Part shown: piece after piece, positions 1-64,000 of the stretch | Numbering within the stretch: position 1 is the stretch's first letter | Layout: every line of letters begins with the position of its first letter | Assembly: GCA_000165345.1 (NCBI GenBank) | Contig: CM000435.1 | Location: 320,001-384,000, forward strand | DNA: 64,000 bases | Direction: 5' to 3' | Notes under the pieces: model-generated | Database searches by the model: none | Told to the model about the DNA's origin: nothing | The model's input: the letters and a program-made list of their open reading frames with translations, nothing else | Position numbers and translations under genes: made by a program

Positions 1-3000
1 CACTATCACTGTATGTATCAGTAGTGACTGTTCCAGCATCAGTGTTATAGTCCTCTAAGCCAGAAGGGATTTCCTTTTCTTGGAAAAATTCTCCAAAGGA
101 ATCAATAAAGATTTCCTTGGTTGTTGATTTGGAGAGTCGGCTTCTGCTTAAATTATCGCTGCTACCAATACTATTCAAAGCTAGAGGGAATGTGAGACCA
201 GGCACTACCATCTTACCACTACTGACACTTGATGTTGATTTAGAATTTGTTGGTGAAGGTTCACAATCAACCGCCGGCCAAAGGAAAGAAACGTTTATTA
301 TACCAGGGTGTCTGATTCTTGCAAATCTTTGGATCTGATCCAAAAATACTTCAATATGTTTCAACATCTCTTCATCTTCGTATATATCTGGGCTATGTTC
401 ACCAATTAAGTTATAAGTTAAAAAGTTAAAAATTGATATAGAAAAAGGTGATTTTAGAGAAATACCATGTGATAAAGAATCCAACATTGAAATTAATCCA
501 GGTCTTGCATGCTTGAGAATTTCTGACCATTCATCATTATCAATATTTATTGGCCCTTTATAAACCTTTGACTCTAAATAAGTCCTCCAAGCTGTTGCAA
601 CGTACATAATAAAATTGAATTCTTGGAAAGAAACTCCTGAATATTCTAAACCTGGCTTAAGCCATGGAAGATCTTTCTCACTGCAAACAAATGGCTTCGA
701 AAATGCTTTCCTAAGGAATTCTACTCTCTTTCTGAAAATTTGTAATGGATTCGAAAAATCCCTTATGCTGGGATCCGAACCCATGGCATTATAGATGTAC
801 CAATTTAGCATTATTAGAAATTCCTGAGCAAGCATTGGGAATTTTCTAATGCTGGAGAGATTCTCGAAGATTGAAAGTAATGCATAATACCCAGTATTTG
901 AATGCTTTGATGTGGTATAATTATAATCAGATTCAGATGGCCAGAAACTTCTTGCAATTGAGATGCATTTTCCCAATGTAAGTTCAGCTCTCACTTTTTC
1001 ATTCTTAATGAACCTTAATCCAAGGTAAAAGATTATTCTTCCTAGATTTTTGGCTTCCTCTCCTTCAAATTTAGGAATCTCCAGATTTAATCTCAAAGGA
1101 ATAAAGTTATCAATTATTCCTATCACCCTTCCAACATTAAAGTAACCATCCTCAGCAGTTTCTTTAATAGCATCTAATCCAAAGAGCTGCTTCTCTATAG
1201 CATAGAAAGAATCTAATAATAGATAAGCTTTGTAGAATTCAATATTCTTAAAGTATTTGGAAATCTTGGGTGTTGATTCTAAAATATCCATGCCACTGTA
1301 AGCAGAAAAGAAGTTAATGCAGTCCTCCAAGGAAATTCCTGCTCTGTTATTCCCTCCACCATTATTTGGAAGAATAGCAAAGGAAGATACATTGTCTGAA
1401 TATTGATGAGTTGTTATGTGAATAAAAGAGTGGAATGTTGCAGCTCTGTTTGCAATTTTGATACTAGTAGGTGGGAAACTTCCATCATTACTTATTATCA
1501 TATTACCATCTAATTTGGATATTAACAAAACAGTGGGAAATATACCAACAGTAAAGTCCAGAACCTCTAAAAGATTCATTTGAGCCAAGAATTTATTTAA
1601 TGTCAAAGGTTCTCTTTTCTTTGATGAATCAACATTGAATGTAGGAATTATTCTTAATACAGCTATAAGCTTAAATGGATCCTTCTTCCTGTAATAACTG
1701 CTTTGAACAATTGAAAGCTGAGCATTAATTAGAGGATCTGTATTATAGGAATCTCCAAGGGATTTAGAAAGTGTTCTAATATCAAAGAATCCACGTTCAA
1801 ACTTGCTATTAATAATTCTCTCAAGACTTTCTATATTTCCAAATAGTAGAGAAAGGAGATTCTGATTATAGTTGGAATAAATGCTTTTTTGGTATTTTCT
1901 ATTCTTGGTTGGATCAATATCTTTAATTGGTGAATCTAACTTGGAGTAAGATGAATAAGAAATATCTCCAACTATATCAAATAGTGAATCTAGAATTTCT
2001 GTGAGAGCATCTACCGTTAGATTCCCTACATCTGATCCAATTTCCACGAGAGAGTTCAATATCATCTGAGCAATGCATAAAAATCCTTGATTAGTTACTT
2101 GACTACAACTGGAAGCTCTTAGTAGTATACTGGTACTCATAAAGTTAATAGAAGCTGGAATTGAAAGGATTATTCTGTTTCCTGGATGGTTTACTATGGA
2201 GTTAAGAGATTTAAGGTAATAGACCAATAAGTTAACATGAGGAACAAAAGATTCTTGTAGGCCTGTAAATCCAAGATTCTTGAATGATGAAGTAATTAAA
2301 CCAGTATTTTGGGATACATGTCCAAACTCTGGGACTGTTGAGAAATAGCTTGGCCTTTGTTTAAACTTAAAGTTTGAGAAGCAATCTGCGATTAATTGTG
2401 GCTTTGAGATGAATTCTCTGGCAAAGTTAATTAAGATATGATTCAAAAGGAGACTAAACATGTCTGTTTCTGTAATTTTCAATCCAGATCTTTGGAGGGA
2501 CAAAATAATCTCAGCTGAGTAATACTCATAGAATAGGAATTCAGGATTAGTATCGTAAACACATAACTTGAGAACTGAGATCTTTCGTAGGAAATCAGAA
2601 GAAATCTTGTTGAGATCTTTAGCTGACTTTAAAATTTGTATTGGCTCAAAGAGTTTCCTAGCTGAAAATGATTCAGAAACTCCCAAAAGAACACGCATAG
2701 AAAATGTTTTATAATCCAGACCTAAAGAATAATCTATATAAGAATCACCATTTTCATATTCTTGTTCGTCTTCAATATCTTCGCTAGCGTAATGATTAAA
2801 GTCGTAAGTATCCAAAACATTAGCTGCAATGATCCTGAATAAATCAACTGCTGCATTAATAGTAACTGAATCGCTTAACATAGAAGCAACAAGAGTTTCA
2901 TGTAGGTTATCATACTCCCTAAAGGCAAATGTTAAATCACCATAATAGCTGTATGCATCCTGAATAGGATATTCATTTAAAAGACCATAAGATAGTATGT

Positions 3001-6000
3001 ATCTTTCGATTGGAATCTCCAAGTTATCTTGATCTAATTCTTTAGTAGTGAGGAAAGAACTGAGGAATGAAAAGATGGAATCTGGATCAAGTCCTAAAGA
3101 GGGAGCTGAAATAAGGTCAGGACGATCTCTTGCCCAGAATTCTATAGCACATTTAGTTTTGTGCGGTAATTCAATGGAGTAATTATCCAGTATTACACTC
3201 ACATCTGGAATATCAATAGTGAAAGCTGATCTTGGAGCTGCTGAAAGATATTCAACAAGCTTTTGAGTCACGAAATCATGAATTTGGGAACGTCTATATG
3301 AATCGTGCCCTTCACCCCAAGCCTTATTTTTGATTTGACATCTTTTTCTTTGGAATGGATCATTAATTGGCAAACTAAGAAGGAAAAGACCAGCAATTCC
3401 AGATTCTAAGATCTTGGAGATATTAGAACCACCACTCTCTTCCACCATCCTTTCTTCAAATTCATTATATGCAGCAATTATAGGGGATAATAACTTAGGA
3501 AGGAATCTTCCTGTTTTATGTATTAATTGAGTTTGTAAATCTATACGTAAAGAAGCTCCTTGTCTAATCTCTGCTCCCTCAAAGATTCCAATAATGGACT
3601 TAAAATCATTCAAGAAATCAACAAAGAGTGGATCTCTACCGATAGCTGGTGAAATGTCCCAGATTCGAATAAGCCATTCTCTGAATAATACTGCTCGATT
3701 TAATACGTGTAATCTTAAACCATTGAAATTGTTTCTGAATTGATTTTCATCTGGAGAATCCTGGCCATTATGTAAGGATATGACTCCAGATTCAAAGGTT
3801 GCTTGGCCAAGATCTACCAAAGAATTGTAATCACTGCTTAGATCAAGATTCTGATTCAAACTATAAACTTGCTTAAGCTTTTTCCTGAGTTGAACATGTC
3901 CAGGATCAAATCTAACAAGATGATCATTTGAAGCTTCAGAATATACAGATGAATGTTTTTCACTGCCTAATCCCATCACGAAAGGTACCCAAGGCTTTAC
4001 AAAGCTTCCAGTAATAAAGGATGTCTCTTTAAAGCTGTAGAAGGCATTATTTAGATGGAAATTATTGTTAAGAATTTCCTCAGTTGTGATGGAGGAAGAA
4101 AGTGACTGGGACTTGGGAGAAAAATGTAAGAACTCTTTGTTTTCAAATTCATTCAAAAATATCAATGGAACTGAATCATTGTTTTGGTCATATTTAGTAG
4201 CAGCAAATAATGATTGAATGAAAGGAGTCAAATTCTCAGAGGAGGCAAATGCCAATTGTATAGAACCACCACTGAAGAAATTGTTTGTATGACTCTTATA
4301 TTGTATGTATATCCGTCTAATATCATCAATAGTGAAGTTTCCAAGTGAGAACTTGTCTTTATGAGAAATCAATGTGAAAACTGATTCTGGTATTCCTTCA
4401 TGAATGGATATAGCTGTAGCTCGAACCACATTTTCAAAGTTAAGGAGGTTATGATGCTTGAAGGAGATATAGAAATGGCTCATTCCAATCCTAGAAAGAA
4501 TGTGTAACAAGTAATGGATAAAGCAATAGATATAATTGAACCTGGTGATTTGAAGATTTAATGGAATTCCAGTACTTTTTGTATAAACTGTCATCATTCC
4601 TCTGGAAGAATCTGAAGTAGAAACTGCATAAAAGGCTTGATATTTTTCAGCAGGAATTAGATCATCAAGGCTGATTACTTTCAAAAGACTGTTAAGATCT
4701 TCATTACTAAATAGTGTTAGAGAAATGAGATCAGAGGTAAATTGAGAAAATACATTATAAGTTCTTGCTGAAAGTGTTTTTAGCTGGGTAAATCTGAGAT
4801 CCAATGCAGGCTTATTAAAGTTAGGAATGTGGAATGATTCCAAGAGGCGTGAGATGAACCTTGAGAAGATCTTGGAAAACAAAAGAGAGAATTTGTTAAT
4901 AATTACAAGATTCTCTTTGAGTTTAATAGTACCAAATCCATGAACTCTGACAGCATCCAAAACATTGATACCAAGCATTATAGCTTCTGATACATCTGAA
5001 GTGGAGAATGATGTAATAATTTCAGAAGTTGGAGATAATGACATCTTTTGAGAAGCAATAACAGAGCTTCTAGAGACAATTAGTTTGATATTTTCCCCAA
5101 GAAGCTCCTCTTCAATTTCTGAAAGACCGAGTTTTGGTATGAATGGATTACAACTGTCTTCTATTCTTGAACAACTGAGTCTTAGTGGAATATTTTTTAC
5201 TCTGAAAAGTGGACTTCCAAACTTGAAGAAAGTTGAGAAGATTTGATCAGTAAAGAATTGTAAATAACTATTGGAAGAACTAAAGTTGAGGAAGTTCAAC
5301 TCAAAATTCTCAATAATGAAGTCTGCCAAATCTTCATAACTAGCACCAATTGTTGGAGCTTGGAAAAAGATTCGAATTGAATTACTTTCTTCAAATTCAC
5401 TCCAAATGTACAAGACGTAGGCTAGGGAGTTTCTATTTAAATCAAAATGTTTTGCTATAAATGATGTGTTTGGAATAATAATGGTTGGATAATTACGAGG
5501 ATTTGCTGCAAAATATTCTGAGATGATTCTGAATAAGTATTGAGAGAGGTTCTTATTTTCTGGTCTGACAGAAGTCACCAAATTTCCTTTAGGTATTGGA
5601 ATCTCAGGGATTTTAAGATCGATTGAAAATATAGAATTGAGCATACCAGTATCATTTGAATATGCTGATTCCAAATCCTTGGCTCCTGAGAACTTTAAAG
5701 CTTTGTTTTCAAAATTTAAAAATGAATCAATCATTAGATAAATATGTCTTTTCTTTAAGGAGACCCCAGAAATTCCAGAAATTTGTTTTGATATGGAGCT
5801 GAAAATGACATCTGGGGAAGTCATCATGCATGAAGTTTGAAATGCTTGAGCTAGAATCTCAATATTCGAAAGCAATTCTGCTAATACGAAATCGTTGGCG
5901 TAGAATGGTATCTTTGGCCAGGTAATAAGCCACCAATGCAGGAAAAACACAGCTCTATTCACGCAAATGATCTTCTTATCATGTAAGAAAGAATTTTTGA

Positions 6001-9000
6001 GTTCGTATCTCTCACCTCTTGGAATTTCTTCAACATCTAAGTAAGAAATGGCAATCGAAGATTGACTCTTACTACCAGAATTGAGCTTTATTGGCTTTAA
6101 ATTGAAGGGTAACTTTCTGTAAAGATCATCAAAACTTTCTATTACAATACTTTCTGGCTTTAATTCACTGTCTAAAGGAGCTTCTGAAAAGAAATCGAAT
6201 GATATTTGTCTATTAATACCAGGGACATCTTCCAGTTCACTAAAAGAGTTTGAAAAGAAGACACTCTCTAATACTGATCTAAACATTACTCTTGCCATTG
6301 ACTCTTCTTGACTTGATAATAAAGAAAAGTGATTACTTGATATCTCATCTGAGAATTGCAAAGTACTGGAGTTACTTAATTGTAAATCATCCAAAATGAT
6401 GTCATTCTCACTCATATATCTGCTCATAGCTGCCAAACAAGCATCTAAATTTGAGAATAAGGTTTCATTTGAGCAGTCTTGAGACAAGTTTGGATTGTAC
6501 TTGAGAACGATTTTCCTGACATTTTGATCAAAGAAATCAATCAAAATAACAAGTTTATCAATTTCACTAGCATCCAAAGGACCAAATATCTTCATTGAAA
6601 GATTCTTAATAATTGAAATAAGGACTGATCTGTAAGATAAATATTCAAAGTTCTTAAGTCCGCAAAAACCTGACCATATACTCACATTAGAATAGTCAAG
6701 AGGATCAAGTTTTCCAATCTTATCCTTGTTCTGAGGTTTTTCAAGGACTTTTACAATGAAGTAAGAGAAAACTAGAGCATAATTGCAAATAGGAGTTCTG
6801 GTAACGTGATTTTGTCCAGAAACAAGAGCTACTTCCGATGTTTGAGTTAAGAACCTTTGATTGAGTTTTTGTGAATGAGTGGAGAGATTCCTTGGGAAAC
6901 TGAGTTCTCTAGAATTTAAAGATTCTTCCAAATCAGCAAACATAAACTGATATTTATCAGAGTCAAAATCAATAAAGAGAGTGATCCTGTTTACCAACTC
7001 ATATCTTACATTTTCTGGATAAAATCCTTTAGTGTAAATATCTGAAATAGCACTCTGAAGAATCTCTTCAGCCACAATTCTGTTATCTGAACTCTCAACA
7101 TAAGGTGTAAACTGAGATATCAAGAAGCTCAAGGATTTGGCAAAAGTTGAATAGAAGATATTCCCTGCTAAGTTTTCCAAATTTTGACCAGAAAGATCAA
7201 TGCTTGTTCTAACAATCTCAAGAAGATTTTGTCCAGTTATGAAAGAAAATGAGATTTGTTTGAAAGTTTCACTATTCAAATCTGCAGAGATACCAGTCTT
7301 GGAGGTAGTATAACTGAGAGCCAAACTAATAAGATCACTCATAGCCAAGAATGAACCAAAGTAAGCTTCATCACTGGAGAAGAAATGAGCCGAAAGGAAA
7401 GTATGCTTGAAATCCAATAACTGATCATCAGATTGAACCGAAGTAAGTAAAATCTTATTAATAGGAGAACCAAATTCAAGATGAGTGTTTTTGAATTCAT
7501 TTTCAATATAATGAGAATCCATAATATCTGAGAACGGTAAATTCAATATGTAGAATTCTGCGAGGGAGTTTGCAGAAGCTCCAATAGAAGGAGCAGAAAT
7601 GTAAGGGCTCATGGGACCAAATATTGATGTAATCAAGAAAACTAGCTTTTCAAAATCATTCGAGAAGTTCATTGCCAAGTTAGTTAATCTTGGAATTGCA
7701 ATGGTTGGCATTCTTCTAGGTGAAGAGGCAAAGTATTCAGCTGTGATCCTCTCCAAATAATCCAAGAAGTTGACTCTAGCGTTTGCTTGAGAGTGATTTC
7801 CCAAATCATTTGAATTGGTACTCCCCAAAAGTTCCAAGTTGGGAGTGAAGGAAAAGATTGTGGGAATTTCTAATAAAGGCAAAGTTGTTTTCTTCTTATA
7901 GAATCCTGCAATCATCCGCAAATCCTGATATGCTTCTTCTAAGTTAGTAGCAGGACGATCCAAAGCCAGGAACACGCTGTTCTCATCCGCTATAAAGTAC
8001 TTTACAATAATGTTCAAGGAACTCAAAGCCATAGGGAAAGGATGTGAAGACGTGAATCCTACCAAAGAAGTTGCAAGTATATTACTGTCTTGTGAGAAGC
8101 CAAAAGTGACAAAGGCTGGTAAAAGATTCCTCACGCTTAGGAGATCCCTAGCAAGTAAGGGATCACTACAATGGAAAGGCATTCTTGGTAAGACTGAGGA
8201 AAGCCAGATTCTGAAAGCTTGCATTCTGTTAATATTCTGAGTAGAGCAGGATAACTCTGGGTCAAATCCAGGAGGAGGTGGCTCTAAGATGCCAGTTTCT
8301 GGGTTAATATTCCCAAGCACCAAAGCTGGGATAAAAACACCAGAAAGACCCTTTTCAGCAAGCTCTTCATCAAAGGTAATTTCTCCATTTTCTCCAATAT
8401 GTACGCCTAAGTTAGACATATTGTGTGTATCAGAAATGTTTATTGACGGGGCGATCATTCTTTTGCTCAAAATCATCATTGCTGAACTGAGCAATGTTGA
8501 GGAAAGCGTACCAAGTTCCAAAAGCAAATTGTGAATATCGTTCCTAATCTTCTCAACTACGAATAAAGCCGTGTCTTCCTTGTTAACTTGTGCGTTAAGC
8601 TCATCCAAGAGAGCACTATGTTCCAAGCTAAGTCTCTCAATCTCTGATAAGATCTGAGCAGCTCTTTGTGATCGCTGAGCCTGATCACCATCTTGATCCT
8701 GCCCTGGACCTTCGGATGGCAAGCCTGGAGATGTACCTGAAGGGAGAGATCTGAGCCTCCTAAATTGGTAATTTGTAGGGAGATGGTCTACCCAAGGTAC
8801 CAAAAAGATATGAGAATTGTGACTAAGCCTTGTATTATGTTGAATGTAGAGTTTGAAATCTTCGATACTGAGCAAATAATCGAAGAAGATGGAATCATCG
8901 TTCAAATTCTGACTGTTAGCCCATTTTAATACTTTGATGAATAAATCTTGGCTTTGTGGCTGGGTTTGAAATAGTCTTGTTAAGTATGCTAAGGTCAAAT

Positions 9001-12000
9001 CAGCAAAGTGAATCACGCTTTGATTCTCTATATCTGAACTTGAATAATCATCCCTGTCTTTAACAAAGGTCCAAACACAACTTGGTATAAAGATCTTTCC
9101 ATTCACTAAGTCTATTTCAGTAGCAAACCCACCTTCCAAATCTGGATTTCTTGTGTAGAGAAAATATTTCTCAAAGATTAAATAAGCCATTAAGGCGAAA
9201 GTTAAATCTTCAGCTAAACTATCTGACAGATTTAGGCTTTGATTACCTTGAATGATTTGCTTAATTATATCTTCAGATAAATTTGCTTCATTTGGAAGAG
9301 CTTCAACCAAGGTTCTAAGCTCCTCATAGTTAAACTTTGGAATCTTTCTAAGCTTATAGATGAAATACTGCTGCATCCAATTATAGATTAGTCTAGACCT
9401 GTTTTCCCTAGCAGTTGTTTCCTTTACAGAATTTGCTGAGTAATTCAAAAATAAACTCTCTCCATTGGCAAGATTTCTTAGATATATTGTTGGATCAATC
9501 AAAAGCTCCCAACCATCCAAAGTTAATGCTGCAAAGGTCATTTCCATTGAGTAAACGCTTCCTAGTGCTCCCTGTCCATCAGAGTCCAAATCCAGAACTT
9601 GAGGTAATATAAAACTTTCATAATTCGACCATTCTTGAGCTAGAATTTCTATCAAAGAATCAGTAAAGTGTTCAGGATTTAAATTACTTCTCATTTCATT
9701 AACATATGAAACTTTGTTATTGTCCACACATCCTTGTAAAATCCTATTTGCTTCCTCAGTTGTAATGAAACTGATATTATTGTTTGAATAAGCCTTGATC
9801 CTACTGTTGATGAATCCTTGGAAGAGATAAACTCTTTGAAGCCTTTCTTGAGTTACCAATTGAGGAAATATCTCGGTCATTACACCTTCATTTGCAGCTT
9901 CTAAATATTGATTCATGATATCTAACACATTAACTGCAGCTTCAATTAAGTACTTCCCCTCTACATAACTTGCTAAAGGATACTCGTAAAGAGCTTCAAA
10001 ATAATTATCAATACTAATTGGGCTGAAGCTTGAGTTATGTTCATTAAACAACTTCTTCTCATAGCCACAAAATGCTTTTGGTAAAGCTTTGTACTGTTCT
10101 TGAGTTAATCCTAATCCTTGAATAACTAAAGAAACATCCGAATTCTCATCCAATCTACCTCCCAATGCATTATAAAGTCTTACTGGGGAGATATGAACAA
10201 AATTACCATGTTTAACAAGAATTTCTTCCATAAAGGCTGAAGCAAAAATAAACCTGTTTTGAATCCAACCTGGCATTGAATTAAATGCATAAAAGAAATC
10301 AGGTTTTAAATGGTCAGCTGGAGGAATTCCTTGAGCTGGAGAACTTGGAATAATAGAATCCAAAAAGCTTGGCTTAGGGAATTCTGGAATCATATAGAAC
10401 TTTTCCATTCTCGTCTTGGTAGAGCCTTCCAAAGATGCTAGTTTTCGCTTCTCATGAGCTAAAAAATGAGAAAATAGCTTATCAATCTTCACTGGAAGAC
10501 CGTTTTGGCGTTTCTGCAATGTAGTATTAATAGCCAAAGGCCACTTTGTTCCAGGGTGTCTTTTCTTGTATTTAAAAGCTCCACAAAGCTCTTCAAGAGT
10601 AATGATATCACTTGATGAACCAGTCTTGATGAGTTTTTTGTTCATAACCTCCAACATTGAACAAATCCTATTCATTTCCCAAGCCTTGATTCCATTACAA
10701 TCATTAAATCTGACAGAGATTACACGACCTAAATAATCCAAAATCCCTATCTCTTTCCAAATACGAACTGTATCAGACATGGGACCTCCAACTAAGGCAG
10801 TCTGACGCATTTCTATAACAGTTCTTTCTGGACCAAAGATATCCATAATCTGTGTTCTATCCATTGTTTTACCAGAAGAAGCTTTGCAACCCAATATATC
10901 TCTAGCCATATTTGCTATCTCCGTCAACTGATCCGTAGTCAAAGGATTTGTATAGGTTGCACCAATAACAGCAGCAATAACCTCCGTACACTGTTCCTGG
11001 CTTCTTTCCTCTTCAATAAAGTTAAGCATTATATATACCATTGACATGACTTCATCCCTAGCTATTACAATTCCTAACCTCTTTTCAATCTCGTGCATCA
11101 ATTTCTCTGCAATTCTTCTATAGAAAGGTAGAATCCTGGATTCAAATGAATTATCCTTAGGAAAAGCTTCCAAATGGAAGTAATCTGAAATCTCAATTGC
11201 AGACATTTGCTTCGATTTAGTATCAGCTCTGTGCTTTGGAAGCTGAAGGAAGTAATCTAAGATATACATAACTTCATTAATAATTCCAGAATCATCTGAA
11301 ATTCTTCCCAACAAAATATCATTCTGTAATACAGCTGCAATAATATTCAAAAATTGTGTTCTTGTCCTCATTCCTGAGTATAAATGCAAAAGCATCCTTA
11401 ACATTAAGCAAGTCTCCTGTATTGTTACATAATGTCCAAGTACTTCTCTTAATTTCACTGCAAAAGTTAAAGAAAGACCTACAAAATCCGCAGGGTGAAT
11501 CTTGATTTCTTTATTTTCAAAAGCCTTCTTGGCTGAATCAAAGAGAGCAGAACACTCGTTACTCTTTCTGTATGGTTTAGTTGCTATTTTTGGGAAATAA
11601 TCGCCATACTGAGGATTCAAGTGTTTGTAAGTCTTTCTATTACTTGGGTCTTGCCAAATTGAATCTGTTCCTGGCAAATATGATTTATACTCACTCATTG
11701 ATAACTTTGACTTGTCAATTTTTCTCCTTTCTCTCTTTGTGAATTTTTCATCTGTATTGGTGCTCTTGTGATTCAAAGAATTATTTCCAATACCAATAGC
11801 TTGATCTGTCTGAGTTGACTTTTTAGATTTTCCACTAGGCATAGAACTTTCCTCTTTACTGTCTGAAGAAGTGGAACCACTTGAAGATTTTCTTGGCTTA
11901 CTACCACTACCTGACCTGCTTCTTTTCTTCTTTGAGACCTTTTCTTCTTCCCTTTCGTTAGACTTCGATCTTTCTTCAGCCCTTTTCTTTGATTTTGTTG

Positions 12001-12313
12001 ATTTCTTTTTCTTCCTTCCATGAGTAACTTTTTTTGAGCCTGCATCAGATTCAGACAACTCATCATATCTCATTCCAGGAATCGGATATCTAGGCAATTT
12101 ACCAGTATCCGGATGTTTTTTCCTTCTCTCTGCATCCAATTTACCCATACTGTGAGAAGGTGAAGATTCTGAAGCTTCTACAACGAAGCCAACTCCACAA
12201 ATTCCTTCATTTTTAAATAAACCTATATTCGCATCAAAAAATATTATATTCAATAAAAAAACTGCCAAAAATCCCACCTTCCTGCTTCTTAGAGCATTAA
12301 AAGGCGTCCACAT
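1..12313 (-). CDS. Very large (>4100 aa within window) protein of unknown function, C-terminally truncated by the window edge; probable N-terminal signal peptide/anchor
   Basis: Manual translation of the minus strand gives one uninterrupted frame from ATG (complement of 'cat' at 12311-12313) down to position 1. The N-terminus reads MWTPFNALRSRKVGFLAVFLLNIIFFDANIG, which is hydrophobic. It is followed by a K/S/E-rich low-complexity linker (SKKKRSRSGSGSKPRKSSSGSTSS) and then >3800 aa of ordinary-composition sequence. It is absent from the ORF track, presumably because no stop lies inside the window. The listed ORFs 8010..9612 (+) and 11773..12066 (-) sit inside or antisense to it. Confidence 0.7.
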   Translation of the reverse strand, partial: MWTPFNALRSRKVGFLAVFLLNIIFFDANIGLFKNEGICGVGFVVEASESSPSHSMGKLDAERRKKHPDTGKLPRYPIPGMRYDELSESDAGSKKVTHGRKKKKSTKSKKRAEERSKSNEREEEKVSKKKRSRSGSGSKPRKSSSGSTSSDSKEESSMPSGKSKKSTQTDQAIGIGNNSLNHKSTNTDEKFTKRERRKIDKSKLSMSEYKSYLPGTDSIWQDPSNRKTYKHLNPQYGDYFPKIATKPYRKSNECSALFDSAKKAFENKEIKIHPADFVGLSLTFAVKLREVLGHYVTIQETCLMLRMLLHLYSGMRTRTQFLNIIAAVLQNDILLGRISDDSGIINEVMYILDYFLQLPKHRADTKSKQMSAIEISDYFHLEAFPKDNSFESRILPFYRRIAEKLMHEIEKRLGIVIARDEVMSMVYIMLNFIEEERSQEQCTEVIAAVIGATYTNPLTTDQLTEIANMARDILGCKASSGKTMDRTQIMDIFGPERTVIEMRQTALVGGPMSDTVRIWKEIGILDYLGRVISVRFNDCNGIKAWEMNRICSMLEVMNKKLIKTGSSSDIITLEELCGAFKYKKRHPGTKWPLAINTTLQKRQNGLPVKIDKLFSHFLAHEKRKLASLEGSTKTRMEKFYMIPEFPKPSFLDSIIPSSPAQGIPPADHLKPDFFYAFNSMPGWIQNRFIFASAFMEEILVKHGNFVHISPVRLYNALGGRLDENSDVSLVIQGLGLTQEQYKALPKAFCGYEKKLFNEHNSSFSPISIDNYFEALYEYPLASYVEGKYLIEAAVNVLDIMNQYLEAANEGVMTEIFPQLVTQERLQRVYLFQGFINSRIKAYSNNNISFITTEEANRILQGCVDNNKVSYVNEMRSNLNPEHFTDSLIEILAQEWSNYESFILPQVLDLDSDGQGALGSVYSMEMTFAALTLDGWELLIDPTIYLRNLANGESLFLNYSANSVKETTARENRSRLIYNWMQQYFIYKLRKIPKFNYEELRTLVEALPNEANLSEDIIKQIIQGNQSLNLSDSLAEDLTFALMAYLIFEKYFLYTRNPDLEGGFATEIDLVNGKIFIPSCVWTFVKDRDDYSSSDIENQSVIHFADLTLAYLTRLFQTQPQSQDLFIKVLKWANSQNLNDDSIFFDYLLSIEDFKLYIQHNTRLSHNSHIFLVPWVDHLPTNYQFRRLRSLPSGTSPGLPSEGPGQDQDGDQAQRSQRAAQILSEIERLSLEHSALLDELNAQVNKEDTALFVVEKIRNDIHNLLLELGTLSSTLLSSAMMILSKRMIAPSINISDTHNMSNLGVHIGENGEITFDEELAEKGLSGVFIPALVLGNINPETGILEPPPPGFDPELSCSTQNINRMQAFRIWLSSVLPRMPFHCSDPLLARDLLSVRNLLPAFVTFGFSQDSNILATSLVGFTSSHPFPMALSSLNIIVKYFIADENSVFLALDRPATNLEEAYQDLRMIAGFYKKKTTLPLLEIPTIFSFTPNLELLGSTNSNDLGNHSQANARVNFLDYLERITAEYFASSPRRMPTIAIPRLTNLAMNFSNDFEKLVFLITSIFGPMSPYISAPSIGASANSLAEFYILNLPFSDIMDSHYIENEFKNTHLEFGSPINKILLTSVQSDDQLLDFKHTFLSAHFFSSDEAYFGSFLAMSDLISLALSYTTSKTGISADLNSETFKQISFSFITGQNLLEIVRTSIDLSGQNLENLAGNIFYSTFAKSLSFLISQFTPYVESSDNRIVAEEILQSAISDIYTKGFYPENVRYELVNRITLFIDFDSDKYQFMFADLEESLNSRELSFPRNLSTHSQKLNQRFLTQTSEVALVSGQNHVTRTPICNYALVFSYFIVKVLEKPQNKDKIGKLDPLDYSNVSIWSGFCGLKNFEYLSYRSVLISIIKNLSMKIFGPLDASEIDKLVILIDFFDQNVRKIVLKYNPNLSQDCSNETLFSNLDACLAAMSRYMSENDIILDDLQLSNSSTLQFSDEISSNHFSLLSSQEESMARVMFRSVLESVFFSNSFSELEDVPGINRQISFDFFSEAPLDSELKPESIVIESFDDLYRKLPFNLKPIKLNSGSKSQSSIAISYLDVEEIPRGERYELKNSFLHDKKIICVNRAVFFLHWWLITWPKIPFYANDFVLAELLSNIEILAQAFQTSCMMTSPDVIFSSISKQISGISGVSLKKRHIYLMIDSFLNFENKALKFSGAKDLESAYSNDTGMLNSIFSIDLKIPEIPIPKGNLVTSVRPENKNLSQYLFRIISEYFAANPRNYPTIIIPNTSFIAKHFDLNRNSLAYVLYIWSEFEESNSIRIFFQAPTIGASYEDLADFIIENFELNFLNFSSSNSYLQFFTDQIFSTFFKFGSPLFRVKNIPLRLSCSRIEDSCNPFIPKLGLSEIEEELLGENIKLIVSRSSVIASQKMSLSPTSEIITSFSTSDVSEAIMLGINVLDAVRVHGFGTIKLKENLVIINKFSLLFSKIFSRFISRLLESFHIPNFNKPALDLRFTQLKTLSARTYNVFSQFTSDLISLTLFSNEDLNSLLKVISLDDLIPAEKYQAFYAVSTSDSSRGMMTVYTKSTGIPLNLQITRFNYIYCFIHYLLHILSRIGMSHFYISFKHHNLLNFENVVRATAISIHEGIPESVFTLISHKDKFSLGNFTIDDIRRIYIQYKSHTNNFFSGGSIQLAFASSENLTPFIQSLFAATKYDQNNDSVPLIFLNEFENKEFLHFSPKSQSLSSSITTEEILNNNFHLNNAFYSFKETSFITGSFVKPWVPFVMGLGSEKHSSVYSEASNDHLVRFDPGHVQLRKKLKQVYSLNQNLDLSSDYNSLVDLGQATFESGVISLHNGQDSPDENQFRNNFNGLRLHVLNRAVLFREWLIRIWDISPAIGRDPLFVDFLNDFKSIIGIFEGAEIRQGASLRIDLQTQLIHKTGRFLPKLLSPIIAAYNEFEERMVEESGGSNISKILESGIAGLFLLSLPINDPFQRKRCQIKNKAWGEGHDSYRRSQIHDFVTQKLVEYLSAAPRSAFTIDIPDVSVILDNYSIELPHKTKCAIEFWARDRPDLISAPSLGLDPDSIFSFLSSFLTTKELDQDNLEIPIERYILSYGLLNEYPIQDAYSYYGDLTFAFREYDNLHETLVASMLSDSVTINAAVDLFRIIAANVLDTYDFNHYASEDIEDEQEYENGDSYIDYSLGLDYKTFSMRVLLGVSESFSARKLFEPIQILKSAKDLNKISSDFLRKISVLKLCVYDTNPEFLFYEYYSAEIILSLQRSGLKITETDMFSLLLNHILINFAREFISKPQLIADCFSNFKFKQRPSYFSTVPEFGHVSQNTGLITSSFKNLGFTGLQESFVPHVNLLVYYLKSLNSIVNHPGNRIILSIPASINFMSTSILLRASSCSQVTNQGFLCIAQMILNSLVEIGSDVGNLTVDALTEILDSLFDIVGDISYSSYSKLDSPIKDIDPTKNRKYQKSIYSNYNQNLLSLLFGNIESLERIINSKFERGFFDIRTLSKSLGDSYNTDPLINAQLSIVQSSYYRKKDPFKLIAVLRIIPTFNVDSSKKREPLTLNKFLAQMNLLEVLDFTVGIFPTVLLISKLDGNMIISNDGSFPPTSIKIANRAATFHSFIHITTHQYSDNVSSFAILPNNGGGNNRAGISLEDCINFFSAYSGMDILESTPKISKYFKNIEFYKAYLLLDSFYAIEKQLFGLDAIKETAEDGYFNVGRVIGIIDNFIPLRLNLEIPKFEGEEAKNLGRIIFYLGLRFIKNEKVRAELTLGKCISIARSFWPSESDYNYTTSKHSNTGYYALLSIFENLSSIRKFPMLAQEFLIMLNWYIYNAMGSDPSIRDFSNPLQIFRKRVEFLRKAFSKPFVCSEKDLPWLKPGLEYSGVSFQEFNFIMYVATAWRTYLESKVYKGPINIDNDEWSEILKHARPGLISMLDSLSHGISLKSPFSISIFNFLTYNLIGEHSPDIYEDEEMLKHIEVFLDQIQRFARIRHPGIINVSFLWPAVDCEPSPTNSKSTSSVSSGKMVVPGLTFPLALNSIGSSDNLSRSRLSKSTTKEIFIDSFGEFFQEKEIPSGLEDYNTDAGTVTTDTYSDS

Positions 12314-12340
12314 TTTTTCTTCCTGTATTGCCACAAATTC

Positions 12341-12356
12341 TGCATGCATGCATGCA
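12341..12356. promoter_or_regulatory. tgcatgcatgcatgca, a triple-overlapping TGCATGCA element 30 bp upstream of the giant gene start
   Basis: It is seen directly and lies in the ~1 kb divergent spacer shared with the mucin gene. Confidence 0.45.
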
Positions 12357-13346
12357 ATTCACCTGAGTGGCAACAAAATTACCTTAAATTATTATTATTA
12401 CCAGTTTAAATCCTATTTTCAATTTATCTTACTATTCCCCTATTATTTATTAAATTTATTTATTATCAAAATATGTTCCTGCTAATATATCAATATTTTC
12501 TAAAACCACTAAAATTCCAAAACTTAATTCCCTTGTTCTATTATTACTCCTTTGAATTATAATCCTGTATAAATAAATAAATATAAATATATATATATAT
12601 GTACTCACATAAATAAGCTTTATTTGGTATGTAATTATGCATATATATATTAATATGTATTTACATGCAAGTTCTTCTTATACAGGTAATCCAACCTTTT
12701 TTGTTCTTTTAACAAAAATTTTGAAAACAAATTCTCTCTACTATCTAAAAATTAGTATCGCGACCTCAAAAGATACGTTATTATTGTTTTTACTAATATT
12801 CAACTATTTACTTAGATATCCTGTACCGATATTTTACCCGTGTATCCTTGTTTTCATGTGGGGCAGGATTCCCGCCTAATTAATAAATGTCATTTATTAA
12901 AATTTATTAATAGAGAAAGAAATCCCACGTATAAATCAGAATTCCTTTTTTTTCTTTAAACTTAAAAGATTTTTAAAAATTAATAATTAATAATTTCCTT
13001 CCTTATTTTTATCTCTTTTTCATATTTTTACTAATGAATCAATTACAAACCCCTATTATTTAATACCATAACAAATAAAAAATTTGCCCGTCAGACATTT
13101 CTACCCACCCGCCACCCCCCAAACATTTGTTTCCATCTGTTAGTAATAATAAATCTGTCAGGCGCCACGAGTGCGACAACAAGCGGCATATATTTGAACT
13201 TGAAATTTATTGTGATCTATAATTATTACGCTAAAATTGTTAATTATTAATGATGTTAGGTCTTCACTATTTTCATTCTACGAAATAATTTTTAAATTCA
13301 TTTATAAGATACATTCTTATTGAAGAACACATTTATTTTGAGAAAC

Positions 13347-13910
13347 ATGAGATTCTATTTATTTTTTTTCGCTCTTTTAGTCTTCTTCGTTGCTACCAAT
13401 GCAGTAAGAATTAGAGGTGGTGAACAAAACAAACTTGAATCCGAAACACCTGAAGAAACTACTACTACCACCACAACCACAGCTCAGCCAGACTCTACTT
13501 CTGACGAAGATACCACTACCACTACTACTACTACTACCACTACTACTACTACTACTACTACCACCACTACTACTACTGAAGCTCCAGAACCTGTCGAAAC
13601 CAAAGAGGGTGAAGAGACTGACGAAAACACTGACGAAACTACTACCACTACTACTACTGCATCTCCAAAGCCTAAATCTCCATCATATAAAGACAGACTC
13701 CTCTCATTCTTCGGCAGTAATGGCGGCAGTATGTTCGGTCTCGGAAAGAGCAGCACTACTACTACTACTACTACTGCCCCTGTTTCCTCTGAGGATAATA
13801 AGCCAGAAGATTCTGAGGACGAAAAAGAGTCAGAATCTGAGAGTGATTCCTCAAACGAAGGTTCTTCAAATTCGGAGGATTCTGAGGAGAAGACCAGGAA
13901 AACTGAATAA
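13347..13910 (+). CDS. Small secreted mucin-like Thr-rich glycoprotein with acidic Ser-rich C-terminal tail
   Basis: The track ORF begins at TTG 13320; the first ATG is at 13347. The product starts MRFYLFFFALLVFFVATNAVRIRGG, a signal peptide. It has uninterrupted Thr runs (T8, T23, T7, T7) typical of O-glycosylated mucin domains. The tail is SEDNKPEDSEDEKESESESDSSNEGSSNSEDSEE. Confidence 0.8.
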   Translation: MRFYLFFFALLVFFVATNAVRIRGGEQNKLESETPEETTTTTTTTAQPDSTSDEDTTTTTTTTTTTTTTTTTTTTTTEAPEPVETKEGEETDENTDETTTTTTTASPKPKSPSYKDRLLSFFGSNGGSMFGLGKSSTTTTTTTAPVSSEDNKPEDSEDEKESESESDSSNEGSSNSEDSEEKTRKTE

Positions 13911-14717
13911 AATCATTAGCAAGCTATTCCACAGATTTGGGATAGATCCCATGGTATTTTATCTTGATTTCTCTCAAATCTGGCTGGTGAAATTTTTGTA
14001 TTTATAGTCTGTTTTTCTGTGAGGTTACAGCCCCTGCTAATTTTTAATTTCATTTATTTATCCGGTTTTTAACAAGTGTCGTAACATCTCCCCCTGAAGG
14101 TTAAGTATTTGTTCTTTTATAATGGTTTTTAGTTGCTGTTGTAGACTGAATTTTTGTTTTGTGGTCATCCGTCTTTAATCATCTGAATGTTTGTGTATAG
14201 TGTGCTGTTGCGTTTATAGGCCAATTTTTTCTTCAAATTAACCTTGAATCTATGATTCATCCTGTCTTTATTCTCAAAATCTCTCTTTTATTCATTTTGT
14301 TTTACTGCCTTTCTATTCTACCTGTTTTTCCTAACTATCATTTCTCCGATACTATTTCATTCATTTAACACCGGTACCATATGTGTACATTTCCCGCCTA
14401 AACCCTCAACCTGTAAATTACATGTAAATAATGCATTTGCACTAAAATAGTAAAGAATATAATTGCTTATTGCTATTAAAGAGAGTGATCGAATTTGGGG
14501 ATAAAATTAGTTTTAATTATAGAAGCATTGATATTGTCTAAATTTAAATACAAAATTATATTAAAGTAAAAGAATGGCATGGCTCGTATGAAAAAAGTGA
14601 GGGATTCCAAAGGAATTAAAGATATGGTTAAAAAAAAGATATAGAATAAAAGAGGGATAAAAGAGATCCATTTCTCTTATTTTAAGAAGTTTTGTGATTT
14701 TAAATAAAGTTTTTGAT

Positions 14718-16457
14718 ATGCTGAGATTTTTCTTGAATTTTGTAATTACATTCTTGTCATTAAGCTTTATTATTAATCAAGCTTATTGCATTAGAGTTGA
14801 ACCAAGAGTGACTAGTCTTTTAAATACTCCAATAAATGAAAACATCAGTGAGAGTCAATCTTGTGTGTTACAAACATTGAAAGAGTTAGTATCATCTAAT
14901 GGAAGAATTCCACCCAAAATTACTAAAAAAAGAATTCAACAAGCTGTACTTACTTGCAGGAAGAAGTTAGCTGCATGTGAATATCCAACCATAGCAGAAG
15001 AAACAATATTTATAACTTTAGGCCAATATGGACATCTATCTCAAATAGATACAGTTAAAGCTTTAAGTTTTATTAATGAAATTCAAAAAGGAATAACAAG
15101 TACTGTTGGATCTTATACACGTATGTATAAGTTAAGTCAAAACAATAATTTCTGTAAGCTATATGATGACTTTATCTTATCGGCTTATCCAAAAGAGTAT
15201 TATGTTTCATTTCTTCCAGAAGGTGGAGAAAGATGTCAGGAATTACTTAATAGATTAAAACAAAATGCATTCTATTCGTATTGGGGACAAGGAGGAATTG
15301 TAGCAGACCAAGCTCAACCAATTGTTGATGATAAGGTTTCAAATGACCCAATTAAAACCAAGGATATGGTTATAAATAATATTTTTGAAAATCCTCCAAA
15401 CAAAGAAACTCAAATAGAGGAATTTTCTAAGCCTGAAAGTGAAACCAATAATAAAACTGATTATAATAATGAAAATGAATATGAAAATGTTATTCATACC
15501 AAACAAGAAATCGACCATTTTGAACAAGAAATTGTGGAAGATTCCGGATGTTGTTCTTGTTGTTCTTGTTCATCTAAAAGGACAAAAACCAAGAAAGGAG
15601 AGAATAGTCAACCTCCAAAATTGGTTGACAGTTCTATGACTGAGGAAGAGTTAGAGTTGATTCGACTTGAACAAGAACTTGAGAAGGAGAATTCTGGTTG
15701 TTGTTCTTGTTCTAGTTCCAATAAAAAAAAGAAAGAAAAGAAACAAGTTAATGGGAATGAAATGTCAAATGATATTCTCCAAGATGGAATTATTAATAAT
15801 GAATTGAAAATGCACGAAGATAATAAAAATGAAGAAGACAATTCTTGTTGTGCCTCTTGTAGCTCAAAGAAGGAGAAAAAAAGCAAAACAAAAAATAAAG
15901 AAAAGGAAGTACAGAATGGTGAGACACAAAGAATGGATGAACAAACTCCCAAAACACTCGTTGAGACTTCTATGACTGAGGAAGAGTTAGAATTGATTCG
16001 ACTTGAACAAGAACTTGAGAAGGAGAATTCTGGTTGCTGTTCTTGTTCTAGTTCCAATAAAAAAAAGAGTAAAAATGAGAAAAAAGATAAAAAACAGAAA
16101 AAGGGTAAAGATGAACAGGACAAAAAGGAAGAAAAGTTTGATCAACTACTAGAAGAGCAACAGGAGGGTGAGGAACCAATTGAGGGAAACAAAAAAAGTA
16201 AAAAAGATAAAAAAGCCAAAAAAGATAAAAAGGATAAAAAAAGCAAAAAGAGTAAGAAAGATGAAAATGGAGTCCTAGTCAATTCTTTGCCTGAAGATAA
16301 AATGGAAGGTAAGAAATCAAGTTGTTGTTCAAGCTCTTGTAGTAGTAGCAGTGATAAAGCATCTGATGAAGAGTTAAAGGAGTTAGCTGAGTTGGAGAAG
16401 AGACTTCAAGAGGAAGAAGAAATGCTCCTCCAAAAAAAAAACGGGTTAAAAACATGA
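14718..16457 (+). CDS. Secreted repeat protein with Cys-cluster motifs (GCCSCCSC/CCSCSSS), a duplicated ~35-aa unit and a Lys-rich tail
   Basis: The track start 14694 is GTG; the first ATG is at 14718 (MLRFFLNFVITFLSLSFIINQAYC, a signal peptide). The unit SMTEEELELIRLEQELEKENSGCCSCSSSNKKK occurs twice. CC-S-CC clusters occur five times. The C-terminus has K-rich runs (KKDKKAKKDKKDKKSKKSKK). Confidence 0.7.
   Translation: MLRFFLNFVITFLSLSFIINQAYCIRVEPRVTSLLNTPINENISESQSCVLQTLKELVSSNGRIPPKITKKRIQQAVLTCRKKLAACEYPTIAEETIFITLGQYGHLSQIDTVKALSFINEIQKGITSTVGSYTRMYKLSQNNNFCKLYDDFILSAYPKEYYVSFLPEGGERCQELLNRLKQNAFYSYWGQGGIVADQAQPIVDDKVSNDPIKTKDMVINNIFENPPNKETQIEEFSKPESETNNKTDYNNENEYENVIHTKQEIDHFEQEIVEDSGCCSCCSCSSKRTKTKKGENSQPPKLVDSSMTEEELELIRLEQELEKENSGCCSCSSSNKKKKEKKQVNGNEMSNDILQDGIINNELKMHEDNKNEEDNSCCASCSSKKEKKSKTKNKEKEVQNGETQRMDEQTPKTLVETSMTEEELELIRLEQELEKENSGCCSCSSSNKKKSKNEKKDKKQKKGKDEQDKKEEKFDQLLEEQQEGEEPIEGNKKSKKDKKAKKDKKDKKSKKSKKDENGVLVNSLPEDKMEGKKSSCCSSSCSSSSDKASDEELKELAELEKRLQEEEEMLLQKKNGLKT
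15627..15735 (+). repeat. Copy 1 of an intragenic ~105-bp direct repeat (copy 2 at ~15958-16065)
   Basis: Near-identical nucleotide stretches 'tctatgactgaggaagagttaga(g/a)ttgattcgacttgaacaagaacttgagaaggagaattctggttg(t/c)tgttcttgttctagttccaataaaaaaaag' are seen twice inside the 14718..16457 CDS. Confidence 0.7.
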
Positions 16458-16778
16458 GATTTTGAAATTTCTATAGGTTTGAGCATTATTTGAAGAAAAG
16501 AAAGAGAAAGAAATAAATAAAGGAAAAAAGATTCTTGATAATGTTATCTAAGTGAGCTTCAGTTGAGTATTATTATCAAGTATTCAAACGATTAAGGAAA
16601 ACAAACTTAATAATGCAGAAAATTTATAAGAAAAAAAAAATCGAATTTATTAATAAAAATTTAATGTAGCAAAGAAAGAAAATGATTGCATGCATGCGCT
16701 AATTTTGCATGCAAATACACGTAATATAAATTAACAGAGGATGATATGTAATCCCAATCAGATAAAATTGGAAAAAAA

Positions 16779-16829
<51 letters not shown>

Positions 16830-16938
16830 CTTTCGTTCTTAAATAATGATTGCGTACATTAATTTTAATTATATTGCTGTGAAATTGATTGAATGAATAA
16901 ATAATAATAATAACATTAATATTAATATATACTTTGAA

Positions 16939-19900
16939 CTAAAACTTTGTAAGATTCTTTTCAGAACTTATTAAATCTGAAATATTGGCTATAATTGGCC
17001 ATTTTACATCAAATGCAATAGTTTTGTTTCTATTATATAAAATAGTTGAGTTTGTATTAGGGTTTTCTGACCCTGTATAACTTTCATTATAATCTTTTTT
17101 ATAAAGATGTCCTAAACCTCCAAAAGGTGGATCTTGAGATGGAGGAGGAATTTGGAGGTGATCATTTGTGTAAGATATTAGCTCTTGAGCAAGATTGACT
17201 GAAGTTAAGTTCTTAAATATATTTCTTTCCTTGATAAATAAGTCTAATAACTCTGATGAAATCATTTCTGAAATTGAAATATATTCACCAACAGTGCAAT
17301 TATTGTTGAACTCAATATTAGAATTATTATTAGAATCAATATTAATACATTTTGAAAATTCAGAATTCAAGAATATCTTATTTTTCAATTGGATTATAAA
17401 GTTTAAACTTTGAATAAGGGTAGGAAGAGCTTCATTTGAAATGTTTGACTTATTAATCTCATTAAGTTTTTGAGAAATAAAAGAACAAACATGTTTAACA
17501 AACCAATTAGAACGTCTAACTTCAATTGAAGAATTGTATTTAATCTTAGAAAGAGTATCCACAGCATTATTTAAGGTAAATAATGGATCCAATGATGGTA
17601 TAACCAAATCTTTAATTAGACTTTGTATGTCAGATTTATTCTTTAATTTTTCACTAGAACAGAAATCTGATAATACTTGACTAATTTTCATAAACTTTGC
17701 TCCACTTGTATTATATAAAGTGAATTTATTCAATTCACCAAGTATCTTAAGAATTTCATTATTTCCATAAGGTTGTATAATAATCTTTTCTAATGAGAAA
17801 TTACATATTACTGGTTTTGAATCATTCTTCATTTGAATATTAGCACTATAAGTATTTTTTGGAGTTCTTATAATAGAAATATCATAATCTCTTTTAAATC
17901 TAAATCTTTGAAGGAATTCTAAAGCTCTATATGAAATAAGTATTTGATAAGAATGTGATCTTAAGATACTTTCAATTATTGATAATACAAGAGTAGGATA
18001 TGAAATCCAAACCATAGAAAATACCTCATTTTGAAAGTTGGTTACTTTTGAAACCAAGTTTGAGACACGATGATTTGATGGATTAATCATAAAAAAGACA
18101 TTTTCAGATAAAAGTCCAGTTTGTACAATACTTGAGATTTGTTTTGAAAGATCACTTCTTTTTTCACTTAATGGTAAAAAGTATAAGTTCTTATCAGTAA
18201 CAAAAAGTTCTTCTTTTTCTAAAGTTGAAATTACTCTGGCATGAACCTTTCTAGTATTCAATTTTGAATGGAAAATAAACATCTTAGGAAGAACTGGTAC
18301 AGTTTTCAAACTTATATCATCTTTTAGATCAATTTCTGGATTTAAAATTATATTATCCATATTTCTAATCTTTGATTCTAATTTCCAAAATTCTAAAGCA
18401 TCTTTTTTATGTTTTTCAATCATTGAAACTGCTTCATTATTAAATTTATATGTATATTTTGAAGTATCATTAATTCCAAAGTACCAAAGTACATCATTAA
18501 AAGCAAAAGTATTGTTACTTTGATTAACAAATGTCATATTCATATTTAAAAATAATCTTCCATCAACAATGATCTTGAAAACTGTTTCGTTAGTTAAACT
18601 TTCATCTTGAGTTTGTTTTGAACATAACCATCCCATCGAATTCTGAGTTTCTAAATTTGAAAGATTTGTCTCATTAGAATAAAGTACACAAGGATCTAAG
18701 AATTGAATAAAATCAGAACTGGAATTTTTTAATTGTGTTGAGTTATTATTCTGAATAGTACGAACAATATAGGAAGAAATTGGGCCATCTCTAATAATTT
18801 TTGAGCTTGAGACATTATCACAATCAATTTCTGAACTAAATTTTAAACAAAAGCTGATAATTCTTTGTAAAGCTGCTAAACCCATTAAGTCTATCAAGAT
18901 TTTATCAAATTCTTTTGAGAAAGTATCATTTTGTAATATCATTTCTGATTTAGAATGATTCTTTCCAATCAAATTCTTGTTATTTTCTTCATTTTCAGTA
19001 ACTACTAATTGATTTACTTCTACCCAATCTAAAACATTAGATGGATTTTTTTCTTTAGGAACATCAATTGATCCAAATATTAGCTTATTTTTATCATATT
19101 TTAAGATCTTATCTTTATTTCCATTTCTAGACATATTTGATTTAGAATTGATTACTGATAAATGATTTGAACAAGGAAGTGAATTATGATCCGAAATTTT
19201 TTTAGAATTTGAGTTTACAGTAATACCAATTTCATTATTTGTATTATCAAAATTTTTATTAATATTTGTAAATTTTCGATCAAATGTTTGATTATTAAAT
19301 AGAGCTGACCATTCTCCCCAATATGTTTCATTAATTTTTGTAACAACTGGTAAAAATTCTTGTATTGTTGAAGAAACATTATTAATTGATATATTTAAAG
19401 CTTCATTTTCTTCAATATGACATTTAGTTAAATTTGAAACTCTAAAAAGTTCTCTTAGTTCAGCTTCAATAACACTATCCTCGGATTTTAGTAGAGACGG
19501 ATCAGAATCTGCATGCGATAAATGAAGATAATGACAAACTTTTTTTGAAAATAAAATATTTGATAACCAAGAACAAGGAAGTTGAGATTTTGGAGGTAAT
19601 TTTCTTCCATATTTTAAATGATAATATGAAGTACATGGTTTTAAAACTTCATCATTAGTAATAAGATCAACATATCTATCCCAATTATCAGAATGTATTT
19701 TTAGTTTTTTTAAAATTGAATCTTTGAGTTTGAAAGAATAATCACTAAATTCTGAGATTCTATCAGGATTACTGGAAGTAATCCAATCAGAAACAATGTT
19801 ATTTCCAAAAATAAGATTCTTTGTTTCTTTTAAGAAGAAATCTTGTAAAGTATTTAAAGTTTGAGATAGAGTGTTAGAGATAAGAATAATATTACTAAGT

Positions 19901-21390
19901 AATCTTGCAGAAAATCCTTCAGCATCTGTTAAATATACCGGACATGGATGAGTTCCAACAAGTTTATCAATTGGAACAGGAAAATCTGATTCCTTAAGTT
20001 CAACAGCATCTTCCAAATCAATGATTTTAAGATCTTTGTAGAAATCTATATCAAGTATATCTTTATATGTGAGATTATAAACATTATTTTCAGTTTTGAA
20101 TTGTTTTGAAATATTTACCAAAATATTTCCTTGATGAAAATCACAATGAATTCTAAAAGATCTAAATCTTTTCCACTTTCCTCTTGAAAAATCTTCTAAT
20201 TCTTCTGGATAGAATGATGTTCCTCCTCTATGAAATAGATCCAAAAGATATAATAATCTTCTATAAAGATTTACTGAGAAAATTATTGTTTTATCAGTAT
20301 AATTATTAATCCAAATATTTATAGAATTCTCCAAAAGTCTTGCTTTAGATTCTACATTAATCTTCTCATCTGACCTTAATGAAGGGAACTTGGAGTCATA
20401 GATTCGAATACTTTCTTCTAAGATTGCATTTACTCTATTTTTTAAATAATTTAAGAGATTTGGATAATCAATAAGTTCTGAAATTATTGAAGAAATTGCA
20501 GGACCATCAATAAACTCCATTAATAGAACATTTCTTGAAATCATTTTTCGATTTGGTTGTAAGAATACGCTATATATGGATGGATGAAGCTTAGATTTAG
20601 AAGCACCATATGTACTTGAGGCCATTCTAGAGTAAATGATCAACTCATGATTAAAATGGTAAAGAAAGTCGTTGGTTCTTCCATCAACTTTTGCTACAAT
20701 TTTCAAAGGAAACTTCTTGGCTTTGTTTGAATGAAGGCATCTCACTCTTAGAGATGATTTCTTTCCGAGTTCATAGACACACCCAGTAAATAGTTCAAAT
20801 CTCTCTTTCTTTTCCTTTTCCTCCTTTTCCTTTCCCTCATCTTTTCCCTCTTCTTTTCCCTCCTTCCCTTCCTCTTCTTTACTTTTCTTCCCCTCATCAC
20901 TCTCCTTCCCCTCATCCCTCCCCTCCCCCTCCTCCTCATCCACCTCCTCCACAGGACTCTTTATCATTGCAAAAATTGTCGAAGCTTCCTTTCCTTGAGA
21001 AGATACCAAAAGCTCTCCAGTCGATGAAACTTTTGGACAATCAATTATGCCCGAAAATTCATTACAAAAATCTTTAAGTCTTAATATACTACATTTCTTA
21101 TAAACCTGACTCAAATGTTTATACCTCTTGTAAAAAACCATTGGAGCATACCAAGTATTTTCTTGTCCTTCTGGAATAAAACATAAATTAATTCGCCTCA
21201 ACTTATCCATTGTTACCACTAAACCATCATCTTGAAAACTATTATTCTTTTCCTCTAGTAATACCTCATTCTCGCTCCCATGAAGCCCAAATAACCTTAT
21301 ACTCCCCTCTGCATAAATAGATCTCGTGATCGGGCACAATACCAAGCAAAATGAGTACACCAAATGAAGTATTTTCTTTCTAATCCTCAT
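16939..21390 (-). CDS. Large (1483 aa) signal-peptide protein with a choline-kinase/aminoglycoside-phosphotransferase-like kinase fold and an acidic EGKE low-complexity insert
   Basis: ATG at 21390; the N-terminus MRIRKKILHLVYSFCLVLCPITRSIYAEG looks like a signal peptide. A kinase-like core is present: KIVAKVDGR (beta3 Lys), LLMEFIDGPAI (hinge), IHCDFHQGNILVN (Brenner HxDxxxxN catalytic loop) and KIIDLEDA (ChoK/APH-type 'IDxE' metal-binding motif in place of DFG). The low-complexity segment is EEGKEGKEEGKDEGKEKEEKEKKE. Confidence 0.55.
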   Translation of the reverse strand: MRIRKKILHLVYSFCLVLCPITRSIYAEGSIRLFGLHGSENEVLLEEKNNSFQDDGLVVTMDKLRRINLCFIPEGQENTWYAPMVFYKRYKHLSQVYKKCSILRLKDFCNEFSGIIDCPKVSSTGELLVSSQGKEASTIFAMIKSPVEEVDEEEGEGRDEGKESDEGKKSKEEEGKEGKEEGKDEGKEKEEKEKKERFELFTGCVYELGKKSSLRVRCLHSNKAKKFPLKIVAKVDGRTNDFLYHFNHELIIYSRMASSTYGASKSKLHPSIYSVFLQPNRKMISRNVLLMEFIDGPAISSIISELIDYPNLLNYLKNRVNAILEESIRIYDSKFPSLRSDEKINVESKARLLENSINIWINNYTDKTIIFSVNLYRRLLYLLDLFHRGGTSFYPEELEDFSRGKWKRFRSFRIHCDFHQGNILVNISKQFKTENNVYNLTYKDILDIDFYKDLKIIDLEDAVELKESDFPVPIDKLVGTHPCPVYLTDAEGFSARLLSNIILISNTLSQTLNTLQDFFLKETKNLIFGNNIVSDWITSSNPDRISEFSDYSFKLKDSILKKLKIHSDNWDRYVDLITNDEVLKPCTSYYHLKYGRKLPPKSQLPCSWLSNILFSKKVCHYLHLSHADSDPSLLKSEDSVIEAELRELFRVSNLTKCHIEENEALNISINNVSSTIQEFLPVVTKINETYWGEWSALFNNQTFDRKFTNINKNFDNTNNEIGITVNSNSKKISDHNSLPCSNHLSVINSKSNMSRNGNKDKILKYDKNKLIFGSIDVPKEKNPSNVLDWVEVNQLVVTENEENNKNLIGKNHSKSEMILQNDTFSKEFDKILIDLMGLAALQRIISFCLKFSSEIDCDNVSSSKIIRDGPISSYIVRTIQNNNSTQLKNSSSDFIQFLDPCVLYSNETNLSNLETQNSMGWLCSKQTQDESLTNETVFKIIVDGRLFLNMNMTFVNQSNNTFAFNDVLWYFGINDTSKYTYKFNNEAVSMIEKHKKDALEFWKLESKIRNMDNIILNPEIDLKDDISLKTVPVLPKMFIFHSKLNTRKVHARVISTLEKEELFVTDKNLYFLPLSEKRSDLSKQISSIVQTGLLSENVFFMINPSNHRVSNLVSKVTNFQNEVFSMVWISYPTLVLSIIESILRSHSYQILISYRALEFLQRFRFKRDYDISIIRTPKNTYSANIQMKNDSKPVICNFSLEKIIIQPYGNNEILKILGELNKFTLYNTSGAKFMKISQVLSDFCSSEKLKNKSDIQSLIKDLVIPSLDPLFTLNNAVDTLSKIKYNSSIEVRRSNWFVKHVCSFISQKLNEINKSNISNEALPTLIQSLNFIIQLKNKIFLNSEFSKCINIDSNNNSNIEFNNNCTVGEYISISEMISSELLDLFIKERNIFKNLTSVNLAQELISYTNDHLQIPPPSQDPPFGGLGHLYKKDYNESYTGSENPNTNSTILYNRNKTIAFDVKWPIIANISDLISSEKNLTKF

Positions 21391-21480
21391 TTTTGCTTAT
21401 TTTGCCCTCTTTTACTCACTTTATCATTTCAAAAATATTTACTCCTTTTCTTTCTTTTCCTAATTTTTATGATCCATGCT

Positions 21481-21513
21481 TTTCCCGCGCATCCTTGTTC
21501 AATTTTCCCGCCC
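21481..21513. promoter_or_regulatory. Two tandem E2F-type sites (TTTCCCGCGC ... TTTTCCCGCCC) ~90-125 bp upstream of the 21390 start
   Basis: Direct reading gives 'tttcccgcgcatccttgttcaattttcccgcccg'. This matches the E2F/DP consensus TTTSSCGC known as an over-represented Cryptosporidium upstream motif. Confidence 0.5.
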
Positions 21514-22217
21514 GTTATTAAATACCTTGGATCTTCATGTTAAAAAATTAGTAAAAGAAATATAATATAAACAAGTTCATTATTTTTGTGTTTAATTTAT
21601 TGATATCATAGATTGAAATGTTTTTTCTTTTTTTTAATTTTTCTTTCTTTTCCTTTTTCTTATTCTGATAAGGATTTGTTTATAATGTTTCGAGATCAAA
21701 AGTTCTAATTACTATTAAGATAAAAATGAAAGAATTAGGGAGAAAAAAGAGTATATAGAAACAGGAAGAGGATATTTTAATATTTTCATTGGAGTTTTGA
21801 TTAATGTGTTTTTTTTCTTTGTTTTTCCCTTTATATAGATATTAATTTGTTGTTATATAAATAGTTGGAAGAAGCGAAAAAAAAAAAAGAACAAGAAAAA
21901 AGAAAACAAGAAAATAATGATAATTAGATGTATGAAATTACCTTTACTTTAGAAATTTTGGTTTTCATTTTTTTATTTATTTTTTATTTATTTTTTTGAC
22001 TTCACACGTATTAATATAATAAGTACCGCAATTGTGTGGTAGTTAAATTGTAATCCTCTCAGCGCTGGACTTTGTGTAAATTAAAGTGAGTTTTGCACTT
22101 TTAAAAGAAAAGAAAATTCACAATTATAAAGAATTGTATTAAAAGTGAATAAGTACAGTGATAATATATAAAGAGTGTGAAAGAAATTTGTATATATTTT
22201 TGTATATAATAGAAAGA

Positions 22218-24232
22218 ATGATTGGGTCAAGAAAATCTAAGGAAGAGTTATACTATAAGATTTCTTTAGTAACAACAATACTTATATTCTGGATTTGTTC
22301 AAGATCTGTAGGTAAGTTGAAATAAAAATAGAAATAAAATAAAACAAAACAAAACAATTCAAATCCCAAATCAACTCTTTAATTTATATATTTGTAGTTT
22401 TATCTATATCTCTCACAACAATATTCTTAGTTTTGTCTTATATTGGAAATAAGTTTGTTTTTGGAACAAAATCTAAATATGAAGAAGATTTACCAAGATT
22501 GATTTCAGATAATGTAATTTTGAAAAAAATCTATGAATTTATTACAAATGGAATTCTTGTTAATTTTGTTTTATCTATTATATATATTACATTATATTTC
22601 ACATTAAGATCAGAAATTAAAGGAATAGAAGTTATTCACAGAGGCATTTTTGATCATTTAGCTCCAAAACTTGCAGAACATTCAAGAAATCTAATAGAAT
22701 CTGGTGAAGGAAAATTTGAAGTTATCTCAAGTAATAGAAATTTTGATGGTATTAGTTTAATTATACCAATTAGAGATGAAGATGAATTTATTAGTAAAAC
22801 AATTTCTTTTACTCTTGGTTTAAATAATAAGAACTTACTTAAAGAAATCATTGTTGTTGATGATTGCTCTAAGAGAGAAGTTTCTGATTTACTTAATAAA
22901 GAACTTCCAAGTTCTTATTTAAAATATATTAAAGTTATTAGATTAGACAAATGTGAAGGTTTAATTAGAAGTCGAATTCTTGGTGCTGATGCTTCTAAAT
23001 CTAGTGTAATAGTATTTATGGATGGTCATTGTAGGCCTAAAGAAAATTGGATTGAACCTTTAATTAATAGACTTAAAGAAAAACCAAAAGCTATAGTTTG
23101 TCCAATGATTGAAGATATAGATAGATATACTTGGAAAGATTTAGGTACTTTTGGATTAAAAATGATGTTTGATTGGAATTTTGAATTTAATTGGTATGAA
23201 GATTTTACTGATGTAATTCCAATAGCATCAGGAGGATTATATGCAATAACAAGAGAATGGTGGGAAGAATCTGGTAAATATGATCCAGGAATGTTAGAAT
23301 GGGGAGGAGAGAATATTGAACAATCAATAAGAATTTGGAGATGTGGAGGAGAAATAGTAGCAGAAAAGAAGAGTAGAGTAGGACATATATTTAAAAGAGA
23401 TCCAAAACCTAATCCAGAGAATAAATTAGTTTTACAAGTACAAAGAAATCAGAAAAGAGCTGCAATGGTTTGGTTAGATAAGAAAAGATATAAATACTTT
23501 GAGACAATTCATGATGTTGTGAAAAGTTTGAATGAAACTCAGAGTGGTGTAGATTTGGAACAAAGACATAGCATTAAAGAAAGATTAAAATGTAAACCAT
23601 TTTCTTGGTATGTTGATAAATTTAGAGCTTCATTTGATAGAGGTGGTTTGCTATTGGATAACTTTAGACATTTTAAACATAGAAAGAGTGGACTTTGTTT
23701 AACAGCTTCTTTAAATGAAGTAGTTACTGGAACAGAAGATAAAGCAGTAGTATTTAAAGAATGTAATGAAAGAGATGATACTCAGAAGTGGAATGTAATA
23801 TTAGGAAGGAGATTAATATTAAATAGAAGAGTAGGATTAGGATGTCTCACAAGGGGACCAAGTAATGTAGTAGAGAATTCAATTTTAAGAGTAGTTCCTT
23901 GTGAATTTAAGAAAGCTTTAGAAGGTTATAATGACTCACAATATTGGAACATAGATGCTAATGATGATTTATTATTTGATCATGGTTATGAAGATTTATC
24001 TCCAATGGAATCTTCAAAGCTTAGAAACTCACTAAGATTGTTTAACAGAATTAATAGTATTCCATTTAGTAATGATGGGAATGATAGAATTTCTGTGAAT
24101 GGAGAATATGCTTTTAATCCATCAAATAGATGTGTCACAAATTTGAATGATAAAGCTGTAATGAAGAGTTGTCCACATGAAGAAAATGAGGACTATATAT
24201 TTGACCCAATAAAGATGGGGAAGTTTATGTAG
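22218..24232 (+). CDS. UDP-GalNAc:polypeptide N-acetylgalactosaminyltransferase (GT27 catalytic domain + C-terminal ricin-B lectin), two-exon model: exon 1 22218..22311, intron 22312..22397, exon 2 22398..24232
   Basis: The catalytic domain has the GT-A DxH-type region (VVDDCS...FMDGHC) and the pp-GalNAc-T Gal/GalNAc-T motif WGGENIEQSIRIWRCGG. A C-terminal beta-trefoil lectin region has Cys pairs and QxW-like repeats (QKWNV, QYWNI). The long ORF has no in-frame ATG before the catalytic domain (the track start 22433 is TTG). An upstream ATG at 22218 encodes MIGSRKSKEELYYKISLVTTILIFWICSRSV, a short tail plus hydrophobic anchor expected for a type II Golgi transferase. It ends at a consensus donor AG|GTAAGT (22312). 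An AT-rich 86-nt intron ends TTTGTAG| at 22397 and restores the downstream frame exactly (phase 1). Confidence 0.75.
22312..22397 (+). other. Predicted 86-nt spliceosomal intron (GTAAGT...TTTGTAG) near the 5' end of the ppGalNAc-T gene
   Basis: The donor gtaagt and the acceptor after a T-rich tract preserve phase between the exon-1 ATG ORF and the catalytic-domain ORF. Confidence 0.6.
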
Positions 24233-24540
24233 AGGAGGTGGGAGGAGTGGATTGGCAGGACTGGGAGAAGAGGATGAGAGAACGAGAGGAAGAGAGGAGA
24301 GGACTGGGAGAAGAGGAGTGGGAAAATAGAGGACGAAAGAAAAGGACGAGAGAATGAGAGGAGAGGACTGAGAGAAGAGGAGTGGGAAAATAGAGGACGA
24401 AAGAAGAGGACGAGAGAATGAGAGGAGAGGACTGGGAGAAGAGGACGAGAGAACGAGAGGAAGAGAGGAGAGGACGAGAGAATGAGAGGAGTACAAAAAC
24501 AGGAAACGAAAAGGAAAGGAAATGAATAGAGGAGTGATAA
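24233..24540. repeat. GA-rich (polypurine on + strand) tandem minisatellite, ~4-5 copies of a ~60-65 bp unit
   Basis: Reiterated 'gagaggagaggactgggagaagaggagtgggaaaatagaggacgaaagaa(g/a)aggacgagagaatgagag' units lie immediately 3' of the ppGalNAc-T stop. The minus-strand ORFs 24122..24496 and 24225..24554 (SSLPLVLSSS..., low complexity) are artefacts of this repeat. Confidence 0.85.
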
Positions 24541-24621
24541 AAGCCGTGAGACAATAGAATTTTAGATATTAAATTAAGATGAGCTAAAATTACTCTTTAT
24601 TAGACAATTCTCTTTGTTTGT

Positions 24622-26184
24622 TTAATTTGCATAAGTTATTGGAAAAAATGACATAAAAGGACAAAAGTCTTTATTTCCACAATTATTTTTAGTTTTAGGT
24701 GAAATCATGGGAGATGAATTTGAATAATAACTTGAAGATTTTGAAACAACCCATGAATGTTTACTTGGATGAATAGTAAAGAAAGGATGTTTTAAAGCAT
24801 CTTTTGGATGTATTCTAAATTTGTAATCCAAAGTAAGAAGTTTTGAAAGTAAATCAAGAGCTTGAACAGTAACTAAATCTTGATTTTCTTGAGTAATTAA
24901 GAAATCAAAAGTTCTTGGATCAGTAAAAATTGGACTTGTTGAATTAAAGATTTTTTTGGTTCTTTTAAGATAAGAAAAAGTAATATCATCAGAAATTGTT
25001 CCATTATATTTATTAGATATAGAAATAATATTATCTCCTCCAAGTAATGAAGCAATTTTAACAATTTGGTCATTATTGTCCCAACCTGGAAAAAGTACAT
25101 CAGGACTTAATGAATTCTTAAGAAAAATACCAACAAATGTTTTTGGATATTTTGTAAATACTCTAGTAAAATAATTGGTCTTTAAAGTACCTAATCTGAA
25201 AAGCATTTGTGAGAATAAACAACCTACTGACCAAGAATCCACAGAATAATCATAATTTCTGATTCCTAAAAGAAGTTCTGGTGCTTTATAATATTTGGAA
25301 GCAACTCTTGGACTAAAATCAGGATCATCTTTTGAATAATATTCTGCTAATCCCCAATCAATAATTTTTAAAGATTCTTTATTTATATCAATTACAATAT
25401 TTTGTGGTTTAATATCTCTATGAAATACTCCTAAAGAATTTGCATAAGAAAGTCCTTGTAATAATTGTCTCATGTAATTTTGAAGATCTATATATGTAAG
25501 TTTTGGAAGAAGTGAATAAAATTGTTCATTATTAATATATTCCATAACAAGTCCAATATGTTTTTTAACACTAATAGATTTTTGATTCAAATTTTTTATT
25601 GGATTATGATATTTAACAATATCTAAAAGTTTTATAATCGAATTTTTCCCTTGTATTTGATCATATAATTGTGAATTTTCTAATAATAATGTTTGATTAA
25701 CATGATTATCAGAATAACCATTAAGTAATTTAAGTATAGAAACTTCTCGAATAATTTTCCATTCTTGTACATTCTTTAATTCTTTTAAAGCAACAGGAAA
25801 ACCTCTAAGAGAACTAATTTGATGATCTGTTAAATTAAGAAAATAAGGATCAATAACAAGTGTTTCTTCTCCAATCTTATTTTTTGTTTCTGGACTTAAA
25901 TCAATTTTCCATGCAAAAAATACATTTGAATATCTTCCTGTTCCTATAGTATTTCCTTTAATATAAAAATTTTTTCTTGAAAGTCGACTCATTTCTAAAA
26001 TATTTTCCAAAGAAGAAAAATCTTCATGACTTTCTACAATATTTCGAGGATGATTTGATTTAGGTATTTTATTATCTTTTTCTTTATTAGTATAATTTTC
26101 ATTATAAGAATGAGAAAGAATAGAAAAAGAAAGTTTTTGAAGAATAACTAACAAAATGTATAATATTAGTAAAATCCTAAACAT
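24622..26184 (-). CDS. Casein kinase 2 alpha-like Ser/Thr protein kinase carrying an N-terminal signal peptide/anchor and ~100-aa N-terminal extension
   Basis: ATG at 26184. The N-terminus MFRILLILYILLVILQKLSFSILSHS is hydrophobic. Kinase motifs match CK2alpha: GTGRYSNVF (Gly loop), VALKELK, HRDIKPQNIVID (CK2: HRDVKPHNVMID), DWGLAEYY (CK2: DWGLAEFY), RVASKYYKAPELLL (CK2: RVASRYFKGPELLV), GWDNNDQIVKIASLLG (CK2: GHDNYDQLVRIAKVLG) and ENQDLVTVQALDLLSKLLTLDYKFRIHPKDALKHPFF (CK2: [37 protein letters not shown]). Confidence 0.75.
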   Translation of the reverse strand: MFRILLILYILLVILQKLSFSILSHSYNENYTNKEKDNKIPKSNHPRNIVESHEDFSSLENILEMSRLSRKNFYIKGNTIGTGRYSNVFFAWKIDLSPETKNKIGEETLVIDPYFLNLTDHQISSLRGFPVALKELKNVQEWKIIREVSILKLLNGYSDNHVNQTLLLENSQLYDQIQGKNSIIKLLDIVKYHNPIKNLNQKSISVKKHIGLVMEYINNEQFYSLLPKLTYIDLQNYMRQLLQGLSYANSLGVFHRDIKPQNIVIDINKESLKIIDWGLAEYYSKDDPDFSPRVASKYYKAPELLLGIRNYDYSVDSWSVGCLFSQMLFRLGTLKTNYFTRVFTKYPKTFVGIFLKNSLSPDVLFPGWDNNDQIVKIASLLGGDNIISISNKYNGTISDDITFSYLKRTKKIFNSTSPIFTDPRTFDFLITQENQDLVTVQALDLLSKLLTLDYKFRIHPKDALKHPFFTIHPSKHSWVVSKSSSYYSNSSPMISPKTKNNCGNKDFCPFMSFFPITYAN

Positions 26185-26326
26185 AATGACTATGGGATCT
26201 CCTTTACATCATTGATTTCTTTCTCCTCTTTAAAAAAAAAGATTCCTATTTTCTCAGTTATATTATTATTATTATTATTATTTTTCATTACTTATAATTT
26301 GAATTGTATGAATATAAAAATGAGGA

Positions 26327-26338
26327 CTTTTGGCGCCT
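26327..26338. promoter_or_regulatory. E2F-like TTTTGGCGCC motif in the 190-bp spacer upstream of the CK2-like kinase start
   Basis: 'gaggacttttggcgcctacatt' lies between 26184 (the start of the minus-strand gene) and 26374. Confidence 0.4.
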
Positions 26339-26373
26339 ACATTTGTATAAAGGTTTTTTACAAGTCAAAAGCA

Positions 26374-28836
26374 TTAAATTGCATTTTTGCTACAACAAGA
26401 AGAAAAAAAGAATTTTTGAGTTTTTAATTTGGTTTTCTCCTTTCTATTTGAAGATAAAAGAGCAGTTTCTGTGTGATTACTTATGGTATTTTGAGAATTT
26501 TTCTTTTGATAAGTTTTTTTACAGTTTATTTGAACTTTTTCTTTTACAAGTTTATTTTTTTTACCTTTATTTTTAGACCAACTGATAATTTTTTCTCTAG
26601 AATGTTTTTTGGCGCCAAAAAATTTGGTATTAGATTTTCTGGAATCTTGTTTTTCTGAGTTAGACAACTTATATTTAGAATTTAAGACTAGTTCATTAGA
26701 GGAAGGGAGGGAGTTTGAAGAAAAATGAGAAGAAGAGTCTTTGAGATCAAGTTGATTGAATTCAATTAATGAGTACTCTAAGCATTTGTGCATTTTTCCC
26801 ACAGAAACCTTTTTATTCATGAGGGAAGACTCATCATTGCAATATTTTTGTTCTTGTTCTTGTTCTTGTTCTGATTTATAAAATGTAGATGAGAAGAGAG
26901 AATTGGAAGATTTGGAGTTTTGTGATTGATTATAATGGTTATTAATGGTTTTTTGGTTATTTTCCGAGTCTTTAAGATATGTCTTGGAGGACTTATTGGA
27001 AGAAATTGGAATATTTTGAATAGTAATAGTACTTCTTTTTCTACTAAAATATCTACTAATGGAAACACTAGTGCTGATTTTCTTGATTAGATTTTGATTT
27101 GACAAAGATTGAAACTTAGTAGGAACTTTAGCTTTATTTTCATGACTGAAAAAATGATTAACATAATTAAATATACTTTGTATATAATATTTAGAATTGT
27201 TATAGTTTTGTTGAACACCAGAGATCATTTGTATAAATATTCCTAAAGAATTAGGTCTCTTAGCTTTAAGTAAAATAAAGGGATGTTTTAAAAGAAAATT
27301 AGCATTTTTTCTTTGATTTGGATCTTTTGTCAAACAAGAGTCAATAAAATCCCAGAATTCTGGTGAAAACAAACCTTTAATTTCTTCTCTCACAGTCTTT
27401 TGAGGAGGAGGAGATCTTAAAATATATTCCAATAATTCTTCTAAAGAATCAAAATTTGGCCAAGGGATCCTCCCAAAAGCTAGTTCTAATACAGTTATTC
27501 CAAGAGACCAAATATCAGAAGCTCCTGGTTCTCCAGTTCCAATTCCAATTCCAGCCCCAGTTTTAGTTTGAATTCTAGTTCCAGACCCCAAAATAATCTC
27601 AGGAGCCATCCAAAAAGGACTTCCTAGTATTTCTTGGTCATTAGAAAAAGGATACATAATATCGTTAACTTTAGTGATTGATTCAGAATCTTCCTGACGA
27701 TTACTTTTTATTTCAGACTTAATTTTCCTAGAAACTCCAAAGTCTGCCAATTTTGCTACACAATTTTCAGTTAGTAAGATATTAGCACTCTTTATATCAT
27801 TATGAAGAATATAGTTTTGAGAATTGGAATGATTTCCATCTTTTCGTCCATGAATTCTTATTAATGCCTTTAATACGTCCTGAGTAACTGAAGCAAGCAA
27901 CTCTTCTGGAAAACTCCCATATTTACTATATAAACCATAAAGTGATCCCCCTTCTGCATATTCCATTAATATGTATAAAAAAGAATCTGAGGAAAAAGTC
28001 ACATAATATTTCAGAATTTGTTCGCAATCTTGTAATTCTGACATTATACTTGTTTCCTTTCTAGCTGTAGCTAGTGGGTCCTCCAATTCTGCTGTGTCAT
28101 TTGCTTCTAAATCCACAATCTTTATAGCTAACTTCTTTCCAACTCCTCCTCCTCCTCCTCCTTTCCTAGCCCATCCTGTTCCTTTTGTTCTTGTTTTAGC
28201 TAAAGATATAGATGCTCTTGGCTCCAGTTTTTCCAGTATCTCCTTTATATCTGAGTCAGTTATCTCAACTGTGATGGAATTTCTACTTTTCTTTTTTCTT
28301 GGACTACATATATCTGCTAATACCACAATCCCATAAGCTCCCATTCCAAGTATATTTGAGATTGAAAAAACTACCAATCTCTGTTCATTACTGCTAATAC
28401 TATTACTATTGCAAATACCTTTATTCCCCTCTTCCTCCTGATTATAGACCACTTCAATCAAATTCCCCACTTTAAATAGTTCTCTCATTCTTCCTCTCTT
28501 TTCTTCTTGGCTCTTTTCTTTTTTTCTTTCGGGAACTACAAATTCAAAAGATTCCAAAGAAGATTTGCCATTTTCTATATAACTTTTTTCTTGTGCTTTC
28601 ACGGATTTTTCTATAGTTTTCCTCTCTCCTTCTACAATCTTCCCGTTTTCTTCTAAAACCTTCCTGTTTTCTTCTAAAGTTTTTTCCTCTTCTTCTAGAA
28701 CTTGCCCCACTCCTTTCTCCTCTTCTTCTAAAGTATTCTCAGCTTTCTCTACTCCTTTTCCATCTTCTCCTATTGTTTCATAGTCATCTTTCTTACTTTC
28801 AACCCCCAAATCTTTATTCTCTCTTGTCAAAGACAT
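26374..28836 (-). CDS. STE20/PAK-family-like Ser/Thr protein kinase (820 aa) with acidic repeat N-terminus and Ser/Asn-rich C-terminal tail
   Basis: ATG at 28836. It has the motifs GMGAYGIVVLA, LAIKIV, HNDIKSANILLTENCVAKLADFGVS and GSPFWMAPEIILG (the STE20 signature GTPxWMAPE). An EEEEK(T/G)LEEN-type repeat lies near the N-terminus. Confidence 0.7.
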   Translation of the reverse strand: MSLTRENKDLGVESKKDDYETIGEDGKGVEKAENTLEEEEKGVGQVLEEEEKTLEENRKVLEENGKIVEGERKTIEKSVKAQEKSYIENGKSSLESFEFVVPERKKEKSQEEKRGRMRELFKVGNLIEVVYNQEEEGNKGICNSNSISSNEQRLVVFSISNILGMGAYGIVVLADICSPRKKKSRNSITVEITDSDIKEILEKLEPRASISLAKTRTKGTGWARKGGGGGGVGKKLAIKIVDLEANDTAELEDPLATARKETSIMSELQDCEQILKYYVTFSSDSFLYILMEYAEGGSLYGLYSKYGSFPEELLASVTQDVLKALIRIHGRKDGNHSNSQNYILHNDIKSANILLTENCVAKLADFGVSRKIKSEIKSNRQEDSESITKVNDIMYPFSNDQEILGSPFWMAPEIILGSGTRIQTKTGAGIGIGTGEPGASDIWSLGITVLELAFGRIPWPNFDSLEELLEYILRSPPPQKTVREEIKGLFSPEFWDFIDSCLTKDPNQRKNANFLLKHPFILLKAKRPNSLGIFIQMISGVQQNYNNSKYYIQSIFNYVNHFFSHENKAKVPTKFQSLSNQNLIKKISTSVSISRYFSRKRSTITIQNIPISSNKSSKTYLKDSENNQKTINNHYNQSQNSKSSNSLFSSTFYKSEQEQEQEQKYCNDESSLMNKKVSVGKMHKCLEYSLIEFNQLDLKDSSSHFSSNSLPSSNELVLNSKYKLSNSEKQDSRKSNTKFFGAKKHSREKIISWSKNKGKKNKLVKEKVQINCKKTYQKKNSQNTISNHTETALLSSNRKEKTKLKTQKFFFSSCCSKNAI
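26605..26622. promoter_or_regulatory. Perfect palindromic E2F-type site TTTTTTGGCGCCAAAAAA embedded in the 3' coding region of the STE20-like kinase gene
   Basis: It is seen directly and encodes FFGAKK on the minus strand. It lies ~420 bp upstream of the start of the next gene. Confidence 0.3.
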
Positions 28837-29542
28837 TACAGAATACTATTACAAAAAAAAAATAACCCATTTCCAAACTCCCTTAAGGTTATTAATATTA
28901 ATTTTCACTTTTATTTCAAATTAATCAAAAATTCCGCTTTTTAGTGGTACATGCATGCACACAGAATGCATGCATGCAGCTCAGACTAAATCCCGCCACC
29001 AGCCCTCATCCTCTCCACTTCTACTCCTCACCTTAAAATGCAGCCAAATAACAAAAACAATTTTTAATACAAAAACATAAAGAAATATTTCATTCATTAG
29101 GAAAAAAACCATTGAAGAAAAAGTGACAATAATAAATAAGTTTTAAAGAGTAATTCTTTGTTTCTATTTATTTATTAGTTGAATGTCTGTTTTAATATAA
29201 TGCGGAAAATGTAGCATAGGATGAGAAATTAAAGAAGAAAATTAAAATGATACCCCTTGTATGTATTTGTGTATACATAGTACCAACTTTTTTGTTCTTC
29301 CACTAGATTATGATAATAATCCTTAATCTCTTTATCCCATTGCTTCCACCAGCAGGAAAACTTAAAACAGACTTTGAGCTAATCCCATTAGATATACTTT
29401 TATGTTATATTATGTTTGGCAACCACCAAGATCTAAAACAAGAGCATCTCTCCACTCCCCTCTCTCACAAACTCAACTAACTAACTCAGGATAACTGAAA
29501 CTTTATGAATAATTACTTTTTATTCTTCATTCCAAACCCTAT

Positions 29543-32500
29543 TTATTGGGAAAAATCTTGAGTTGGAGACTCTAAAGTACGTCCTGTAGTTGCAAAAACC
29601 GATGTATCCTGCTGAGCAGAAGCTTCATTTGAAGCTGGTGGAGAAAGGAAATCCCCATTAACAACAAAATCAGGACATCCAAAAGCAAGACAACAAGCTT
29701 CTGTTGATTCTACTGGACTGAATTGTCTGAATTTACCAAAAACTGCTTGCATTGCACTAGTACATTGTGATCTTGTTACTTTAGCTTGTCCTGTTGGCTT
29801 AATTCTTCTCACAACTCCCATTATTAATTGCCAAGTAATTGGATGAGTTCTCTTCTTTGGTAAAAGATCAAGTCTATGACCATATGAATCAGCTAATTTG
29901 AATGCATAGTATCTCTCCAAATTAGTCTTAAGAACTCCTCCATTGAAGTTTTGATCTGAAGTAATATCCAATATTGAACAAATCTGAGATAACATCTGGT
30001 TACTTTGAGCTGATAAGTATTTTGGGAAAAGTATTGTCTTTACTGCATTTCTACAAGATGGAGTAGCAATTCTCATTCTTCCTTGTTTTACTTTGTTTGC
30101 ATACTTGAGAATATTTACATAGTTAACTACATCACAAAGATGAGACAGATTGATGAATTGGGAGAATCCTGTTTTTGACGCAAGTTTTTGATGTAATTGT
30201 TTAGCAGTAATAAAGTCAATTCTTTGAGCTGATAAACAACTTTCACTTTGTAATGGATCTATTAAAGCACAAATTGATTTTGCTGATTCAATTGAATATC
30301 CAAGATCATCAACTAATTGACCAGTACAGCTCTCCAATACAGTAAATTGATTCAATTTGTAAATAACCTTAGCAAATGCTTCGACTGTTGTTCTCTTCTC
30401 ATCCTTTGTTGGCTTATGAGACACAATACGATTCAACATCTCTAATTGTACTTTTGTCAAAGCTGAATAATACTTTCCTCTAACATCATCAATTCCTGGA
30501 GAATTTGATGCTTCAATAGATTCCAATGTCTTAAGAACTCCTGGTAATGATTCTACTTGACTACCTTCTGTTAAGCTTGGCATAACATCATATCTTCTAG
30601 TCTTTGTCTTGGTTGCTTTAATCTTATCATCCATAAATTGTTGATAAGTCTTTTCTGCAGATGGGAGTTGATATTCGCCTTTACCATCCATAAAGTCTTT
30701 AATGCTATTAAGAGCTTTCTTGATCTCATTAAGCTCTTTACCTGAAGTTCTTCTCTCAAAGAATGAAGAACAGGCATGATGAGACAGTTGGAAAAGTGAA
30801 TTACTAGTATCTAACCATCTTCCAAAGAATTCTGAAATCATTACAAATTCACATTTCTCTCTGGGTGGATTATCTCCCATCAATTCAAAAGCTTTACAGA
30901 TTTCATCAAATCTATATTCAAGAATACCATACCTCTTTGAAAGATCATAAATCTTCCTAGTGAAAGGATGAATAATTGGTCTTCTAGTCATAGGTAATTT
31001 ATCACATGATTCAGATCCCCAGAAGTCCATTCTAATACATATCTCCTCTTGTTGTGTTGCAGTTAAACCATATCTTTGAGCAAAAGTCAAATTAACATTT
31101 TTCAATACAAATCGATTCATAGCATGAGAACATCTTCTTTGAACTGATCCTTTTGATGGACTAATCTTTGGAACATTCATTGCTGCAACTAATAGACAAA
31201 CATCTTCAAGCTGCATCAATGTATTTCCTCTTAATTCCTTTAAGAAGTAAGATCTAACATCTCTAGCAATACCAATCAATGGAGAAACTAAGAATCTTCT
31301 ACAGATTTCAACAGATTGTTTCTCCATTGCAGAACACATCTTTCTAACCTCAGCTCCAGTGAATTGTTCTCTAGGAGCATTTTCATCGTTATTCTCAAAC
31401 TTTCCCAAATATGAGTTAAGGATAGACTCACAAGTAATTTGTGGTTCATTAATGTTAAATTCTCTAACCATATTAACAACTTCAATTAGAGAGTAAACAT
31501 TGAATCCCATAGCCTTATACTCATCATAGATGTTATAAGCCCACATAAGCTGAGTAGGCGAGATAATTCCTTCTTGTAAAGATTGGCTTAAAGCTGGCTC
31601 ACTGCTTAAGAGAACAGCCAACTTTTGACCAATAGGAGAAGTCTTCCACCATCTGGTAGTATATGTTTGAGTAGGATTGAAGAAGCCACCAGTTAAAATA
31701 ACAGCCTTTTCTTCTAATTCCTTTTGTCTCTTGGAATGTTTCTTGTATACCTCTTGACAAGCTTCAACAAATTGAGAGACAATATCCCATCCCCATGGAG
31801 AAACAGTATCTCCCATATTAGCAGCTCTGTTCCATAATAAAGAAATCATTTCATTTCTACAGAACTCAAGAGTTTGACTTTCTTCATCTTTCATTGCAGA
31901 TACAACCTTACAAGCATCACTAACTCTGAAATCAAGTAACCTCGGAAATATAGCTTCACCAAAAGCAACAGACAATTCTTGAGCCTTTTGAATGTGCCTT
32001 GGAGGAACTCTTTTACATTCTGGAGTCATAGTAAAGTCCATCATTTTACATATGGTTTCAGCATCCTCTTGAGTAACTGTTTCAACAGTAAGTGGATCTC
32101 TCAAAGCTAAGATATTTTGTTGACAAACATCATAAACAGTTCGATATTTGACATTAGGAAGCTGGGAAGGTCTAACAAGTTGAACCAATCTACAGATTGA
32201 TTGTTGTTCAAGCTTTCCTCTGAACCTGTTTTCAATATCATCAACAAGAACAAAATCTGGCCATGCCAAGTCAGCACATTCATCATGGCCCCATGGTTCT
32301 ATATTTGAGCACCAGGTCTCAGTATTTTCAGAATGAATTCCCATATCCAAAAGAACCTGTTCACAAGCCTCCTGACTCCATCCAAAAGTAGAGAACTTTT
32401 GGAACATAGTTTCAAAATCCTTAACAGTATACTTGAATGGACTGTTGGAATATTTTGGATCAGATTGGAATCTCCAAGCTGCAATTTCAGCCCATTGTCT

Positions 32501-32797
32501 GGCTCTTTCAAGAACGGCACTTTCTTTAACTCTTTGGTATCTTCTAGCAATTGGAATATAACCAATAGGAAGTCTATATTCTCTTAAACTGTCTACCCAC
32601 TTTTTATGTTCTAATGGACTCATCCATGGACCCGACATATACATATTCGTAACTGCTCCAGTTAAAGCTGCTGAATGTTGTGATGGTGGATGCAACCCCG
32701 GAACAACCTGGGTTGGCATATAGAATTGATCAAAGTTCTCTGCAAGGCATGCTCCCACAAATGCCAATGCGGTGCTAATAGTGAATATCAACTTCAT
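29543..32797 (-). CDS. Large (1084 aa) secreted Cys-rich protein of unknown function
   Basis: ATG at 32797. MKLIFTISTALAFVGACLAENF is a clear signal peptide. More than 40 Cys are spread through the sequence, and no motif I recognise is present. Confidence 0.7.
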   Translation of the reverse strand: MKLIFTISTALAFVGACLAENFDQFYMPTQVVPGLHPPSQHSAALTGAVTNMYMSGPWMSPLEHKKWVDSLREYRLPIGYIPIARRYQRVKESAVLERARQWAEIAAWRFQSDPKYSNSPFKYTVKDFETMFQKFSTFGWSQEACEQVLLDMGIHSENTETWCSNIEPWGHDECADLAWPDFVLVDDIENRFRGKLEQQSICRLVQLVRPSQLPNVKYRTVYDVCQQNILALRDPLTVETVTQEDAETICKMMDFTMTPECKRVPPRHIQKAQELSVAFGEAIFPRLLDFRVSDACKVVSAMKDEESQTLEFCRNEMISLLWNRAANMGDTVSPWGWDIVSQFVEACQEVYKKHSKRQKELEEKAVILTGGFFNPTQTYTTRWWKTSPIGQKLAVLLSSEPALSQSLQEGIISPTQLMWAYNIYDEYKAMGFNVYSLIEVVNMVREFNINEPQITCESILNSYLGKFENNDENAPREQFTGAEVRKMCSAMEKQSVEICRRFLVSPLIGIARDVRSYFLKELRGNTLMQLEDVCLLVAAMNVPKISPSKGSVQRRCSHAMNRFVLKNVNLTFAQRYGLTATQQEEICIRMDFWGSESCDKLPMTRRPIIHPFTRKIYDLSKRYGILEYRFDEICKAFELMGDNPPREKCEFVMISEFFGRWLDTSNSLFQLSHHACSSFFERRTSGKELNEIKKALNSIKDFMDGKGEYQLPSAEKTYQQFMDDKIKATKTKTRRYDVMPSLTEGSQVESLPGVLKTLESIEASNSPGIDDVRGKYYSALTKVQLEMLNRIVSHKPTKDEKRTTVEAFAKVIYKLNQFTVLESCTGQLVDDLGYSIESAKSICALIDPLQSESCLSAQRIDFITAKQLHQKLASKTGFSQFINLSHLCDVVNYVNILKYANKVKQGRMRIATPSCRNAVKTILFPKYLSAQSNQMLSQICSILDITSDQNFNGGVLKTNLERYYAFKLADSYGHRLDLLPKKRTHPITWQLIMGVVRRIKPTGQAKVTRSQCTSAMQAVFGKFRQFSPVESTEACCLAFGCPDFVVNGDFLSPPASNEASAQQDTSVFATTGRTLESPTQDFSQ

Positions 32798-34234
32798 GAT
32801 TGATTCAATAATAATTTAGATTCACAAATTTGCAAAGAGTCTTCAGGTTTCTCAGTTCCGAAGCTTTGAATAATTTTCTATCAATCTTAATAACTTATTT
32901 TTTTAATGCTGCTTCTATTTTATTACTCCACTAATAATTCCTTCTTCCAATCAAATCCACTCACTTAAGTCGATTTAATGAAAGATTCACTGCCCTATAA
33001 ATTTCAAGAAAACTCTAAGTTTACTGTCCAACTGTTCCTTTCCTTTATTTTTGCTTTATGGAATTTCCAAGCAGAGAGGAACACGTCCTGGATCTATAAA
33101 CATGTTAGATCTGCCCGCCACTATGCCGCATGGGCGCCATATATTTAAGATGGGGCACTTAAATCCGAGTTTGCATGCGCATGTAAGTTTGGCGGACTAA
33201 TGGCCATTTCCCGCCCCATAAACATGCAGAGGGTAGTTTGTTTCTTACTTTGTCCTGAATTCCCTCTTTTCCCTCTTTTTGTCATGAATTTCCTTATAGT
33301 AGATCTGTTGAGGGGAGGGTGCTTTGTTTGGATCGCTTGTTCGAGTAGACTTGGATGTCGTCATATTCTTTCTTTTCATTGTTTTGAACTTATTACGTGA
33401 TTCTTTTTCTGTGAGGAAAAGAATTGCTTACAGTTATAAATTCTTTCTATTTATGCTTTAGAAGTGATAGAGAGAGATAAAGAAAGAAAAGAGGATTTCA
33501 GAATTCAATAAAGAATAGGCTAGGCAGAAAATAAAGTTCAGTACAAGGAAATCCAATTAGGCTTTCATATATAGTTGATATTAATTACGGTGTATTATTT
33601 GAATAAAACAAAAAAAAATAACTTTTTCATGCAATTTGATTAAATGACCCTAATTTGTATTAGGATAATAAGAATTCAGCTAAATGAAAAAAAAATCTTA
33701 AAATTTGTTGTGAATATTTTTACATAAATACTACATAAAATTTGGTTAATTCTAACTCCTCCTATTTGAATCGATTTGCTTTAAAGAGAAAAAGAAGCAA
33801 AGTCCTAACCTATTGAATTATTTACTTGGTTAAAAGAAAAGTTTTGTGAAAGTGGGATAGAGAGTGAGTGGAAGAAAAGAAGGAAAGAAAAGAAATAGGG
33901 TCAGTCTGAAAAAGTTGATTATTACCTTTGATCCAGAGTTGAAGGGAATACTTATTAAAAAGAGGAAGAAAAAAAATCTTCAGCTCTTTTGATTATATCA
34001 TATTCTCTGCTTTATAAAGTATTTCACTTAATTTTGTATCCATTGAAAAAGGTTACATATATTAAGAGAAAGAAAGAAAGAGCTGATAGACTTAGGTACT
34101 CTTAAATTAATAAAATAGAGATTTAACATATTAAAGAGAAAGAAGAAAAGCTTTAAAAGAGCAACTAGTTTTTAGTTATTTAAGAAGAAAAAAGTCCAGG
34201 TTAAGATAATTTCAGCTTAATTGAATTCTGAACA

Positions 34235-35443
34235 ATGCAGCCAATTGGAGCATTTGGGATGGTTCCCCAATTAATAAATCCACCGGTGATGATGGTACCT
34301 GGAAGAAGCTCTGGGAAAGGTTCGAGTGGAAATTGTTGTGGTGGAAGTAATTCTAAAAGAAAAGGTTCCTGTGGTTCATGCGGAAGATGTTTTGGGTCAC
34401 TATTTATTATTCTATTTGCTTTTATATGTACCTCTTGTTGCTATGCTTATCCAATTTATAACTCCTTTACTAACCCAGAATACTTTAAGAAACAGGAGAC
34501 ACCAATTTGGACATGGGAAACGGCTTTTAGTAAAGCAAAAGAAATTGGCTACTCTATGTCATTAACCAAATCTCCAGAAGACGGAAATGGAACTTCTGAA
34601 AATACAGCAAGAAGTAGAGAAATGGATAGAGTTCAGTTCCTTAAATTGAATTCTACGGATGATAATAACAGAAATGCTAGTACATTTATTAACTTGGAGA
34701 ATATTTTAGGTCAGAATTCTTCCAAAATATTCTTCCCTCCATACAATAACACTTATATTTCTAGTCTTCTATATTCTAACCCAGAAAGGAAGCTAAGCAT
34801 AAGAGGAGGAGTAGGAGGATTGAACCTCGTAAAAGACTTAGCTATTGGAGTAAAGACTAAACAGATACCCAATAAATACTTCAACAAGGAGTACTGCGAT
34901 AGAGGAAGAGAAGAAAAATCGGAGGGAGTTTGGAATGAATTTTGCAACTATAAACATAATGTAACTAACTTAGAATGTATTGATATGATGAACGGGCCAG
35001 CAATATGTGTTGGAATTAGAAATCGTAAATATGAAGTGTTTTCAGTTTCAAAGCAATGCAAATTCATTGACCCCGAAATCCCTGTTGAAATCTTTCCAAC
35101 AATATCAGACATTTGCTATAGTGGAAAATACTTGAATAGTTCATTAGCTACATTTAATATTACTAAGCCAATATGTCCTTGCATGATTAGTTCAAGTCCA
35201 GTTGATAATTTAGAATTAAATGAAAATACGACAATAGCAACAACATTAACTGGCAATCAAAAAACAAGGGACTTTATTCTACAAGACAAAGCCAACCCAG
35301 AAACTCAGAAAATGCTCAGAGGGCCTGAAGGAATTTCAGACAGCTCTTCCAATTCTGGTTTAATTCATTCTACCGCCAAAACCCTTAATCATGCTATTCC
35401 GGGGAACAATACAAACTCTACACTAAAAATGCTCAATTCTTAG
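34235..35443 (+). CDS. Type II membrane protein: Gly/Cys-rich cytosolic tail, single TM, N-glycosylated ectodomain; unknown function
   Basis: ATG at 34235. The tail MQPIGAFGMVPQ...GNCCGGSNSKRKGSCGSCGRCFGS is followed by LFIILFAFICTSCCYAYPI (TM) and a ~330-aa ectodomain with many NxS/T sequons and paired Cys. Confidence 0.6.
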   Translation: MQPIGAFGMVPQLINPPVMMVPGRSSGKGSSGNCCGGSNSKRKGSCGSCGRCFGSLFIILFAFICTSCCYAYPIYNSFTNPEYFKKQETPIWTWETAFSKAKEIGYSMSLTKSPEDGNGTSENTARSREMDRVQFLKLNSTDDNNRNASTFINLENILGQNSSKIFFPPYNNTYISSLLYSNPERKLSIRGGVGGLNLVKDLAIGVKTKQIPNKYFNKEYCDRGREEKSEGVWNEFCNYKHNVTNLECIDMMNGPAICVGIRNRKYEVFSVSKQCKFIDPEIPVEIFPTISDICYSGKYLNSSLATFNITKPICPCMISSSPVDNLELNENTTIATTLTGNQKTRDFILQDKANPETQKMLRGPEGISDSSSNSGLIHSTAKTLNHAIPGNNTNSTLKMLNS

Positions 35444-36987
35444 AATAGCATTACAAAGGAAAGAAAGAGAGAGCTAATTGATTGAAACACTTTCTGTCAG
35501 TTGATTTATTGTAAATGACGATTATCTTCTCAATTAAATCAGCTCAACTGGTTTTGAAAATGCATCTAACTTTGGCATTATATACATAGAAATAATAATA
35601 ATAATAATAATATACATAGGTTGACTTCTTTTGTTTGTATTTTGATTGAAATTAGTAGGTAAAATGAAATAAATATACATATATATATGCTTAAAAGTCA
35701 GACATTCAAATAATGTTAATCTACCAAAATAGTTAATTTTACAATATGCCAAAAACTAGCAATGACTTCTCCCTTCTTGGCAATTTGAAAACTAAAGTAA
35801 AAATAAATACGGTGTGGCGCCGGCGCTTGATGTGAGGCTCAATAATTAATTCTTTGCATTAATAAAAGAGGGAAAAAAGGAAAATAAAACTTAAGTTACT
35901 GAAAACAACTCAGAAAAAACAGCTGTTAAATGATTTAATGAGAACTATAAGATTAAGAGTTGGCGATTGAGTCTGCCCTTTTTAAAACTGTTCAGAGTTT
36001 AATTTTCTACGAAAAGATGCATGCAATAAATCGCCATACTTGGCGCCCAAAAGGATTGAGTCAAAATAGTTTAATACTGGAATAGAGAATTTTATTATAT
36101 TTCCTATTATGAAACTAGAACGTTAGACATGTGCTTCACGTAATAAAAAAGAAGTCAAACTGTACAAGGTATAATATCTGCTTTTTGCGTCGAGTAGAAA
36201 GGAAGGAGAGACACTTTACTTTTTCTCAAAGATTCTAGAGAACTATATCTTAGTTCAAAAAAATCTATTAAAATAATTCGAACTTTTTTTTTTAGCTATT
36301 GTATAGAATACGTTTGAATGCCACATGGAATCAAATAAAAAGCGTTTTACCGTTTATTGAGTGTAATTTGACTATCAGAGTAAATAATTAGATGTCAGGA
36401 AGTAGTTTACTTGGCTCTACACAACTGCACTCATACTCAGTAATACGCATTACGAATTATCTGAAGTTAAGGGAGTCTTTGCCACCTCCAACTCTAAAGC
36501 TCCTTTTTACCATTCATTAGAAAACTTACAATGGCGTAAAGGATTCGGAAAGCGGCTTCCTCGAAACCTAAAGCCAAAAGTAATCACATTTTTTTAAATT
36601 AGTTTTCGTGATTTGTACAATTACATAAATCTATTGGATTCTACCTCGTTTAGATTTCAGTAAAGTCAACTAAAATTTCCTATAATGATCCTAATTGGAA
36701 ATTTAAACTAGTAATCTACATTTTGTATGCCTTATGAATCCATTAATCTCCTTATCACTTTACATTATTTTATTCCCCTCTTCGTCTTAATTGCCCATAC
36801 CCTCACTGGAACGGCTACGTACCGATACTCGGGCGCGCAAATCTTGGCGCCGCGCAGACTATATGAGGAGCTTAGATAAACTGAATATAGTGTGAAATAA
36901 GACCTGGAGTGAAAATTGGAATTCATAACAACATTGAAAGAGAATAAGGAGAATGCAAGGAGAGATTCAGGATAGGAAGGTTCATTG

Positions 36988-39900
36988 ATGATGACCACAA
37001 GGTACAGTTTTCTTCATGCTCTTATTTGCATTTGGTTATTATTTCGGATTATTTTGGAACCGGTTAATGGCAAAAATGACTCAAAGTTCAAGTTTGGACC
37101 GCAGCATCCTCCTCATGATAGAACAGTTATCACTGACTTTGATAACTATGCGATTCAATATTGTGGTCTAAAGGACTCAGTTTTTAACGTAGCTCATTGT
37201 ATTTTTCATGCATTTGTTGAAATACTTGAAGAAAGGGAGCTCAAATATGAGGATTATGAGAGTGTTATTAATTTGTTACTACAAGGAAAGAATCTAGCAT
37301 CTCACCAGAAGTTAATTTCTTCTACAAATAGTTGTCAAAGTATGGTTGTCCCATATATTAAATTTTCTAAGCCTAAATCTTCAAAATCTATTATGGGAGT
37401 CAAAATTTCTACAAAGATTGAGGATTATTGTAAATTTGCCTTTAGATGTATTAGTAATGGGTCAAATACACTTGTTAAAAGCAAACAGTCTGTTATGCAA
37501 GAACACCTTGGAAAATGGATTGGTACTTCTTTGAAGGAAAATGAGGGTTTTGGCATAGTTATAGCTTCTAGACTTGATTTTCGGATTTCTCAGCTTAAAG
37601 TCCGTTCAAAAGAACCAAATGAACTTTTAAAGATTGGATGCAAACTTGCATCAGAGTCTCCATCAAAGAGAGAGTCTCTTTGTATGGAGATCTTTAACAA
37701 CAAAGAAATTTGTTCTATTGTTGCCCCTTATAAGTTATCATTTAAAGGCTGGTCTCATCCTCCTATAGATCCTATTCAAAATAAGCCTTTCAAGTTTAAT
37801 CCTAAGACTATGATCGATGAGAAAATTAAGAGTATTGTAAATATTCAAGTTAATGAAGAGCTTCCTCCTTACTGTATGCCTCAAGAGATTTTTTCTTATA
37901 AACCTCCTCCAGAAACCTATACTAAAGAAAAGAAGATAATTCATTTTTATACTGATATAAGCCAAACTGAAAAAGCTATTATTGACCAATTTCTAATGCA
38001 TTTTGTGATTAATTATGGTAAAATCCCAAGAGTGATTTTTGATAGAAGATCTAGATATGCAATTGAAGGATGGCTTTCACATAAAAATAAATCTCCAATC
38101 ATCTCAGTACATAACTCCATGTATTCTTTAGGAAGAAAGCTCCATTACAAGGATGCAATGAGTGGAATGTTATATTCAAATTCAGGATATAAAAAAGAAA
38201 CTTATCCTTACAATCTTCCTCAATTTAAAATATTTTCTGTATATTCTGATAAAACACATACTTTTGATATTAGTGACACTAATCCACTGATCTCCACTTG
38301 TTTAAAAGAAGGATGTGCCTATTTTATAGGAAGAAGTGCTTCAATGACTCCAGTTTTAGTCATCAGAGCCTCGACAATAATATCAATAAAGAGTTTTAAA
38401 CAGTCCTCAGCATCTTTCCTTGTCATGTTTTTAATGGAATTTGCGGAAAAGTATTTGTTTTTCCCAGGAAAAGTTGAAACTATTGACATTATTGTTGACT
38501 GTAGAGGTTTCTCGCTTACAAACTTTTCAACTCTATTAAGAATCAAACCAATCCTTCTATATTGGCAGGATGAAGGTATTGTTAATCAATATCCTTTGAG
38601 ATTCAACAACATTTTTATCATTCAACAAAACGATATCTGGACTACCTTGAAAGACATTCTTGGAAGATTCTGGCTAGAAGAAACTGTTAAGAGTGTCCAA
38701 GTCATTAGTAATGTCTCCAATAATCCCAAGGATAATCCAGATCTTAAGCTTCTTTGGAGATACATTTCTCCGCACTTAATTGAAATTGATATAGGAGGTT
38801 CCAGACCCAAGTTGCAAAGTGGTCAATTTTACCCATTTAAGATCTTGCCAGGCCCATATAAGCCTTTCAACACTAATCTACTAGACCCTAAAGTCACTCC
38901 AACTCTTAGTGACTGGCCTAGTCCTGATTTTAATTCACCCAAAAACCTCTACAAGCTCCTTCCAAAGAACTTCTTCCATTCAAGGGAAAAAACCCTGGAT
39001 GGGAATGAGAATGTTGCTCCCATCAACTGGAAGGAATCCAAGCAGCTTTTAAATAGTATTCCAAAGAATCTATGGCCAGAAATGTCAACTCCAACATCAG
39101 AATTTAAATCAGAAGATAACTTAGAAAATAAGGCGGACTCTAAAGGTTCTTTAGTCTCAGAAAACAAAGGAGAAAAGAATGATATTGAAGATCCTCAAGA
39201 TACTCAAAACAGAAATGACACTTCAAAAACAACCATTGATACGGAGAAGCTCACAAAGAGTACCCCTAGAAGTATTAATACTTTAAGCAGCGGAAAAGAT
39301 AGAGATCTACTTCTTCAGTTATTACTTACTCAGAAAATGCTCGGTAATCTCAAAGAGTTCCACTCCCTCCGCCTTGAGAAAATCAAGAACAAGCGTAATT
39401 TGGAAGAACAATGTATTCAACTTGCAACCACACATATTACATTCTTCTCAAAATTGGTCGATAAAGCTCATATTGAAATTTTGAGTAAAGTTGCTAAAAT
39501 GAAGCAAAACAAAAAGGCGCCAAATATGCCGCAAGTTGACAAAAGGTTATCCATTTTTGAAGCTTATAAAGATATTGCTTCAACTTTAAATCTTAGTAGA
39601 GCTAAGAATATGTTATCTGAAAAGAGTTTAAGCTATTTAGAACAAATTGGACGCAAGATTTCAGGAATTGAGACCAAAATCAACAAAGCAAGGCAGGAGA
39701 TTAGAATTCTTTTAAAAGAAGATCCTAGCGTATTGAAAGAAAAAGCTTCATCAGCTTGGAACGAGCTCTTGACCGCTTTAAATGAGCTTGGTGAACTTAG
39801 AAAAGGAATGAGTGATATAGAGATTAAAGAGAAGAAGATAAATATTAGGCTAAGACAAATGTGTGAACAACTTACCTCCTCAATGGGTGTAACAAAGTCA

Positions 39901-40026
39901 TTTTTAGATAGCTACAGTAAATATGACCACTATAGTATGTTCGAGAGTTCTCTTCTTTATAATATGATTAATACAATTATTAAAGGGCAAGAGTATTCTT
40001 TTGAGAACTCAACTAATGGAAAATAA
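36988..40026 (+). CDS. CRAL-TRIO (Sec14-like) lipid-binding domain protein with N-terminal hydrophobic segment and C-terminal coiled-coil region
   Basis: The track start 36985 is TTG; ATG is at 36988 (MMTTRYSFLHALICIWLLFRIIL). The Sec14 signature region is FLVMFLMEFAEKYLFFPGKVETIDIIVDCRGFSLTNFSTLLRIKPILLYWQDEGIVNQYPLRFNNIFIIQQ. The C-terminal third is heptad-like (KINKARQEIRILLKEDPSVLKEKASSAW...). Confidence 0.6.
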   Translation: MMTTRYSFLHALICIWLLFRIILEPVNGKNDSKFKFGPQHPPHDRTVITDFDNYAIQYCGLKDSVFNVAHCIFHAFVEILEERELKYEDYESVINLLLQGKNLASHQKLISSTNSCQSMVVPYIKFSKPKSSKSIMGVKISTKIEDYCKFAFRCISNGSNTLVKSKQSVMQEHLGKWIGTSLKENEGFGIVIASRLDFRISQLKVRSKEPNELLKIGCKLASESPSKRESLCMEIFNNKEICSIVAPYKLSFKGWSHPPIDPIQNKPFKFNPKTMIDEKIKSIVNIQVNEELPPYCMPQEIFSYKPPPETYTKEKKIIHFYTDISQTEKAIIDQFLMHFVINYGKIPRVIFDRRSRYAIEGWLSHKNKSPIISVHNSMYSLGRKLHYKDAMSGMLYSNSGYKKETYPYNLPQFKIFSVYSDKTHTFDISDTNPLISTCLKEGCAYFIGRSASMTPVLVIRASTIISIKSFKQSSASFLVMFLMEFAEKYLFFPGKVETIDIIVDCRGFSLTNFSTLLRIKPILLYWQDEGIVNQYPLRFNNIFIIQQNDIWTTLKDILGRFWLEETVKSVQVISNVSNNPKDNPDLKLLWRYISPHLIEIDIGGSRPKLQSGQFYPFKILPGPYKPFNTNLLDPKVTPTLSDWPSPDFNSPKNLYKLLPKNFFHSREKTLDGNENVAPINWKESKQLLNSIPKNLWPEMSTPTSEFKSEDNLENKADSKGSLVSENKGEKNDIEDPQDTQNRNDTSKTTIDTEKLTKSTPRSINTLSSGKDRDLLLQLLLTQKMLGNLKEFHSLRLEKIKNKRNLEEQCIQLATTHITFFSKLVDKAHIEILSKVAKMKQNKKAPNMPQVDKRLSIFEAYKDIASTLNLSRAKNMLSEKSLSYLEQIGRKISGIETKINKARQEIRILLKEDPSVLKEKASSAWNELLTALNELGELRKGMSDIEIKEKKINIRLRQMCEQLTSSMGVTKSFLDSYSKYDHYSMFESSLLYNMINTIIKGQEYSFENSTNGK

Positions 40027-40329
40027 TATCATTTTAATATTTGATTGATCTAATCCACATTATATTTAATATTATGCATAAATACTAATTATGGAAATAC
40101 CCCAAGCTTTATTAATTTTGCTACTGTTTATATTTGCAATTATAAGTATATCAAGTGATGGAAAATTACTTTGAAATGTTTATTAAGTACTTAGAACATT
40201 TTTTTTTTTTACATTCACTTAGTTTTTTTAAGTTCTGGGCAATTTTTCAGCTCTTCCTGACTCTCTTCTCTAGCTCTATCCCTCTTCCCTGCTTCTCTAT
40301 TTTCTAAATTACCTGAAATCTAAGGTTAG

Positions 40330-40386
40330 TGCATGCAAACACCGGTGTACATGCACTTGCAAAAACTTGCAAATTTGCATGCAACT
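40330..40386. promoter_or_regulatory. GCATGC/TTGCA cluster with partial dyad symmetry downstream of the Sec14-like gene and upstream (3' side) of the acidic secreted protein gene
   Basis: 'gtgcatgcaaacaccggtgtacatgcacttgcaaaaacttgcaaatttgcatgcaac'. Confidence 0.3.
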
Positions 40387-40652
40387 CCAGAAAGTAAATT
40401 GTCCAAATTTATACTTACCTTTAGACCAATTCAAAATATTATTTTCTACAGTTTTTACTATATTAGACAACTCAAACTCAATAACTTCAAATGACAACAT
40501 TTCAATTCAAAAGATTAAAATACAAAGAACTATATGAATAAATAAACAAGTTAATTAAGACTAGAATCCTGGTAATTTCTGACATAACGATTGAGCGGCA
40601 AACCAATATCTAAAAAAAGAGTATTGAAAGAAATTGAGGTGAACTTTTGAAA

Positions 40653-41234
40653 CTAGTTATTTTCAAATTCACTTTCTATTTGTGAATCGTCAGTCTCCAG
40701 AGATTCAATTTCAAGGGATTCATCATCCTCTTGCTCAACTGCTTGACTATTTGAGGATATATATAAAGAAGTGGTATATACCATAGCCCAGCATTCAGTG
40801 GTTTCAGAAAAATTAGAGTCACTATAATTTCTAGTAATCTCAGAAGCAGCAGTCAATACTTCCTGAGTATCTGGAACAGGATCACTACAAACCTCAACTA
40901 ACTTTTGAATAGATTTATCCATTTGTTCGCCACTACATTCCTTTTCAAAGGATTCCTGTAATGACGCACATGCTTCATAAATTTGCTCTGGATTTTGAAC
41001 TTCCGAAGTTTCATTAGACAAATCAGCCCCCTCAAGTTCAACAACTTTCTCTGATGAAGGCTTTTGGCTTTCTTGATTATTGTCTTCTGCTTGTTTGTGG
41101 TCATTTTCCACAAGCTTAACAATATCTTCACCTTCTATTTCTTCAGCTCGACAAGAAAGAATTAGTAAGCCAAATATGAATACTAAAGTAGCAATGAAGA
41201 ACCACTTGAAACCCTTATTATAAATGTACGGCAT
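40653..41234 (-). CDS. Small (193 aa) acidic secreted protein, unknown function
   Basis: ATG at 41234. MPYIYNKGFKWFFIATLVFIFGLLILSCRAEE is a signal peptide. The rest is rich in E/D/S/Q and ends in the acidic tail DDESLEIESLETDDSQIESEFENN. Confidence 0.6.
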   Translation of the reverse strand: MPYIYNKGFKWFFIATLVFIFGLLILSCRAEEIEGEDIVKLVENDHKQAEDNNQESQKPSSEKVVELEGADLSNETSEVQNPEQIYEACASLQESFEKECSGEQMDKSIQKLVEVCSDPVPDTQEVLTAASEITRNYSDSNFSETTECWAMVYTTSLYISSNSQAVEQEDDESLEIESLETDDSQIESEFENN

Positions 41235-41354
41235 GTTATAATAAGTTAATTAATTCAGATTCCCAACAAAAAATATTTTAAAAAAATTCGGAATTTAATG
41301 TGTGTATAAATGCACCATTCACACAAAGTCAAAAGTAGAATAAAACAGGGATAT

Positions 41355-42371
41355 TTATGCCTCATTTAATAAAGTTGAAGGCTCCAATTTACACTTATTG
41401 ATACGTTGTTCAAGATTGTAAAGTCTCTTAATAGCGGTGTAAAGTTCAGAAATATCATCCCAATTAAAAAAGAAACAAGTAATGCCCGAAGTGACGGTAT
41501 TGAAGCATCTAATAATAGTGGCCCTCCCCCCTATGGTGATGTCTTTTCTAACAATAGCTGGAATTAAAAGTATAGTTGGTAGAAATCCAACAAGACTCCC
41601 CAAGCTTTCGCTGATTAAGCTGTATCTAAAAGAGTACAAATAAATATCACTATGAATCAACTTGAGCTCATCAACAAGAGTATCTTCTATTAGTGACAAG
41701 TTAAGTCTTGGAATACCTTCTTCACCCAAAATAAGCTGTTTTCTAAATTCAGCTTCAACAATCTCCTTTCGCATGATTTTAGAGCTCATTTTCCTGGATG
41801 TGAAATAAACCCCAAGAATCGAAACTGAAATCGATATAGCAAGATAAGAAATAAGAGAATATTCAAATCCACTTGGAAACGGTGGAATTCCTGAAACTTT
41901 CCTACTATGTTCAATCAAAATTGGAATGTGAACCAGACTTCTTGAAATAGAAATCACAACTTTAAAGAAAAGATTCAAAATAAGCTTCAAAACCTGAAGA
42001 GTATCTTCCTGGATTCTTTGAGACACTCCTTCCACTCCTTTAATGAATCTCCAATTATCAAATAAGTATTTTGACTCATAATTACGCCAATTAAGAAGTA
42101 TTACTGTTAGGAAGAAATTACTTAATACTCTAAATACACAGAGGAATATGAGGAATAATGGCAGATTTAGCATTTTTTCCCTTATTTCATCCTCATAACT
42201 CTCCCCAGGTTTTGAGTTGAACGAACTGACCAAAAGATTGTATATTTCAGAGAACCATTTTGTCACTTTCAAATGAAGCTTTGAATATTGCACATTCAGA
42301 ATGATTAACAAGAAACAGTAAAACCAAGTACTTGCAGAGTACCTACTGGAGAAAAGAAATTTCCTAATCAT
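41355..42371 (-). CDS. SbmA/BacA-like (ABCD-type transmembrane-domain-only) membrane protein, paralogue A
   Basis: The track start 42434 is TTG; the first ATG is at 42371 (MIRKFLFSS...). It is ~338 aa with several hydrophobic helices. The conserved loop WRNYESKYLFDNWRFIKGVEGVSQRIQEDTLQV resembles the ABCD/SbmA 'NPDQR(L/I)xxD' region. The EAEFRKQL and C-terminal IKRLYNLEQRI stretches parallel the ABCD1 TMD E(A/G)EFR and helix-6 regions. There is no Walker A/B or ABC signature. Confidence 0.45.
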   Translation of the reverse strand: MIRKFLFSSRYSASTWFYCFLLIILNVQYSKLHLKVTKWFSEIYNLLVSSFNSKPGESYEDEIREKMLNLPLFLIFLCVFRVLSNFFLTVILLNWRNYESKYLFDNWRFIKGVEGVSQRIQEDTLQVLKLILNLFFKVVISISRSLVHIPILIEHSRKVSGIPPFPSGFEYSLISYLAISISVSILGVYFTSRKMSSKIMRKEIVEAEFRKQLILGEEGIPRLNLSLIEDTLVDELKLIHSDIYLYSFRYSLISESLGSLVGFLPTILLIPAIVRKDITIGGRATIIRCFNTVTSGITCFFFNWDDISELYTAIKRLYNLEQRINKCKLEPSTLLNEA

Positions 42372-42519
42372 ATTTCCATTTTTTTGTCTTAATGGCAACT
42401 TCGATTTACAAAATGTCAAGTCGTATAGCGCCAACTATTGTTTCAAGTATGTCTAATCAGTTAACTTCTAGACAAGAGACTACAGAGAGAAGAGATAGAA
42501 GGGTTTTAAAGTAGCAGTA

Positions 42520-43521
42520 ATGATTCTATTCAGTGGCCTCAGCAGAAGATCTCTTATCAAGTTGTTTCTCTTTTTGGCTGCAATTTCCGCATGTTCAGTA
42601 CTTCTGTTGTACTTGGAGTTTTCTGGGAACTCTCAACTTAAAACATTTGGAGATGTGTTACAAGCAGCAGTTAAAGATAGGTCAAGTGTTAGTGCTTCAG
42701 ACCTGTACACTTCGTTTTTTGCATTGATTTCTTACAAGCTAGCCGTTGTATTTTTGAAGTCGGTATCTTCATTTCTGTCCAAGAAGAGTATTTTCTTTTG
42801 GAGACTGCAACTAACAGAGTATTTCTTAGAGAACTGGGAGAATATTTACTTAATTGAGGGAGTGTCTCAGAGGATTCAAGAAGATACTATGAGATATTGT
42901 AGACTTTTTGAGAAGTTTTCAATTTTTGTTGTACAGGATTTATTCAAGCTTTTTATATACTTGCCTTTATTACTTGATCTAAGTAAGCATATAACAAGAA
43001 CATGGTTTATACCCAATACAAGGCATTTATTACTTGTTTTGATTATAATTAACTCCATAATTGGAACTTCCATTATTATTTTCCCAAGTAAATACTTATC
43101 TAGGCTCGTTTATAATATAGATAAGGAAGAAGCTGCATTTAGAAAGAACTTGGTTTTATTTGAACTTGAAGAAAGAGACTTTTCTAACTTCGACTTTGAT
43201 GGGAATTACATTAGTGTGGATAATACTCACAGAAGCTACTACAGAAGGTATTATTTTATTAAAATCCTCCAATTATTGCATTTTCGCCTGTCGATGATCA
43301 CTTATTGGTTGTTTGCTCATCCATCAATGGTACCTCCTTATACTCTAGGTCTTCTTAAACAGACAATGCATGCATTTGATGAAGTCTCATCAGTATTTAA
43401 CTTTGTGGTATCTCATTTCAAAAGCTTAGTAGAGTACATTGCAGTTTTTTTGAGATTAAATTTAATGGTTAAGCAAACTATAAAAGCTAAAGAAACCGAT
43501 AAATCTGGGATTTATCATTAA
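42520..43521 (+). CDS. SbmA/BacA-like (ABCD-type transmembrane-domain-only) membrane protein, paralogue B
   Basis: ATG at 42520. It shares the block ...NW(E/R)N.....EGVSQRIQEDT with the divergently oriented neighbour, plus EEAAFRKNL and LKQTMHAFDEVSSVFNFVVSHFKSL. It is 333 aa, with no ATPase domain. Confidence 0.45.
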   Translation: MILFSGLSRRSLIKLFLFLAAISACSVLLLYLEFSGNSQLKTFGDVLQAAVKDRSSVSASDLYTSFFALISYKLAVVFLKSVSSFLSKKSIFFWRLQLTEYFLENWENIYLIEGVSQRIQEDTMRYCRLFEKFSIFVVQDLFKLFIYLPLLLDLSKHITRTWFIPNTRHLLLVLIIINSIIGTSIIIFPSKYLSRLVYNIDKEEAAFRKNLVLFELEERDFSNFDFDGNYISVDNTHRSYYRRYYFIKILQLLHFRLSMITYWLFAHPSMVPPYTLGLLKQTMHAFDEVSSVFNFVVSHFKSLVEYIAVFLRLNLMVKQTIKAKETDKSGIYH

Positions 43522-43647
43522 AACTACATATGGAATATTTTCAAGGAAATGTGGGTATTAATATAAAATCAATTCTAGTTGCTTTTTTTTTTTTAAAAAT
43601 TCTATTAAATTTATTAATTCTAAAGTTGAAGATTCTTTGTATTTTTA

Positions 43648-45840
43648 TTACTGAACTTCAAAGAAGATTGAAATATCATCTGACTCATTTGCAAAGAACT
43701 GAACACAGGAAATATTTCCATCTGGCCCATATCCTCCTTTTGAGATTTTGGTTACCTCCATTTTATCAATAGAAAGAAGCAAAAATTGCCCAAGATCTTT
43801 AACACTAATAACCCCTCTTCCAGAGCTAGAAGTGGCACTACTGATATAATGGCCCTTATAAATTGGCTCATTCTCTTTTATTGCAGAAGTTCTAAATACA
43901 TTAATATTCCCAGAACTGGTGTATTCAATTTGAAAAGAAAAACCTTCCTTTTTTGTATATATATCAACTTTCAACGCGCCATTGGAAAATCCTCCAATGA
44001 AATGAAGTACGCCCCCAACTGGAGAACCAGTGGAAGCTGAAGTAAAACAAAGCCTGTTGCTGTCGCATACAGTAGAAATATAAGAACCTCGGTGTTGCTC
44101 AAGAACGCAACTTTTCCTTATTGGTTGGAATTCCGAAGAAATCTTATCAATATTATCACCGTTAATATTCACAGAATAATCGCCCAATGTTTTACTTACT
44201 TTGGTACTTTTGACATTTTCTAAATTGTTAAAGTAGTTTCTACGTAATCCACCAGCATTTTCATCTTTAAGCACAAAAGTATCATTTTGTGGTATATTTT
44301 CATAATCAACTTTATCAAGATTGGTTAAATTGGTTATCAAAACCGCACTTTTTCCATTTACTCCTACTAAAAACTCGGCAACATCTGCATTGTTATCAAA
44401 GCTAATCATTGTTTTCTTTTTATCTTCAGTGGAATCTGAAGCCACTCTAACAGCTACAAAAGTTTGTCCATGGTTATCTTTTGACTGAGAATTACTTGAC
44501 TTAAGCACAGGAAGTATTCCGTCGATTGAGCATGTTCCACTTCCTGAATAAGAATACCTTGTGCAGGGCCTTGTTGGAAGCACAGTGGATGTAGGTTTAC
44601 GGTGAAGCCCTTCAAAGGTTATTCCATATGGAATTTCCCCATTTGGAATAACGATTGGGTCAAATGCATAGAAGCCATTGACTGATATTGTGACAAACAA
44701 AGAAGTAAAGACTAATTTAATTGCATAACTTTGGAATCCATAGCTTTGTAAAGGGAAATATCCTCCCTTAGATCTTATAATATCAGTGCCGCTTGTCCCT
44801 TTAAGAAACAGTCCATTATCATTAATAATGAGATGGAAAAGAATTAATCCTGAATTTGAATTTAATATCACGTGAGTTGTTGATGGCATCTTTACAGATT
44901 TACTTGATACTGATCCCGGTATTCCCAATAATATTTGGCTACCAGGAATTAAAGTACTTTTTGGGATTATAACATTTGATGAAAGACAAGTCTTTGAGTA
45001 TGGAGATATATTCAAGTTTGATATACTAGAACCAGTTACTGGTACACTTAGAACGCAGTTTTCCATTTCGTTATTTTCTATAAATGGAATTACCGAAATT
45101 CTTACATTTTCAAGTCCAGATGTTTGGATCTTGGAAATTCTAATAGGCTTTTCTGCAAGGTTAATATTTAAAATATTATATACCAAGTTATTTAAAGTGA
45201 AGGAAATTGTTGTATTTGTCAAAACCATTACAAAAGTCATCCTACCAATCCCTAAAGTAGAATTTGTTGCATCATTAGCAATCGTAAAATCATCTTGGCA
45301 CCCTTTCAACTCTAAAGTTGTTATTCCATCATTTACTTGAGTTCCATTCACTAATGAACTTATTTTTACGATCGCACTATTCTCTTTAGAGCCCAACTTG
45401 AATGAAATTAGTTCCGAATCATCTTCTGATTTGAATTCATAACTCATTCCAAATTTGTATGAATCTCCAACAATTGTTGTTGTGAATCTAGACGTAATTG
45501 GAACCAACAACGTGCTATTCGAATTATCACAGTTAATTGGCAAAGTTCTATTAAAGCATGAATCTTCTGTAAAATTCATATTTACTGGGATAATTTCTGG
45601 ATTGCTCAACTTGTTTCCCAAATTCTCTTCTGAGCTTTCAGTAATAGAAGTTGAATTCATTGTTCCATTCGAACTTGCCACCTCCTTGATTGGCTCTGCG
45701 CCACCATTTTTGCTTATGTCGCTATTCAGTGACAGATCAGATTCAATTGTTGTACTGACTTGTTGTGATTTAACCTCTACATTCAAGCAAATCGCTAATA
45801 TCAAAAATCCCAAACCTCTTAAAATTTTTCCCTGGTTCAT
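43648..45840 (-). CDS. Secreted 730-aa protein of unknown function (beta-rich, Ser/Thr/Asn-rich)
   Basis: ATG at 45840. MNQGKILRGLGFLILAICLNVEVKSQQ is a signal peptide. The long ORF has typical codon usage, and I recognise no motif. Confidence 0.6.
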   Translation of the reverse strand: MNQGKILRGLGFLILAICLNVEVKSQQVSTTIESDLSLNSDISKNGGAEPIKEVASSNGTMNSTSITESSEENLGNKLSNPEIIPVNMNFTEDSCFNRTLPINCDNSNSTLLVPITSRFTTTIVGDSYKFGMSYEFKSEDDSELISFKLGSKENSAIVKISSLVNGTQVNDGITTLELKGCQDDFTIANDATNSTLGIGRMTFVMVLTNTTISFTLNNLVYNILNINLAEKPIRISKIQTSGLENVRISVIPFIENNEMENCVLSVPVTGSSISNLNISPYSKTCLSSNVIIPKSTLIPGSQILLGIPGSVSSKSVKMPSTTHVILNSNSGLILFHLIINDNGLFLKGTSGTDIIRSKGGYFPLQSYGFQSYAIKLVFTSLFVTISVNGFYAFDPIVIPNGEIPYGITFEGLHRKPTSTVLPTRPCTRYSYSGSGTCSIDGILPVLKSSNSQSKDNHGQTFVAVRVASDSTEDKKKTMISFDNNADVAEFLVGVNGKSAVLITNLTNLDKVDYENIPQNDTFVLKDENAGGLRRNYFNNLENVKSTKVSKTLGDYSVNINGDNIDKISSEFQPIRKSCVLEQHRGSYISTVCDSNRLCFTSASTGSPVGGVLHFIGGFSNGALKVDIYTKKEGFSFQIEYTSSGNINVFRTSAIKENEPIYKGHYISSATSSSGRGVISVKDLGQFLLLSIDKMEVTKISKGGYGPDGNISCVQFFANESDDISIFFEVQ

Positions 45841-46457
45841 TTATTTTACCTCTTCCACGAAATCTTAAGTTATTGTTTTATTTGTCTTTACCACAACTTT
45901 ATCTCTCTTGTTTCTTCTTTCTAATATTAATTCTTATTTTTGGATTCAGCTTGGAATAAACCATTTACCCACACGTAATCTTAGAGTGTTATGCGCGCCA
46001 GATTGCATACCGGTATATGTTAATCTTGCATGTATGATTTAAGAAAAGAATAATAATCTTGGTCAAATGGATTCAAATAAATAATCAAAAACTTATATTT
46101 TATTTTATGCTTATTACAATTATCTCTCGCTTTATATTTGAATATTTTGAAGTTTTGATAACTTTAATTACTAGTTATTACATTTTTTATTCAACTTTTT
46201 TAACTCTTTAATAATTAATATTTCTCTAATCAATTTACTTAATTTCCGGATTTAAATGATGAGTTTTAGGTTAAACATGTGGTCAAAAATTGTTCTAATT
46301 TTTTCTTAATCAACAGATTTTATCTAATCAATATTATCTGATCTAGAGCTCAACTCCTTCCAATACTTCCACAAATAATATGCACTTCAGCAGACTCTAA
46401 ACCTCATCTCTACCTTTTTCTTCTAATTATTTTCCTCTCTCCAATCATTTATTGGCC

Positions 46458-46533
46458 TTGCATGTAATACACGTAATGTTTGCATGCTCATTTGCATGTA
46501 TTTGTTTGCATGTGCAAATTGACCACATGCACT
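46458..46533. promoter_or_regulatory. Dense cluster of 6 GCATG(C/T) motifs in the spacer between the 730-aa secreted protein gene and ATAD3
   Basis: 'ttgcatgtaatacacgtaatgtttgcatgctcatttgcatgtatttgtttgcatgtgcaaattgaccacatgcac'. Confidence 0.4.
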
Positions 46534-46908
46534 GCTGTAACAAATGCCACGTAACAATAATCAATTTTCATACTTTAGAATAACAGAGTTCTACTGAAAT
46601 TTTGAAACAAAATTTTTTATTTTTTTTTGAATAGAACAAGTACAATAAAAAATATAAATATACAAAAAATAGTTTAATCACTAACAAGAGCTGGAACTTA
46701 AATTAAGGAGAAGGATGAATAGTTTTTGGAGAGTAATATGATATTTATTAGTTATTATCATTCTGGAGAAGAATCTAATATAAAGAACTAATGTCTCATG
46801 GAATTTTTTAATATTTCAAGGTTAAACGCAATAAATATTTTTCTGATGTTTATAATCAAAACAATTTCATAAGGTTTCATTAATAATCTGATATAAAGTT
46901 GGATTCCT

Positions 46909-48792
46909 TTACTCCAAATTCGTTAAATCACTATTAGAATTATCACAATTTATGTGTGAAGATTGATTTGCAGAAGATTTCGAAGAAGTAGAAGAATAAG
47001 AGGAATTCAAATTCAAGTTATTTTCGCCATCAAGCTTCCAAGAAAGAGCAGACTCAGCAATCTCACGAGTGAGAGATTCCACCCCCGATCCAAGCACTAT
47101 TGATTTCATTCCCAAGACTAATTTGAAAAGTTGTCTTCCAGAAAACCCTTCTGTCTTTCTAGCTAAGACATCCAAAAATGTTTGGTCTAAAGAGGGATGA
47201 ATCTTAATTGAATTATATAATGATGGTAAATTAATAAATTTCCCTGATTCGTAAGAACAATTGAAATTAAGTTCTAGAAATTGCTTAATAAGTTTAAGCC
47301 TTTCATTAAAGCCAGGATTGGGAAATTCAAAAACTTCATCTACCCTATCAATTACAGCACTATCCAAAGTTCCTGGGACATTTGTGGCAAGTAAAATACA
47401 AATATCTTTAGATTCTGTTCCAGTTTGGTGGAGAAAAGCACTGAGCGCATTTCTGGAATTTTCAGATTTACTGGAAGTTGTGGATTCTCTTCCTTTTGAC
47501 AAAAATGCTTCAGCCTCATCAATAAATAGCAGCATTCCCTTATTTGATTTACGAGCCCAATCAAAGACTTTATTTAATTCTGTTACTCCATTTTTTCCTA
47601 GTTTTCCCACATCTCCTCCTGACATTATAGCATAATCCAATCCACTTTCCTTTGCAAGCTTTCTAGCAAACATGGTTTTACCAGTTCCAGGTTTTCCCCA
47701 AAGCAACATATTTCTAAATGGTACATCAAATCTTCTTGAGTTCACCAAAGTATTTACAGTCCAATTTAGTCTATTTTCAAGTTCAGATGGCAATACAATA
47801 TTTTCAAAGACTTTTGGTTTTTTTACTAGTTTATTTCTCAGTCCTAAAAGTCTGAAAGCGATTGCTGGAGAAAAGAAGTTGTTTCTTACTTTTAATCCGT
47901 GTCTTGTTAGAAAACTCATATTGGTTTCCCTGATAAGACTTGGCCTTCCAAAGCTAGTTTCTATCATATTTGCTACTACTCTTGTAGTATTCTTTGCTCC
48001 ATAAATTCCAAAAGCCATTGCTGTTAAGCCTCCAACCAACATTGTAAGCTTTGATTTATCTTGGTATAAAGAGCTCCCCATTTCTCTAATACCTCCAAAA
48101 ATTGTTTTAATTGATTCTAAATGGGTTGTTCTACTTTCTTTTGCTTTGGCTTTAATTTCACCCAATCTTATATCTGCATTCTCTCTCTCAGCTTTAATCC
48201 TTCCAATAGTTTCTTCCCTAATCCTCACTTTAATATTCTCCTGCTGCAGCTTATTCTCATATTCTGATTGCCTTCTTTTCATCTCCAATATTTCTCGTTC
48301 ATTCTTTTTTCTAATCTCTTCCTGTTCCAAAAACTTGTCGTGTTGTTGTTTTAGCATCCTGGCATTCTGGCTTTCTTGTTCTTTCAGCTTTTTGTAGTAT
48401 GCCTCTGTCTCAAGCTTTGCCTTGTATTGGGATGTAGCCCTCTCCTCCTCCTGCTGATGAGTAATTGTTTTTCTTCTCTCATCAGCCTCTATTCGAGTTC
48501 TCTCTAGATTTGCTTTTGACCTATAAGCAGAACTCTGTTCAATATCTCGTTCAAGCTCTTTCTGTTTTGTCTTCTCTTGGAGCTTTATAATTTCAAATGC
48601 TTTTTGCGCATTAGGAGAAGAATCTAATTGTTTCAGAGCTTTTGCTCCTCTCTCCAGAGCTGTTGGGTCAAAGTTTCCATTAATGCTTCCCCCTCCATTC
48701 CCACCCGTATATTTTCCTCCAGAATCTTTATCACCACTTCCAGAATCTGGATTTGGGCTTCCTTGTCTTCCTCCGAATCCACTAAAGAACAT
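46909..48792 (-). CDS. ATAD3-family AAA+ ATPase (N-terminal coiled-coil + single AAA domain)
   Basis: The track start 48795 is TTG; ATG is at 48792. The N-terminal motif FDPTALERGAKALKQLDSSPNAQKAFE matches ATAD3 FDPSNLERAAKAAREL. A long charged coiled-coil follows. The AAA core is LLWGKPGTGKTMFARKLAKESGLDYAIMSGGDVGKLGKNGVTELNKVFDWARKSNKGMLLFIDEAEAFL (human ATAD3A: [48 protein letters not shown]...LLFVDEADAFL). Confidence 0.8.
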   Translation of the reverse strand: MFFSGFGGRQGSPNPDSGSGDKDSGGKYTGGNGGGSINGNFDPTALERGAKALKQLDSSPNAQKAFEIIKLQEKTKQKELERDIEQSSAYRSKANLERTRIEADERRKTITHQQEEERATSQYKAKLETEAYYKKLKEQESQNARMLKQQHDKFLEQEEIRKKNEREILEMKRRQSEYENKLQQENIKVRIREETIGRIKAERENADIRLGEIKAKAKESRTTHLESIKTIFGGIREMGSSLYQDKSKLTMLVGGLTAMAFGIYGAKNTTRVVANMIETSFGRPSLIRETNMSFLTRHGLKVRNNFFSPAIAFRLLGLRNKLVKKPKVFENIVLPSELENRLNWTVNTLVNSRRFDVPFRNMLLWGKPGTGKTMFARKLAKESGLDYAIMSGGDVGKLGKNGVTELNKVFDWARKSNKGMLLFIDEAEAFLSKGRESTTSSKSENSRNALSAFLHQTGTESKDICILLATNVPGTLDSAVIDRVDEVFEFPNPGFNERLKLIKQFLELNFNCSYESGKFINLPSLYNSIKIHPSLDQTFLDVLARKTEGFSGRQLFKLVLGMKSIVLGSGVESLTREIAESALSWKLDGENNLNLNSSYSSTSSKSSANQSSHINCDNSNSDLTNLE

Positions 48793-48830
48793 CAAAAATC
48801 AATTCCGGACCTTTAACTGTATTCATTGAG

Positions 48831-48844
48831 TTTTGGCGCCAATA
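48831..48844. promoter_or_regulatory. E2F-like TTTTGGCGCCAA motif just upstream of the ATAD3 start; a second copy is at 49187-49198
   Basis: 'gttttggcgccaatatc' and 'gcattttggcgcctaaac' lie in the divergent spacer between the ATAD3 and Cgr1-like genes. Confidence 0.4.
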
Positions 48845-49292
48845 TCTATGACTATTAATAGTTTTTTTGTAAAAGGATTTTTGGATTAAATTCTTTTTAT
48901 AAAAATATATTTCAACTTTATTCTTGAACTATTTTAACGAAATCTAGTGGTTAATTAAGTTACTTAAATATTTTTATTCATTTCAAGAACAGGATCTTTA
49001 TTTGAGATTGCAGGTATTTGAACTGGAAAGAGCTTTATAGAACCTTATTTAAATATAAATCTTTAGAAACTCTATGTGTGCAAATATCTAGTTATTTATT
49101 TATAACAACTTTCCACTTACTTTTAGAAAATGGGCTCATGAATTTTCTTCTAATTCTGGATAAATATGGTCAATTCAAATGCAGCATTTTGGCGCCTAAA
49201 CATTTCAATATTCTATAAGAAATTCAAACTGACAAATATTAATCAAGAGGAGTTAACGCAGGTAAATACAAATAGCTAAAGAAGCAGAGATT

Positions 49293-49670
49293 ATGTCAGA
49301 CAGCTCAATCTTGCTTTACGAAAACAAAAGCCAAAGGGAAAGTGGAAGACCTTGGAAAGATACTCCAAATCTAAAATCCAAACTTCAAAAAAGAGTCACT
49401 GGTAAGAAGAAGACTTATGAGGAGAGGATTAGGGAGAAAAAGGAAATTCAAAGAATCAGAGGGATAGAATTGGCTGAAAAAGAGGAGAGAGCTAAAGCAA
49501 GAAAGGAAGCTAAGGAAAGAAAAAGACTAAAACAACAAGCCAAAATGAATAGGGAAATACTTTCTTCGGGAGTACAAGTAATTACAAGGACTGACAAGAT
49601 AAAGAACTGGAACAAGAAGGCAAGAAAGATGCTAAGAAAGGTTTCATTAGAATCTCTGAACTCGAGATAA
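49293..49670 (+). CDS. Cgr1-like small basic coiled-coil nucleolar protein (pre-rRNA processing family)
   Basis: It is 125 aa. GRPWKDTPNLKSKL...KKKTYEERIREKKEIQRIRGIELAEKEERAKARKEAKERKRLK parallels the yeast Cgr1 GKPWK...KSWEERMKERKK...KEL signature. Confidence 0.45.
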   Translation: MSDSSILLYENKSQRESGRPWKDTPNLKSKLQKRVTGKKKTYEERIREKKEIQRIRGIELAEKEERAKARKEAKERKRLKQQAKMNREILSSGVQVITRTDKIKNWNKKARKMLRKVSLESLNSR

Positions 49671-49853
49671 CAAAATTAATTAGGCTATTATTTTTTGAAT
49701 TATGTTAAATAAATCAACTAACTTGGATCGACATCTTTTCCTTCAGTACTTTACTTGGATGATTTGGTTTAGGATTAGTAATAGGAAATTGAGATCTCAA
49801 CCTTTTCCTGATCTCAGATTTGATTTTAACCCAACTTAAATGATTTATAAGTA

Positions 49854-51245
49854 TTATTCACTCTTTGCTTTGCTATTGTTCTTTGAAAAGAGTCTTGTGA
49901 ATGACGTGATTATACGTAATATGAAGTATAAGAATACGATGACAATCTGGATACCCCAAATGATTGAGACGATTATTATGCATAATCTACCAAATATCTG
50001 TCTTGCTGATTTTTCAACAATCATTTGAGGAATTTTAGAAATAGCCTCGATATGATTTTCATTACTTTCATTATCAAATTTGAAAATCTTCTTTAGCTTA
50101 ATATCTCCATTCAAATCCCTAATAGTGGCCTTAACTATGATTCCTGAACATTCTTTAGAATCTGTACATAAGTACTCAAAGTCAAGTTTTCCATAGTTTT
50201 CTCTAATAAAGTAATTTGGAGACTTGTCATTCAAAGACCAGCCCGTAAAGATTGGTAATGTTGTAGAAATAACAAAACTATCCAGAATTCGGTCACTTAC
50301 GCTATGAGTCATTCCACTTGAAGTAATTTCAACTAATGACTTCTGAGAATCGTCAGACTCAAAGATTTGACCCCAGTGGACATCCCCTGATAAGAAGAAT
50401 AGTCCTTTTGGTTTTGTCTTCTTAATAAGCGAAAACAATCTTTCTCTAGACTTTGGAAAATGTCCCCAACCTTCAACAATTGGGTATTGTGTGGTAACTT
50501 GTATAGATGAGATAATAATATTAGCAAGAGCCTTAGAGTTACTAAGTTCTTTCTCTAACCAATCCCATTGCTCCTTTCCCAACATATCTCCTTGATATGA
50601 ATGCCCATAGCCAAAAATAGATGCAAAGAAACGAAGAGATGCTGCAAAAATACTGGTAAATGGAGTATCCAAATGAGCGAAAGATAAAATACCATATCTT
50701 TCGTGAACGTAATAATTATCTCTATGATACCTTGTGTCCAAAATAATTACTTTAATTTGCTTTCCAGGAGGACCAAAAGTATGTGATGAGTAAACACCCT
50801 TCCTATTTCTTCTTGGAGAATCCTTAGGAAGAGAAATAAAGTCTAAAAATAGTTGCTGACTCTCGTCTTTAAAAGCAACGTATTTTCCACCATCGTTAAC
50901 ACCATAATCGTGATCGTCCCAAGTACCATCAACAAATAAACCAGTCTTCAAAAGGTCTCTATAAAATGAATTATTACTTTGAACAAGGTATCCCTTACTT
51001 ACACATACTGGAGACCCACATTTAGTATAAACAGAATCTCCCATCCAAAATAAAGCATCTGGTTTGTCAGATTGAATTGCTTTCCAATACTCTTGGCTTA
51101 CATAATTACCTGATTTATCTTGTTTCTGGCCATCCACACAGCTGATAAACACTAAAGATTTCAAAAGTTTCTCAGAGCTGCTGTCTTCTGCAAATACTCC
51201 AATGAATAGATGAAAAGTCAAATATATCCAAAATATGCTCGGCAT
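49854..51245 (-). CDS. PhoD-like metallophosphatase (alkaline phosphatase D family) with signal peptide and C-terminal TM anchor
   Basis: The track start 51320 is GTG; the first ATG is at 51245 (MPSIFWIYLTFHLFIGVFA). Motifs are GDSVYT, WDDHDYGVNDGG and FLSGDVHWGQI (metallophosphoesterase His/Asp ligands). The C-terminus LCIIIVSIIWGIQIVIVFLYFILRII is hydrophobic. Confidence 0.7.
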   Translation of the reverse strand: MPSIFWIYLTFHLFIGVFAEDSSSEKLLKSLVFISCVDGQKQDKSGNYVSQEYWKAIQSDKPDALFWMGDSVYTKCGSPVCVSKGYLVQSNNSFYRDLLKTGLFVDGTWDDHDYGVNDGGKYVAFKDESQQLFLDFISLPKDSPRRNRKGVYSSHTFGPPGKQIKVIILDTRYHRDNYYVHERYGILSFAHLDTPFTSIFAASLRFFASIFGYGHSYQGDMLGKEQWDWLEKELSNSKALANIIISSIQVTTQYPIVEGWGHFPKSRERLFSLIKKTKPKGLFFLSGDVHWGQIFESDDSQKSLVEITSSGMTHSVSDRILDSFVISTTLPIFTGWSLNDKSPNYFIRENYGKLDFEYLCTDSKECSGIIVKATIRDLNGDIKLKKIFKFDNESNENHIEAISKIPQMIVEKSARQIFGRLCIIIVSIIWGIQIVIVFLYFILRIITSFTRLFSKNNSKAKSE

Positions 51246-51386
51246 TTTGTAACAAGTAACTTTGAGAGTGCTGAAGCCCGCGCAGTTTTTGGCAGGAAGC
51301 TCTGGACGGGATTTACCCACAGTGTGAGGAAGAAATAGAAAAGAAAGAGAGAATAACTCGGGAATTGAACAGTGAGCAATATATCG

Positions 51387-53336
51387 ATGGCGATGGATAT
51401 CCTAAAGGCTTGCTTTCGGTTTTCTTTCCTGGGTCTTCGTTCGAATGAGCAATGGCTCGGAGAGCTGTTTAGTCTAAGCTCGGATGATCAACTGGGGTCA
51501 CAAAAGGTAGAGTTGAATTTGGATGGGCAAATATTTGGGGGTTTGAGCGTTAAACAGAGCTTAGCTTTATTGCGAGCTCGTAGTTATTTTGAATCTTTAG
51601 AGTTCACGAGAGCTTTTGGAGTCCTGAACGATGAAATTTCTTTAAATAAATCGGGTATCGCAATGTTCATGAAGAATTATTATCAATTACTTTCATTGGA
51701 ACGACAGAATACAAAGACTGATAGATTGGAGGATCTGGTGGTTCCTCCATCTGAAGCAAGTATGACTTCCTTAAAGTATTCAAAAATAGAAATGGAGGTT
51801 TTAAACTTTTTGACTTGTCTGAACAATTCAAATATGGATGAAAAACCAGAGGTTGTAGGATTATTGGAATGGTTGGTCAGTATTGTTATTTACAGACAGA
51901 ATAGGTATATGGAGGCTCTTGAGTTTCAAATAAATTCTTTAAAGAAGGACCCTTTGAATTGGAGTTGTTGGCAGGATTTGGTGAGAAATTTTATTTCAAA
52001 TGGACAAGGAAACATAGTTTCATCATTTAAGCCATGTGAAGATGTGGAAAAGAGTGATCTCAGCCAGAATGATACATTTCTAAATGAGAATTTGCATAGA
52101 AATCTTGGACTTCAACCCTTTAAAAAGAAGCAGAGTTCTGGATTATCAAGGAGCTTGAGAGATTCATCATTCAAAGACTTTTTGAATTCTCTTGGGCTGA
52201 ATGAAAGCTTGTACGCTCACTTGGCCTATGCTCTTTATCTGGAAACTACTGGGAAATGGAAGGAAGCTCTTTGCGAATATAACCAAATATCCATGGAAGT
52301 AAAAGATAACAGTCCGTATATTGAAAGTAGAATTGCCAGATGTAACAGAGAGCTTGGGGACCTTGAAACTGCATTAAAAGCTCACGATTCCATTCTTAGC
52401 AAAGACAAAGCTTACTTGGGAAATGCCATAGAACTAGCTTCCATATATTCTGAATCAAAGAATATTAAAGAACTAAATCTTCTTGCAAAAAGGTGTGTAG
52501 AGCTCTCCAAATACTCTGTTGATACTTGCGTTGTACTTGGAATCTATCATTGGCTCACTAATGATAAATACAAAGCTCTCAGATTCTACAAGAGAGCTCT
52601 TCTTATGGATTCAAGGTCAAGCCAAACTTGGGTGCTTTGCGGTTATGCTCTTCATGAATTAGGGGATATCAGGAGTTCCCTTTTTGCCTACAGAACCGCC
52701 TTGAATCTCGACTCCTCAAATGTTCAGGCCATTTTTGGAATCGCTCAAATTTATTCCAGACTTAATCTTCACGCTTACTCGATAAAACTTTACGAAAAAG
52801 CTCTAAACCAATCTCCTGGGGATGCTTTCCTTTGGTACAACCATGGAATTTCCTTGGAAAAAGCTGGGAACTACCAGGAGGCTTCTAGAAGCTTCTATAA
52901 GGCTCTTTCTTGTGAATCATCCAAGAATTCAAGCAGTGATTCTGAAATTAAATACATGGGAAAACTTTTAAAGCTTGAAACTGACCAGTGGAACCAGGCT
53001 GGATCTCTATATTGGGCCAGAAAAATTATTATCAAGGCTATAGAACTTGGATTCCTTGAAAAAGCTTCTTCTAAAACAGACTCTACTTTTGACACCAGCT
53101 ACTCGACTTACTCAGATGAAAACGAATTCTTCTCAAATTGGCAAAGACTGAGATGGTCCATAAGAATGATTCCTCAGAAGCTCCCTCTTGACCTAATTAT
53201 TGCTCTTGAATGCGTTCTTCAGTTACATTCTACACCAATAGATGAAAAGAACTCTGTTAAAAGCGAACTACTTGTTGAAAATATAAGGGAACTTTTAAAT
53301 AATCCCAAATCCTTCCAAATTTCCAAAGATTATTAG
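51387..53336 (+). CDS. TPR-repeat protein, plausibly anaphase-promoting complex subunit APC8/Cdc23-like
   Basis: The track start 51372 is GTG; ATG is at 51387. The C-terminal half has consecutive TPR-like units (YKALRFYKRALLMDSRSSQTWVLCGYALHELGDIRSSLFAYRTALNLDSSNVQAIFGIAQIYSRLNLHAYSIKLYEKALNQSPGDAFLWYNHGISLEKAGNYQEASRSFYKAL). The N-terminal non-TPR domain is as in Cdc23. Confidence 0.35.
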   Translation: MAMDILKACFRFSFLGLRSNEQWLGELFSLSSDDQLGSQKVELNLDGQIFGGLSVKQSLALLRARSYFESLEFTRAFGVLNDEISLNKSGIAMFMKNYYQLLSLERQNTKTDRLEDLVVPPSEASMTSLKYSKIEMEVLNFLTCLNNSNMDEKPEVVGLLEWLVSIVIYRQNRYMEALEFQINSLKKDPLNWSCWQDLVRNFISNGQGNIVSSFKPCEDVEKSDLSQNDTFLNENLHRNLGLQPFKKKQSSGLSRSLRDSSFKDFLNSLGLNESLYAHLAYALYLETTGKWKEALCEYNQISMEVKDNSPYIESRIARCNRELGDLETALKAHDSILSKDKAYLGNAIELASIYSESKNIKELNLLAKRCVELSKYSVDTCVVLGIYHWLTNDKYKALRFYKRALLMDSRSSQTWVLCGYALHELGDIRSSLFAYRTALNLDSSNVQAIFGIAQIYSRLNLHAYSIKLYEKALNQSPGDAFLWYNHGISLEKAGNYQEASRSFYKALSCESSKNSSSDSEIKYMGKLLKLETDQWNQAGSLYWARKIIIKAIELGFLEKASSKTDSTFDTSYSTYSDENEFFSNWQRLRWSIRMIPQKLPLDLIIALECVLQLHSTPIDEKNSVKSELLVENIRELLNNPKSFQISKDY

Positions 53337-53630
53337 CTTTTCTATATTTATATGTACATATATAATTACAACTTGACCTTTGTCTCTTGCTTTTTTGCAT
53401 TTATTGCTTCCTCCTTCCCCCCACATGCGAATTCTACTTACATTACGTGTCATCACTTGAAAGTGCATGATTTACGCGCCATATTTACCAACATTTCTAT
53501 TTACCGTTTTTTATTCTCGAAGCACAAATATTAATTTTTTTTTGAGATATCAAAAAAGTTATAGATAGTAAAACTCTGAGTGAAGATGTAAAACCAAGCT
53601 TCAAATTCAAAACTTTCGATTTGATTTGCC

Positions 53631-54740
53631 ATGAGATTTGTTTTTACTAGCGATTATAATGATGATAATTCATTATCCCATAGCTCCTATCTAAATAGGC
53701 CAAATGCATATGGATACTCAAGAAAAGAGTTCAAAGCTCGTTCACTGGAACATTCAAGCAAGACTGCAAAGAGGATTCTTAGTCATATCATTCCTGAGCT
53801 AAGTATTTCCCAATTTAATGAGTCTGTGCGTATTTTTAATGCATATTTGGAGTCCTACAAAAATACACCAAAAAGCATCCCTAGAATAGAATCTCTGATA
53901 TCAGCATCCGCATACATATCAGTTAGAAAGGATGGTGGATACCTTTCACTACTAGATATTGCATCCAGGCTTAAATCCAAAAATTATAGAAGCTTTGCTA
54001 GCCTAATTAAACGAATTTGTACTCGTCTAAGAATTAAGAATCTTCCAAATCCTTCCATTGAAGAGTCTCTAAACCACCTATGTTATAAAGTTGAAAAGTT
54101 TCTCAAAGAAAAGACGATTCAGAATGCAAATGAGCAATACCAAAAGGAAACTATAATTTTCCAAAACCCGGAGAAAGAAACTGATGATATCAGAAATTTA
54201 ATGCTAGATTCTTTAATTAAAGACTCATCCATTGATTTGGAATCCAAAAAGTTGAGAAATTACAATTCAAATCCTGGTTCTTTTTTAAACTCTATGAAAC
54301 ACCTCAAAACTAAAACCGAGGCGAAAACCTCTTTAGATTCTCTCATTAAGGCCAAAAACTTTTCTTTACTTATTCTCAAAACGATTGCCCTTGATCAAGA
54401 TCATGCTTCTTTAAATAACCATGATGACATCCTTAATCCATTATGGCTTTCTAATGGGGTTTCTAGTACTCCCATAATTTCTGCATCATTATACTTTTCG
54501 TTCAAATTATATTGTAGAAATATCTCTTTTAATGATTTACTTAAAGCTACTGGAGTCAGCAAATCATCTATAATCAAAGCCAGAAGATCTCTTTCTCACA
54601 AGCTTAGACTCATTTCTCAGAAACTCTTTCCTGGATGGCTTAGTTCTGATATGCTAAATTGTAATTCTGAATTACCTCCCACTATAATCGAATCACTTAC
54701 TAAATTAATTCAGTCTTACTATTCAAATCTTAAAACATAA
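53631..54740 (+). CDS. Protein with two TFIIB-type cyclin-fold repeats (no zinc ribbon); possible general-transcription-factor-like protein
   Basis: Repeat 1 is PRIESLISASAYISVRKDGGYLSLLDIASRLKSKNYRSFASLIKRI. Repeat 2 is TPIISASLYFSFKLYCRNISFNDLLKATGVSKSSIIKARRSL. Both resemble the TFIIB core repeats (R-P--IAAA-IY-A-R---RT--EIA---GVS--TI---Y--L). Confidence 0.3.
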   Translation: MRFVFTSDYNDDNSLSHSSYLNRPNAYGYSRKEFKARSLEHSSKTAKRILSHIIPELSISQFNESVRIFNAYLESYKNTPKSIPRIESLISASAYISVRKDGGYLSLLDIASRLKSKNYRSFASLIKRICTRLRIKNLPNPSIEESLNHLCYKVEKFLKEKTIQNANEQYQKETIIFQNPEKETDDIRNLMLDSLIKDSSIDLESKKLRNYNSNPGSFLNSMKHLKTKTEAKTSLDSLIKAKNFSLLILKTIALDQDHASLNNHDDILNPLWLSNGVSSTPIISASLYFSFKLYCRNISFNDLLKATGVSKSSIIKARRSLSHKLRLISQKLFPGWLSSDMLNCNSELPPTIIESLTKLIQSYYSNLKT

Positions 54741-55156
54741 TTATACCTAGTACTAATACTCTTTCTTCTACAAAATCTAAAATGGTCTCATATATTTATC
54801 TCTTAATCCATTATCACCTACTCTATCCCTTTCTCGCCCTCTTCTCTTTCCTAGTATTTTCTCCTACCTTCAGTTTCGTTACCTAACTCTTTAACAACAC
54901 AATACGCAAGATCAAGTTCTAAAACATCCTCCAAATCCACAATCTAATGAAATATTAACTTAAAGATATATGGTCAACTTAGAGAAAAAAAAAAGCATGA
55001 TGAAAACATATAGTTAATTCTCCTGACACTAGAATAAACAGAAATCTATTTTTCTATCTCCTGCACTAGCTTAATACTTCAATATTGAACCTTTCGCAAC
55101 TTCATATCATAGAGCAGAGAGTCGTTCCTGAAATTTTTGTGAGACTCGAAAAGATA

Positions 55157-55405
55157 TCAGTCATTCTTACGTCTGAAAGAGCAACCATCAGTAAGTTTGC
55201 ATCTTCCACCTGTTGGCTGACATAATGGAGCAGAACAGTTTCCACAAAATACAACACTCTGAGCATGACTGAAAACTGTTGTAATCTGAAGACAACCTGG
55301 ACATCTCACATCCATAAAGAAGCTGTTTGGACTTTGAATCAAACGCTTTAACTTATGTTTCTGAGCTTCAACTCTGGGATCTGGGTTCAATAAATTGATA
55401 TCCAT
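55157..55405 (-). CDS. RPS27: 40S ribosomal protein eS27
   Basis: The 82-aa product [65 protein letters not shown] is near-identical to eukaryotic eS27 (C4 zinc finger CPGC...CxxC). Confidence 0.95.
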
Positions 55406-55650
55406 TATTAACTTAATTCAAACTAAACAGCTCTAAATCTTAATTACTCTTGTACTTTTACCGTTTGTTCCTTCCTGTGTCCCAAACTTTTTGTCTGAGG
55501 TCTCAAATTTTTTGTTGCATACCCTCTTTTATATATTATTTATATATATATATATTTTATATAATAACATTTAGGCGGGTGTCTCCTTTTGCCTGCCCAG
55601 ACTCTTTTGATGTCTCGCACAGGTTCCCGCCAATTCCTCTGAGAATAATA

Positions 55651-56685
55651 TTAATCAATATTAGCCCTGAAAACTCTATAGTGATGATTTAATTCAGAAA
55701 CGCAATGTAATTTGTGGTTACTTCCAAGAAATCCTCTTTCTTTATCTTTGTGCATATAAAATACTTTTGAAATTCTGGAGTGCACTAATGCCATTGAGCA
55801 TGAAATGCAGGGCTCATGTGAGAGATATGCGATTCCATTCGTGCATAAATATTGATCTTTTAATTCTGAATCTGAAAGTATTTGATCTTCAGAAATATTA
55901 TATTTAGACTTTATTTCAATCAAGTGATCTTTGTGATCCTCATTGTTTTGGCTTCCCTGATTTTCATCTTGTATTTTAGAATCTAGTAAATTAGTCATTT
56001 TTGGCATTGATAAAGATGATGAGCATACGCGCTTACTAAAGTTATCAACGGCTTTCATAACGGAATGCATCCAAGGATAATCTGAATTCCTATTATCCTC
56101 TCCAATAGCAACAATTTTTCCCTTTAAAGTTATTACACATCCTCTTGGGGGATTTCCAATAGACTGTGCAAACTCTCCAACCTTACAAGCAAGTTTTACA
56201 AACTTATCAGATTCATGTTGTACTTGATCTGATAGTACTTCTGGAGTAAATCTTGGCTTTAAAAATGATAAAGGCCAAATTTTTGAAAGTTGGGAAAACT
56301 TTTCCCTAGTTAATGGAGGATTCTTTGGAACCTCTATTACATTCCAAATTTTATCAATATGGTTTTCTTTTAAATAATTATCAGCTTCAACAGGCAAACA
56401 CTCTTGTGTTTCACCTATTAAAATCTCTACTCTGATATCATTTGAACTGCTTGAGAAATTTCTCAATTCCAAGTCATTCTCTTTAATAACTACTTTACGC
56501 ATTCTTTTTATGTGAGGGAATCTCTTTGTAAACTGGTCATTATTAACAAATCTTGAAAATTCATTAGCTAATTTCATTGGAAGTTTTAAACTGTAAAACT
56601 TCATAAATTCAGGATCATCATAGAATGAGTCTGGAAGTACCTCTTCATACAACACAGATCCATCATTCTCATCTTTATTCGACAT
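55651..56685 (-). CDS. tRNA-specific adenosine-34 deaminase non-catalytic subunit (ADAT3/Tad3-like, CDA fold)
   Basis: It has the CDA-fold zinc motifs H-S-V (PWMHSVMKAV; Glu replaced by Val as in Tad3) and PCxxC (EPCISCSMALVHSRISKVFY). The long N-terminal extension is typical of Tad3. Confidence 0.5.
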   Translation of the reverse strand: MSNKDENDGSVLYEEVLPDSFYDDPEFMKFYSLKLPMKLANEFSRFVNNDQFTKRFPHIKRMRKVVIKENDLELRNFSSSSNDIRVEILIGETQECLPVEADNYLKENHIDKIWNVIEVPKNPPLTREKFSQLSKIWPLSFLKPRFTPEVLSDQVQHESDKFVKLACKVGEFAQSIGNPPRGCVITLKGKIVAIGEDNRNSDYPWMHSVMKAVDNFSKRVCSSSLSMPKMTNLLDSKIQDENQGSQNNEDHKDHLIEIKSKYNISEDQILSDSELKDQYLCTNGIAYLSHEPCISCSMALVHSRISKVFYMHKDKERGFLGSNHKLHCVSELNHHYRVFRANID

Positions 56686-56706
56686 GTTTTACTTTTCTTT
56701 TCCTTG

Positions 56707-58212
56707 TTATTCTTGAGTTTGCGCGCCAGTCAAAAGCTTACAAATATCTAAAGCTGTCAATAATGCGGTAACTTGATTAGTTTTCTTATCAACCAGAATC
56801 AAACATTGATCTTCTGATAATAAAATATGAGAAATTGCACCACTCAAACATATATCAACCAAAAATGATGAGTTGCAACCATCATTTTCTGTGTTATCCT
56901 TAACTTGGTTTTCTTCCTTAAATTCTTTTTCATCCCCAATCTTTCTTGTATCGATTTTTGATGTTGAAATATCACTATTATTGTTATATTCAAAACAACC
57001 TTTTCCACAATTCAACCCTGATAGCTGAATCACTGTGTTTCCCAGTGTGTCATAAGCTTCTTTATTATATATATTGAAAATATTCTCAATTGAATCTTCC
57101 ATTAGTGCTTTTTCTTGATTAGAAACGCATCTTGCAAGATACATACAACACTTTTCCATAGTTAAAACTGTTCCTGTAAATGTATTGTCTTCTTCAAACA
57201 CGATTGGAATATGAGTCAATCCTTCCTTTAAAAACATTTCCAGAGCTAATCTTAATGGAGAACTTGCTTTTAAAGATTTGGGGACTTTTTTCCCCATTCC
57301 TAGATGTTTTAATACTTTATTGTGAAATACCCTACCAAAAACACTCCCTTGAGGGGTCATATCACAATCGGGATCATCCTTTTCTGCAGCAGTTGCTACC
57401 TCATCTTCTGGTTGAAATTTTTCTTTAGGGATACTTCCTGAACAAATTTGTAAATTCTGTACTAGGTCAGAAAGAATAGTTAGAGGTGAAAAATAACATA
57501 TAGGATATAATCCCATTGATTTAGATCCCAATTCTTCTTTAAAAGATTTAGACTCTGATAAATCATTTCTATCTTCAATAACCCATGTTCCCAAATCATT
57601 ATAATTAAACTCTTGATCTTTTAATTTAATTCTCTTGTAATTAGATTCCAAATCCAAACAAAGCTTTAATCCCTCATATAATGTTTCTGACATAGTAATT
57701 AGCTTTTTGGAAAGAGCTTCATTTGTATCCAAAACTTTCTTTAACCAATGCTTTATACTGCATTTTGAAAGTTCTTCTAATGTTTTGAATGGAAAATTAT
57801 CATCTATTTCTTCACTATTTTCATTTTTGACAAGAATATATAGTATATAAAAAATTAATAATGCGTCAAAGCAAGTAAAAGATCCAATAAAGCAATCTTC
57901 CAATTCATCATATACCAAAAGAGATTTTTTCTTATCCTCCAGTAAAAAACTGAGAGTAATTAATAAAGGTAGATTTGAGCTTACTGCAATAATTTTTGAA
58001 TTTTCTGGAACTGCTTCATGTATAAATCTAGACTCTAGGAAAAGTTTTAACTGATTTTGAGCTAGAATTAATAATTGCAGAAAGTGAGCTTCACTCAATT
58101 TAGAATATTCTTTAGGATCCAAGTCTTGATCAACCAAAATTGAGATTTCCAAATATTCAGACTTCTCAGGAAGGGAATAGCGCTCAAAAGTTTGTAAGAA
58201 GTCTTTGAGCAT
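56707..58212 (-). CDS. CBS-domain-containing protein (multiple CBS repeats; SNF4/AMPK-gamma-like architecture possible)
   Basis: CBS-like beta-alpha-beta-beta-alpha segments are present, e.g. LRLALEMFLKEGLTHIPIVFEEDNTFTGTVLTMEKCCMYL and ISHILLSEDQCLILVDKKTNQVTALLTALDICKLL. Its stop lies 22 bp upstream of the next start. Confidence 0.35.
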   Translation of the reverse strand: MLKDFLQTFERYSLPEKSEYLEISILVDQDLDPKEYSKLSEAHFLQLLILAQNQLKLFLESRFIHEAVPENSKIIAVSSNLPLLITLSFLLEDKKKSLLVYDELEDCFIGSFTCFDALLIFYILYILVKNENSEEIDDNFPFKTLEELSKCSIKHWLKKVLDTNEALSKKLITMSETLYEGLKLCLDLESNYKRIKLKDQEFNYNDLGTWVIEDRNDLSESKSFKEELGSKSMGLYPICYFSPLTILSDLVQNLQICSGSIPKEKFQPEDEVATAAEKDDPDCDMTPQGSVFGRVFHNKVLKHLGMGKKVPKSLKASSPLRLALEMFLKEGLTHIPIVFEEDNTFTGTVLTMEKCCMYLARCVSNQEKALMEDSIENIFNIYNKEAYDTLGNTVIQLSGLNCGKGCFEYNNNSDISTSKIDTRKIGDEKEFKEENQVKDNTENDGCNSSFLVDICLSGAISHILLSEDQCLILVDKKTNQVTALLTALDICKLLTGAQTQE

Positions 58213-58390
58213 TATAAATTTTGATATATTTTATGTATAAATCATTTAATACGTTTAGGTTTCTTTTCGTTCTTTGGAGCATATTTTTGTGCAATTCCCT
58301 CTATGTATTGGAGGTAAAAAAAGTCCCGGCACAAAAAATAACCAAAATTATTAAAAAAAATAAATCAATTTTTTAATTCTTTTGTGAATT

Positions 58391-60172
58391 ATGTCTACAA
58401 AAAATCCCATATTATTTTCTGCTCTCTGTGTTGTGAAAGGATCCATTTCAACTTTGTTTGGACTATCTGGTAAAGTTTCCAAGCTTAAATTCAAGAATGA
58501 AAAGGTATCTTTTAACTATTCTCTTTCAAAGGAGATTGAAATGAATGATGATACGTTAGAGGAACTTAACAATATTATTAGTTATAAAATAAAAGAGAAC
58601 TCCTTTTTCCAAGTCTTCAAAATCCTCAGCAAAGAAGCCGCCTCGATTTATGGTAGTGAACATCTTGAAAGTGATCAAGCTATTCCGGATGATATTGAGC
58701 TCCGTATTGTAACATTGCGCAATTTTTATTTGTCTGCAACTAGAAACCCAGTATTAAGGAATACAAAGGATATTGGAAATGTTTTAATTGAAAATATTTC
58801 TTTAGATCATGAGAATTCTGCTTTACTAGTAAACTTCAAGGTTGAGAATCCTTTAGTAAGAGCTTCAGAGGAGAATTTTAAAGACCTTTGCTGTGAGGAA
58901 TATTCAATCCAAGATATTAAGGATGGAAAGTTCATTGTTCCAAGCTTAGAGGACTCTTTACCCATTTCAATAAACCTGGATATTATTGGAGATGAACTGG
59001 TAAATCCTTGGGAAGTTAAGGCTGACAATGCTTACGGAATAGATTACAATAAGCTAATCGATAAATTTGGATGCAAATTGATTACCAAAGATATGATTGA
59101 GAGAATGGAAAGATTGACAGGTCAAAAAGCTCATCATTTCTTTAGAAGAAACATCTTTCTTTCTCATCGTGATTTTGAGAAGATATTAGATGTATACGAG
59201 AAGGGTGAGCTATTTTATTTGTACACTGGAAGAGGTCCATCGTCTGAATCATTGCATGTAGGGCATCTAGTCCCATTCCTTTTTACTAAATATCTTCAAG
59301 ACACATTTAAAGTTCCATTAGTAATCCAACTGACTGATGATGAAAAGTTTATATTCAAGAGCAACTTGACGCTTGAAGAAACTCATAATTACGCATATGA
59401 GAATATGAAAGATATCATTGCATGTGGATTCGACCCAGAATTGACTTTCATTTTCACAAATCTTGAGTACATTGCAGAACTATATCCAGATATTTTGAGA
59501 ATTGAAAAGAAAATATCTTGTTCGCAAATCAAGTCCATTTTTGGATTTAAGGACTCTTGCAATGTTGGAAAGTTTGCTTTCCCAGCAGTTCAAGCTGCTC
59601 CAGCCTTTTCAAGTTCATTCCCACATATATTTGGTGGAAGAACTGATATTCATTGTTTGGTGCCCCATGCGATTGATCAGGATCCATACTTTAGAATGGT
59701 CAGAGACGTTGCCCCAAGGCTTGGATATCTAAAGCCTTCATCAATCCACTCTATTTTCCTCCCATCGCTTCAGGGTTCTCAAACCAAGATGAGTGCAAGT
59801 GTCCAAAACTCGTCTATTTTTGTAAATGATAATGAGGAATCCATTCGAAATAAAATTATGAAATATGCATTTTCTGGAGGTCAAGCTACAGAAGAAGAAC
59901 AACGTAGACTTGGAGCAAATCTTGATGTTGATGTCTCATGGCAATACCTCCGTTTCCTTATGGAGGATGATGAAAAGCTTGAAGAGATCGGCAAGAAGTA
60001 CTCATCTGGAGAAATGCTTTCCGGCGAAATTAAATCGATTCTTGTGCAAGAATTGGTTAAATTAACTAAGAACCATCAAAAGAATAGAGAGGCAATCAAT
60101 GATGATGTTATTGCCAAATTTACAAATAAAAGCCGAGAACAACTTTTGAAACTTTTCATTAACAAAAAGTAA
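58391..60172 (+). CDS. Cytoplasmic tryptophanyl-tRNA synthetase with ~200-aa N-terminal extension
   Basis: It is a class I aaRS: HIGH = GRGPSSESLHVGHLVPF; KMSKS = KMSASVQNSSIF (identical in form to human TrpRS KMSASDPNSSIF). Other matches are QLTDDEKF and AIDQDPYFRM. The N-terminal ~200 aa are not part of the catalytic core. Confidence 0.9.
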   Translation: MSTKNPILFSALCVVKGSISTLFGLSGKVSKLKFKNEKVSFNYSLSKEIEMNDDTLEELNNIISYKIKENSFFQVFKILSKEAASIYGSEHLESDQAIPDDIELRIVTLRNFYLSATRNPVLRNTKDIGNVLIENISLDHENSALLVNFKVENPLVRASEENFKDLCCEEYSIQDIKDGKFIVPSLEDSLPISINLDIIGDELVNPWEVKADNAYGIDYNKLIDKFGCKLITKDMIERMERLTGQKAHHFFRRNIFLSHRDFEKILDVYEKGELFYLYTGRGPSSESLHVGHLVPFLFTKYLQDTFKVPLVIQLTDDEKFIFKSNLTLEETHNYAYENMKDIIACGFDPELTFIFTNLEYIAELYPDILRIEKKISCSQIKSIFGFKDSCNVGKFAFPAVQAAPAFSSSFPHIFGGRTDIHCLVPHAIDQDPYFRMVRDVAPRLGYLKPSSIHSIFLPSLQGSQTKMSASVQNSSIFVNDNEESIRNKIMKYAFSGGQATEEEQRRLGANLDVDVSWQYLRFLMEDDEKLEEIGKKYSSGEMLSGEIKSILVQELVKLTKNHQKNREAINDDVIAKFTNKSREQLLKLFINKK

Positions 60173-60335
60173 TTTGTTTGGTTTCAAATCAATCCTGTAG
60201 TGATTTATTTTTGTTAATATTTTAATTTAATAAGTTTGGAAATTTTTATTTAATTCCCTAGTCTATTAATTAATATATATTTTTTGCCTATTTGCAATAT
60301 TTTACCTGTCCACATTACGTGTAAGTAAGTAATGT

Positions 60336-60380
60336 ACATGCATGCATGCGAATGCAAGGTGTTGCAAGCATTTGCATGTG
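60336..60380. promoter_or_regulatory. (GCATGC)n cluster upstream of the PPIP5K start
   Basis: 'acatgcatgcatgcgaatgcaaggtgttgcaagcatttgcatgtg'. The 5'-TGCATGCA-3' motif is a known over-represented Cryptosporidium upstream element (AP2-type). Confidence 0.4.
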
Positions 60381-60464
60381 AAGTTGAAATATGTACGTAA
60401 GCTTTACTTATTATAGAACGAAGGAACGTTACTTCCAAAAAATTTGAGAAAATTTTTTTTGATT

Positions 60465-63400
60465 ATGAGTAAATTTTATATATTAGGAAATGGAAAATAT
60501 ACTTTGGGAGTTTGTGCGATGGAAAACAAAGTAGAAAGTCCCCCAATGAAGAGTATTTTAAATAGAATAACAGAGACAGGAGAATTTACAATAATAGTAT
60601 TTATGCAGGACATGATATTGAATGAAGATATATTAAATTGGCCTAAAGTAGACTGTTTGATTTCATTTTATTCCACTGGATTTCCATTAAATAAAGCAAT
60701 TTCATATGCAAAATTAAAAAAACCAATAATATTAAATGATTTAGAAAAGCAAATTCTTATGAGAAGTAGATTGGAAATATATAATGTTTTGGACAAGTGG
60801 AAAATACCAAGACCGGAGTGCATAATAATAAATCATAGTGAACTATCTGAAGAGAATCATGATATATTTTATGAGGAGTACGACTTCATTACATATAAAG
60901 GGCACAAAATACAGAAACCCTTCATTGAAAAGCCAATATTTTCTGATAACCACGATAATTGGATATACTACCCAGAGAATAGTGGAGGGGGATGTAAGAA
61001 ATTGTTTAGAAAAATTGGGGATAGAAGTAGTGAATATGACCCAAGTTTATGGAAGATCAGAAAGGATGGGACATACATTTATGAAAAGTTCTTACCTACA
61101 TTTGGAACCGATATTAAAGTATATACAGTCGGTCCAATGTTTGCTCATGCCGAAGCAAGAAAGTCTCCTTGTTTGGATGGAAAAGTACAGAGAACTGAAA
61201 AAGGAAAGGAAGTCCGATACTCTGTTATGTTAAGTTACGAGGAAAAGTTAATAGCTCACCAGATTGTTAAAGCATTTAATCAAACAATCTGTGGTTTCGA
61301 TATCCTAAGAACTGTCACTGGAAAATCAGTTGTATGTGATGTAAATGGATTTAGTTTTGTTAAAGGAAATGAAAAATATTATAATGATTGTGCTCAAATT
61401 ATTACATCATTATTTATTAAAAAGCTCTTTAAAAAGAATAAAATCATACCAATGATCAAATTTGAAAAGAAAAAAAATATGATTTCACTAACAAAAAAAT
61501 TCAACGAGAAAAACTCTGAAATTCAAGATGATTCCAAATTTAACAGTAATGTGAAACAGGAACAACAAAAAGATGAGCTTAGCACAGTTATTGTGATAAT
61601 GAGACACGGGGTCAGAAAGCCCAAGCTAAAGTTGAAGTTTGAAACTCAAGACCACAGAATTATTTCGTTGATTTCAGATGGGAAAGAAGAAACAAGGCTC
61701 AAATCTCCAGAAGAGCTTTCTCTTTTATTGGTAAAAAATACACTTATCTTGGAAAATTTATTCATGTATCTTGAAGATCATTCAAAAATTTTGTCAGATA
61801 ATGAAATCCATACAATATGTAAAGTTTTAAATAATCATCTAAAATTACAGGCATTTCTGGGTGATGGAAAAGGATTTTCTGGGGTAAATAGGAAGGTACA
61901 ATTAAAACAAATTGTACATGCAGAAAACAGTTTAAACAATAAAAAAACAGTATTGTTGGTAGCAAAGTGGGGAGGAGAACTCACTAGAATAGGATGCGAA
62001 CAGGCTGAGGAACTTGGGAAACATTTGAGAGCTACATTATATCCAGGTGACTCGGAGGGATTGCTAAGACTTCATTCTACCTTTAGACACGATTTAAAGA
62101 TTTACTCAAGTGACGAAGGCCGATGTCAGGTAACAAGTGCAGCTTTTACAAAAGGGTTTTTAGATTTGGAGGGAGATTTGGCTCCAATTTTAGTTCAGTT
62201 GGTCATTCGAGATTCTTTTGCTCGAAATTTATTAGATGATCCGCATCTAACTATAGAAAGGAAGAAATGCAAGGAAATTATTGAAGAATTGTTAAATATT
62301 GATAAGGTTGTAGGATATGAAGAAATTTTAGAGGTTTGGAAGAACTACAAATCTGATTTGAAAGAAGACTTTCCATCAGAACAAGTTATAAGAACTTTAA
62401 TGTCTTGTGGAAATCCCTATTCTACTTTGAAAAAATTACATATGCTCATGAAAGAATTGGTGATGAAAATTCATATAGATCAAGATGAAGAAAATAATAT
62501 TGTAATTTATCAAGGCTTTAGACAAAGTTTGGATTCGTTATTTAAAGTTCATAGTTCTGAGAAAAATGATGGTTTTCCTGTATCTCAAGAGATGATGCAA
62601 CGTTGGAACCAATTAACTACATCATTTTTTAATGAAGAAACTCAAAAATTTCTGACTGCAAAGATTCCAGATATAGTGGATAATGCAATGTATGATATAT
62701 ATTACAATGTTAACTTTATTAAGAATGAGGTTTCTTTACTACTTTATGAAATCTACGAGACAGTGGTTCCAGTTGGCGAATTTGTAAGTTTGTTTCAATA
62801 TGGATTATCAGGAGACCAAAAAGTAAGTATAGGGAAAGCTATTACAGAGAATTTGATAGAAAAGCTACTACAGGATGTCAAATATTCGTATTTAAAAAAA
62901 TTACAATGCGAAAATAATGAGAGGAAAGAAAACGAAAATCAAGACAAAACTGCAGGATTTAATTTTAAGAATGGTAAAAAAATATTTAATAAGGCAGTTG
63001 CAAGCAAGAAAAATGGTTCTTTCAATTTCCATAAAGTTCATCCAGAAGAACATATTCGACTTAAAGAAGAGGAGGCAAAAGCTTTTGGAATTAAGTCACC
63101 TTGGAGGATAGTTAGAAGTAGATTTTACGTAACTTCAGCATCACATATTCAATCATTAGCAAATATATTTTCCTCAATGTATAAGAAACAAATATCTCTC
63201 AATGACAAAACCAGTTTATTGGATTTGGAAAATACTTTTTCAGAACTCAATTACTTGAGCCATTTAGTAATTCGGGTATGGGAAAGCAAATCAGTTTCAG
63301 AATCTAATCAAGATAGATTTAAGTTGGAGATGTTTGTAAGTAAGGGTGTAAAAAACAAAATAGGTCATATTTTTACTACTGGAATTGAAGCAGATAATCA

Positions 63401-63509
63401 AATCACAAGTCAAAGAATAAGTGAGTTGTTTCCCTTAAAGAAAGTTACATTAAAGAACTTTAATATCACTGAGTTTGAAAACAAAATCAGAGAATTAATA
63501 AAAGATTAA
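60465..63509 (+). CDS. Diphosphoinositol-pentakisphosphate kinase (PPIP5K/Vip1): N-terminal ATP-grasp kinase + C-terminal histidine-acid-phosphatase-like domain
   Basis: The track start 60444 is TTG; the first ATG is at 60465 (MSKFYILGNGKYTLGVCAMENK; human PPIP5K has QIVVGICSMAKK). Conserved N-terminal stretches are MKSILNRITETGEFTIIVF, NWPKVDCLISFYSTGFPLNKAISYAKLKKPIILNDL, KVYTVGPMFAHAEARKSPCLDGKVQR and CGFDILR. The phosphatase-like half has VIVIMRHGVRKPK (RHG) and SSDEGRCQVTSAAFTKG. Confidence 0.85.
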   Translation: MSKFYILGNGKYTLGVCAMENKVESPPMKSILNRITETGEFTIIVFMQDMILNEDILNWPKVDCLISFYSTGFPLNKAISYAKLKKPIILNDLEKQILMRSRLEIYNVLDKWKIPRPECIIINHSELSEENHDIFYEEYDFITYKGHKIQKPFIEKPIFSDNHDNWIYYPENSGGGCKKLFRKIGDRSSEYDPSLWKIRKDGTYIYEKFLPTFGTDIKVYTVGPMFAHAEARKSPCLDGKVQRTEKGKEVRYSVMLSYEEKLIAHQIVKAFNQTICGFDILRTVTGKSVVCDVNGFSFVKGNEKYYNDCAQIITSLFIKKLFKKNKIIPMIKFEKKKNMISLTKKFNEKNSEIQDDSKFNSNVKQEQQKDELSTVIVIMRHGVRKPKLKLKFETQDHRIISLISDGKEETRLKSPEELSLLLVKNTLILENLFMYLEDHSKILSDNEIHTICKVLNNHLKLQAFLGDGKGFSGVNRKVQLKQIVHAENSLNNKKTVLLVAKWGGELTRIGCEQAEELGKHLRATLYPGDSEGLLRLHSTFRHDLKIYSSDEGRCQVTSAAFTKGFLDLEGDLAPILVQLVIRDSFARNLLDDPHLTIERKKCKEIIEELLNIDKVVGYEEILEVWKNYKSDLKEDFPSEQVIRTLMSCGNPYSTLKKLHMLMKELVMKIHIDQDEENNIVIYQGFRQSLDSLFKVHSSEKNDGFPVSQEMMQRWNQLTTSFFNEETQKFLTAKIPDIVDNAMYDIYYNVNFIKNEVSLLLYEIYETVVPVGEFVSLFQYGLSGDQKVSIGKAITENLIEKLLQDVKYSYLKKLQCENNERKENENQDKTAGFNFKNGKKIFNKAVASKKNGSFNFHKVHPEEHIRLKEEEAKAFGIKSPWRIVRSRFYVTSASHIQSLANIFSSMYKKQISLNDKTSLLDLENTFSELNYLSHLVIRVWESKSVSESNQDRFKLEMFVSKGVKNKIGHIFTTGIEADNQITSQRISELFPLKKVTLKNFNITEFENKIRELIKD

Positions 63510-63578
63510 TATTGAATTCTTATTATTAACTTGGGATTATTATTGACAAAATATAGGTGAAAGTTAATAATCATTAAA

Positions 63579-64000
63579 TTAAGTCCTACAAATTAAATTA
63601 CACCAATATGGACATCTTGGAGTATTATTATCCACAATTGCATTTGCTCCAATATAACCATTCATTTTTTGATAATTTGGTTGTTGGTATTGAGGAAATT
63701 GATTGTGATTATTCATGTATTGGTAATTACTTCTATTATAATTATTACCAGAAAAGTTTCCAAAATGTGGATCATAATGCATATTTAAGTATGGTCCAGG
63801 GAAACATGGAACAAATCCTCCACATGCTCCATTCATTCTGGCTATTGGACCACCAACTTCAAGGGAAGGATAAATTTCATTTCCTGAATCAAAATTATTA
63901 GGTCCATTTTGGTTGAGATGATACTTGTGATTGGTTGCGTTAACTTTGCCGTTATTATCATCATTATTGAAGGAATTTTGGTTAGCTTTTCCATTTGGAG
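63579..64000 (-). CDS. N/Q/Y-rich low-complexity protein, 5' end outside window (partial)
   Basis: The minus-strand frame is open from the window edge through ...IYPSLEVGGPIARMNGACGGFVPCFPGPYLNMHYDPHFGNFSGNNYNRSNYQYMNNHNQFPQYQQPNYQ... to a stop at 63579. The listed + ORF 63608..63901 is antisense to it. Confidence 0.4.
   Translation of the reverse strand, partial: PNGKANQNSFNNDDNNGKVNATNHKYHLNQNGPNNFDSGNEIYPSLEVGGPIARMNGACGGFVPCFPGPYLNMHYDPHFGNFSGNNYNRSNYQYMNNHNQFPQYQQPNYQKMNGYIGANAIVDNNTPRCPYWCNLICRT

What the first reader, a model, noticed from the sequence alone, without database searches (positions are those of the whole stretch)
24622..26184. CK2alpha-like kinase with a signal peptide, a candidate lumenal 'casein kinase'
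The kinase core aligns motif-for-motif with CK2alpha, including the CK2-specific DWGLAE(F/Y)Y and GxDNxDQ(L/I)V(K/R)IA blocks. Unlike canonical cytosolic/nuclear CK2 it begins with a 26-aa hydrophobic leader and a ~100-aa extension. It sits 11 kb from a mucin with a CK2-consensus acidic Ser tail. Canonical CK2alpha should exist elsewhere in the genome, so this would be a divergent secretory paralogue.
Basis: partly seen in the sequence, partly recalled or inferred. Interest (0 to 1): 0.65.

Follow-up and report, generated by a model that had tools for sequence, protein, structure and literature searches.

The report
Signal-peptide-bearing CK2-derived kinase of Cryptosporidium
This is the already annotated C. 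parvum gene cgd7_1320, a genus-specific, heavily remodelled copy of the kinase CK2-alpha that carries a conserved secretion signal, so it probably works in the parasite's secretory pathway, although nobody has located it or measured its activity.

Summary
The 520-aa ORF at 24622-26184 (-) is real. It is cgd7_1320 of Cryptosporidium parvum chromosome 7, publicly annotated as 'casein kinase II, alpha subunit'. A 2011 kinome paper already listed it as a second, Cryptosporidium-only CK2; the canonical copy is cgd6_620.

New here:
- **Leader.** It is a classical three-part signal peptide in all 12 orthologues. Its ATG is the only workable start: the next Met is residue 201 in C. muris and 177 in C. 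bovis.
- **Distribution.** The subfamily is genus-restricted in an exhaustive search of 1.84 billion proteins, and its tree follows the species tree.
- **Catalysis.** All 13 catalytic residues checked are invariant, and the fold is CK2-alpha.
- **Lost CK2 features.** Most of the basic cluster is gone (KKKKIKREIK became QEWKIIREVS). The N-terminal EYWDYE clamp is gone. Two hydrophobic CK2-beta pocket residues are now charged (L41K, I69E). There are five conserved internal inserts.

I read it as a stand-alone, probably active, secretory-pathway kinase derived from CK2-alpha, with altered specificity. The 'casein-kinase-like' specificity and the mucin link are not. The '~100-aa extension' is wrong. 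Localisation and activity are untested. Interest is moderate.

The parts
24622..26184 (-). Complete single-exon CDS of cgd7_1320 (520 aa plus stop)
   Evidence: ORF list. The identical 520-aa gene call appears in three assemblies. The exact protein is EAZ51567.1 of C. parvum Iowa II. The kinome supplement row for cgd7_1320 matches it.
26113..26184 (-). Predicted cleavable signal peptide, residues 1 to about 24 (n-region MFR, h-region ILLILYILLVIL, c-region QKLSFSILS). Candidate cleavage sites follow S21, S24 or S26.
   Evidence: Rule-based analysis of 12 orthologues gives hydrophobic cores of 8-14 aa, a net positive n-side and -3/-1 small residues. AF2 models residues 2-28 as a helix. No SignalP run was possible.
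25969..26112 (-). Variable, mostly disordered linker (residues 25-72). It ends in the conserved SLxxxLE helix that replaces the canonical EYWDYE N-terminal clamp.
   Evidence: Alignments. pLDDT is below 50 for residues 27-44. Clamp residues are not conserved.
24775..25968 (-). CK2-alpha-type protein kinase domain (residues 73-470)
   Evidence: Pfam, PDB phmmer, AF2 pLDDT 83.4, and Foldseek top 50 all CK2-alpha class with TM about 0.8.
25927..25944 (-). Gly-rich ATP loop GTGRYS (residues 81-86)
   Evidence: G81 and G83 are invariant.
25825..25917 (-). Insert 1 between beta2 and beta3 (residues 90-120, 31 aa). It is conserved within the genus and carries the N117 sequon.
   Evidence: sequon in 7/10 orthologues.
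25783..25785 (-). Catalytic beta3 lysine K134 (human K68). The neighbouring E135 replaces the CK2-beta pocket residue I69.
25738..25767 (-). Degenerated CK2 basic cluster, QEWKIIREVS, in place of KKKKIKREIK (residues 140-149)
   Evidence: Among the eight named canonical CK2-alpha sequences the cluster is invariant, from maize and human to Apicomplexa.
25651..25719 (-). Insert 2 in the alphaC-beta4 loop (residues 156-178). It is variable in length and sequence.
25570..25605 (-). Insert 3 in the beta4-beta5 loop (residues 194-205). This is the loop that contacts CK2-beta in canonical CK2-alpha.
25399..25422 (-). Catalytic loop HRDIKPQN (residues 255-262). Human H160 is Q here.
25351..25359 (-). 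DWG motif (residues 276-278), the CK2-specific variant of DFG
25276..25308 (-). p+1 loop RVASKYYKAPE (residues 293-303). R191 and K198 are kept, R195 is K and G199 is A.
   Evidence: PMC3227725.
25105..25194 (-). Insert 4 between alphaF and alphaG (residues 331-360, 30 aa). It is highly conserved in the genus (L331, G332, T333, N337, F339, P347, F350 and G352 are invariant).
   Evidence: pLDDT 57-68.
25051..25086 (-). CK2-type GWDNNDQIVKIA block (residues 367-378)
24916..24951 (-). Insert 5 (residues 412-423), containing the N414 sequon
24625..24774 (-). Disordered Ser-rich C-terminal tail (residues 471-520) with a conserved KDxCP motif. It has no KDEL/HDEL and no GPI-type hydrophobic tail.
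26185..26373 (-). 189-bp 5' intergenic region up to the stop codon of cgd7_1330. An in-frame stop lies 8 codons upstream of the ATG, and there is no upstream in-frame start.

Best explanation
cgd7_1320 encodes a stand-alone Ser/Thr kinase that arose from CK2-alpha before the Cryptosporidium species diverged and has been inherited vertically since.

Shown by sequence: it begins with a conserved three-part signal peptide, and no KDEL/HDEL, GPI-type or second hydrophobic segment follows. The full catalytic machinery and CK2-type active-site motifs are kept, so it is probably active.

Inferred: the protein is co-translationally inserted into the ER, the leader is cleaved, and the mature kinase of about 57 kDa travels through the secretory system (ER/Golgi lumen, a secretory organelle, or release).

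It has dropped the features that tie canonical CK2-alpha to its cytosolic regulation and specificity:
- the CK2-beta docking pocket (L41K, I69E, and an insert in the beta4-beta5 loop);
- the N-terminal EYWDYE clamp;
- five of the seven basic-cluster residues.

It keeps the p+1-loop basic residues and has gained five genus-conserved inserts, one beside the alphaG substrate-docking region.

Inferred consequence: it acts as a monomer on secretory cargo with a specificity that is no longer the classical S-x-x-E/D. It may still favour an acidic residue at n+1.
For: - Identity and gene model.
- CK2-alpha class: PDB phmmer gives all CK2-alpha at about 1e-46. BLASTP gives 175 bits against Plasmodium CK2-alpha and 106 bits against CDK2. 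The AF2 model has pLDDT 83.4 and pTM 0.82. The Foldseek top 50 are all CK2-alpha class.
- Catalytic competence: 13 of 13 catalytic residues are invariant in 10 orthologues.
- Signal peptide: in 12 of 12 orthologues the hydrophobic core is 8-14 aa and starts within the first 11 residues, the n-side is net positive, and -3/-1 sites lie downstream, although the sequence itself has diverged.
- Start codon: an upstream in-frame stop lies 6-10 codons away in three species. The next Met is residue 201 in C. muris and 177 in C. bovis, so no alternative start preserves the N-lobe.
- Loss of CK2 regulatory features.
- Genus restriction and vertical descent: the exhaustive profile search scores 873 and 745 bits for Cryptosporidium, about 200-220 bits for typical single-domain CK2-alpha proteins and at most 288.5. 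The clade is monophyletic at 100% bootstrap and follows the species tree. Synteny is conserved.
- Transcription: about log2 CPM 5 in sporozoites, lower at 24 and 48 h (PMC6877471 supplements; column order inferred).
- Partly conserved N-glycosylation sequons: N117 in 7/10, N394 in 8/10, N414 in 6/10.
Against: - There is no experimental localisation, proteomic detection or activity data. The hyperLOPIT and single-cell papers are not held, and other proteome supplements are not held.
- The signal-peptide call is rule-based, not SignalP.
- The protein has no conserved disulfide pattern. Only one non-core Cys is conserved, which is unusual for lumenal or secreted enzymes.
- The sequons are only partly conserved, and Asn is frequent in this AT-rich genome.
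- Expression is low.
- A kinase built for a reducing, ATP-rich cytosol would need ATP supply in the lumen.
- The leader's 19-residue Kyte-Doolittle score (1.7-2.4) does not by itself exclude a membrane anchor.
Confidence: 0.55

Rival explanations
1. Exported effector kinase. The signal peptide routes the protein into dense granules, small granules or the rhoptry. It is then released at the host-parasite interface or into the enterocyte, where it phosphorylates host or interface proteins. This would parallel the ROP/GRA kinases of Toxoplasma, the FIKK kinases of Plasmodium and the long-standing proposal for Theileria CK2-alpha.
For: The same signal-peptide evidence applies. There is no ER-retention or membrane-anchor signal, so default secretion is expected. 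The transcript is relatively enriched in sporozoites, the stage that carries pre-loaded secretory organelles. Loss of CK2-beta dependence suits a kinase working away from parasite cytosol. Theileria CK2-alpha also has a hydrophobic N-terminus plus an extension.
Against: Transcript abundance is very low compared with known secreted effectors. No export motif or organelle-targeting element was identified. No proteomic evidence was available. Nothing separates this reading from lumenal residence in silico.
Confidence: 0.2
2. N-terminal membrane anchor with a cytosolic kinase domain. The leader is an uncleaved signal anchor that tethers the kinase to the cytosolic face of ER or another membrane.
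For: The 19-residue Kyte-Doolittle maxima of 1.7-2.4 exceed the usual 1.6 transmembrane threshold. AF2 models residues 2-28 as one continuous helix. In C. felis and C. bovis the C-side flank carries as much positive charge as the N-side, or more. The lack of conserved disulfides fits a cytosolic domain.
Against: The strictly hydrophobic cores are only 8-14 residues and are followed by polar, small-residue c-regions with -3/-1 sites in all 12 orthologues. In most species the n-side is more positive than the C-side, which predicts N-in/C-out topology. The loss of CK2-beta docking and the clamp would remain unexplained.
Confidence: 0.1
3. Ordinary cytosolic or nuclear second CK2-alpha isoform. 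Under this reading the hydrophobic N-terminus has no targeting role, or is an annotation artefact with the true start at Met65.
For: The public annotation simply says 'casein kinase II, alpha subunit'. Many eukaryotes have two CK2-alpha isoforms. C. parvum, C. hominis and C. tyzzeri do have Met65 just before the kinase domain.
Against: Met65 is not conserved. C. muris and C. bovis have no Met before residues 201 and 177. The leader's hydrophobic character is maintained while its sequence diverges. The basic cluster, clamp and CK2-beta pocket, all invariant in the eight named canonical CK2-alpha sequences, are lost. Core identity to canonical CK2-alpha is only about 37%.
Confidence: 0.07
4. Mitosomal presequence. 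The leader imports the kinase into the relict mitochondrion.
For: The N-terminal location of the signal is compatible with it.
Against: The leader is an uninterrupted aliphatic core with a single basic residue. It is not an amphipathic Arg/Ser-rich helix.
Confidence: 0.02

Closest known systems
Canonical protein kinase CK2 catalytic subunit (CK2-alpha; C. parvum cgd6_620, PfCK2-alpha, human CSNK2A1)
   Same: Same fold, with best sequence and structure matches. All catalytic residues are shared, as are DWG in place of DFG, the CMGC-Lys K198, the GxDNxDQ(L/I)VKIA block and R191/K198 of the p+1 loop.
   Different: It has a signal peptide. Five of the seven basic-cluster residues are lost. The EYWDYE clamp is lost. 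The CK2-beta pocket carries L41K and I69E. H160 is Q. There are five internal inserts and a C-terminal tail. Core identity is about 37%. It is not the orthologue, which is cgd6_620.
Theileria CK2-alpha with an N-terminal signal-peptide-like extension (T. annulata P0025, T. orientalis P0026). The T. parva enzyme was described by ole-MoiYoi et al. 1992/1993, which I recall from memory because the paper is not held.
   Same: A CK2-alpha-type kinase in an apicomplexan with a hydrophobic N-terminal segment followed by a non-conserved extension.
   Different: The Theileria protein is that organism's canonical CK2-alpha. It keeps the basic cluster KKKKIKREIK, the EYWDYE clamp and the CK2-beta pocket, has no internal inserts, and groups with other piroplasm and canonical CK2-alpha sequences. 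The resemblance is an independent analogy, not orthology.
Fam20C and related metazoan secretory-pathway kinases (the genuine Golgi casein kinase; PMC5374408)
   Same: The proposed logic is the same: a kinase that enters the secretory pathway and phosphorylates secreted proteins.
   Different: The fold and ancestry are unrelated. This protein is a CMGC/CK2 kinase, not a Fam20 kinase. Lumenal residence and S-x-E specificity are untested here.
Apicomplexan secreted kinase families (Toxoplasma ROPK/WNG, Plasmodium FIKK); the comparison rests on my own knowledge
   Same: Parasite kinases with signal peptides that act outside the parasite cytosol, and lineage-restricted expansions.
   Different: They derive from different kinase groups. 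cgd7_1320 is single-copy, CK2-derived and restricted to Cryptosporidium.

Membership tests
CK2-alpha (CMGC/CK2 catalytic subunit) | Complete eukaryotic protein kinase catalytic residues (Gly loop, K68, E81, HRD, N161, D175, APE) | tested here: met
   13 of 13 are invariant in 10 orthologues.
CK2-alpha (CMGC/CK2 catalytic subunit) | CK2 signature motifs: DWG instead of DFG, Lys in place of the CMGC-Arg before APE, and the GxDNxDQLVKIA block | tested here: met
   DWG is at 276-278, K300 is present, and GWDNNDQIVKIA is at 367-378. The kinome paper makes the same point about the Lys. The glycine after the Lys is Ala here. That is also common in the canonical set (A 53, G 46).
CK2-alpha (CMGC/CK2 catalytic subunit) | Closest sequence and structure relatives are CK2-alpha rather than other CMGC kinases | tested here: met
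   PDB top 60 are all CK2-alpha. BLASTP gives 175 bits against PvCK2-alpha and 106 bits against CDK2. Foldseek top 50 are all CK2-alpha class.
CK2-alpha (CMGC/CK2 catalytic subunit) | Basic cluster K74-K83 at the start of alphaC (acidophilic n+3 recognition, heparin and CK2-beta acidic-loop binding) | tested here: not met
   The sequence is QEWKIIREVS, and only K77 and R80 are retained.
CK2-alpha (CMGC/CK2 catalytic subunit) | N-terminal segment (EYWDYE) that clamps the activation segment and alphaC | tested here: not met
   The aligned residues are D-F-S-S-L-E and variable, with no W24, D25 or Y26 equivalents. Whether the SLxxxLE helix substitutes for the clamp is unknown.
CK2-alpha (CMGC/CK2 catalytic subunit) | Hydrophobic CK2-beta docking pocket on the N-lobe (L41, F54, V67, I69, V101, A110; list from memory of the holoenzyme structures) | tested here: not met
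   L41 is K in 10/10 and I69 is E in 10/10. In the canonical set these positions are I/V/L in 94 and 95 of 105 sequences. There is also a 12-aa insert in the beta4-beta5 loop. Actual binding was not tested.
CK2-alpha (CMGC/CK2 catalytic subunit) | Orthology to the universal eukaryotic CK2-alpha | tested here: not met
   The orthologue in C. parvum is cgd6_620. The cgd7_1320 clade is separate, on a long stem. No full-length match exists outside the genus.
CK2-alpha (CMGC/CK2 catalytic subunit) | Acidophilic S/T-x-x-E/D substrate specificity and use of both ATP and GTP | not testable with these tools
   This needs recombinant enzyme and peptide arrays.
Secretory-pathway protein (cleavable signal peptide) | Three-part N-terminal signal: a positive n-region, a 7-15-aa h-region and a c-region obeying the -3/-1 rule | tested here: met
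   Met in 12 of 12 orthologues by rule-based scoring. SignalP was not available.
Secretory-pathway protein (cleavable signal peptide) | The leader is part of the translated protein (correct start codon) | tested here: met
   It is the first in-frame ATG after an upstream stop in three species, and the next Met falls inside the kinase domain in C. muris and C. bovis. Gene callers agree.
Secretory-pathway protein (cleavable signal peptide) | Lumenal or extracellular localisation, glycosylation or disulfides | tested here: inconclusive
   Three sequons are conserved in 6-8 of 10 orthologues, and there is no conserved disulfide pair. No localisation data were accessible.
Fam20C-type Golgi casein kinase | Fam20/four-jointed kinase fold | tested here: not met
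   The fold is ePK/CK2.

The most novel reading that the evidence does not exclude
cgd7_1320 is the resident secretory-pathway kinase of Cryptosporidium. On this reading, a CK2-alpha copy was captured by a signal peptide and freed from CK2-beta, and it now generates much of the phosphorylation on secreted mucins, granule proteins and interface proteins. It would fill the role that Fam20C plays in animals and that ROPK/WNG kinases play in Toxoplasma. This would be an independent invention of a lumenal 'casein kinase' from the very enzyme that was historically misnamed one.
Probability: 0.18. Interest if true: 0.75.

Novelty: new variant of a known kind. Interest (0 to 1): 0.45.

Why it matters
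To my knowledge (not tested here), Cryptosporidium lacks the rhoptry-kinase family that dominates secreted phosphorylation in Toxoplasma. How its many secreted mucins and interface proteins are modified is poorly known. A genus-specific, probably active, signal-peptide-bearing kinase is a concrete and genetically testable candidate for that role, and a parasite-specific enzyme with an altered active-site neighbourhood. It is also a clean evolutionary example of a conserved cytosolic holoenzyme subunit being re-tooled for another compartment, by gaining a signal peptide and losing its regulatory-subunit pocket and specificity cluster. The value is tempered because the gene is already annotated and was listed as a Cryptosporidium-only CK2 in 2011, and because everything about location and activity is still inference.

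Tried and rejected
- **Retrieving the full canonical cgd6_620 sequence for a same-genome comparison.** A search with the Theileria CK2-alpha core returned only the 120 best of 6483 near-identical CK2-alpha hits, with no Cryptosporidium entry. A 44-aa cgd6_620 fragment taken from the kinome supplement retrieved only short fragments. The phylogeny therefore lacks the Cryptosporidium canonical copy.
- **Localisation and proteomic evidence.** The hyperLOPIT paper (Guerin 2023) and the single-cell atlas (Walzer 2024) are not held. The supplements of the 2026 phosphoproteome and the 2025 secretome papers are not held. Full-text searches for cgd7_1320, for CPATCC_003293 and for secreted or signal-peptide casein kinase in Cryptosporidium found only the 2011 kinome paper.
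- **The Theileria parva CK2-alpha paper.** It could not be read, so that precedent rests on memory plus direct inspection of P0025 and P0026.
- **Hymenolepis proteins.** They were the top non-Cryptosporidium hits and might have been orthologues. I rejected that because they are tandem double-kinase proteins whose score sums two domains.
- **First AF2 run.** With an 11-sequence alignment it was poor (pLDDT 59.6). I replaced it with a 115-sequence alignment.
- **GPI anchor and ER retention.** Rejected because there is no KDEL/HDEL and no long C-terminal hydrophobic stretch.
- **Functional linkage to the adjacent GalNAc-transferase or the mucin through gene order.** The order is conserved in C. 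muris and C. bovis. This is uninformative, because Cryptosporidium genomes are generally syntenic (own knowledge).
- **The kinase-like motif in the 1483-aa neighbour.** It had no Pfam or PDB sequence match.
Full report
**What is there.** The window is Cryptosporidium parvum chromosome 7. The ORF at 24622-26184 (minus strand, 520 aa, ATG start) is called as the same single-exon gene in three public assemblies. Its exact sequence is EAZ51567.1, 'casein kinase II, alpha subunit [C. parvum Iowa II]'. The kinase-domain row for cgd7_1320 in the supplement of 'The Cryptosporidium parvum Kinome' (PMC3227725) is identical to it. The neighbour order matches cgd7_1310 and cgd7_1330: a GalNAc-transferase at 22433-24232 (+) and an 820-aa kinase at 26374-28836 (-). 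That paper already records two CK2-type kinases in C. parvum. One is cgd6_620, the orthologue of PfCK2-alpha. [quoted passage not shown]'. So the gene, its CK2 label and its genus-specificity are known. The paper's main text never uses the words 'signal peptide' or 'secreted'. No other held paper mentions the gene in its main text.

**Checking the observation.** The kinase core is unambiguously CK2-alpha-like.
- Pfam Pkinase scores 2.2e-38.
- The 60 best PDB sequence matches are all CK2-alpha at about 1e-46.
- BLASTP gives 175 bits and 36% identity to Plasmodium CK2-alpha.
- An AlphaFold2 model built on a 115-sequence alignment is confident (pLDDT 83.4, pTM 0.82).
- Its 50 best Foldseek matches in the PDB are all CK2-alpha-class structures, with TM about 0.8 on the target.

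The hydrophobic leader is real. The mucin-like ORF at 13320-13910, with a signal peptide, poly-Thr and an acidic Ser tail, lies 10.7 kb away.

The one descriptive error is the '~100-aa extension'. The Gly-rich loop sits at residues 81-86. The extra 185 residues relative to canonical CK2-alpha come from several sources:
- the leader of about 24 aa;
- a linker of about 48 aa;
- five internal inserts of 31, 23, 12, 30 and 12 aa;
- a tail of about 40-50 aa.

**Is the leader genuine, and is it a signal peptide?** In all 12 orthologues the N-terminus has the same architecture, although its sequence has diverged. The 12 are C. parvum, C. hominis, C. tyzzeri, C. meleagridis, chipmunk genotype I, C. 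ubiquitum, C. felis, C. bovis, C. muris and three unnamed assemblies. The architecture is:
- a short, net-positive n-region;
- an uninterrupted hydrophobic core of 8-14 residues;
- a polar c-region with small residues obeying the -3/-1 rule 4-10 residues downstream.

Cores of that length are typical of cleavable signal peptides and short for a stable membrane span.

The aligned residue is I, K, V, Q or A elsewhere. In C. muris and C. bovis the next in-frame Met is residue 201 and 177. Starting there would delete the Gly loop, the catalytic Lys and helix alphaC. In all three species examined, the leader ATG is the first start codon after an in-frame stop 6-10 codons upstream.

A mitosomal presequence is unlikely, because the leader is aliphatic with a single basic residue rather than an amphipathic Arg-rich helix. 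There is no KDEL/HDEL, no GPI-type C-terminus and no second hydrophobic segment. I could not run SignalP, so this remains a rule-based call.

Supporting marks of a lumenal life are weak. Three N-glycosylation sequons are conserved in 6-8 of 10 orthologues. There is no conserved disulfide pair.

**What kind of CK2 is it?** I audited residues against 105 other CK2-alpha sequences (human numbering, human sequence from memory, checked against database sequences).
- **Catalysis.** All 13 catalytic positions are invariant in the paralogue, so it is probably active.
- **Basic cluster.** Among the eight named canonical sequences, from maize and human to Apicomplexa, the cluster KKKKIKREIK is invariant. 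In the wider, partly divergent set, Lys or Arg still predominates at each position. Here it reads QEWKIIREVS (K74Q, K75E, K76W, K79 to I/L/V, K83S). Only K77 and R80 survive.
- **p+1 loop.** The basic residues persist: R191 is kept, R195 is K, and K198 is kept.
- **CK2-beta pocket.** Two hydrophobic pocket residues are charged in 10/10 orthologues, L41K and I69E. In the canonical set these positions are I/V/L in 94 and 95 of 105 sequences. The beta4-beta5 loop that contacts CK2-beta carries a 12-aa insert.
- **N-terminal clamp.** The EYWDYE clamp is absent.
- **Other changes.** H160 is Q, and the gatekeeper F113 is M.
- **Inserts.** The 30-aa insert between alphaF and alphaG is strongly conserved within the genus (eight invariant residues). 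It lies next to the alphaG docking region, which suggests a new interaction surface.

By established CK2 biochemistry, the basic cluster reads acidic residues at n+3 and beyond, and the p+1-loop basics read n+1. This is my own knowledge of the Pinna-group mutagenesis work, not tested here. On that basis these changes predict a monomeric enzyme that no longer pairs with CK2-beta and whose classical S-x-x-E/D preference is weakened.

**Distribution and origin.** An exhaustive HMM search used the 10-sequence subfamily profile against 1.84 billion representatives. Only two proteins matched full-length in one stretch, both Cryptosporidium (873 and 745 bits). Typical single-domain proteins scored about 200-220 bits, the level of ordinary CK2-alpha, and the highest reached 288.5. 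A 1918-aa protein with 14 matched stretches and the tandem Hymenolepis kinases score higher only by summing stretches.

A neighbour-joining tree (306 columns, 100 bootstraps, CDK2 outgroup) recovers the 12 paralogues as one clade at 100% support. Its internal topology follows the species tree, with C. muris basal. The clade sits on a long stem outside all canonical CK2-alpha sequences. That placement is probably a long-branch effect. It cannot be resolved without the Cryptosporidium canonical copy, which I failed to retrieve.

The local gene order is identical in C. muris and C. bovis: kinase, CK2-like, GalNAc-T, then a large signal-peptide protein.

**Expression.** In the supplements of Tandel et al. 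2019 (PMC6877471), cgd7_1320 appears in the sporozoite/24 h/48 h cluster table with log2 CPM of about 5.1, 2.0 and 3.2. It is also listed in the sporozoite-enriched sheets. I inferred the column order from the sample sheet. In the same table the canonical cgd6_620 is about 10.3, 6.0 and 5.8. The gene is transcribed, but at a low level.

**Interpretation.**
- **Best supported (confidence about 0.55).** This is a stand-alone, probably active, CK2-alpha-derived kinase that enters the secretory pathway through a cleavable signal peptide. It has shed CK2-beta dependence and most of the acidophilic cluster.
- **Final destination.** Sequence cannot tell whether it stays in the ER/Golgi lumen, is packed into a secretory organelle, or is released to the host interface. 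I list the exported-effector version as the main rival (0.2).
- **Membrane anchor with a cytosolic domain (0.1).** This is disfavoured by the short cores and the charge distribution, but it is not excluded.
- **Ordinary cytosolic isoform or mis-annotated start (0.07).** This conflicts.
- **Mitosomal targeting (0.02).**

It is not supported as stated. The residues that create the CK2 consensus are the ones that have been lost. The distance between the genes carries no information in a genome that is syntenic across the genus.

**Comparison with known systems.** It works like, and descends from, CK2-alpha. It fails four family-defining tests: the basic cluster, the clamp, the CK2-beta pocket and orthology. 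It is therefore best called a CK2-alpha-derived, genus-specific paralogue rather than 'the alpha subunit of CK2'.

The nearest analogy is Theileria CK2-alpha. It also starts with a hydrophobic segment followed by a 95-aa extension. However, it is the canonical enzyme with every CK2 hallmark intact, and it groups with the piroplasm CK2-alpha sequences.

Functionally, the proposed role resembles Fam20C, the true Golgi casein kinase (PMC5374408), and the secreted kinase families of other Apicomplexa. Those have unrelated folds or ancestry.

**Verdict.** The gene is already annotated and was published as a Cryptosporidium-only CK2. The following points were not found in the searchable literature:
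- the conserved signal peptide;
- the proof that it is the only workable start;
- the loss of the CK2-beta pocket, clamp and basic cluster;
- the genus restriction at the scale of 1.84 billion proteins.

I rate it a new variant of a known kind, of moderate interest (0.45). It offers a clear and cheap experimental path: tagging, plus look-up of existing spatial proteomics.

Noticed in passing
window 16939-21390 (-): A 1483-aa ORF with a signal-peptide-like N-terminus (MRIRKKILHLVYSFCLVLCPITRSIYAEG) and very many NxS/T sequons. It contains a kinase/APH-like catalytic motif, 'RIHCDFHQGNILVN ... LKIIDLEDAVE'. It is conserved in position in C. muris (1348 aa) and C. bovis (1460 aa). No Pfam family matched above threshold, and residues 231-530, taken to span the motif, gave no PDB sequence match. 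It could be a second secretory kinase-like protein.
   Followed up: partly
window 13320-13910 (+): A 196-aa mucin-like ORF with a signal peptide, long poly-Thr runs and an acidic Ser-rich tail (SSEDNKPEDSEDEKESESESDSSNEGSSNSEDSEE). The tail holds 6 S/T-x-x-D/E sites and 3 S-x-E sites.
   Followed up: partly
window 14694-16457 (+): A 587-aa ORF with a signal-peptide-like start, repeated 'SGCCSCSSS' Cys/Ser clusters separated by 'MTEEELELIRLEQELEKEN' repeats, and Lys-rich KKDKK stretches. It had no Pfam match.
   Followed up: no
window 24277-24491 (intergenic, between the convergent GalNAc-T and cgd7_1320): A purine-rich tandem repeat with a 64-bp unit, 3.4 copies and 89% matches. The gap between the two genes differs by 171 bp between two C. 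parvum assemblies (390 bp in L001, 219 bp in L002), so the array is probably length-polymorphic. It also explains the spurious low-complexity antisense ORFs at 24122-24554.
   Followed up: partly
window 22433-24232 (+): A polypeptide GalNAc-transferase (Glycos_transf_2 plus a ricin B lectin domain), tail-to-tail with the kinase gene. Public gene models are 631-642 aa against a 599-aa ORF, which implies a short 5' exon or intron. The adjacency is conserved in C. muris and C. bovis.
   Followed up: partly
window 26374-28836 (-): An 820-aa protein kinase, by position cgd7_1330, ends only 189 bp upstream of the cgd7_1320 start codon. In C. muris the gap is 63 bp. This leaves a very short promoter region, or raises the possibility of co-transcription.
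   Followed up: no
database proteins P0010, P0011 (Hymenolepis) and P0333 (1918 aa): The tapeworm proteins consist of two tandem divergent CK2-like kinase domains. An unnamed 1918-aa protein gave 14 matched stretches to the profile. These odd CK2-derived multi-domain architectures are unrelated to the finding.
   Followed up: no
database proteins P0025, P0026, P0131, P0132, P0135 (piroplasm CK2-alpha): All piroplasm canonical CK2-alpha proteins carry N-terminal extensions of 60-110 aa. The Theileria ones begin with a hydrophobic, signal-peptide-like core, and the Babesia ones are much less hydrophobic. I did not examine whether this reflects secretion, apicoplast targeting or gene-model error.
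   Followed up: no

Follow-up and report, generated by a model that had tools for sequence, protein, structure and literature searches.

A conserved head-to-head pair of short-form SbmA/BacA-like genes, of likely bacterial origin, on chromosome 7 of Cryptosporidium parvum

The window analysed in this study is a 64 kb stretch of chromosome 7 of Cryptosporidium parvum Iowa II. It carries two divergently oriented genes, here called A and B. [quoted passage not shown] The mechanical ORF of gene A extends to a TTG at 42434; since its orthologues start with MI(R/K).., the ATG at 42371 was taken as the start codon. The two ORFs and the distance of 148 bp between their starts are thus as originally predicted. 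The ORF stops lie 120–126 bp from the next gene.

The protein encoded by gene A is identical to C. parvum Iowa II EAK90193.1 (UniProt Q5CYQ8) and that encoded by gene B to EAK90194.1 (Q5CYQ7). The C. hominis orthologues are CHM_7g1380 and CHM_7g1390, respectively; because of the former, gene A is probably cgd7_1380, and gene B probably corresponds to Chro.70165. Contamination or an assembly artefact was considered and rejected: besides the identity to the Iowa II proteins, the GC and GC3 values of both genes are near those of the adjoining genes, and synteny is kept in the loci of six other species. A and B are native genes of C. parvum chromosome 7.

Both products are already named 'SbmA protein' or 'SbmA/BacA-like family protein' by NCBI and UniProt, so that their identification as such is not new. 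No functional study of Cryptosporidium SbmA/BacA-like proteins, or of cgd7_1380, cgd7_1390 or cgd5_3590, was found in the literature. The sole mention found was as one of 15 mRNA vaccine components, and the mixture with the SbmA-like component was not among the two mixtures that reduced oocyst shedding. A paper on feeder-organelle transporters does not mention genes A and B or the related gene C (see below), and a literature search for a Cryptosporidium plasma-membrane proton pump yielded nothing usable.

The Pfam profile PF05992 (SbmA_BacA; gathering cut-off, 24 bits) matched A with an E-value of 1.8e-38 (133.2 bits, profile positions 7–314 of 315) and B with an E-value of 4.6e-49 (168 bits, positions 30–308). 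A and B were aligned to each other by BLASTP with 32% identity across 126 aa (E 4e-14), a likeness well beyond chance; full-length identity is about 19–22%. An 11-residue block, EGVSQRIQEDT, is identical in both proteins and follows WR...NW. It is encoded at 42000–42032 on the reverse strand in A (residues 114–124) and at 42856–42888 on the forward strand in B (residues 113–123), and contains the equivalents of R190 and E193 (residue numbering throughout is that of E. coli SbmA). The first position of the block had been given as E or K; the K belongs to the preceding IKGV of A, and the block starts with E in both proteins. The bacterial consensus is EGASQRIQEDT. The second shared motif, E(A)xFRK, was confirmed as EAEFRK in A (41739–41756, reverse strand; residues 206–211) and EAAFRK in B (43129–43146, forward strand; residues 204–209), with the equivalents of SbmA E276, R280 and K281. 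The blocks common to A and B are signature motifs of the whole SbmA family, and therefore give no indication of a recent duplication.

A profile built from 14 Cryptosporidium sequences was searched against the PDB and found the E. coli SbmA structures 7p34 and 9g3d at E-values of about 1e-49, followed by Rv1819c at 6e-10. Confident AlphaFold2 models of A and B (pLDDT 85.1 and 86.7) each show six long helices. The top five Foldseek matches of the models in the PDB were all SbmA (TM-scores reaching 0.85 with A and 0.76 with B; E-values near 1e-11), with ABCD4, Rv1819c and ABCD1 ranking below them at 1e-5 to 1e-6. Pfam, NCBIfam, PDB sequence searches and fold searches thus agree with the predicted assignment of A and B as SbmA/BacA-family proteins that consist of the transmembrane domain, and membership of the family is as good as certain.

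The alignments to SbmA begin at SbmA residues 96–113, about 20 residues into A and about 36 into B, and TM0a and TM0b have no counterpart in either protein. The N-terminal TM0 domain (TM0a/TM0b) has been described as a feature of SLiPTs (PMC8442886). As judged from these alignments, A and B are members of the Pfam family that lie outside the canonical eight-helix SbmA/BacA type, because TM0 is absent. Their scores are also far under the equivalog cut-offs of NCBIfam, with 112.5 (A) and 161.4 bits (B) for SbmA (NF008306; cut-off, 492) and 130.2 (A) and 157.2 bits (B) for the short form (NF009036; cut-off, 385). A and B are accordingly to be regarded as homologues of these two subfamilies and not as equivalogs, and functional equivalence to either should not be assumed.

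The head-to-head A/B pair was found in seven species, namely in this window and in the loci of six other species, including C. muris. Synteny with the neighbouring genes for a CRAL/TRIO protein, a 730-aa protein and a 193-aa protein is kept in C. muris, C. ubiquitum and C. canis. A second head-to-head pair of SbmA-like genes, C (= cgd5_3590) and D, is located on chromosome 5 of C. parvum and is also present in C. muris. Two SbmA-like ORFs were seen in 7/7 Cryptosporidium loci compared (five of the first pair and two of the second); among 85 bacterial loci, none had another SbmA-like gene within about 4 kb. The conservation of the pair across the genus, the pair on chromosome 5 and the absence of pairing in these bacterial loci are new here, as is the loss of Glu203 from one member of each pair (described below).

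The gap between the start codons of A and B (42372–42519, 148 bp) is a candidate bidirectional promoter. In the six other species' loci it measures 98–233 bp (106 bp in C. muris, 162 bp in both C. ubiquitum and C. canis and 233 bp in C. felis), and the head-to-head gap is also present in a Logan species. A conserved core at 42413–42449 comprises ATGTCAA (42413–42419), TAGCGCCA (42426–42433) and CAAGTA (42444–42449). The counterpart of TAGCGCCA in three other species is TGGCGCC, and four intestinal species have ATGTCAA and the GCGCC box in the same order at similar distances. Three of these four carry CAAGTA unchanged, and the Logan species has CCAGTA in its place. Of the core elements, the C. 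felis gap retains just a GCGCCAA, and no conserved core was visible in the gap of C. muris. TAGCGCCA/TGGCGCC resembles an E2F-type palindrome, as described among Cryptosporidium promoter motifs, and is a candidate for such an element. The conserved divergent layout and the central element kept in other species fit a shared bidirectional promoter, as had been proposed.

The roles of individual residues were taken from PMC8442886 and PMC13316013. The glutamate ladder of SbmA as defined in 2021 consists of E193, E203, E276, E287 and E378, with R190, R280 and K281 as partners (PMC8442886). A 2026 model added E269, and put E203 and E269 at steps one and two of its proposed proton path (PMC13316013); the proton site proposed as the first in E. 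coli SbmA is thus Glu203, and the E203A substitution abolished transport by this protein (PMC8442886). A retains the equivalents of E193, E276, E287, E378, R385 and Y116, with Leu132 at the Glu203 site and Ile at position 269. B retains those of E193, E203 (Glu131), E276, E287 and E378, with Val at 269, Gly in place of Y116 and Leu in place of D288. The R190, R280 and K281 partners are present in both proteins. By the 2021 definition, the ladder is complete in B and incomplete in A, which is without E203. E276, E287, E378, R190, R280, K281 and R385 are invariant across all orthologues of A and B, and E193 is invariant except for a conservative Asp in one B orthologue. Glu203 is retained in B and D, the latter having a complete glutamate ladder, and is replaced in A (by L, S or R) and in C (by R or Q); each pair therefore has one member with Glu203 and one without. 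Y116 is retained in A only. At positions conserved in bacteria, A has 11 private changes, B has 5 and C has 2.

The absence of an ATPase domain, also predicted, was borne out: the ORFs end close to the next genes, a motif scan covering all 64 kb in six frames showed no Walker A accompanied by an ABC signature, and a Pfam scan of the eight adjoining ORFs found no ABC_tran domain. The sole Walker A in the window belongs to an ATAD3-type AAA protein, and the single 'FSGGQ' is part of a gene for a class I tRNA synthetase; both were rejected as signs of a nearby partner ATPase. A and B could still belong, as its membrane halves, to a split ABC transporter powered by an ATPase subunit encoded elsewhere, as in YddA-type systems. 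They have the fold of a type IV ABC exporter TMD, split YddA operons occur in bacteria (PMC13316013), and 21 ABC family members have been reported for C. parvum (PMC10774378). A partner gene for a nucleotide-binding domain (NBD), which the original prediction suggested looking for, is absent from the window, the extent of this search. The equivalents of E203 and E287 are reported to be absent from YddA-type ABC TMDs (PMC13316013), and as SLiPT-versus-YddA markers they place A and B on the SLiPT side, with E287 in every A and B orthologue and E203 in B only. SbmA is by far the best match in both sequence and fold, and SbmA itself has no coupling helices and does not bind an orphan NBD (PMC8442886). 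We consider a split ABC transporter very improbable.

The closest relatives of A and B are short (about 325–345 aa) proteobacterial SbmA-like proteins without TM0. Bacterial homologues of 323–345 aa are widespread and occur in Neisseriaceae, Grimontia/Enterovibrio, Pelagibacteraceae, Kiloniella and Cellvibrionales. For each of the four Cryptosporidium families (A, B, C and D), profile–profile comparison gave a higher score with the short-form than with the long-form bacterial profile. All non-Cryptosporidium relatives inspected had a bacterial gene context or a bacterial name, the closest relatives that carried a name being Pseudomonadota, and of the best 80 loci in GTDB species genomes 79 were from Pseudomonadota and the remaining one from Aliarcobacter. 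The eukaryotic matches identified, in a non-exhaustive sample of eukaryotes, were all from Cryptosporidium, and the reference to apicomplexans in the original prediction was thus too broad. Two sequences that grouped with Cryptosporidium were followed up. P0038 belongs to a marine bacterium (TARA), in which its gene has sigma-54 and PmbA/TldD as neighbours, and its placement is probably due to long-branch or AT-composition attraction; P0102 proved to be a Cryptosporidium D-family protein. On these sequence comparisons a bacterial origin of A and B is likely, and the bacterial short form is the probable donor type.

We also weighed whether these genes are what is left of a eukaryotic ABCD half-transporter, peroxisomal or lysosomal, after loss of its ATPase domain; the original prediction had raised a peroxisomal ABCD remnant as conceivable. 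The models do show a distant fold likeness to ABCD1, ABCD3 and ABCD4 (E about 1e-5), and B gives a weak match to PF06472. This match, at 18.3 bits, is under the cut-off of 24.4 and the domain is absent from A, so that PF06472 fits neither protein, compared with 133–168 bits for PF05992. The closest relatives, bacterial SLiPTs, match A and B in length over the entire protein, and the SLiPT-specific glutamates (Glu287, and Glu203 in B) are present. Downstream of A or B there is no sequence or space for a decayed NBD, because both ORFs stop at the same point as the bacterial short forms. The ABCD origin is effectively refuted.

Phylogenies were inferred by neighbor-joining (NJ) with bootstrapping and three distance corrections. 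Families A, B, C and D were each recovered at 100%, an extra C. serpentis copy falling within C. The trees did not settle the deeper order or the monophyly of the four families; strict Cryptosporidium monophyly received weak support (2–27%), so that a single transfer is no more than a possibility. A grouped with C at 58–82% and B with D at 0–1%, and one position only carries a shared derived residue common to A, B and C. The members of a pair are not each other's closest paralogues, and a model in which the pair was duplicated as a unit is only half supported, because A groups with C but B does not group with D.

SLiPTs are secondary transporters with a six-helix core that has the fold of a type IV ABC exporter membrane domain, and they work without an ATPase. 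We propose that A and B would each form one subunit of such a transporter. An ancestor of Cryptosporidium most likely gained the TM0-less short form from Proteobacteria by horizontal transfer, since the genes appear to derive from a form found there, and duplication would have given rise to families A, B, C and D ahead of the radiation of the genus. In the dimer, a proton gradient relayed via the conserved glutamates would drive peptides, or bulky hydrophilic solutes of other kinds, into the parasite cytosol, either from the exterior or from the lumen of an organelle. A would assemble with B into a heterodimer with one complete proton entry (Glu131 of B) and one degenerate half (Leu132 of A). 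As a whole, importers of bacterial origin that are coupled to protons, with an A/B heterodimer as the most likely form, are an explanation in which we have modest confidence, somewhat greater than our doubt.

Assembly of A with B, foreseen as a possibility from the start, is favoured because of the common 148-bp promoter region, the genus-wide head-to-head retention and the complementary loss of key residues; the second conserved pair and the lack of bacterial pairs also make it plausible. The heterodimer itself is nearly as probable as not, and is put forward on that footing. Alternatively, each paralogue could form a homodimer with its own substrate, membrane or life stage, the layout being the frozen trace of an old inverted duplication in a compact syntenic genome. 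All characterised SLiPTs are homodimers (PMC8442886, PMC12912959), the synteny of Cryptosporidium is generally well kept at this locus, neighbours included, the Glu203-keeping members B and D fail to group, and D, with its complete ladder, could act alone. Against this stand the two independent head-to-head pairs kept across the deepest split of the genus, which have no parallel among the 85 bacterial loci, and the complementary differences of A and B at Y116 and E203. Moreover, exactly one member of each pair is without the glutamate that E. coli SbmA needs for transport, and homodimers of A or of C would be without the proposed proton entry on both sides, because Glu203 is lost in both. Homodimers are a serious alternative, to which we give about one chance in three.

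By analogy with the E. coli E203A protein, A and C might lack activity or be coupled in another way. They could be degenerate, non-transporting subunits or pseudo-transporters with a regulatory or scaffolding role, with B and D alone performing transport. [quoted passage not shown] A nevertheless keeps E193, E276, E287, E378, R190, R280, K281, R385 and Y116 invariant in 11/11 orthologues, from C. parvum to C. muris, and its predicted fold is intact and, of the two models, the closer to SbmA (TM-score 0.85). Both points speak for selection that still acts on the transport machinery, and degeneration of A and C is improbable. Returning to the heterodimer, a bolder form would have a homodimeric proteobacterial importer converted into the obligate asymmetric heterodimers A/B (chromosome 7) and C/D (chromosome 5), each with an intact proton entry in one half and a degenerate other half, as a counterpart among secondary transporters to ABC exporters that have a degenerate ATP site, situated at the parasite surface or the feeder organelle and importing host or gut peptides as food or neutralising host antimicrobial peptides; this extension is speculative and, taken as a whole, rather unlikely.

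Cryptosporidium ranks among the major causes of diarrhoea in children; its biosynthetic capacity is close to nil, and understanding of its transporters is limited to a few. Bacterial SLiPTs decide sensitivity to peptide antibiotics, bleomycin, aminoglycosides and peptide–oligomer conjugates, and Brucella requires them for chronic infection, rhizobia for symbiosis; in both, BacA neutralises host antimicrobial peptides. To our knowledge, SLiPT transporters have been studied in bacteria only. Four conserved bacterial-type importers without a human counterpart would be a plausible system for nutrient uptake or peptide defence and a possible drug-delivery route; if the bolder proposal is right, peptide-conjugated drugs, bleomycin-like compounds or peptide-morpholinos could enter through A/B and C/D in the manner of a Trojan horse. 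Asymmetric heterodimers, if proven, would also reveal how a homodimer coupled to protons can divide its tasks between two subunits. Because the identification was already annotated and bacterial-derived genes are familiar in Cryptosporidium, we regard the finding as useful but not as a surprise. Two recent surveys of the SLiPT family cover bacteria only (PMC12003926, PMC13316013).

Among known systems, E. coli SbmA shares with A and B the PF05992 domain, the six-helix core fold (TM-score 0.76–0.85), the lack of an ATPase and the EGxSQRIQEDT and EAxxRK motifs. Of the ladder glutamates mutated in 2021, 4/5 are conserved in A and 5/5 in B, together with their Arg/Lys partners. A and B differ from SbmA in being about 22–26% identical to it, in the absence of TM0a/TM0b (about 90 residues) and in their eukaryotic host; SbmA is one gene encoding a homodimer, whereas Cryptosporidium has four paralogue families in two head-to-head pairs. 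A is without Glu203 and B without Tyr116 and Asp288, and their 112–161 bits compare with an SbmA equivalog cut-off of 492. The bacterial short-form 'putative transporter' (NF009036 / PRK12369, about 326 aa; Neisseriaceae, Vibrionaceae, Pelagibacteraceae and others) has the same length (323–345 aa) and the same TM0-less six-helix architecture from the first to the last residue, and it gave the top profile–profile scores for all four Cryptosporidium families. Its genes, in contrast, are single (0/85 loci paired), Glu203 is kept in 81% of those aligned, and the Cryptosporidium proteins score 130–157 bits against the equivalog cut-off of 385. We know of no characterised member of this TM0-less form, which hence offers no functional anchor. 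A 'BclA-like' protein from Neisseriales that was assayed in PMC12003926 could be of the short-form type or of another.

Rv1819c (Mycobacterium BacA), BclA and YddA have a homologous TMD (E 6e-10; fold E about 1e-5 to 1e-6) and a substrate range that overlaps that of SbmA (bleomycin, peptides and cobalamin), but are ATP-driven through a fused or adjacent ATPase domain; YddA is also without the E203 and E287 equivalents (PMC13316013). The eukaryotic ABCD1–4 proteins share the distant type IV exporter fold and the Pfam clan, but possess an ATPase domain, are 10–15% identical, belong to a Pfam family (PF06472) that A and B do not match, and are not the nearest relatives. By analogy only, TM287/288, TmrAB and BmrCD consist of diverged paralogous halves encoded side by side, one canonical in energy coupling and one degenerate; their asymmetry is in the ATP sites, whereas in A and B, should the two assemble as proposed, it would be in the proton path.

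The ORF list contained two long, divergent ORFs at 41355-42434 (-) and 42520-43521 (+). Because orthologues of the first begin with MI(R/K/T).., the ATG at 42371 was taken as its true start; gene A thus spans 41355-42371 (-; 338 aa) and gene B 42520-43521 (+; 333 aa), the two start codons lying 148 bp apart. Exact-sequence look-up showed the products to be identical to the C. parvum Iowa II proteins EAK90193.1/Q5CYQ8 (A) and EAK90194.1/Q5CYQ7 (B), and the products of both flanking genes were likewise identical to Iowa II proteins, which places the window on C. parvum chromosome 7. The C. hominis orthologues are CHM_7g1380 (A) and CHM_7g1390 (B), and by their numbering A and B are probably cgd7_1380 and cgd7_1390. 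The flanking genes code for a 193-aa acidic protein (40653-41234, -) and a 730-aa protein (43648-45840, -), both with a signal-like hydrophobic N-terminus and neither with a Pfam domain; synteny of both with the pair was seen in C. muris, C. ubiquitum, C. canis and C. felis.

The original prediction of a divergent pair with common motifs was borne out: an identical EGVSQRIQEDT block lies downstream of WR...NW in both proteins, a second motif reads EAEFRK or EAAFRK, and BLASTP aligned A with B over 126 residues (E 4e-14), identity over the full length being about 19-22%. The bacterial consensus of the first block is EGASQRIQEDT; since the common blocks are signature motifs of the entire family, they prove homology and not recent duplication. 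The composition of the two genes is native (GC 33-34%), with GC3 slightly higher than in neighbouring genes.

Both proteins matched the Pfam SbmA_BacA model PF05992 over nearly its whole length (E 1.8e-38 for A, 4.6e-49 for B), in keeping with the predicted SbmA likeness. In NCBIfam they matched the SbmA model and the 326-residue 'putative transporter' model PRK12369, far under the equivalog cut-offs. A profile of 14 Cryptosporidium sequences, compared with solved structures, found E. coli SbmA chains at E ~1e-49 and Rv1819c, a mycobacterial ABC transporter, at 6e-10. AlphaFold2 models, built from 74-sequence alignments, have six long helices each (pLDDT 85.1 for A, 86.7 for B). Foldseek against the PDB placed five SbmA structures on top (TM-score up to 0.85 for A and 0.76 for B), followed by Rv1819c, ABCD4, ABCD1 and other type IV exporters (E 1e-5 to 1e-6). 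The impression of an ABCD-like transmembrane domain is correct for the predicted fold; by these models SbmA is nonetheless clearly the closest relative, and the suggestion of a peroxisomal ABCD remnant was abandoned, as the ABCD-type model PF06472 had no match in A and only one under the Pfam cut-off in B.

SbmA has two additional N-terminal helices, TM0a/0b (PMC8442886). The alignments of A and B begin at SbmA residues 96-113, so that TM0a/0b have no counterpart in them. A mixed-alignment search recovered more than 100 bacterial proteins, 323-345 aa long, that share this architecture from end to end (the short form), from Neisseriaceae, Grimontia/Enterovibrio, Pelagibacteraceae, Cellvibrionales and others; the absence of TM0 is therefore not peculiar to Cryptosporidium.

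No ATPase domain had been expected, and a six-frame motif scan of the 64 kb turned up no gene for an ABC ATPase. A and B each stop 120-126 bp short of the adjoining gene. The single Walker A motif in the window lies within an ATAD3-type AAA protein and the lone 'FSGGQ' within a tRNA synthetase; neither is an ABC ATPase. Elsewhere in the window, an ORF at 49854-51320 (-) encodes a PhoD-like phosphatase domain (E 2.5e-15); the family is mainly bacterial, and the ORF could be a further gene of bacterial ancestry. Between 16001 and 28000 (~12 kb) GC drops to 26-29%, against 32-37% elsewhere in the window, with strong swings in GC skew. At 13320-14007 (+) two overlapping ORFs of 196 aa each lie in different frames; their equal length and 97-base offset suggest repetitive or low-complexity sequence.

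A and B both have orthologues in C. hominis, C. meleagridis, C. tyzzeri, chipmunk genotype I, C. ubiquitum, C. canis, C. felis, C. muris, C. andersoni and C. serpentis; fragments of a B-type gene were found in C. bovis and C. xiaoi. The head-to-head arrangement and the flanking genes were the same in all six loci fetched from other species. One of these is C. muris, which lies across the genus from C. parvum and has a gap of 106 bp. In C. felis (GCA_014529505.1, fetched locus L008, 1254-2267, -) an intact A orthologue of 337 aa, starting MIGRFF..., lies head-to-head with the annotated B where the assembly calls no gene; the protein search gave no C. felis A protein. The representative-protein search also recovered C (cgd5_3590), which forms a third family and whose locus on chromosome 5 includes a fourth SbmA_BacA gene, D (340 aa; PF05992 E 3.7e-61). 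C and D are again head-to-head, separated by 384 bp in C. parvum (L011, 3594-4616, -, and 5001-6017, +) and by 537 bp in C. muris (L012, 3396-4463, -, and 5001-6035, +). A further C-family paralogue, P0083 (KAL7066611.1), was seen in C. serpentis only and is perhaps a copy that is degenerating or has become specialised. As a control, 7 Cryptosporidium and 85 bacterial loci were scanned with the family HMM: two SbmA-like ORFs were present in 7/7 of the former, and a second such gene within ~4 kb in 0/85 of the latter. Pairing is thus a feature of Cryptosporidium and did not come from the donor.

Searched exhaustively with HMMER, 1.84 billion representative proteins yielded 1,282 relatives, and the top matches that could be named or placed by genomic context were all from Cryptosporidium or bacteria. 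In GTDB, with one genome per species, 79 of the 80 best loci belonged to Pseudomonadota and the remaining one to Aliarcobacter, in agreement with a 2025 survey, covering bacteria only, in which SbmA/BacA was confined to Pseudomonadota (PMC12003926). The bacterial short-form profile gave the top score for all Cryptosporidium families. The best reading of these sequence comparisons is ancient horizontal acquisition from a proteobacterium. There is good support for Pfam-level family membership, the predicted fold, the lack of an ATPase and the bacterial affinity.

Neighbour-joining bootstraps were 100% for each of the four families and 58-82% for A with C, B and D being unlinked; partners within a pair are not mutually closest paralogues. 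A single clade of all Cryptosporidium sequences received 2-27%, and support rose once 1-3 AT-rich marine bacterial sequences were admitted. Of the sequences clustering with Cryptosporidium, one proved to be family D itself and another is truly bacterial. The latter is a very AT-rich short-form gene of a marine bacterium (TARA metagenome scaffold L003, 10001-10972), with sigma-54 and PmbA/TldD genes among its neighbours. Distance trees repeatedly placed it with the Cryptosporidium families, probably by compositional or long-branch attraction; the bacterium may be related to the donor.

In E. coli SbmA, mutagenesis and simulations defined a glutamate ladder (E193, E203, E276, E287 and E378, with E269 added later). 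The first proton site is proposed to be E203, the essential partners are R190, R280 and K281, and Y116 acts on the periplasmic side as a gate or substrate residue; E203 and E287 are missing from YddA-type ABC transmembrane domains (PMC8442886, PMC13316013). When these positions were mapped by alignment, E193, E276, E287, E378, R190, R280, K281 and R385 were kept in all four families, except for Asp at E193 in one B orthologue and Leu at E378 in P0083, which has Arg at E203. E203, kept by 81% of the bacterial sequences aligned with them, is retained in B and D and lost in A (L/S/R) and C (R/Q), so that each pair has one member with and one without the proposed proton entry. E269 is kept only in D, which has the full ladder, and Y116 only in A. 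D288 is kept in C and lost in A and B; in D it is Asp in C. muris only and Glu/Gly in the others.

The A-B gap of C. parvum, C. ubiquitum, C. canis and a fourth species contains ATGTCAA followed by T(A/G)GCGCCA and, further downstream, CAAGTA (CCAGTA in the fourth species); C. felis has GCGCCAA only, and the C. muris gap no obvious element. The C-D gap of C. parvum contains AATGTCAAA and an E2F-like CTCCCGCCAAGC. The palindrome GGCGCC, presumably an E2F-like element, occurs ten times in the window, twice inside ORFs (26611 and 39516) and eight times outside long ORFs (13161, 26332, 33133, 35816, 36042, 36846, 48835 and 49191), most of these a short way upstream of a gene start. This distribution suggests a promoter element in general use in this genome; the conserved gap elements would fit shared regulation of A and B.

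By analogy with SbmA, A and B should be proton-coupled importers working as dimers. Basic residues ahead of the first helix (R3, K4 and R10 in A; R9, R10 and K14 in B) suggest a cytosolic N-terminus and transport towards the cytosol. The proposed A/B heterodimer is plausible, given two conserved head-to-head pairs, bacteria without such pairs, retention of both A and B at every locus examined, complementary residue losses and a shared, conserved gap. The main rival is that each protein forms separate homodimers and that the gene layout is a frozen duplication.

NCBI and UniProt already name these proteins 'SbmA protein' or 'SbmA/BacA-like family protein'. The searchable literature held no mention of the C. 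parvum gene identifiers and one of the protein, among 15 mRNA vaccine components, in a mixture outside the two that lowered oocyst shedding; both recent family-wide analyses left eukaryotes out (PMC12003926, PMC13316013). A and B are neither canonical eight-helix SbmA/BacA proteins nor equivalogs of either bacterial model; they are a eukaryotic member, annotated already and unstudied, of a known kind of transporter, whose paired organisation is unreported and yields a specific, testable prediction.
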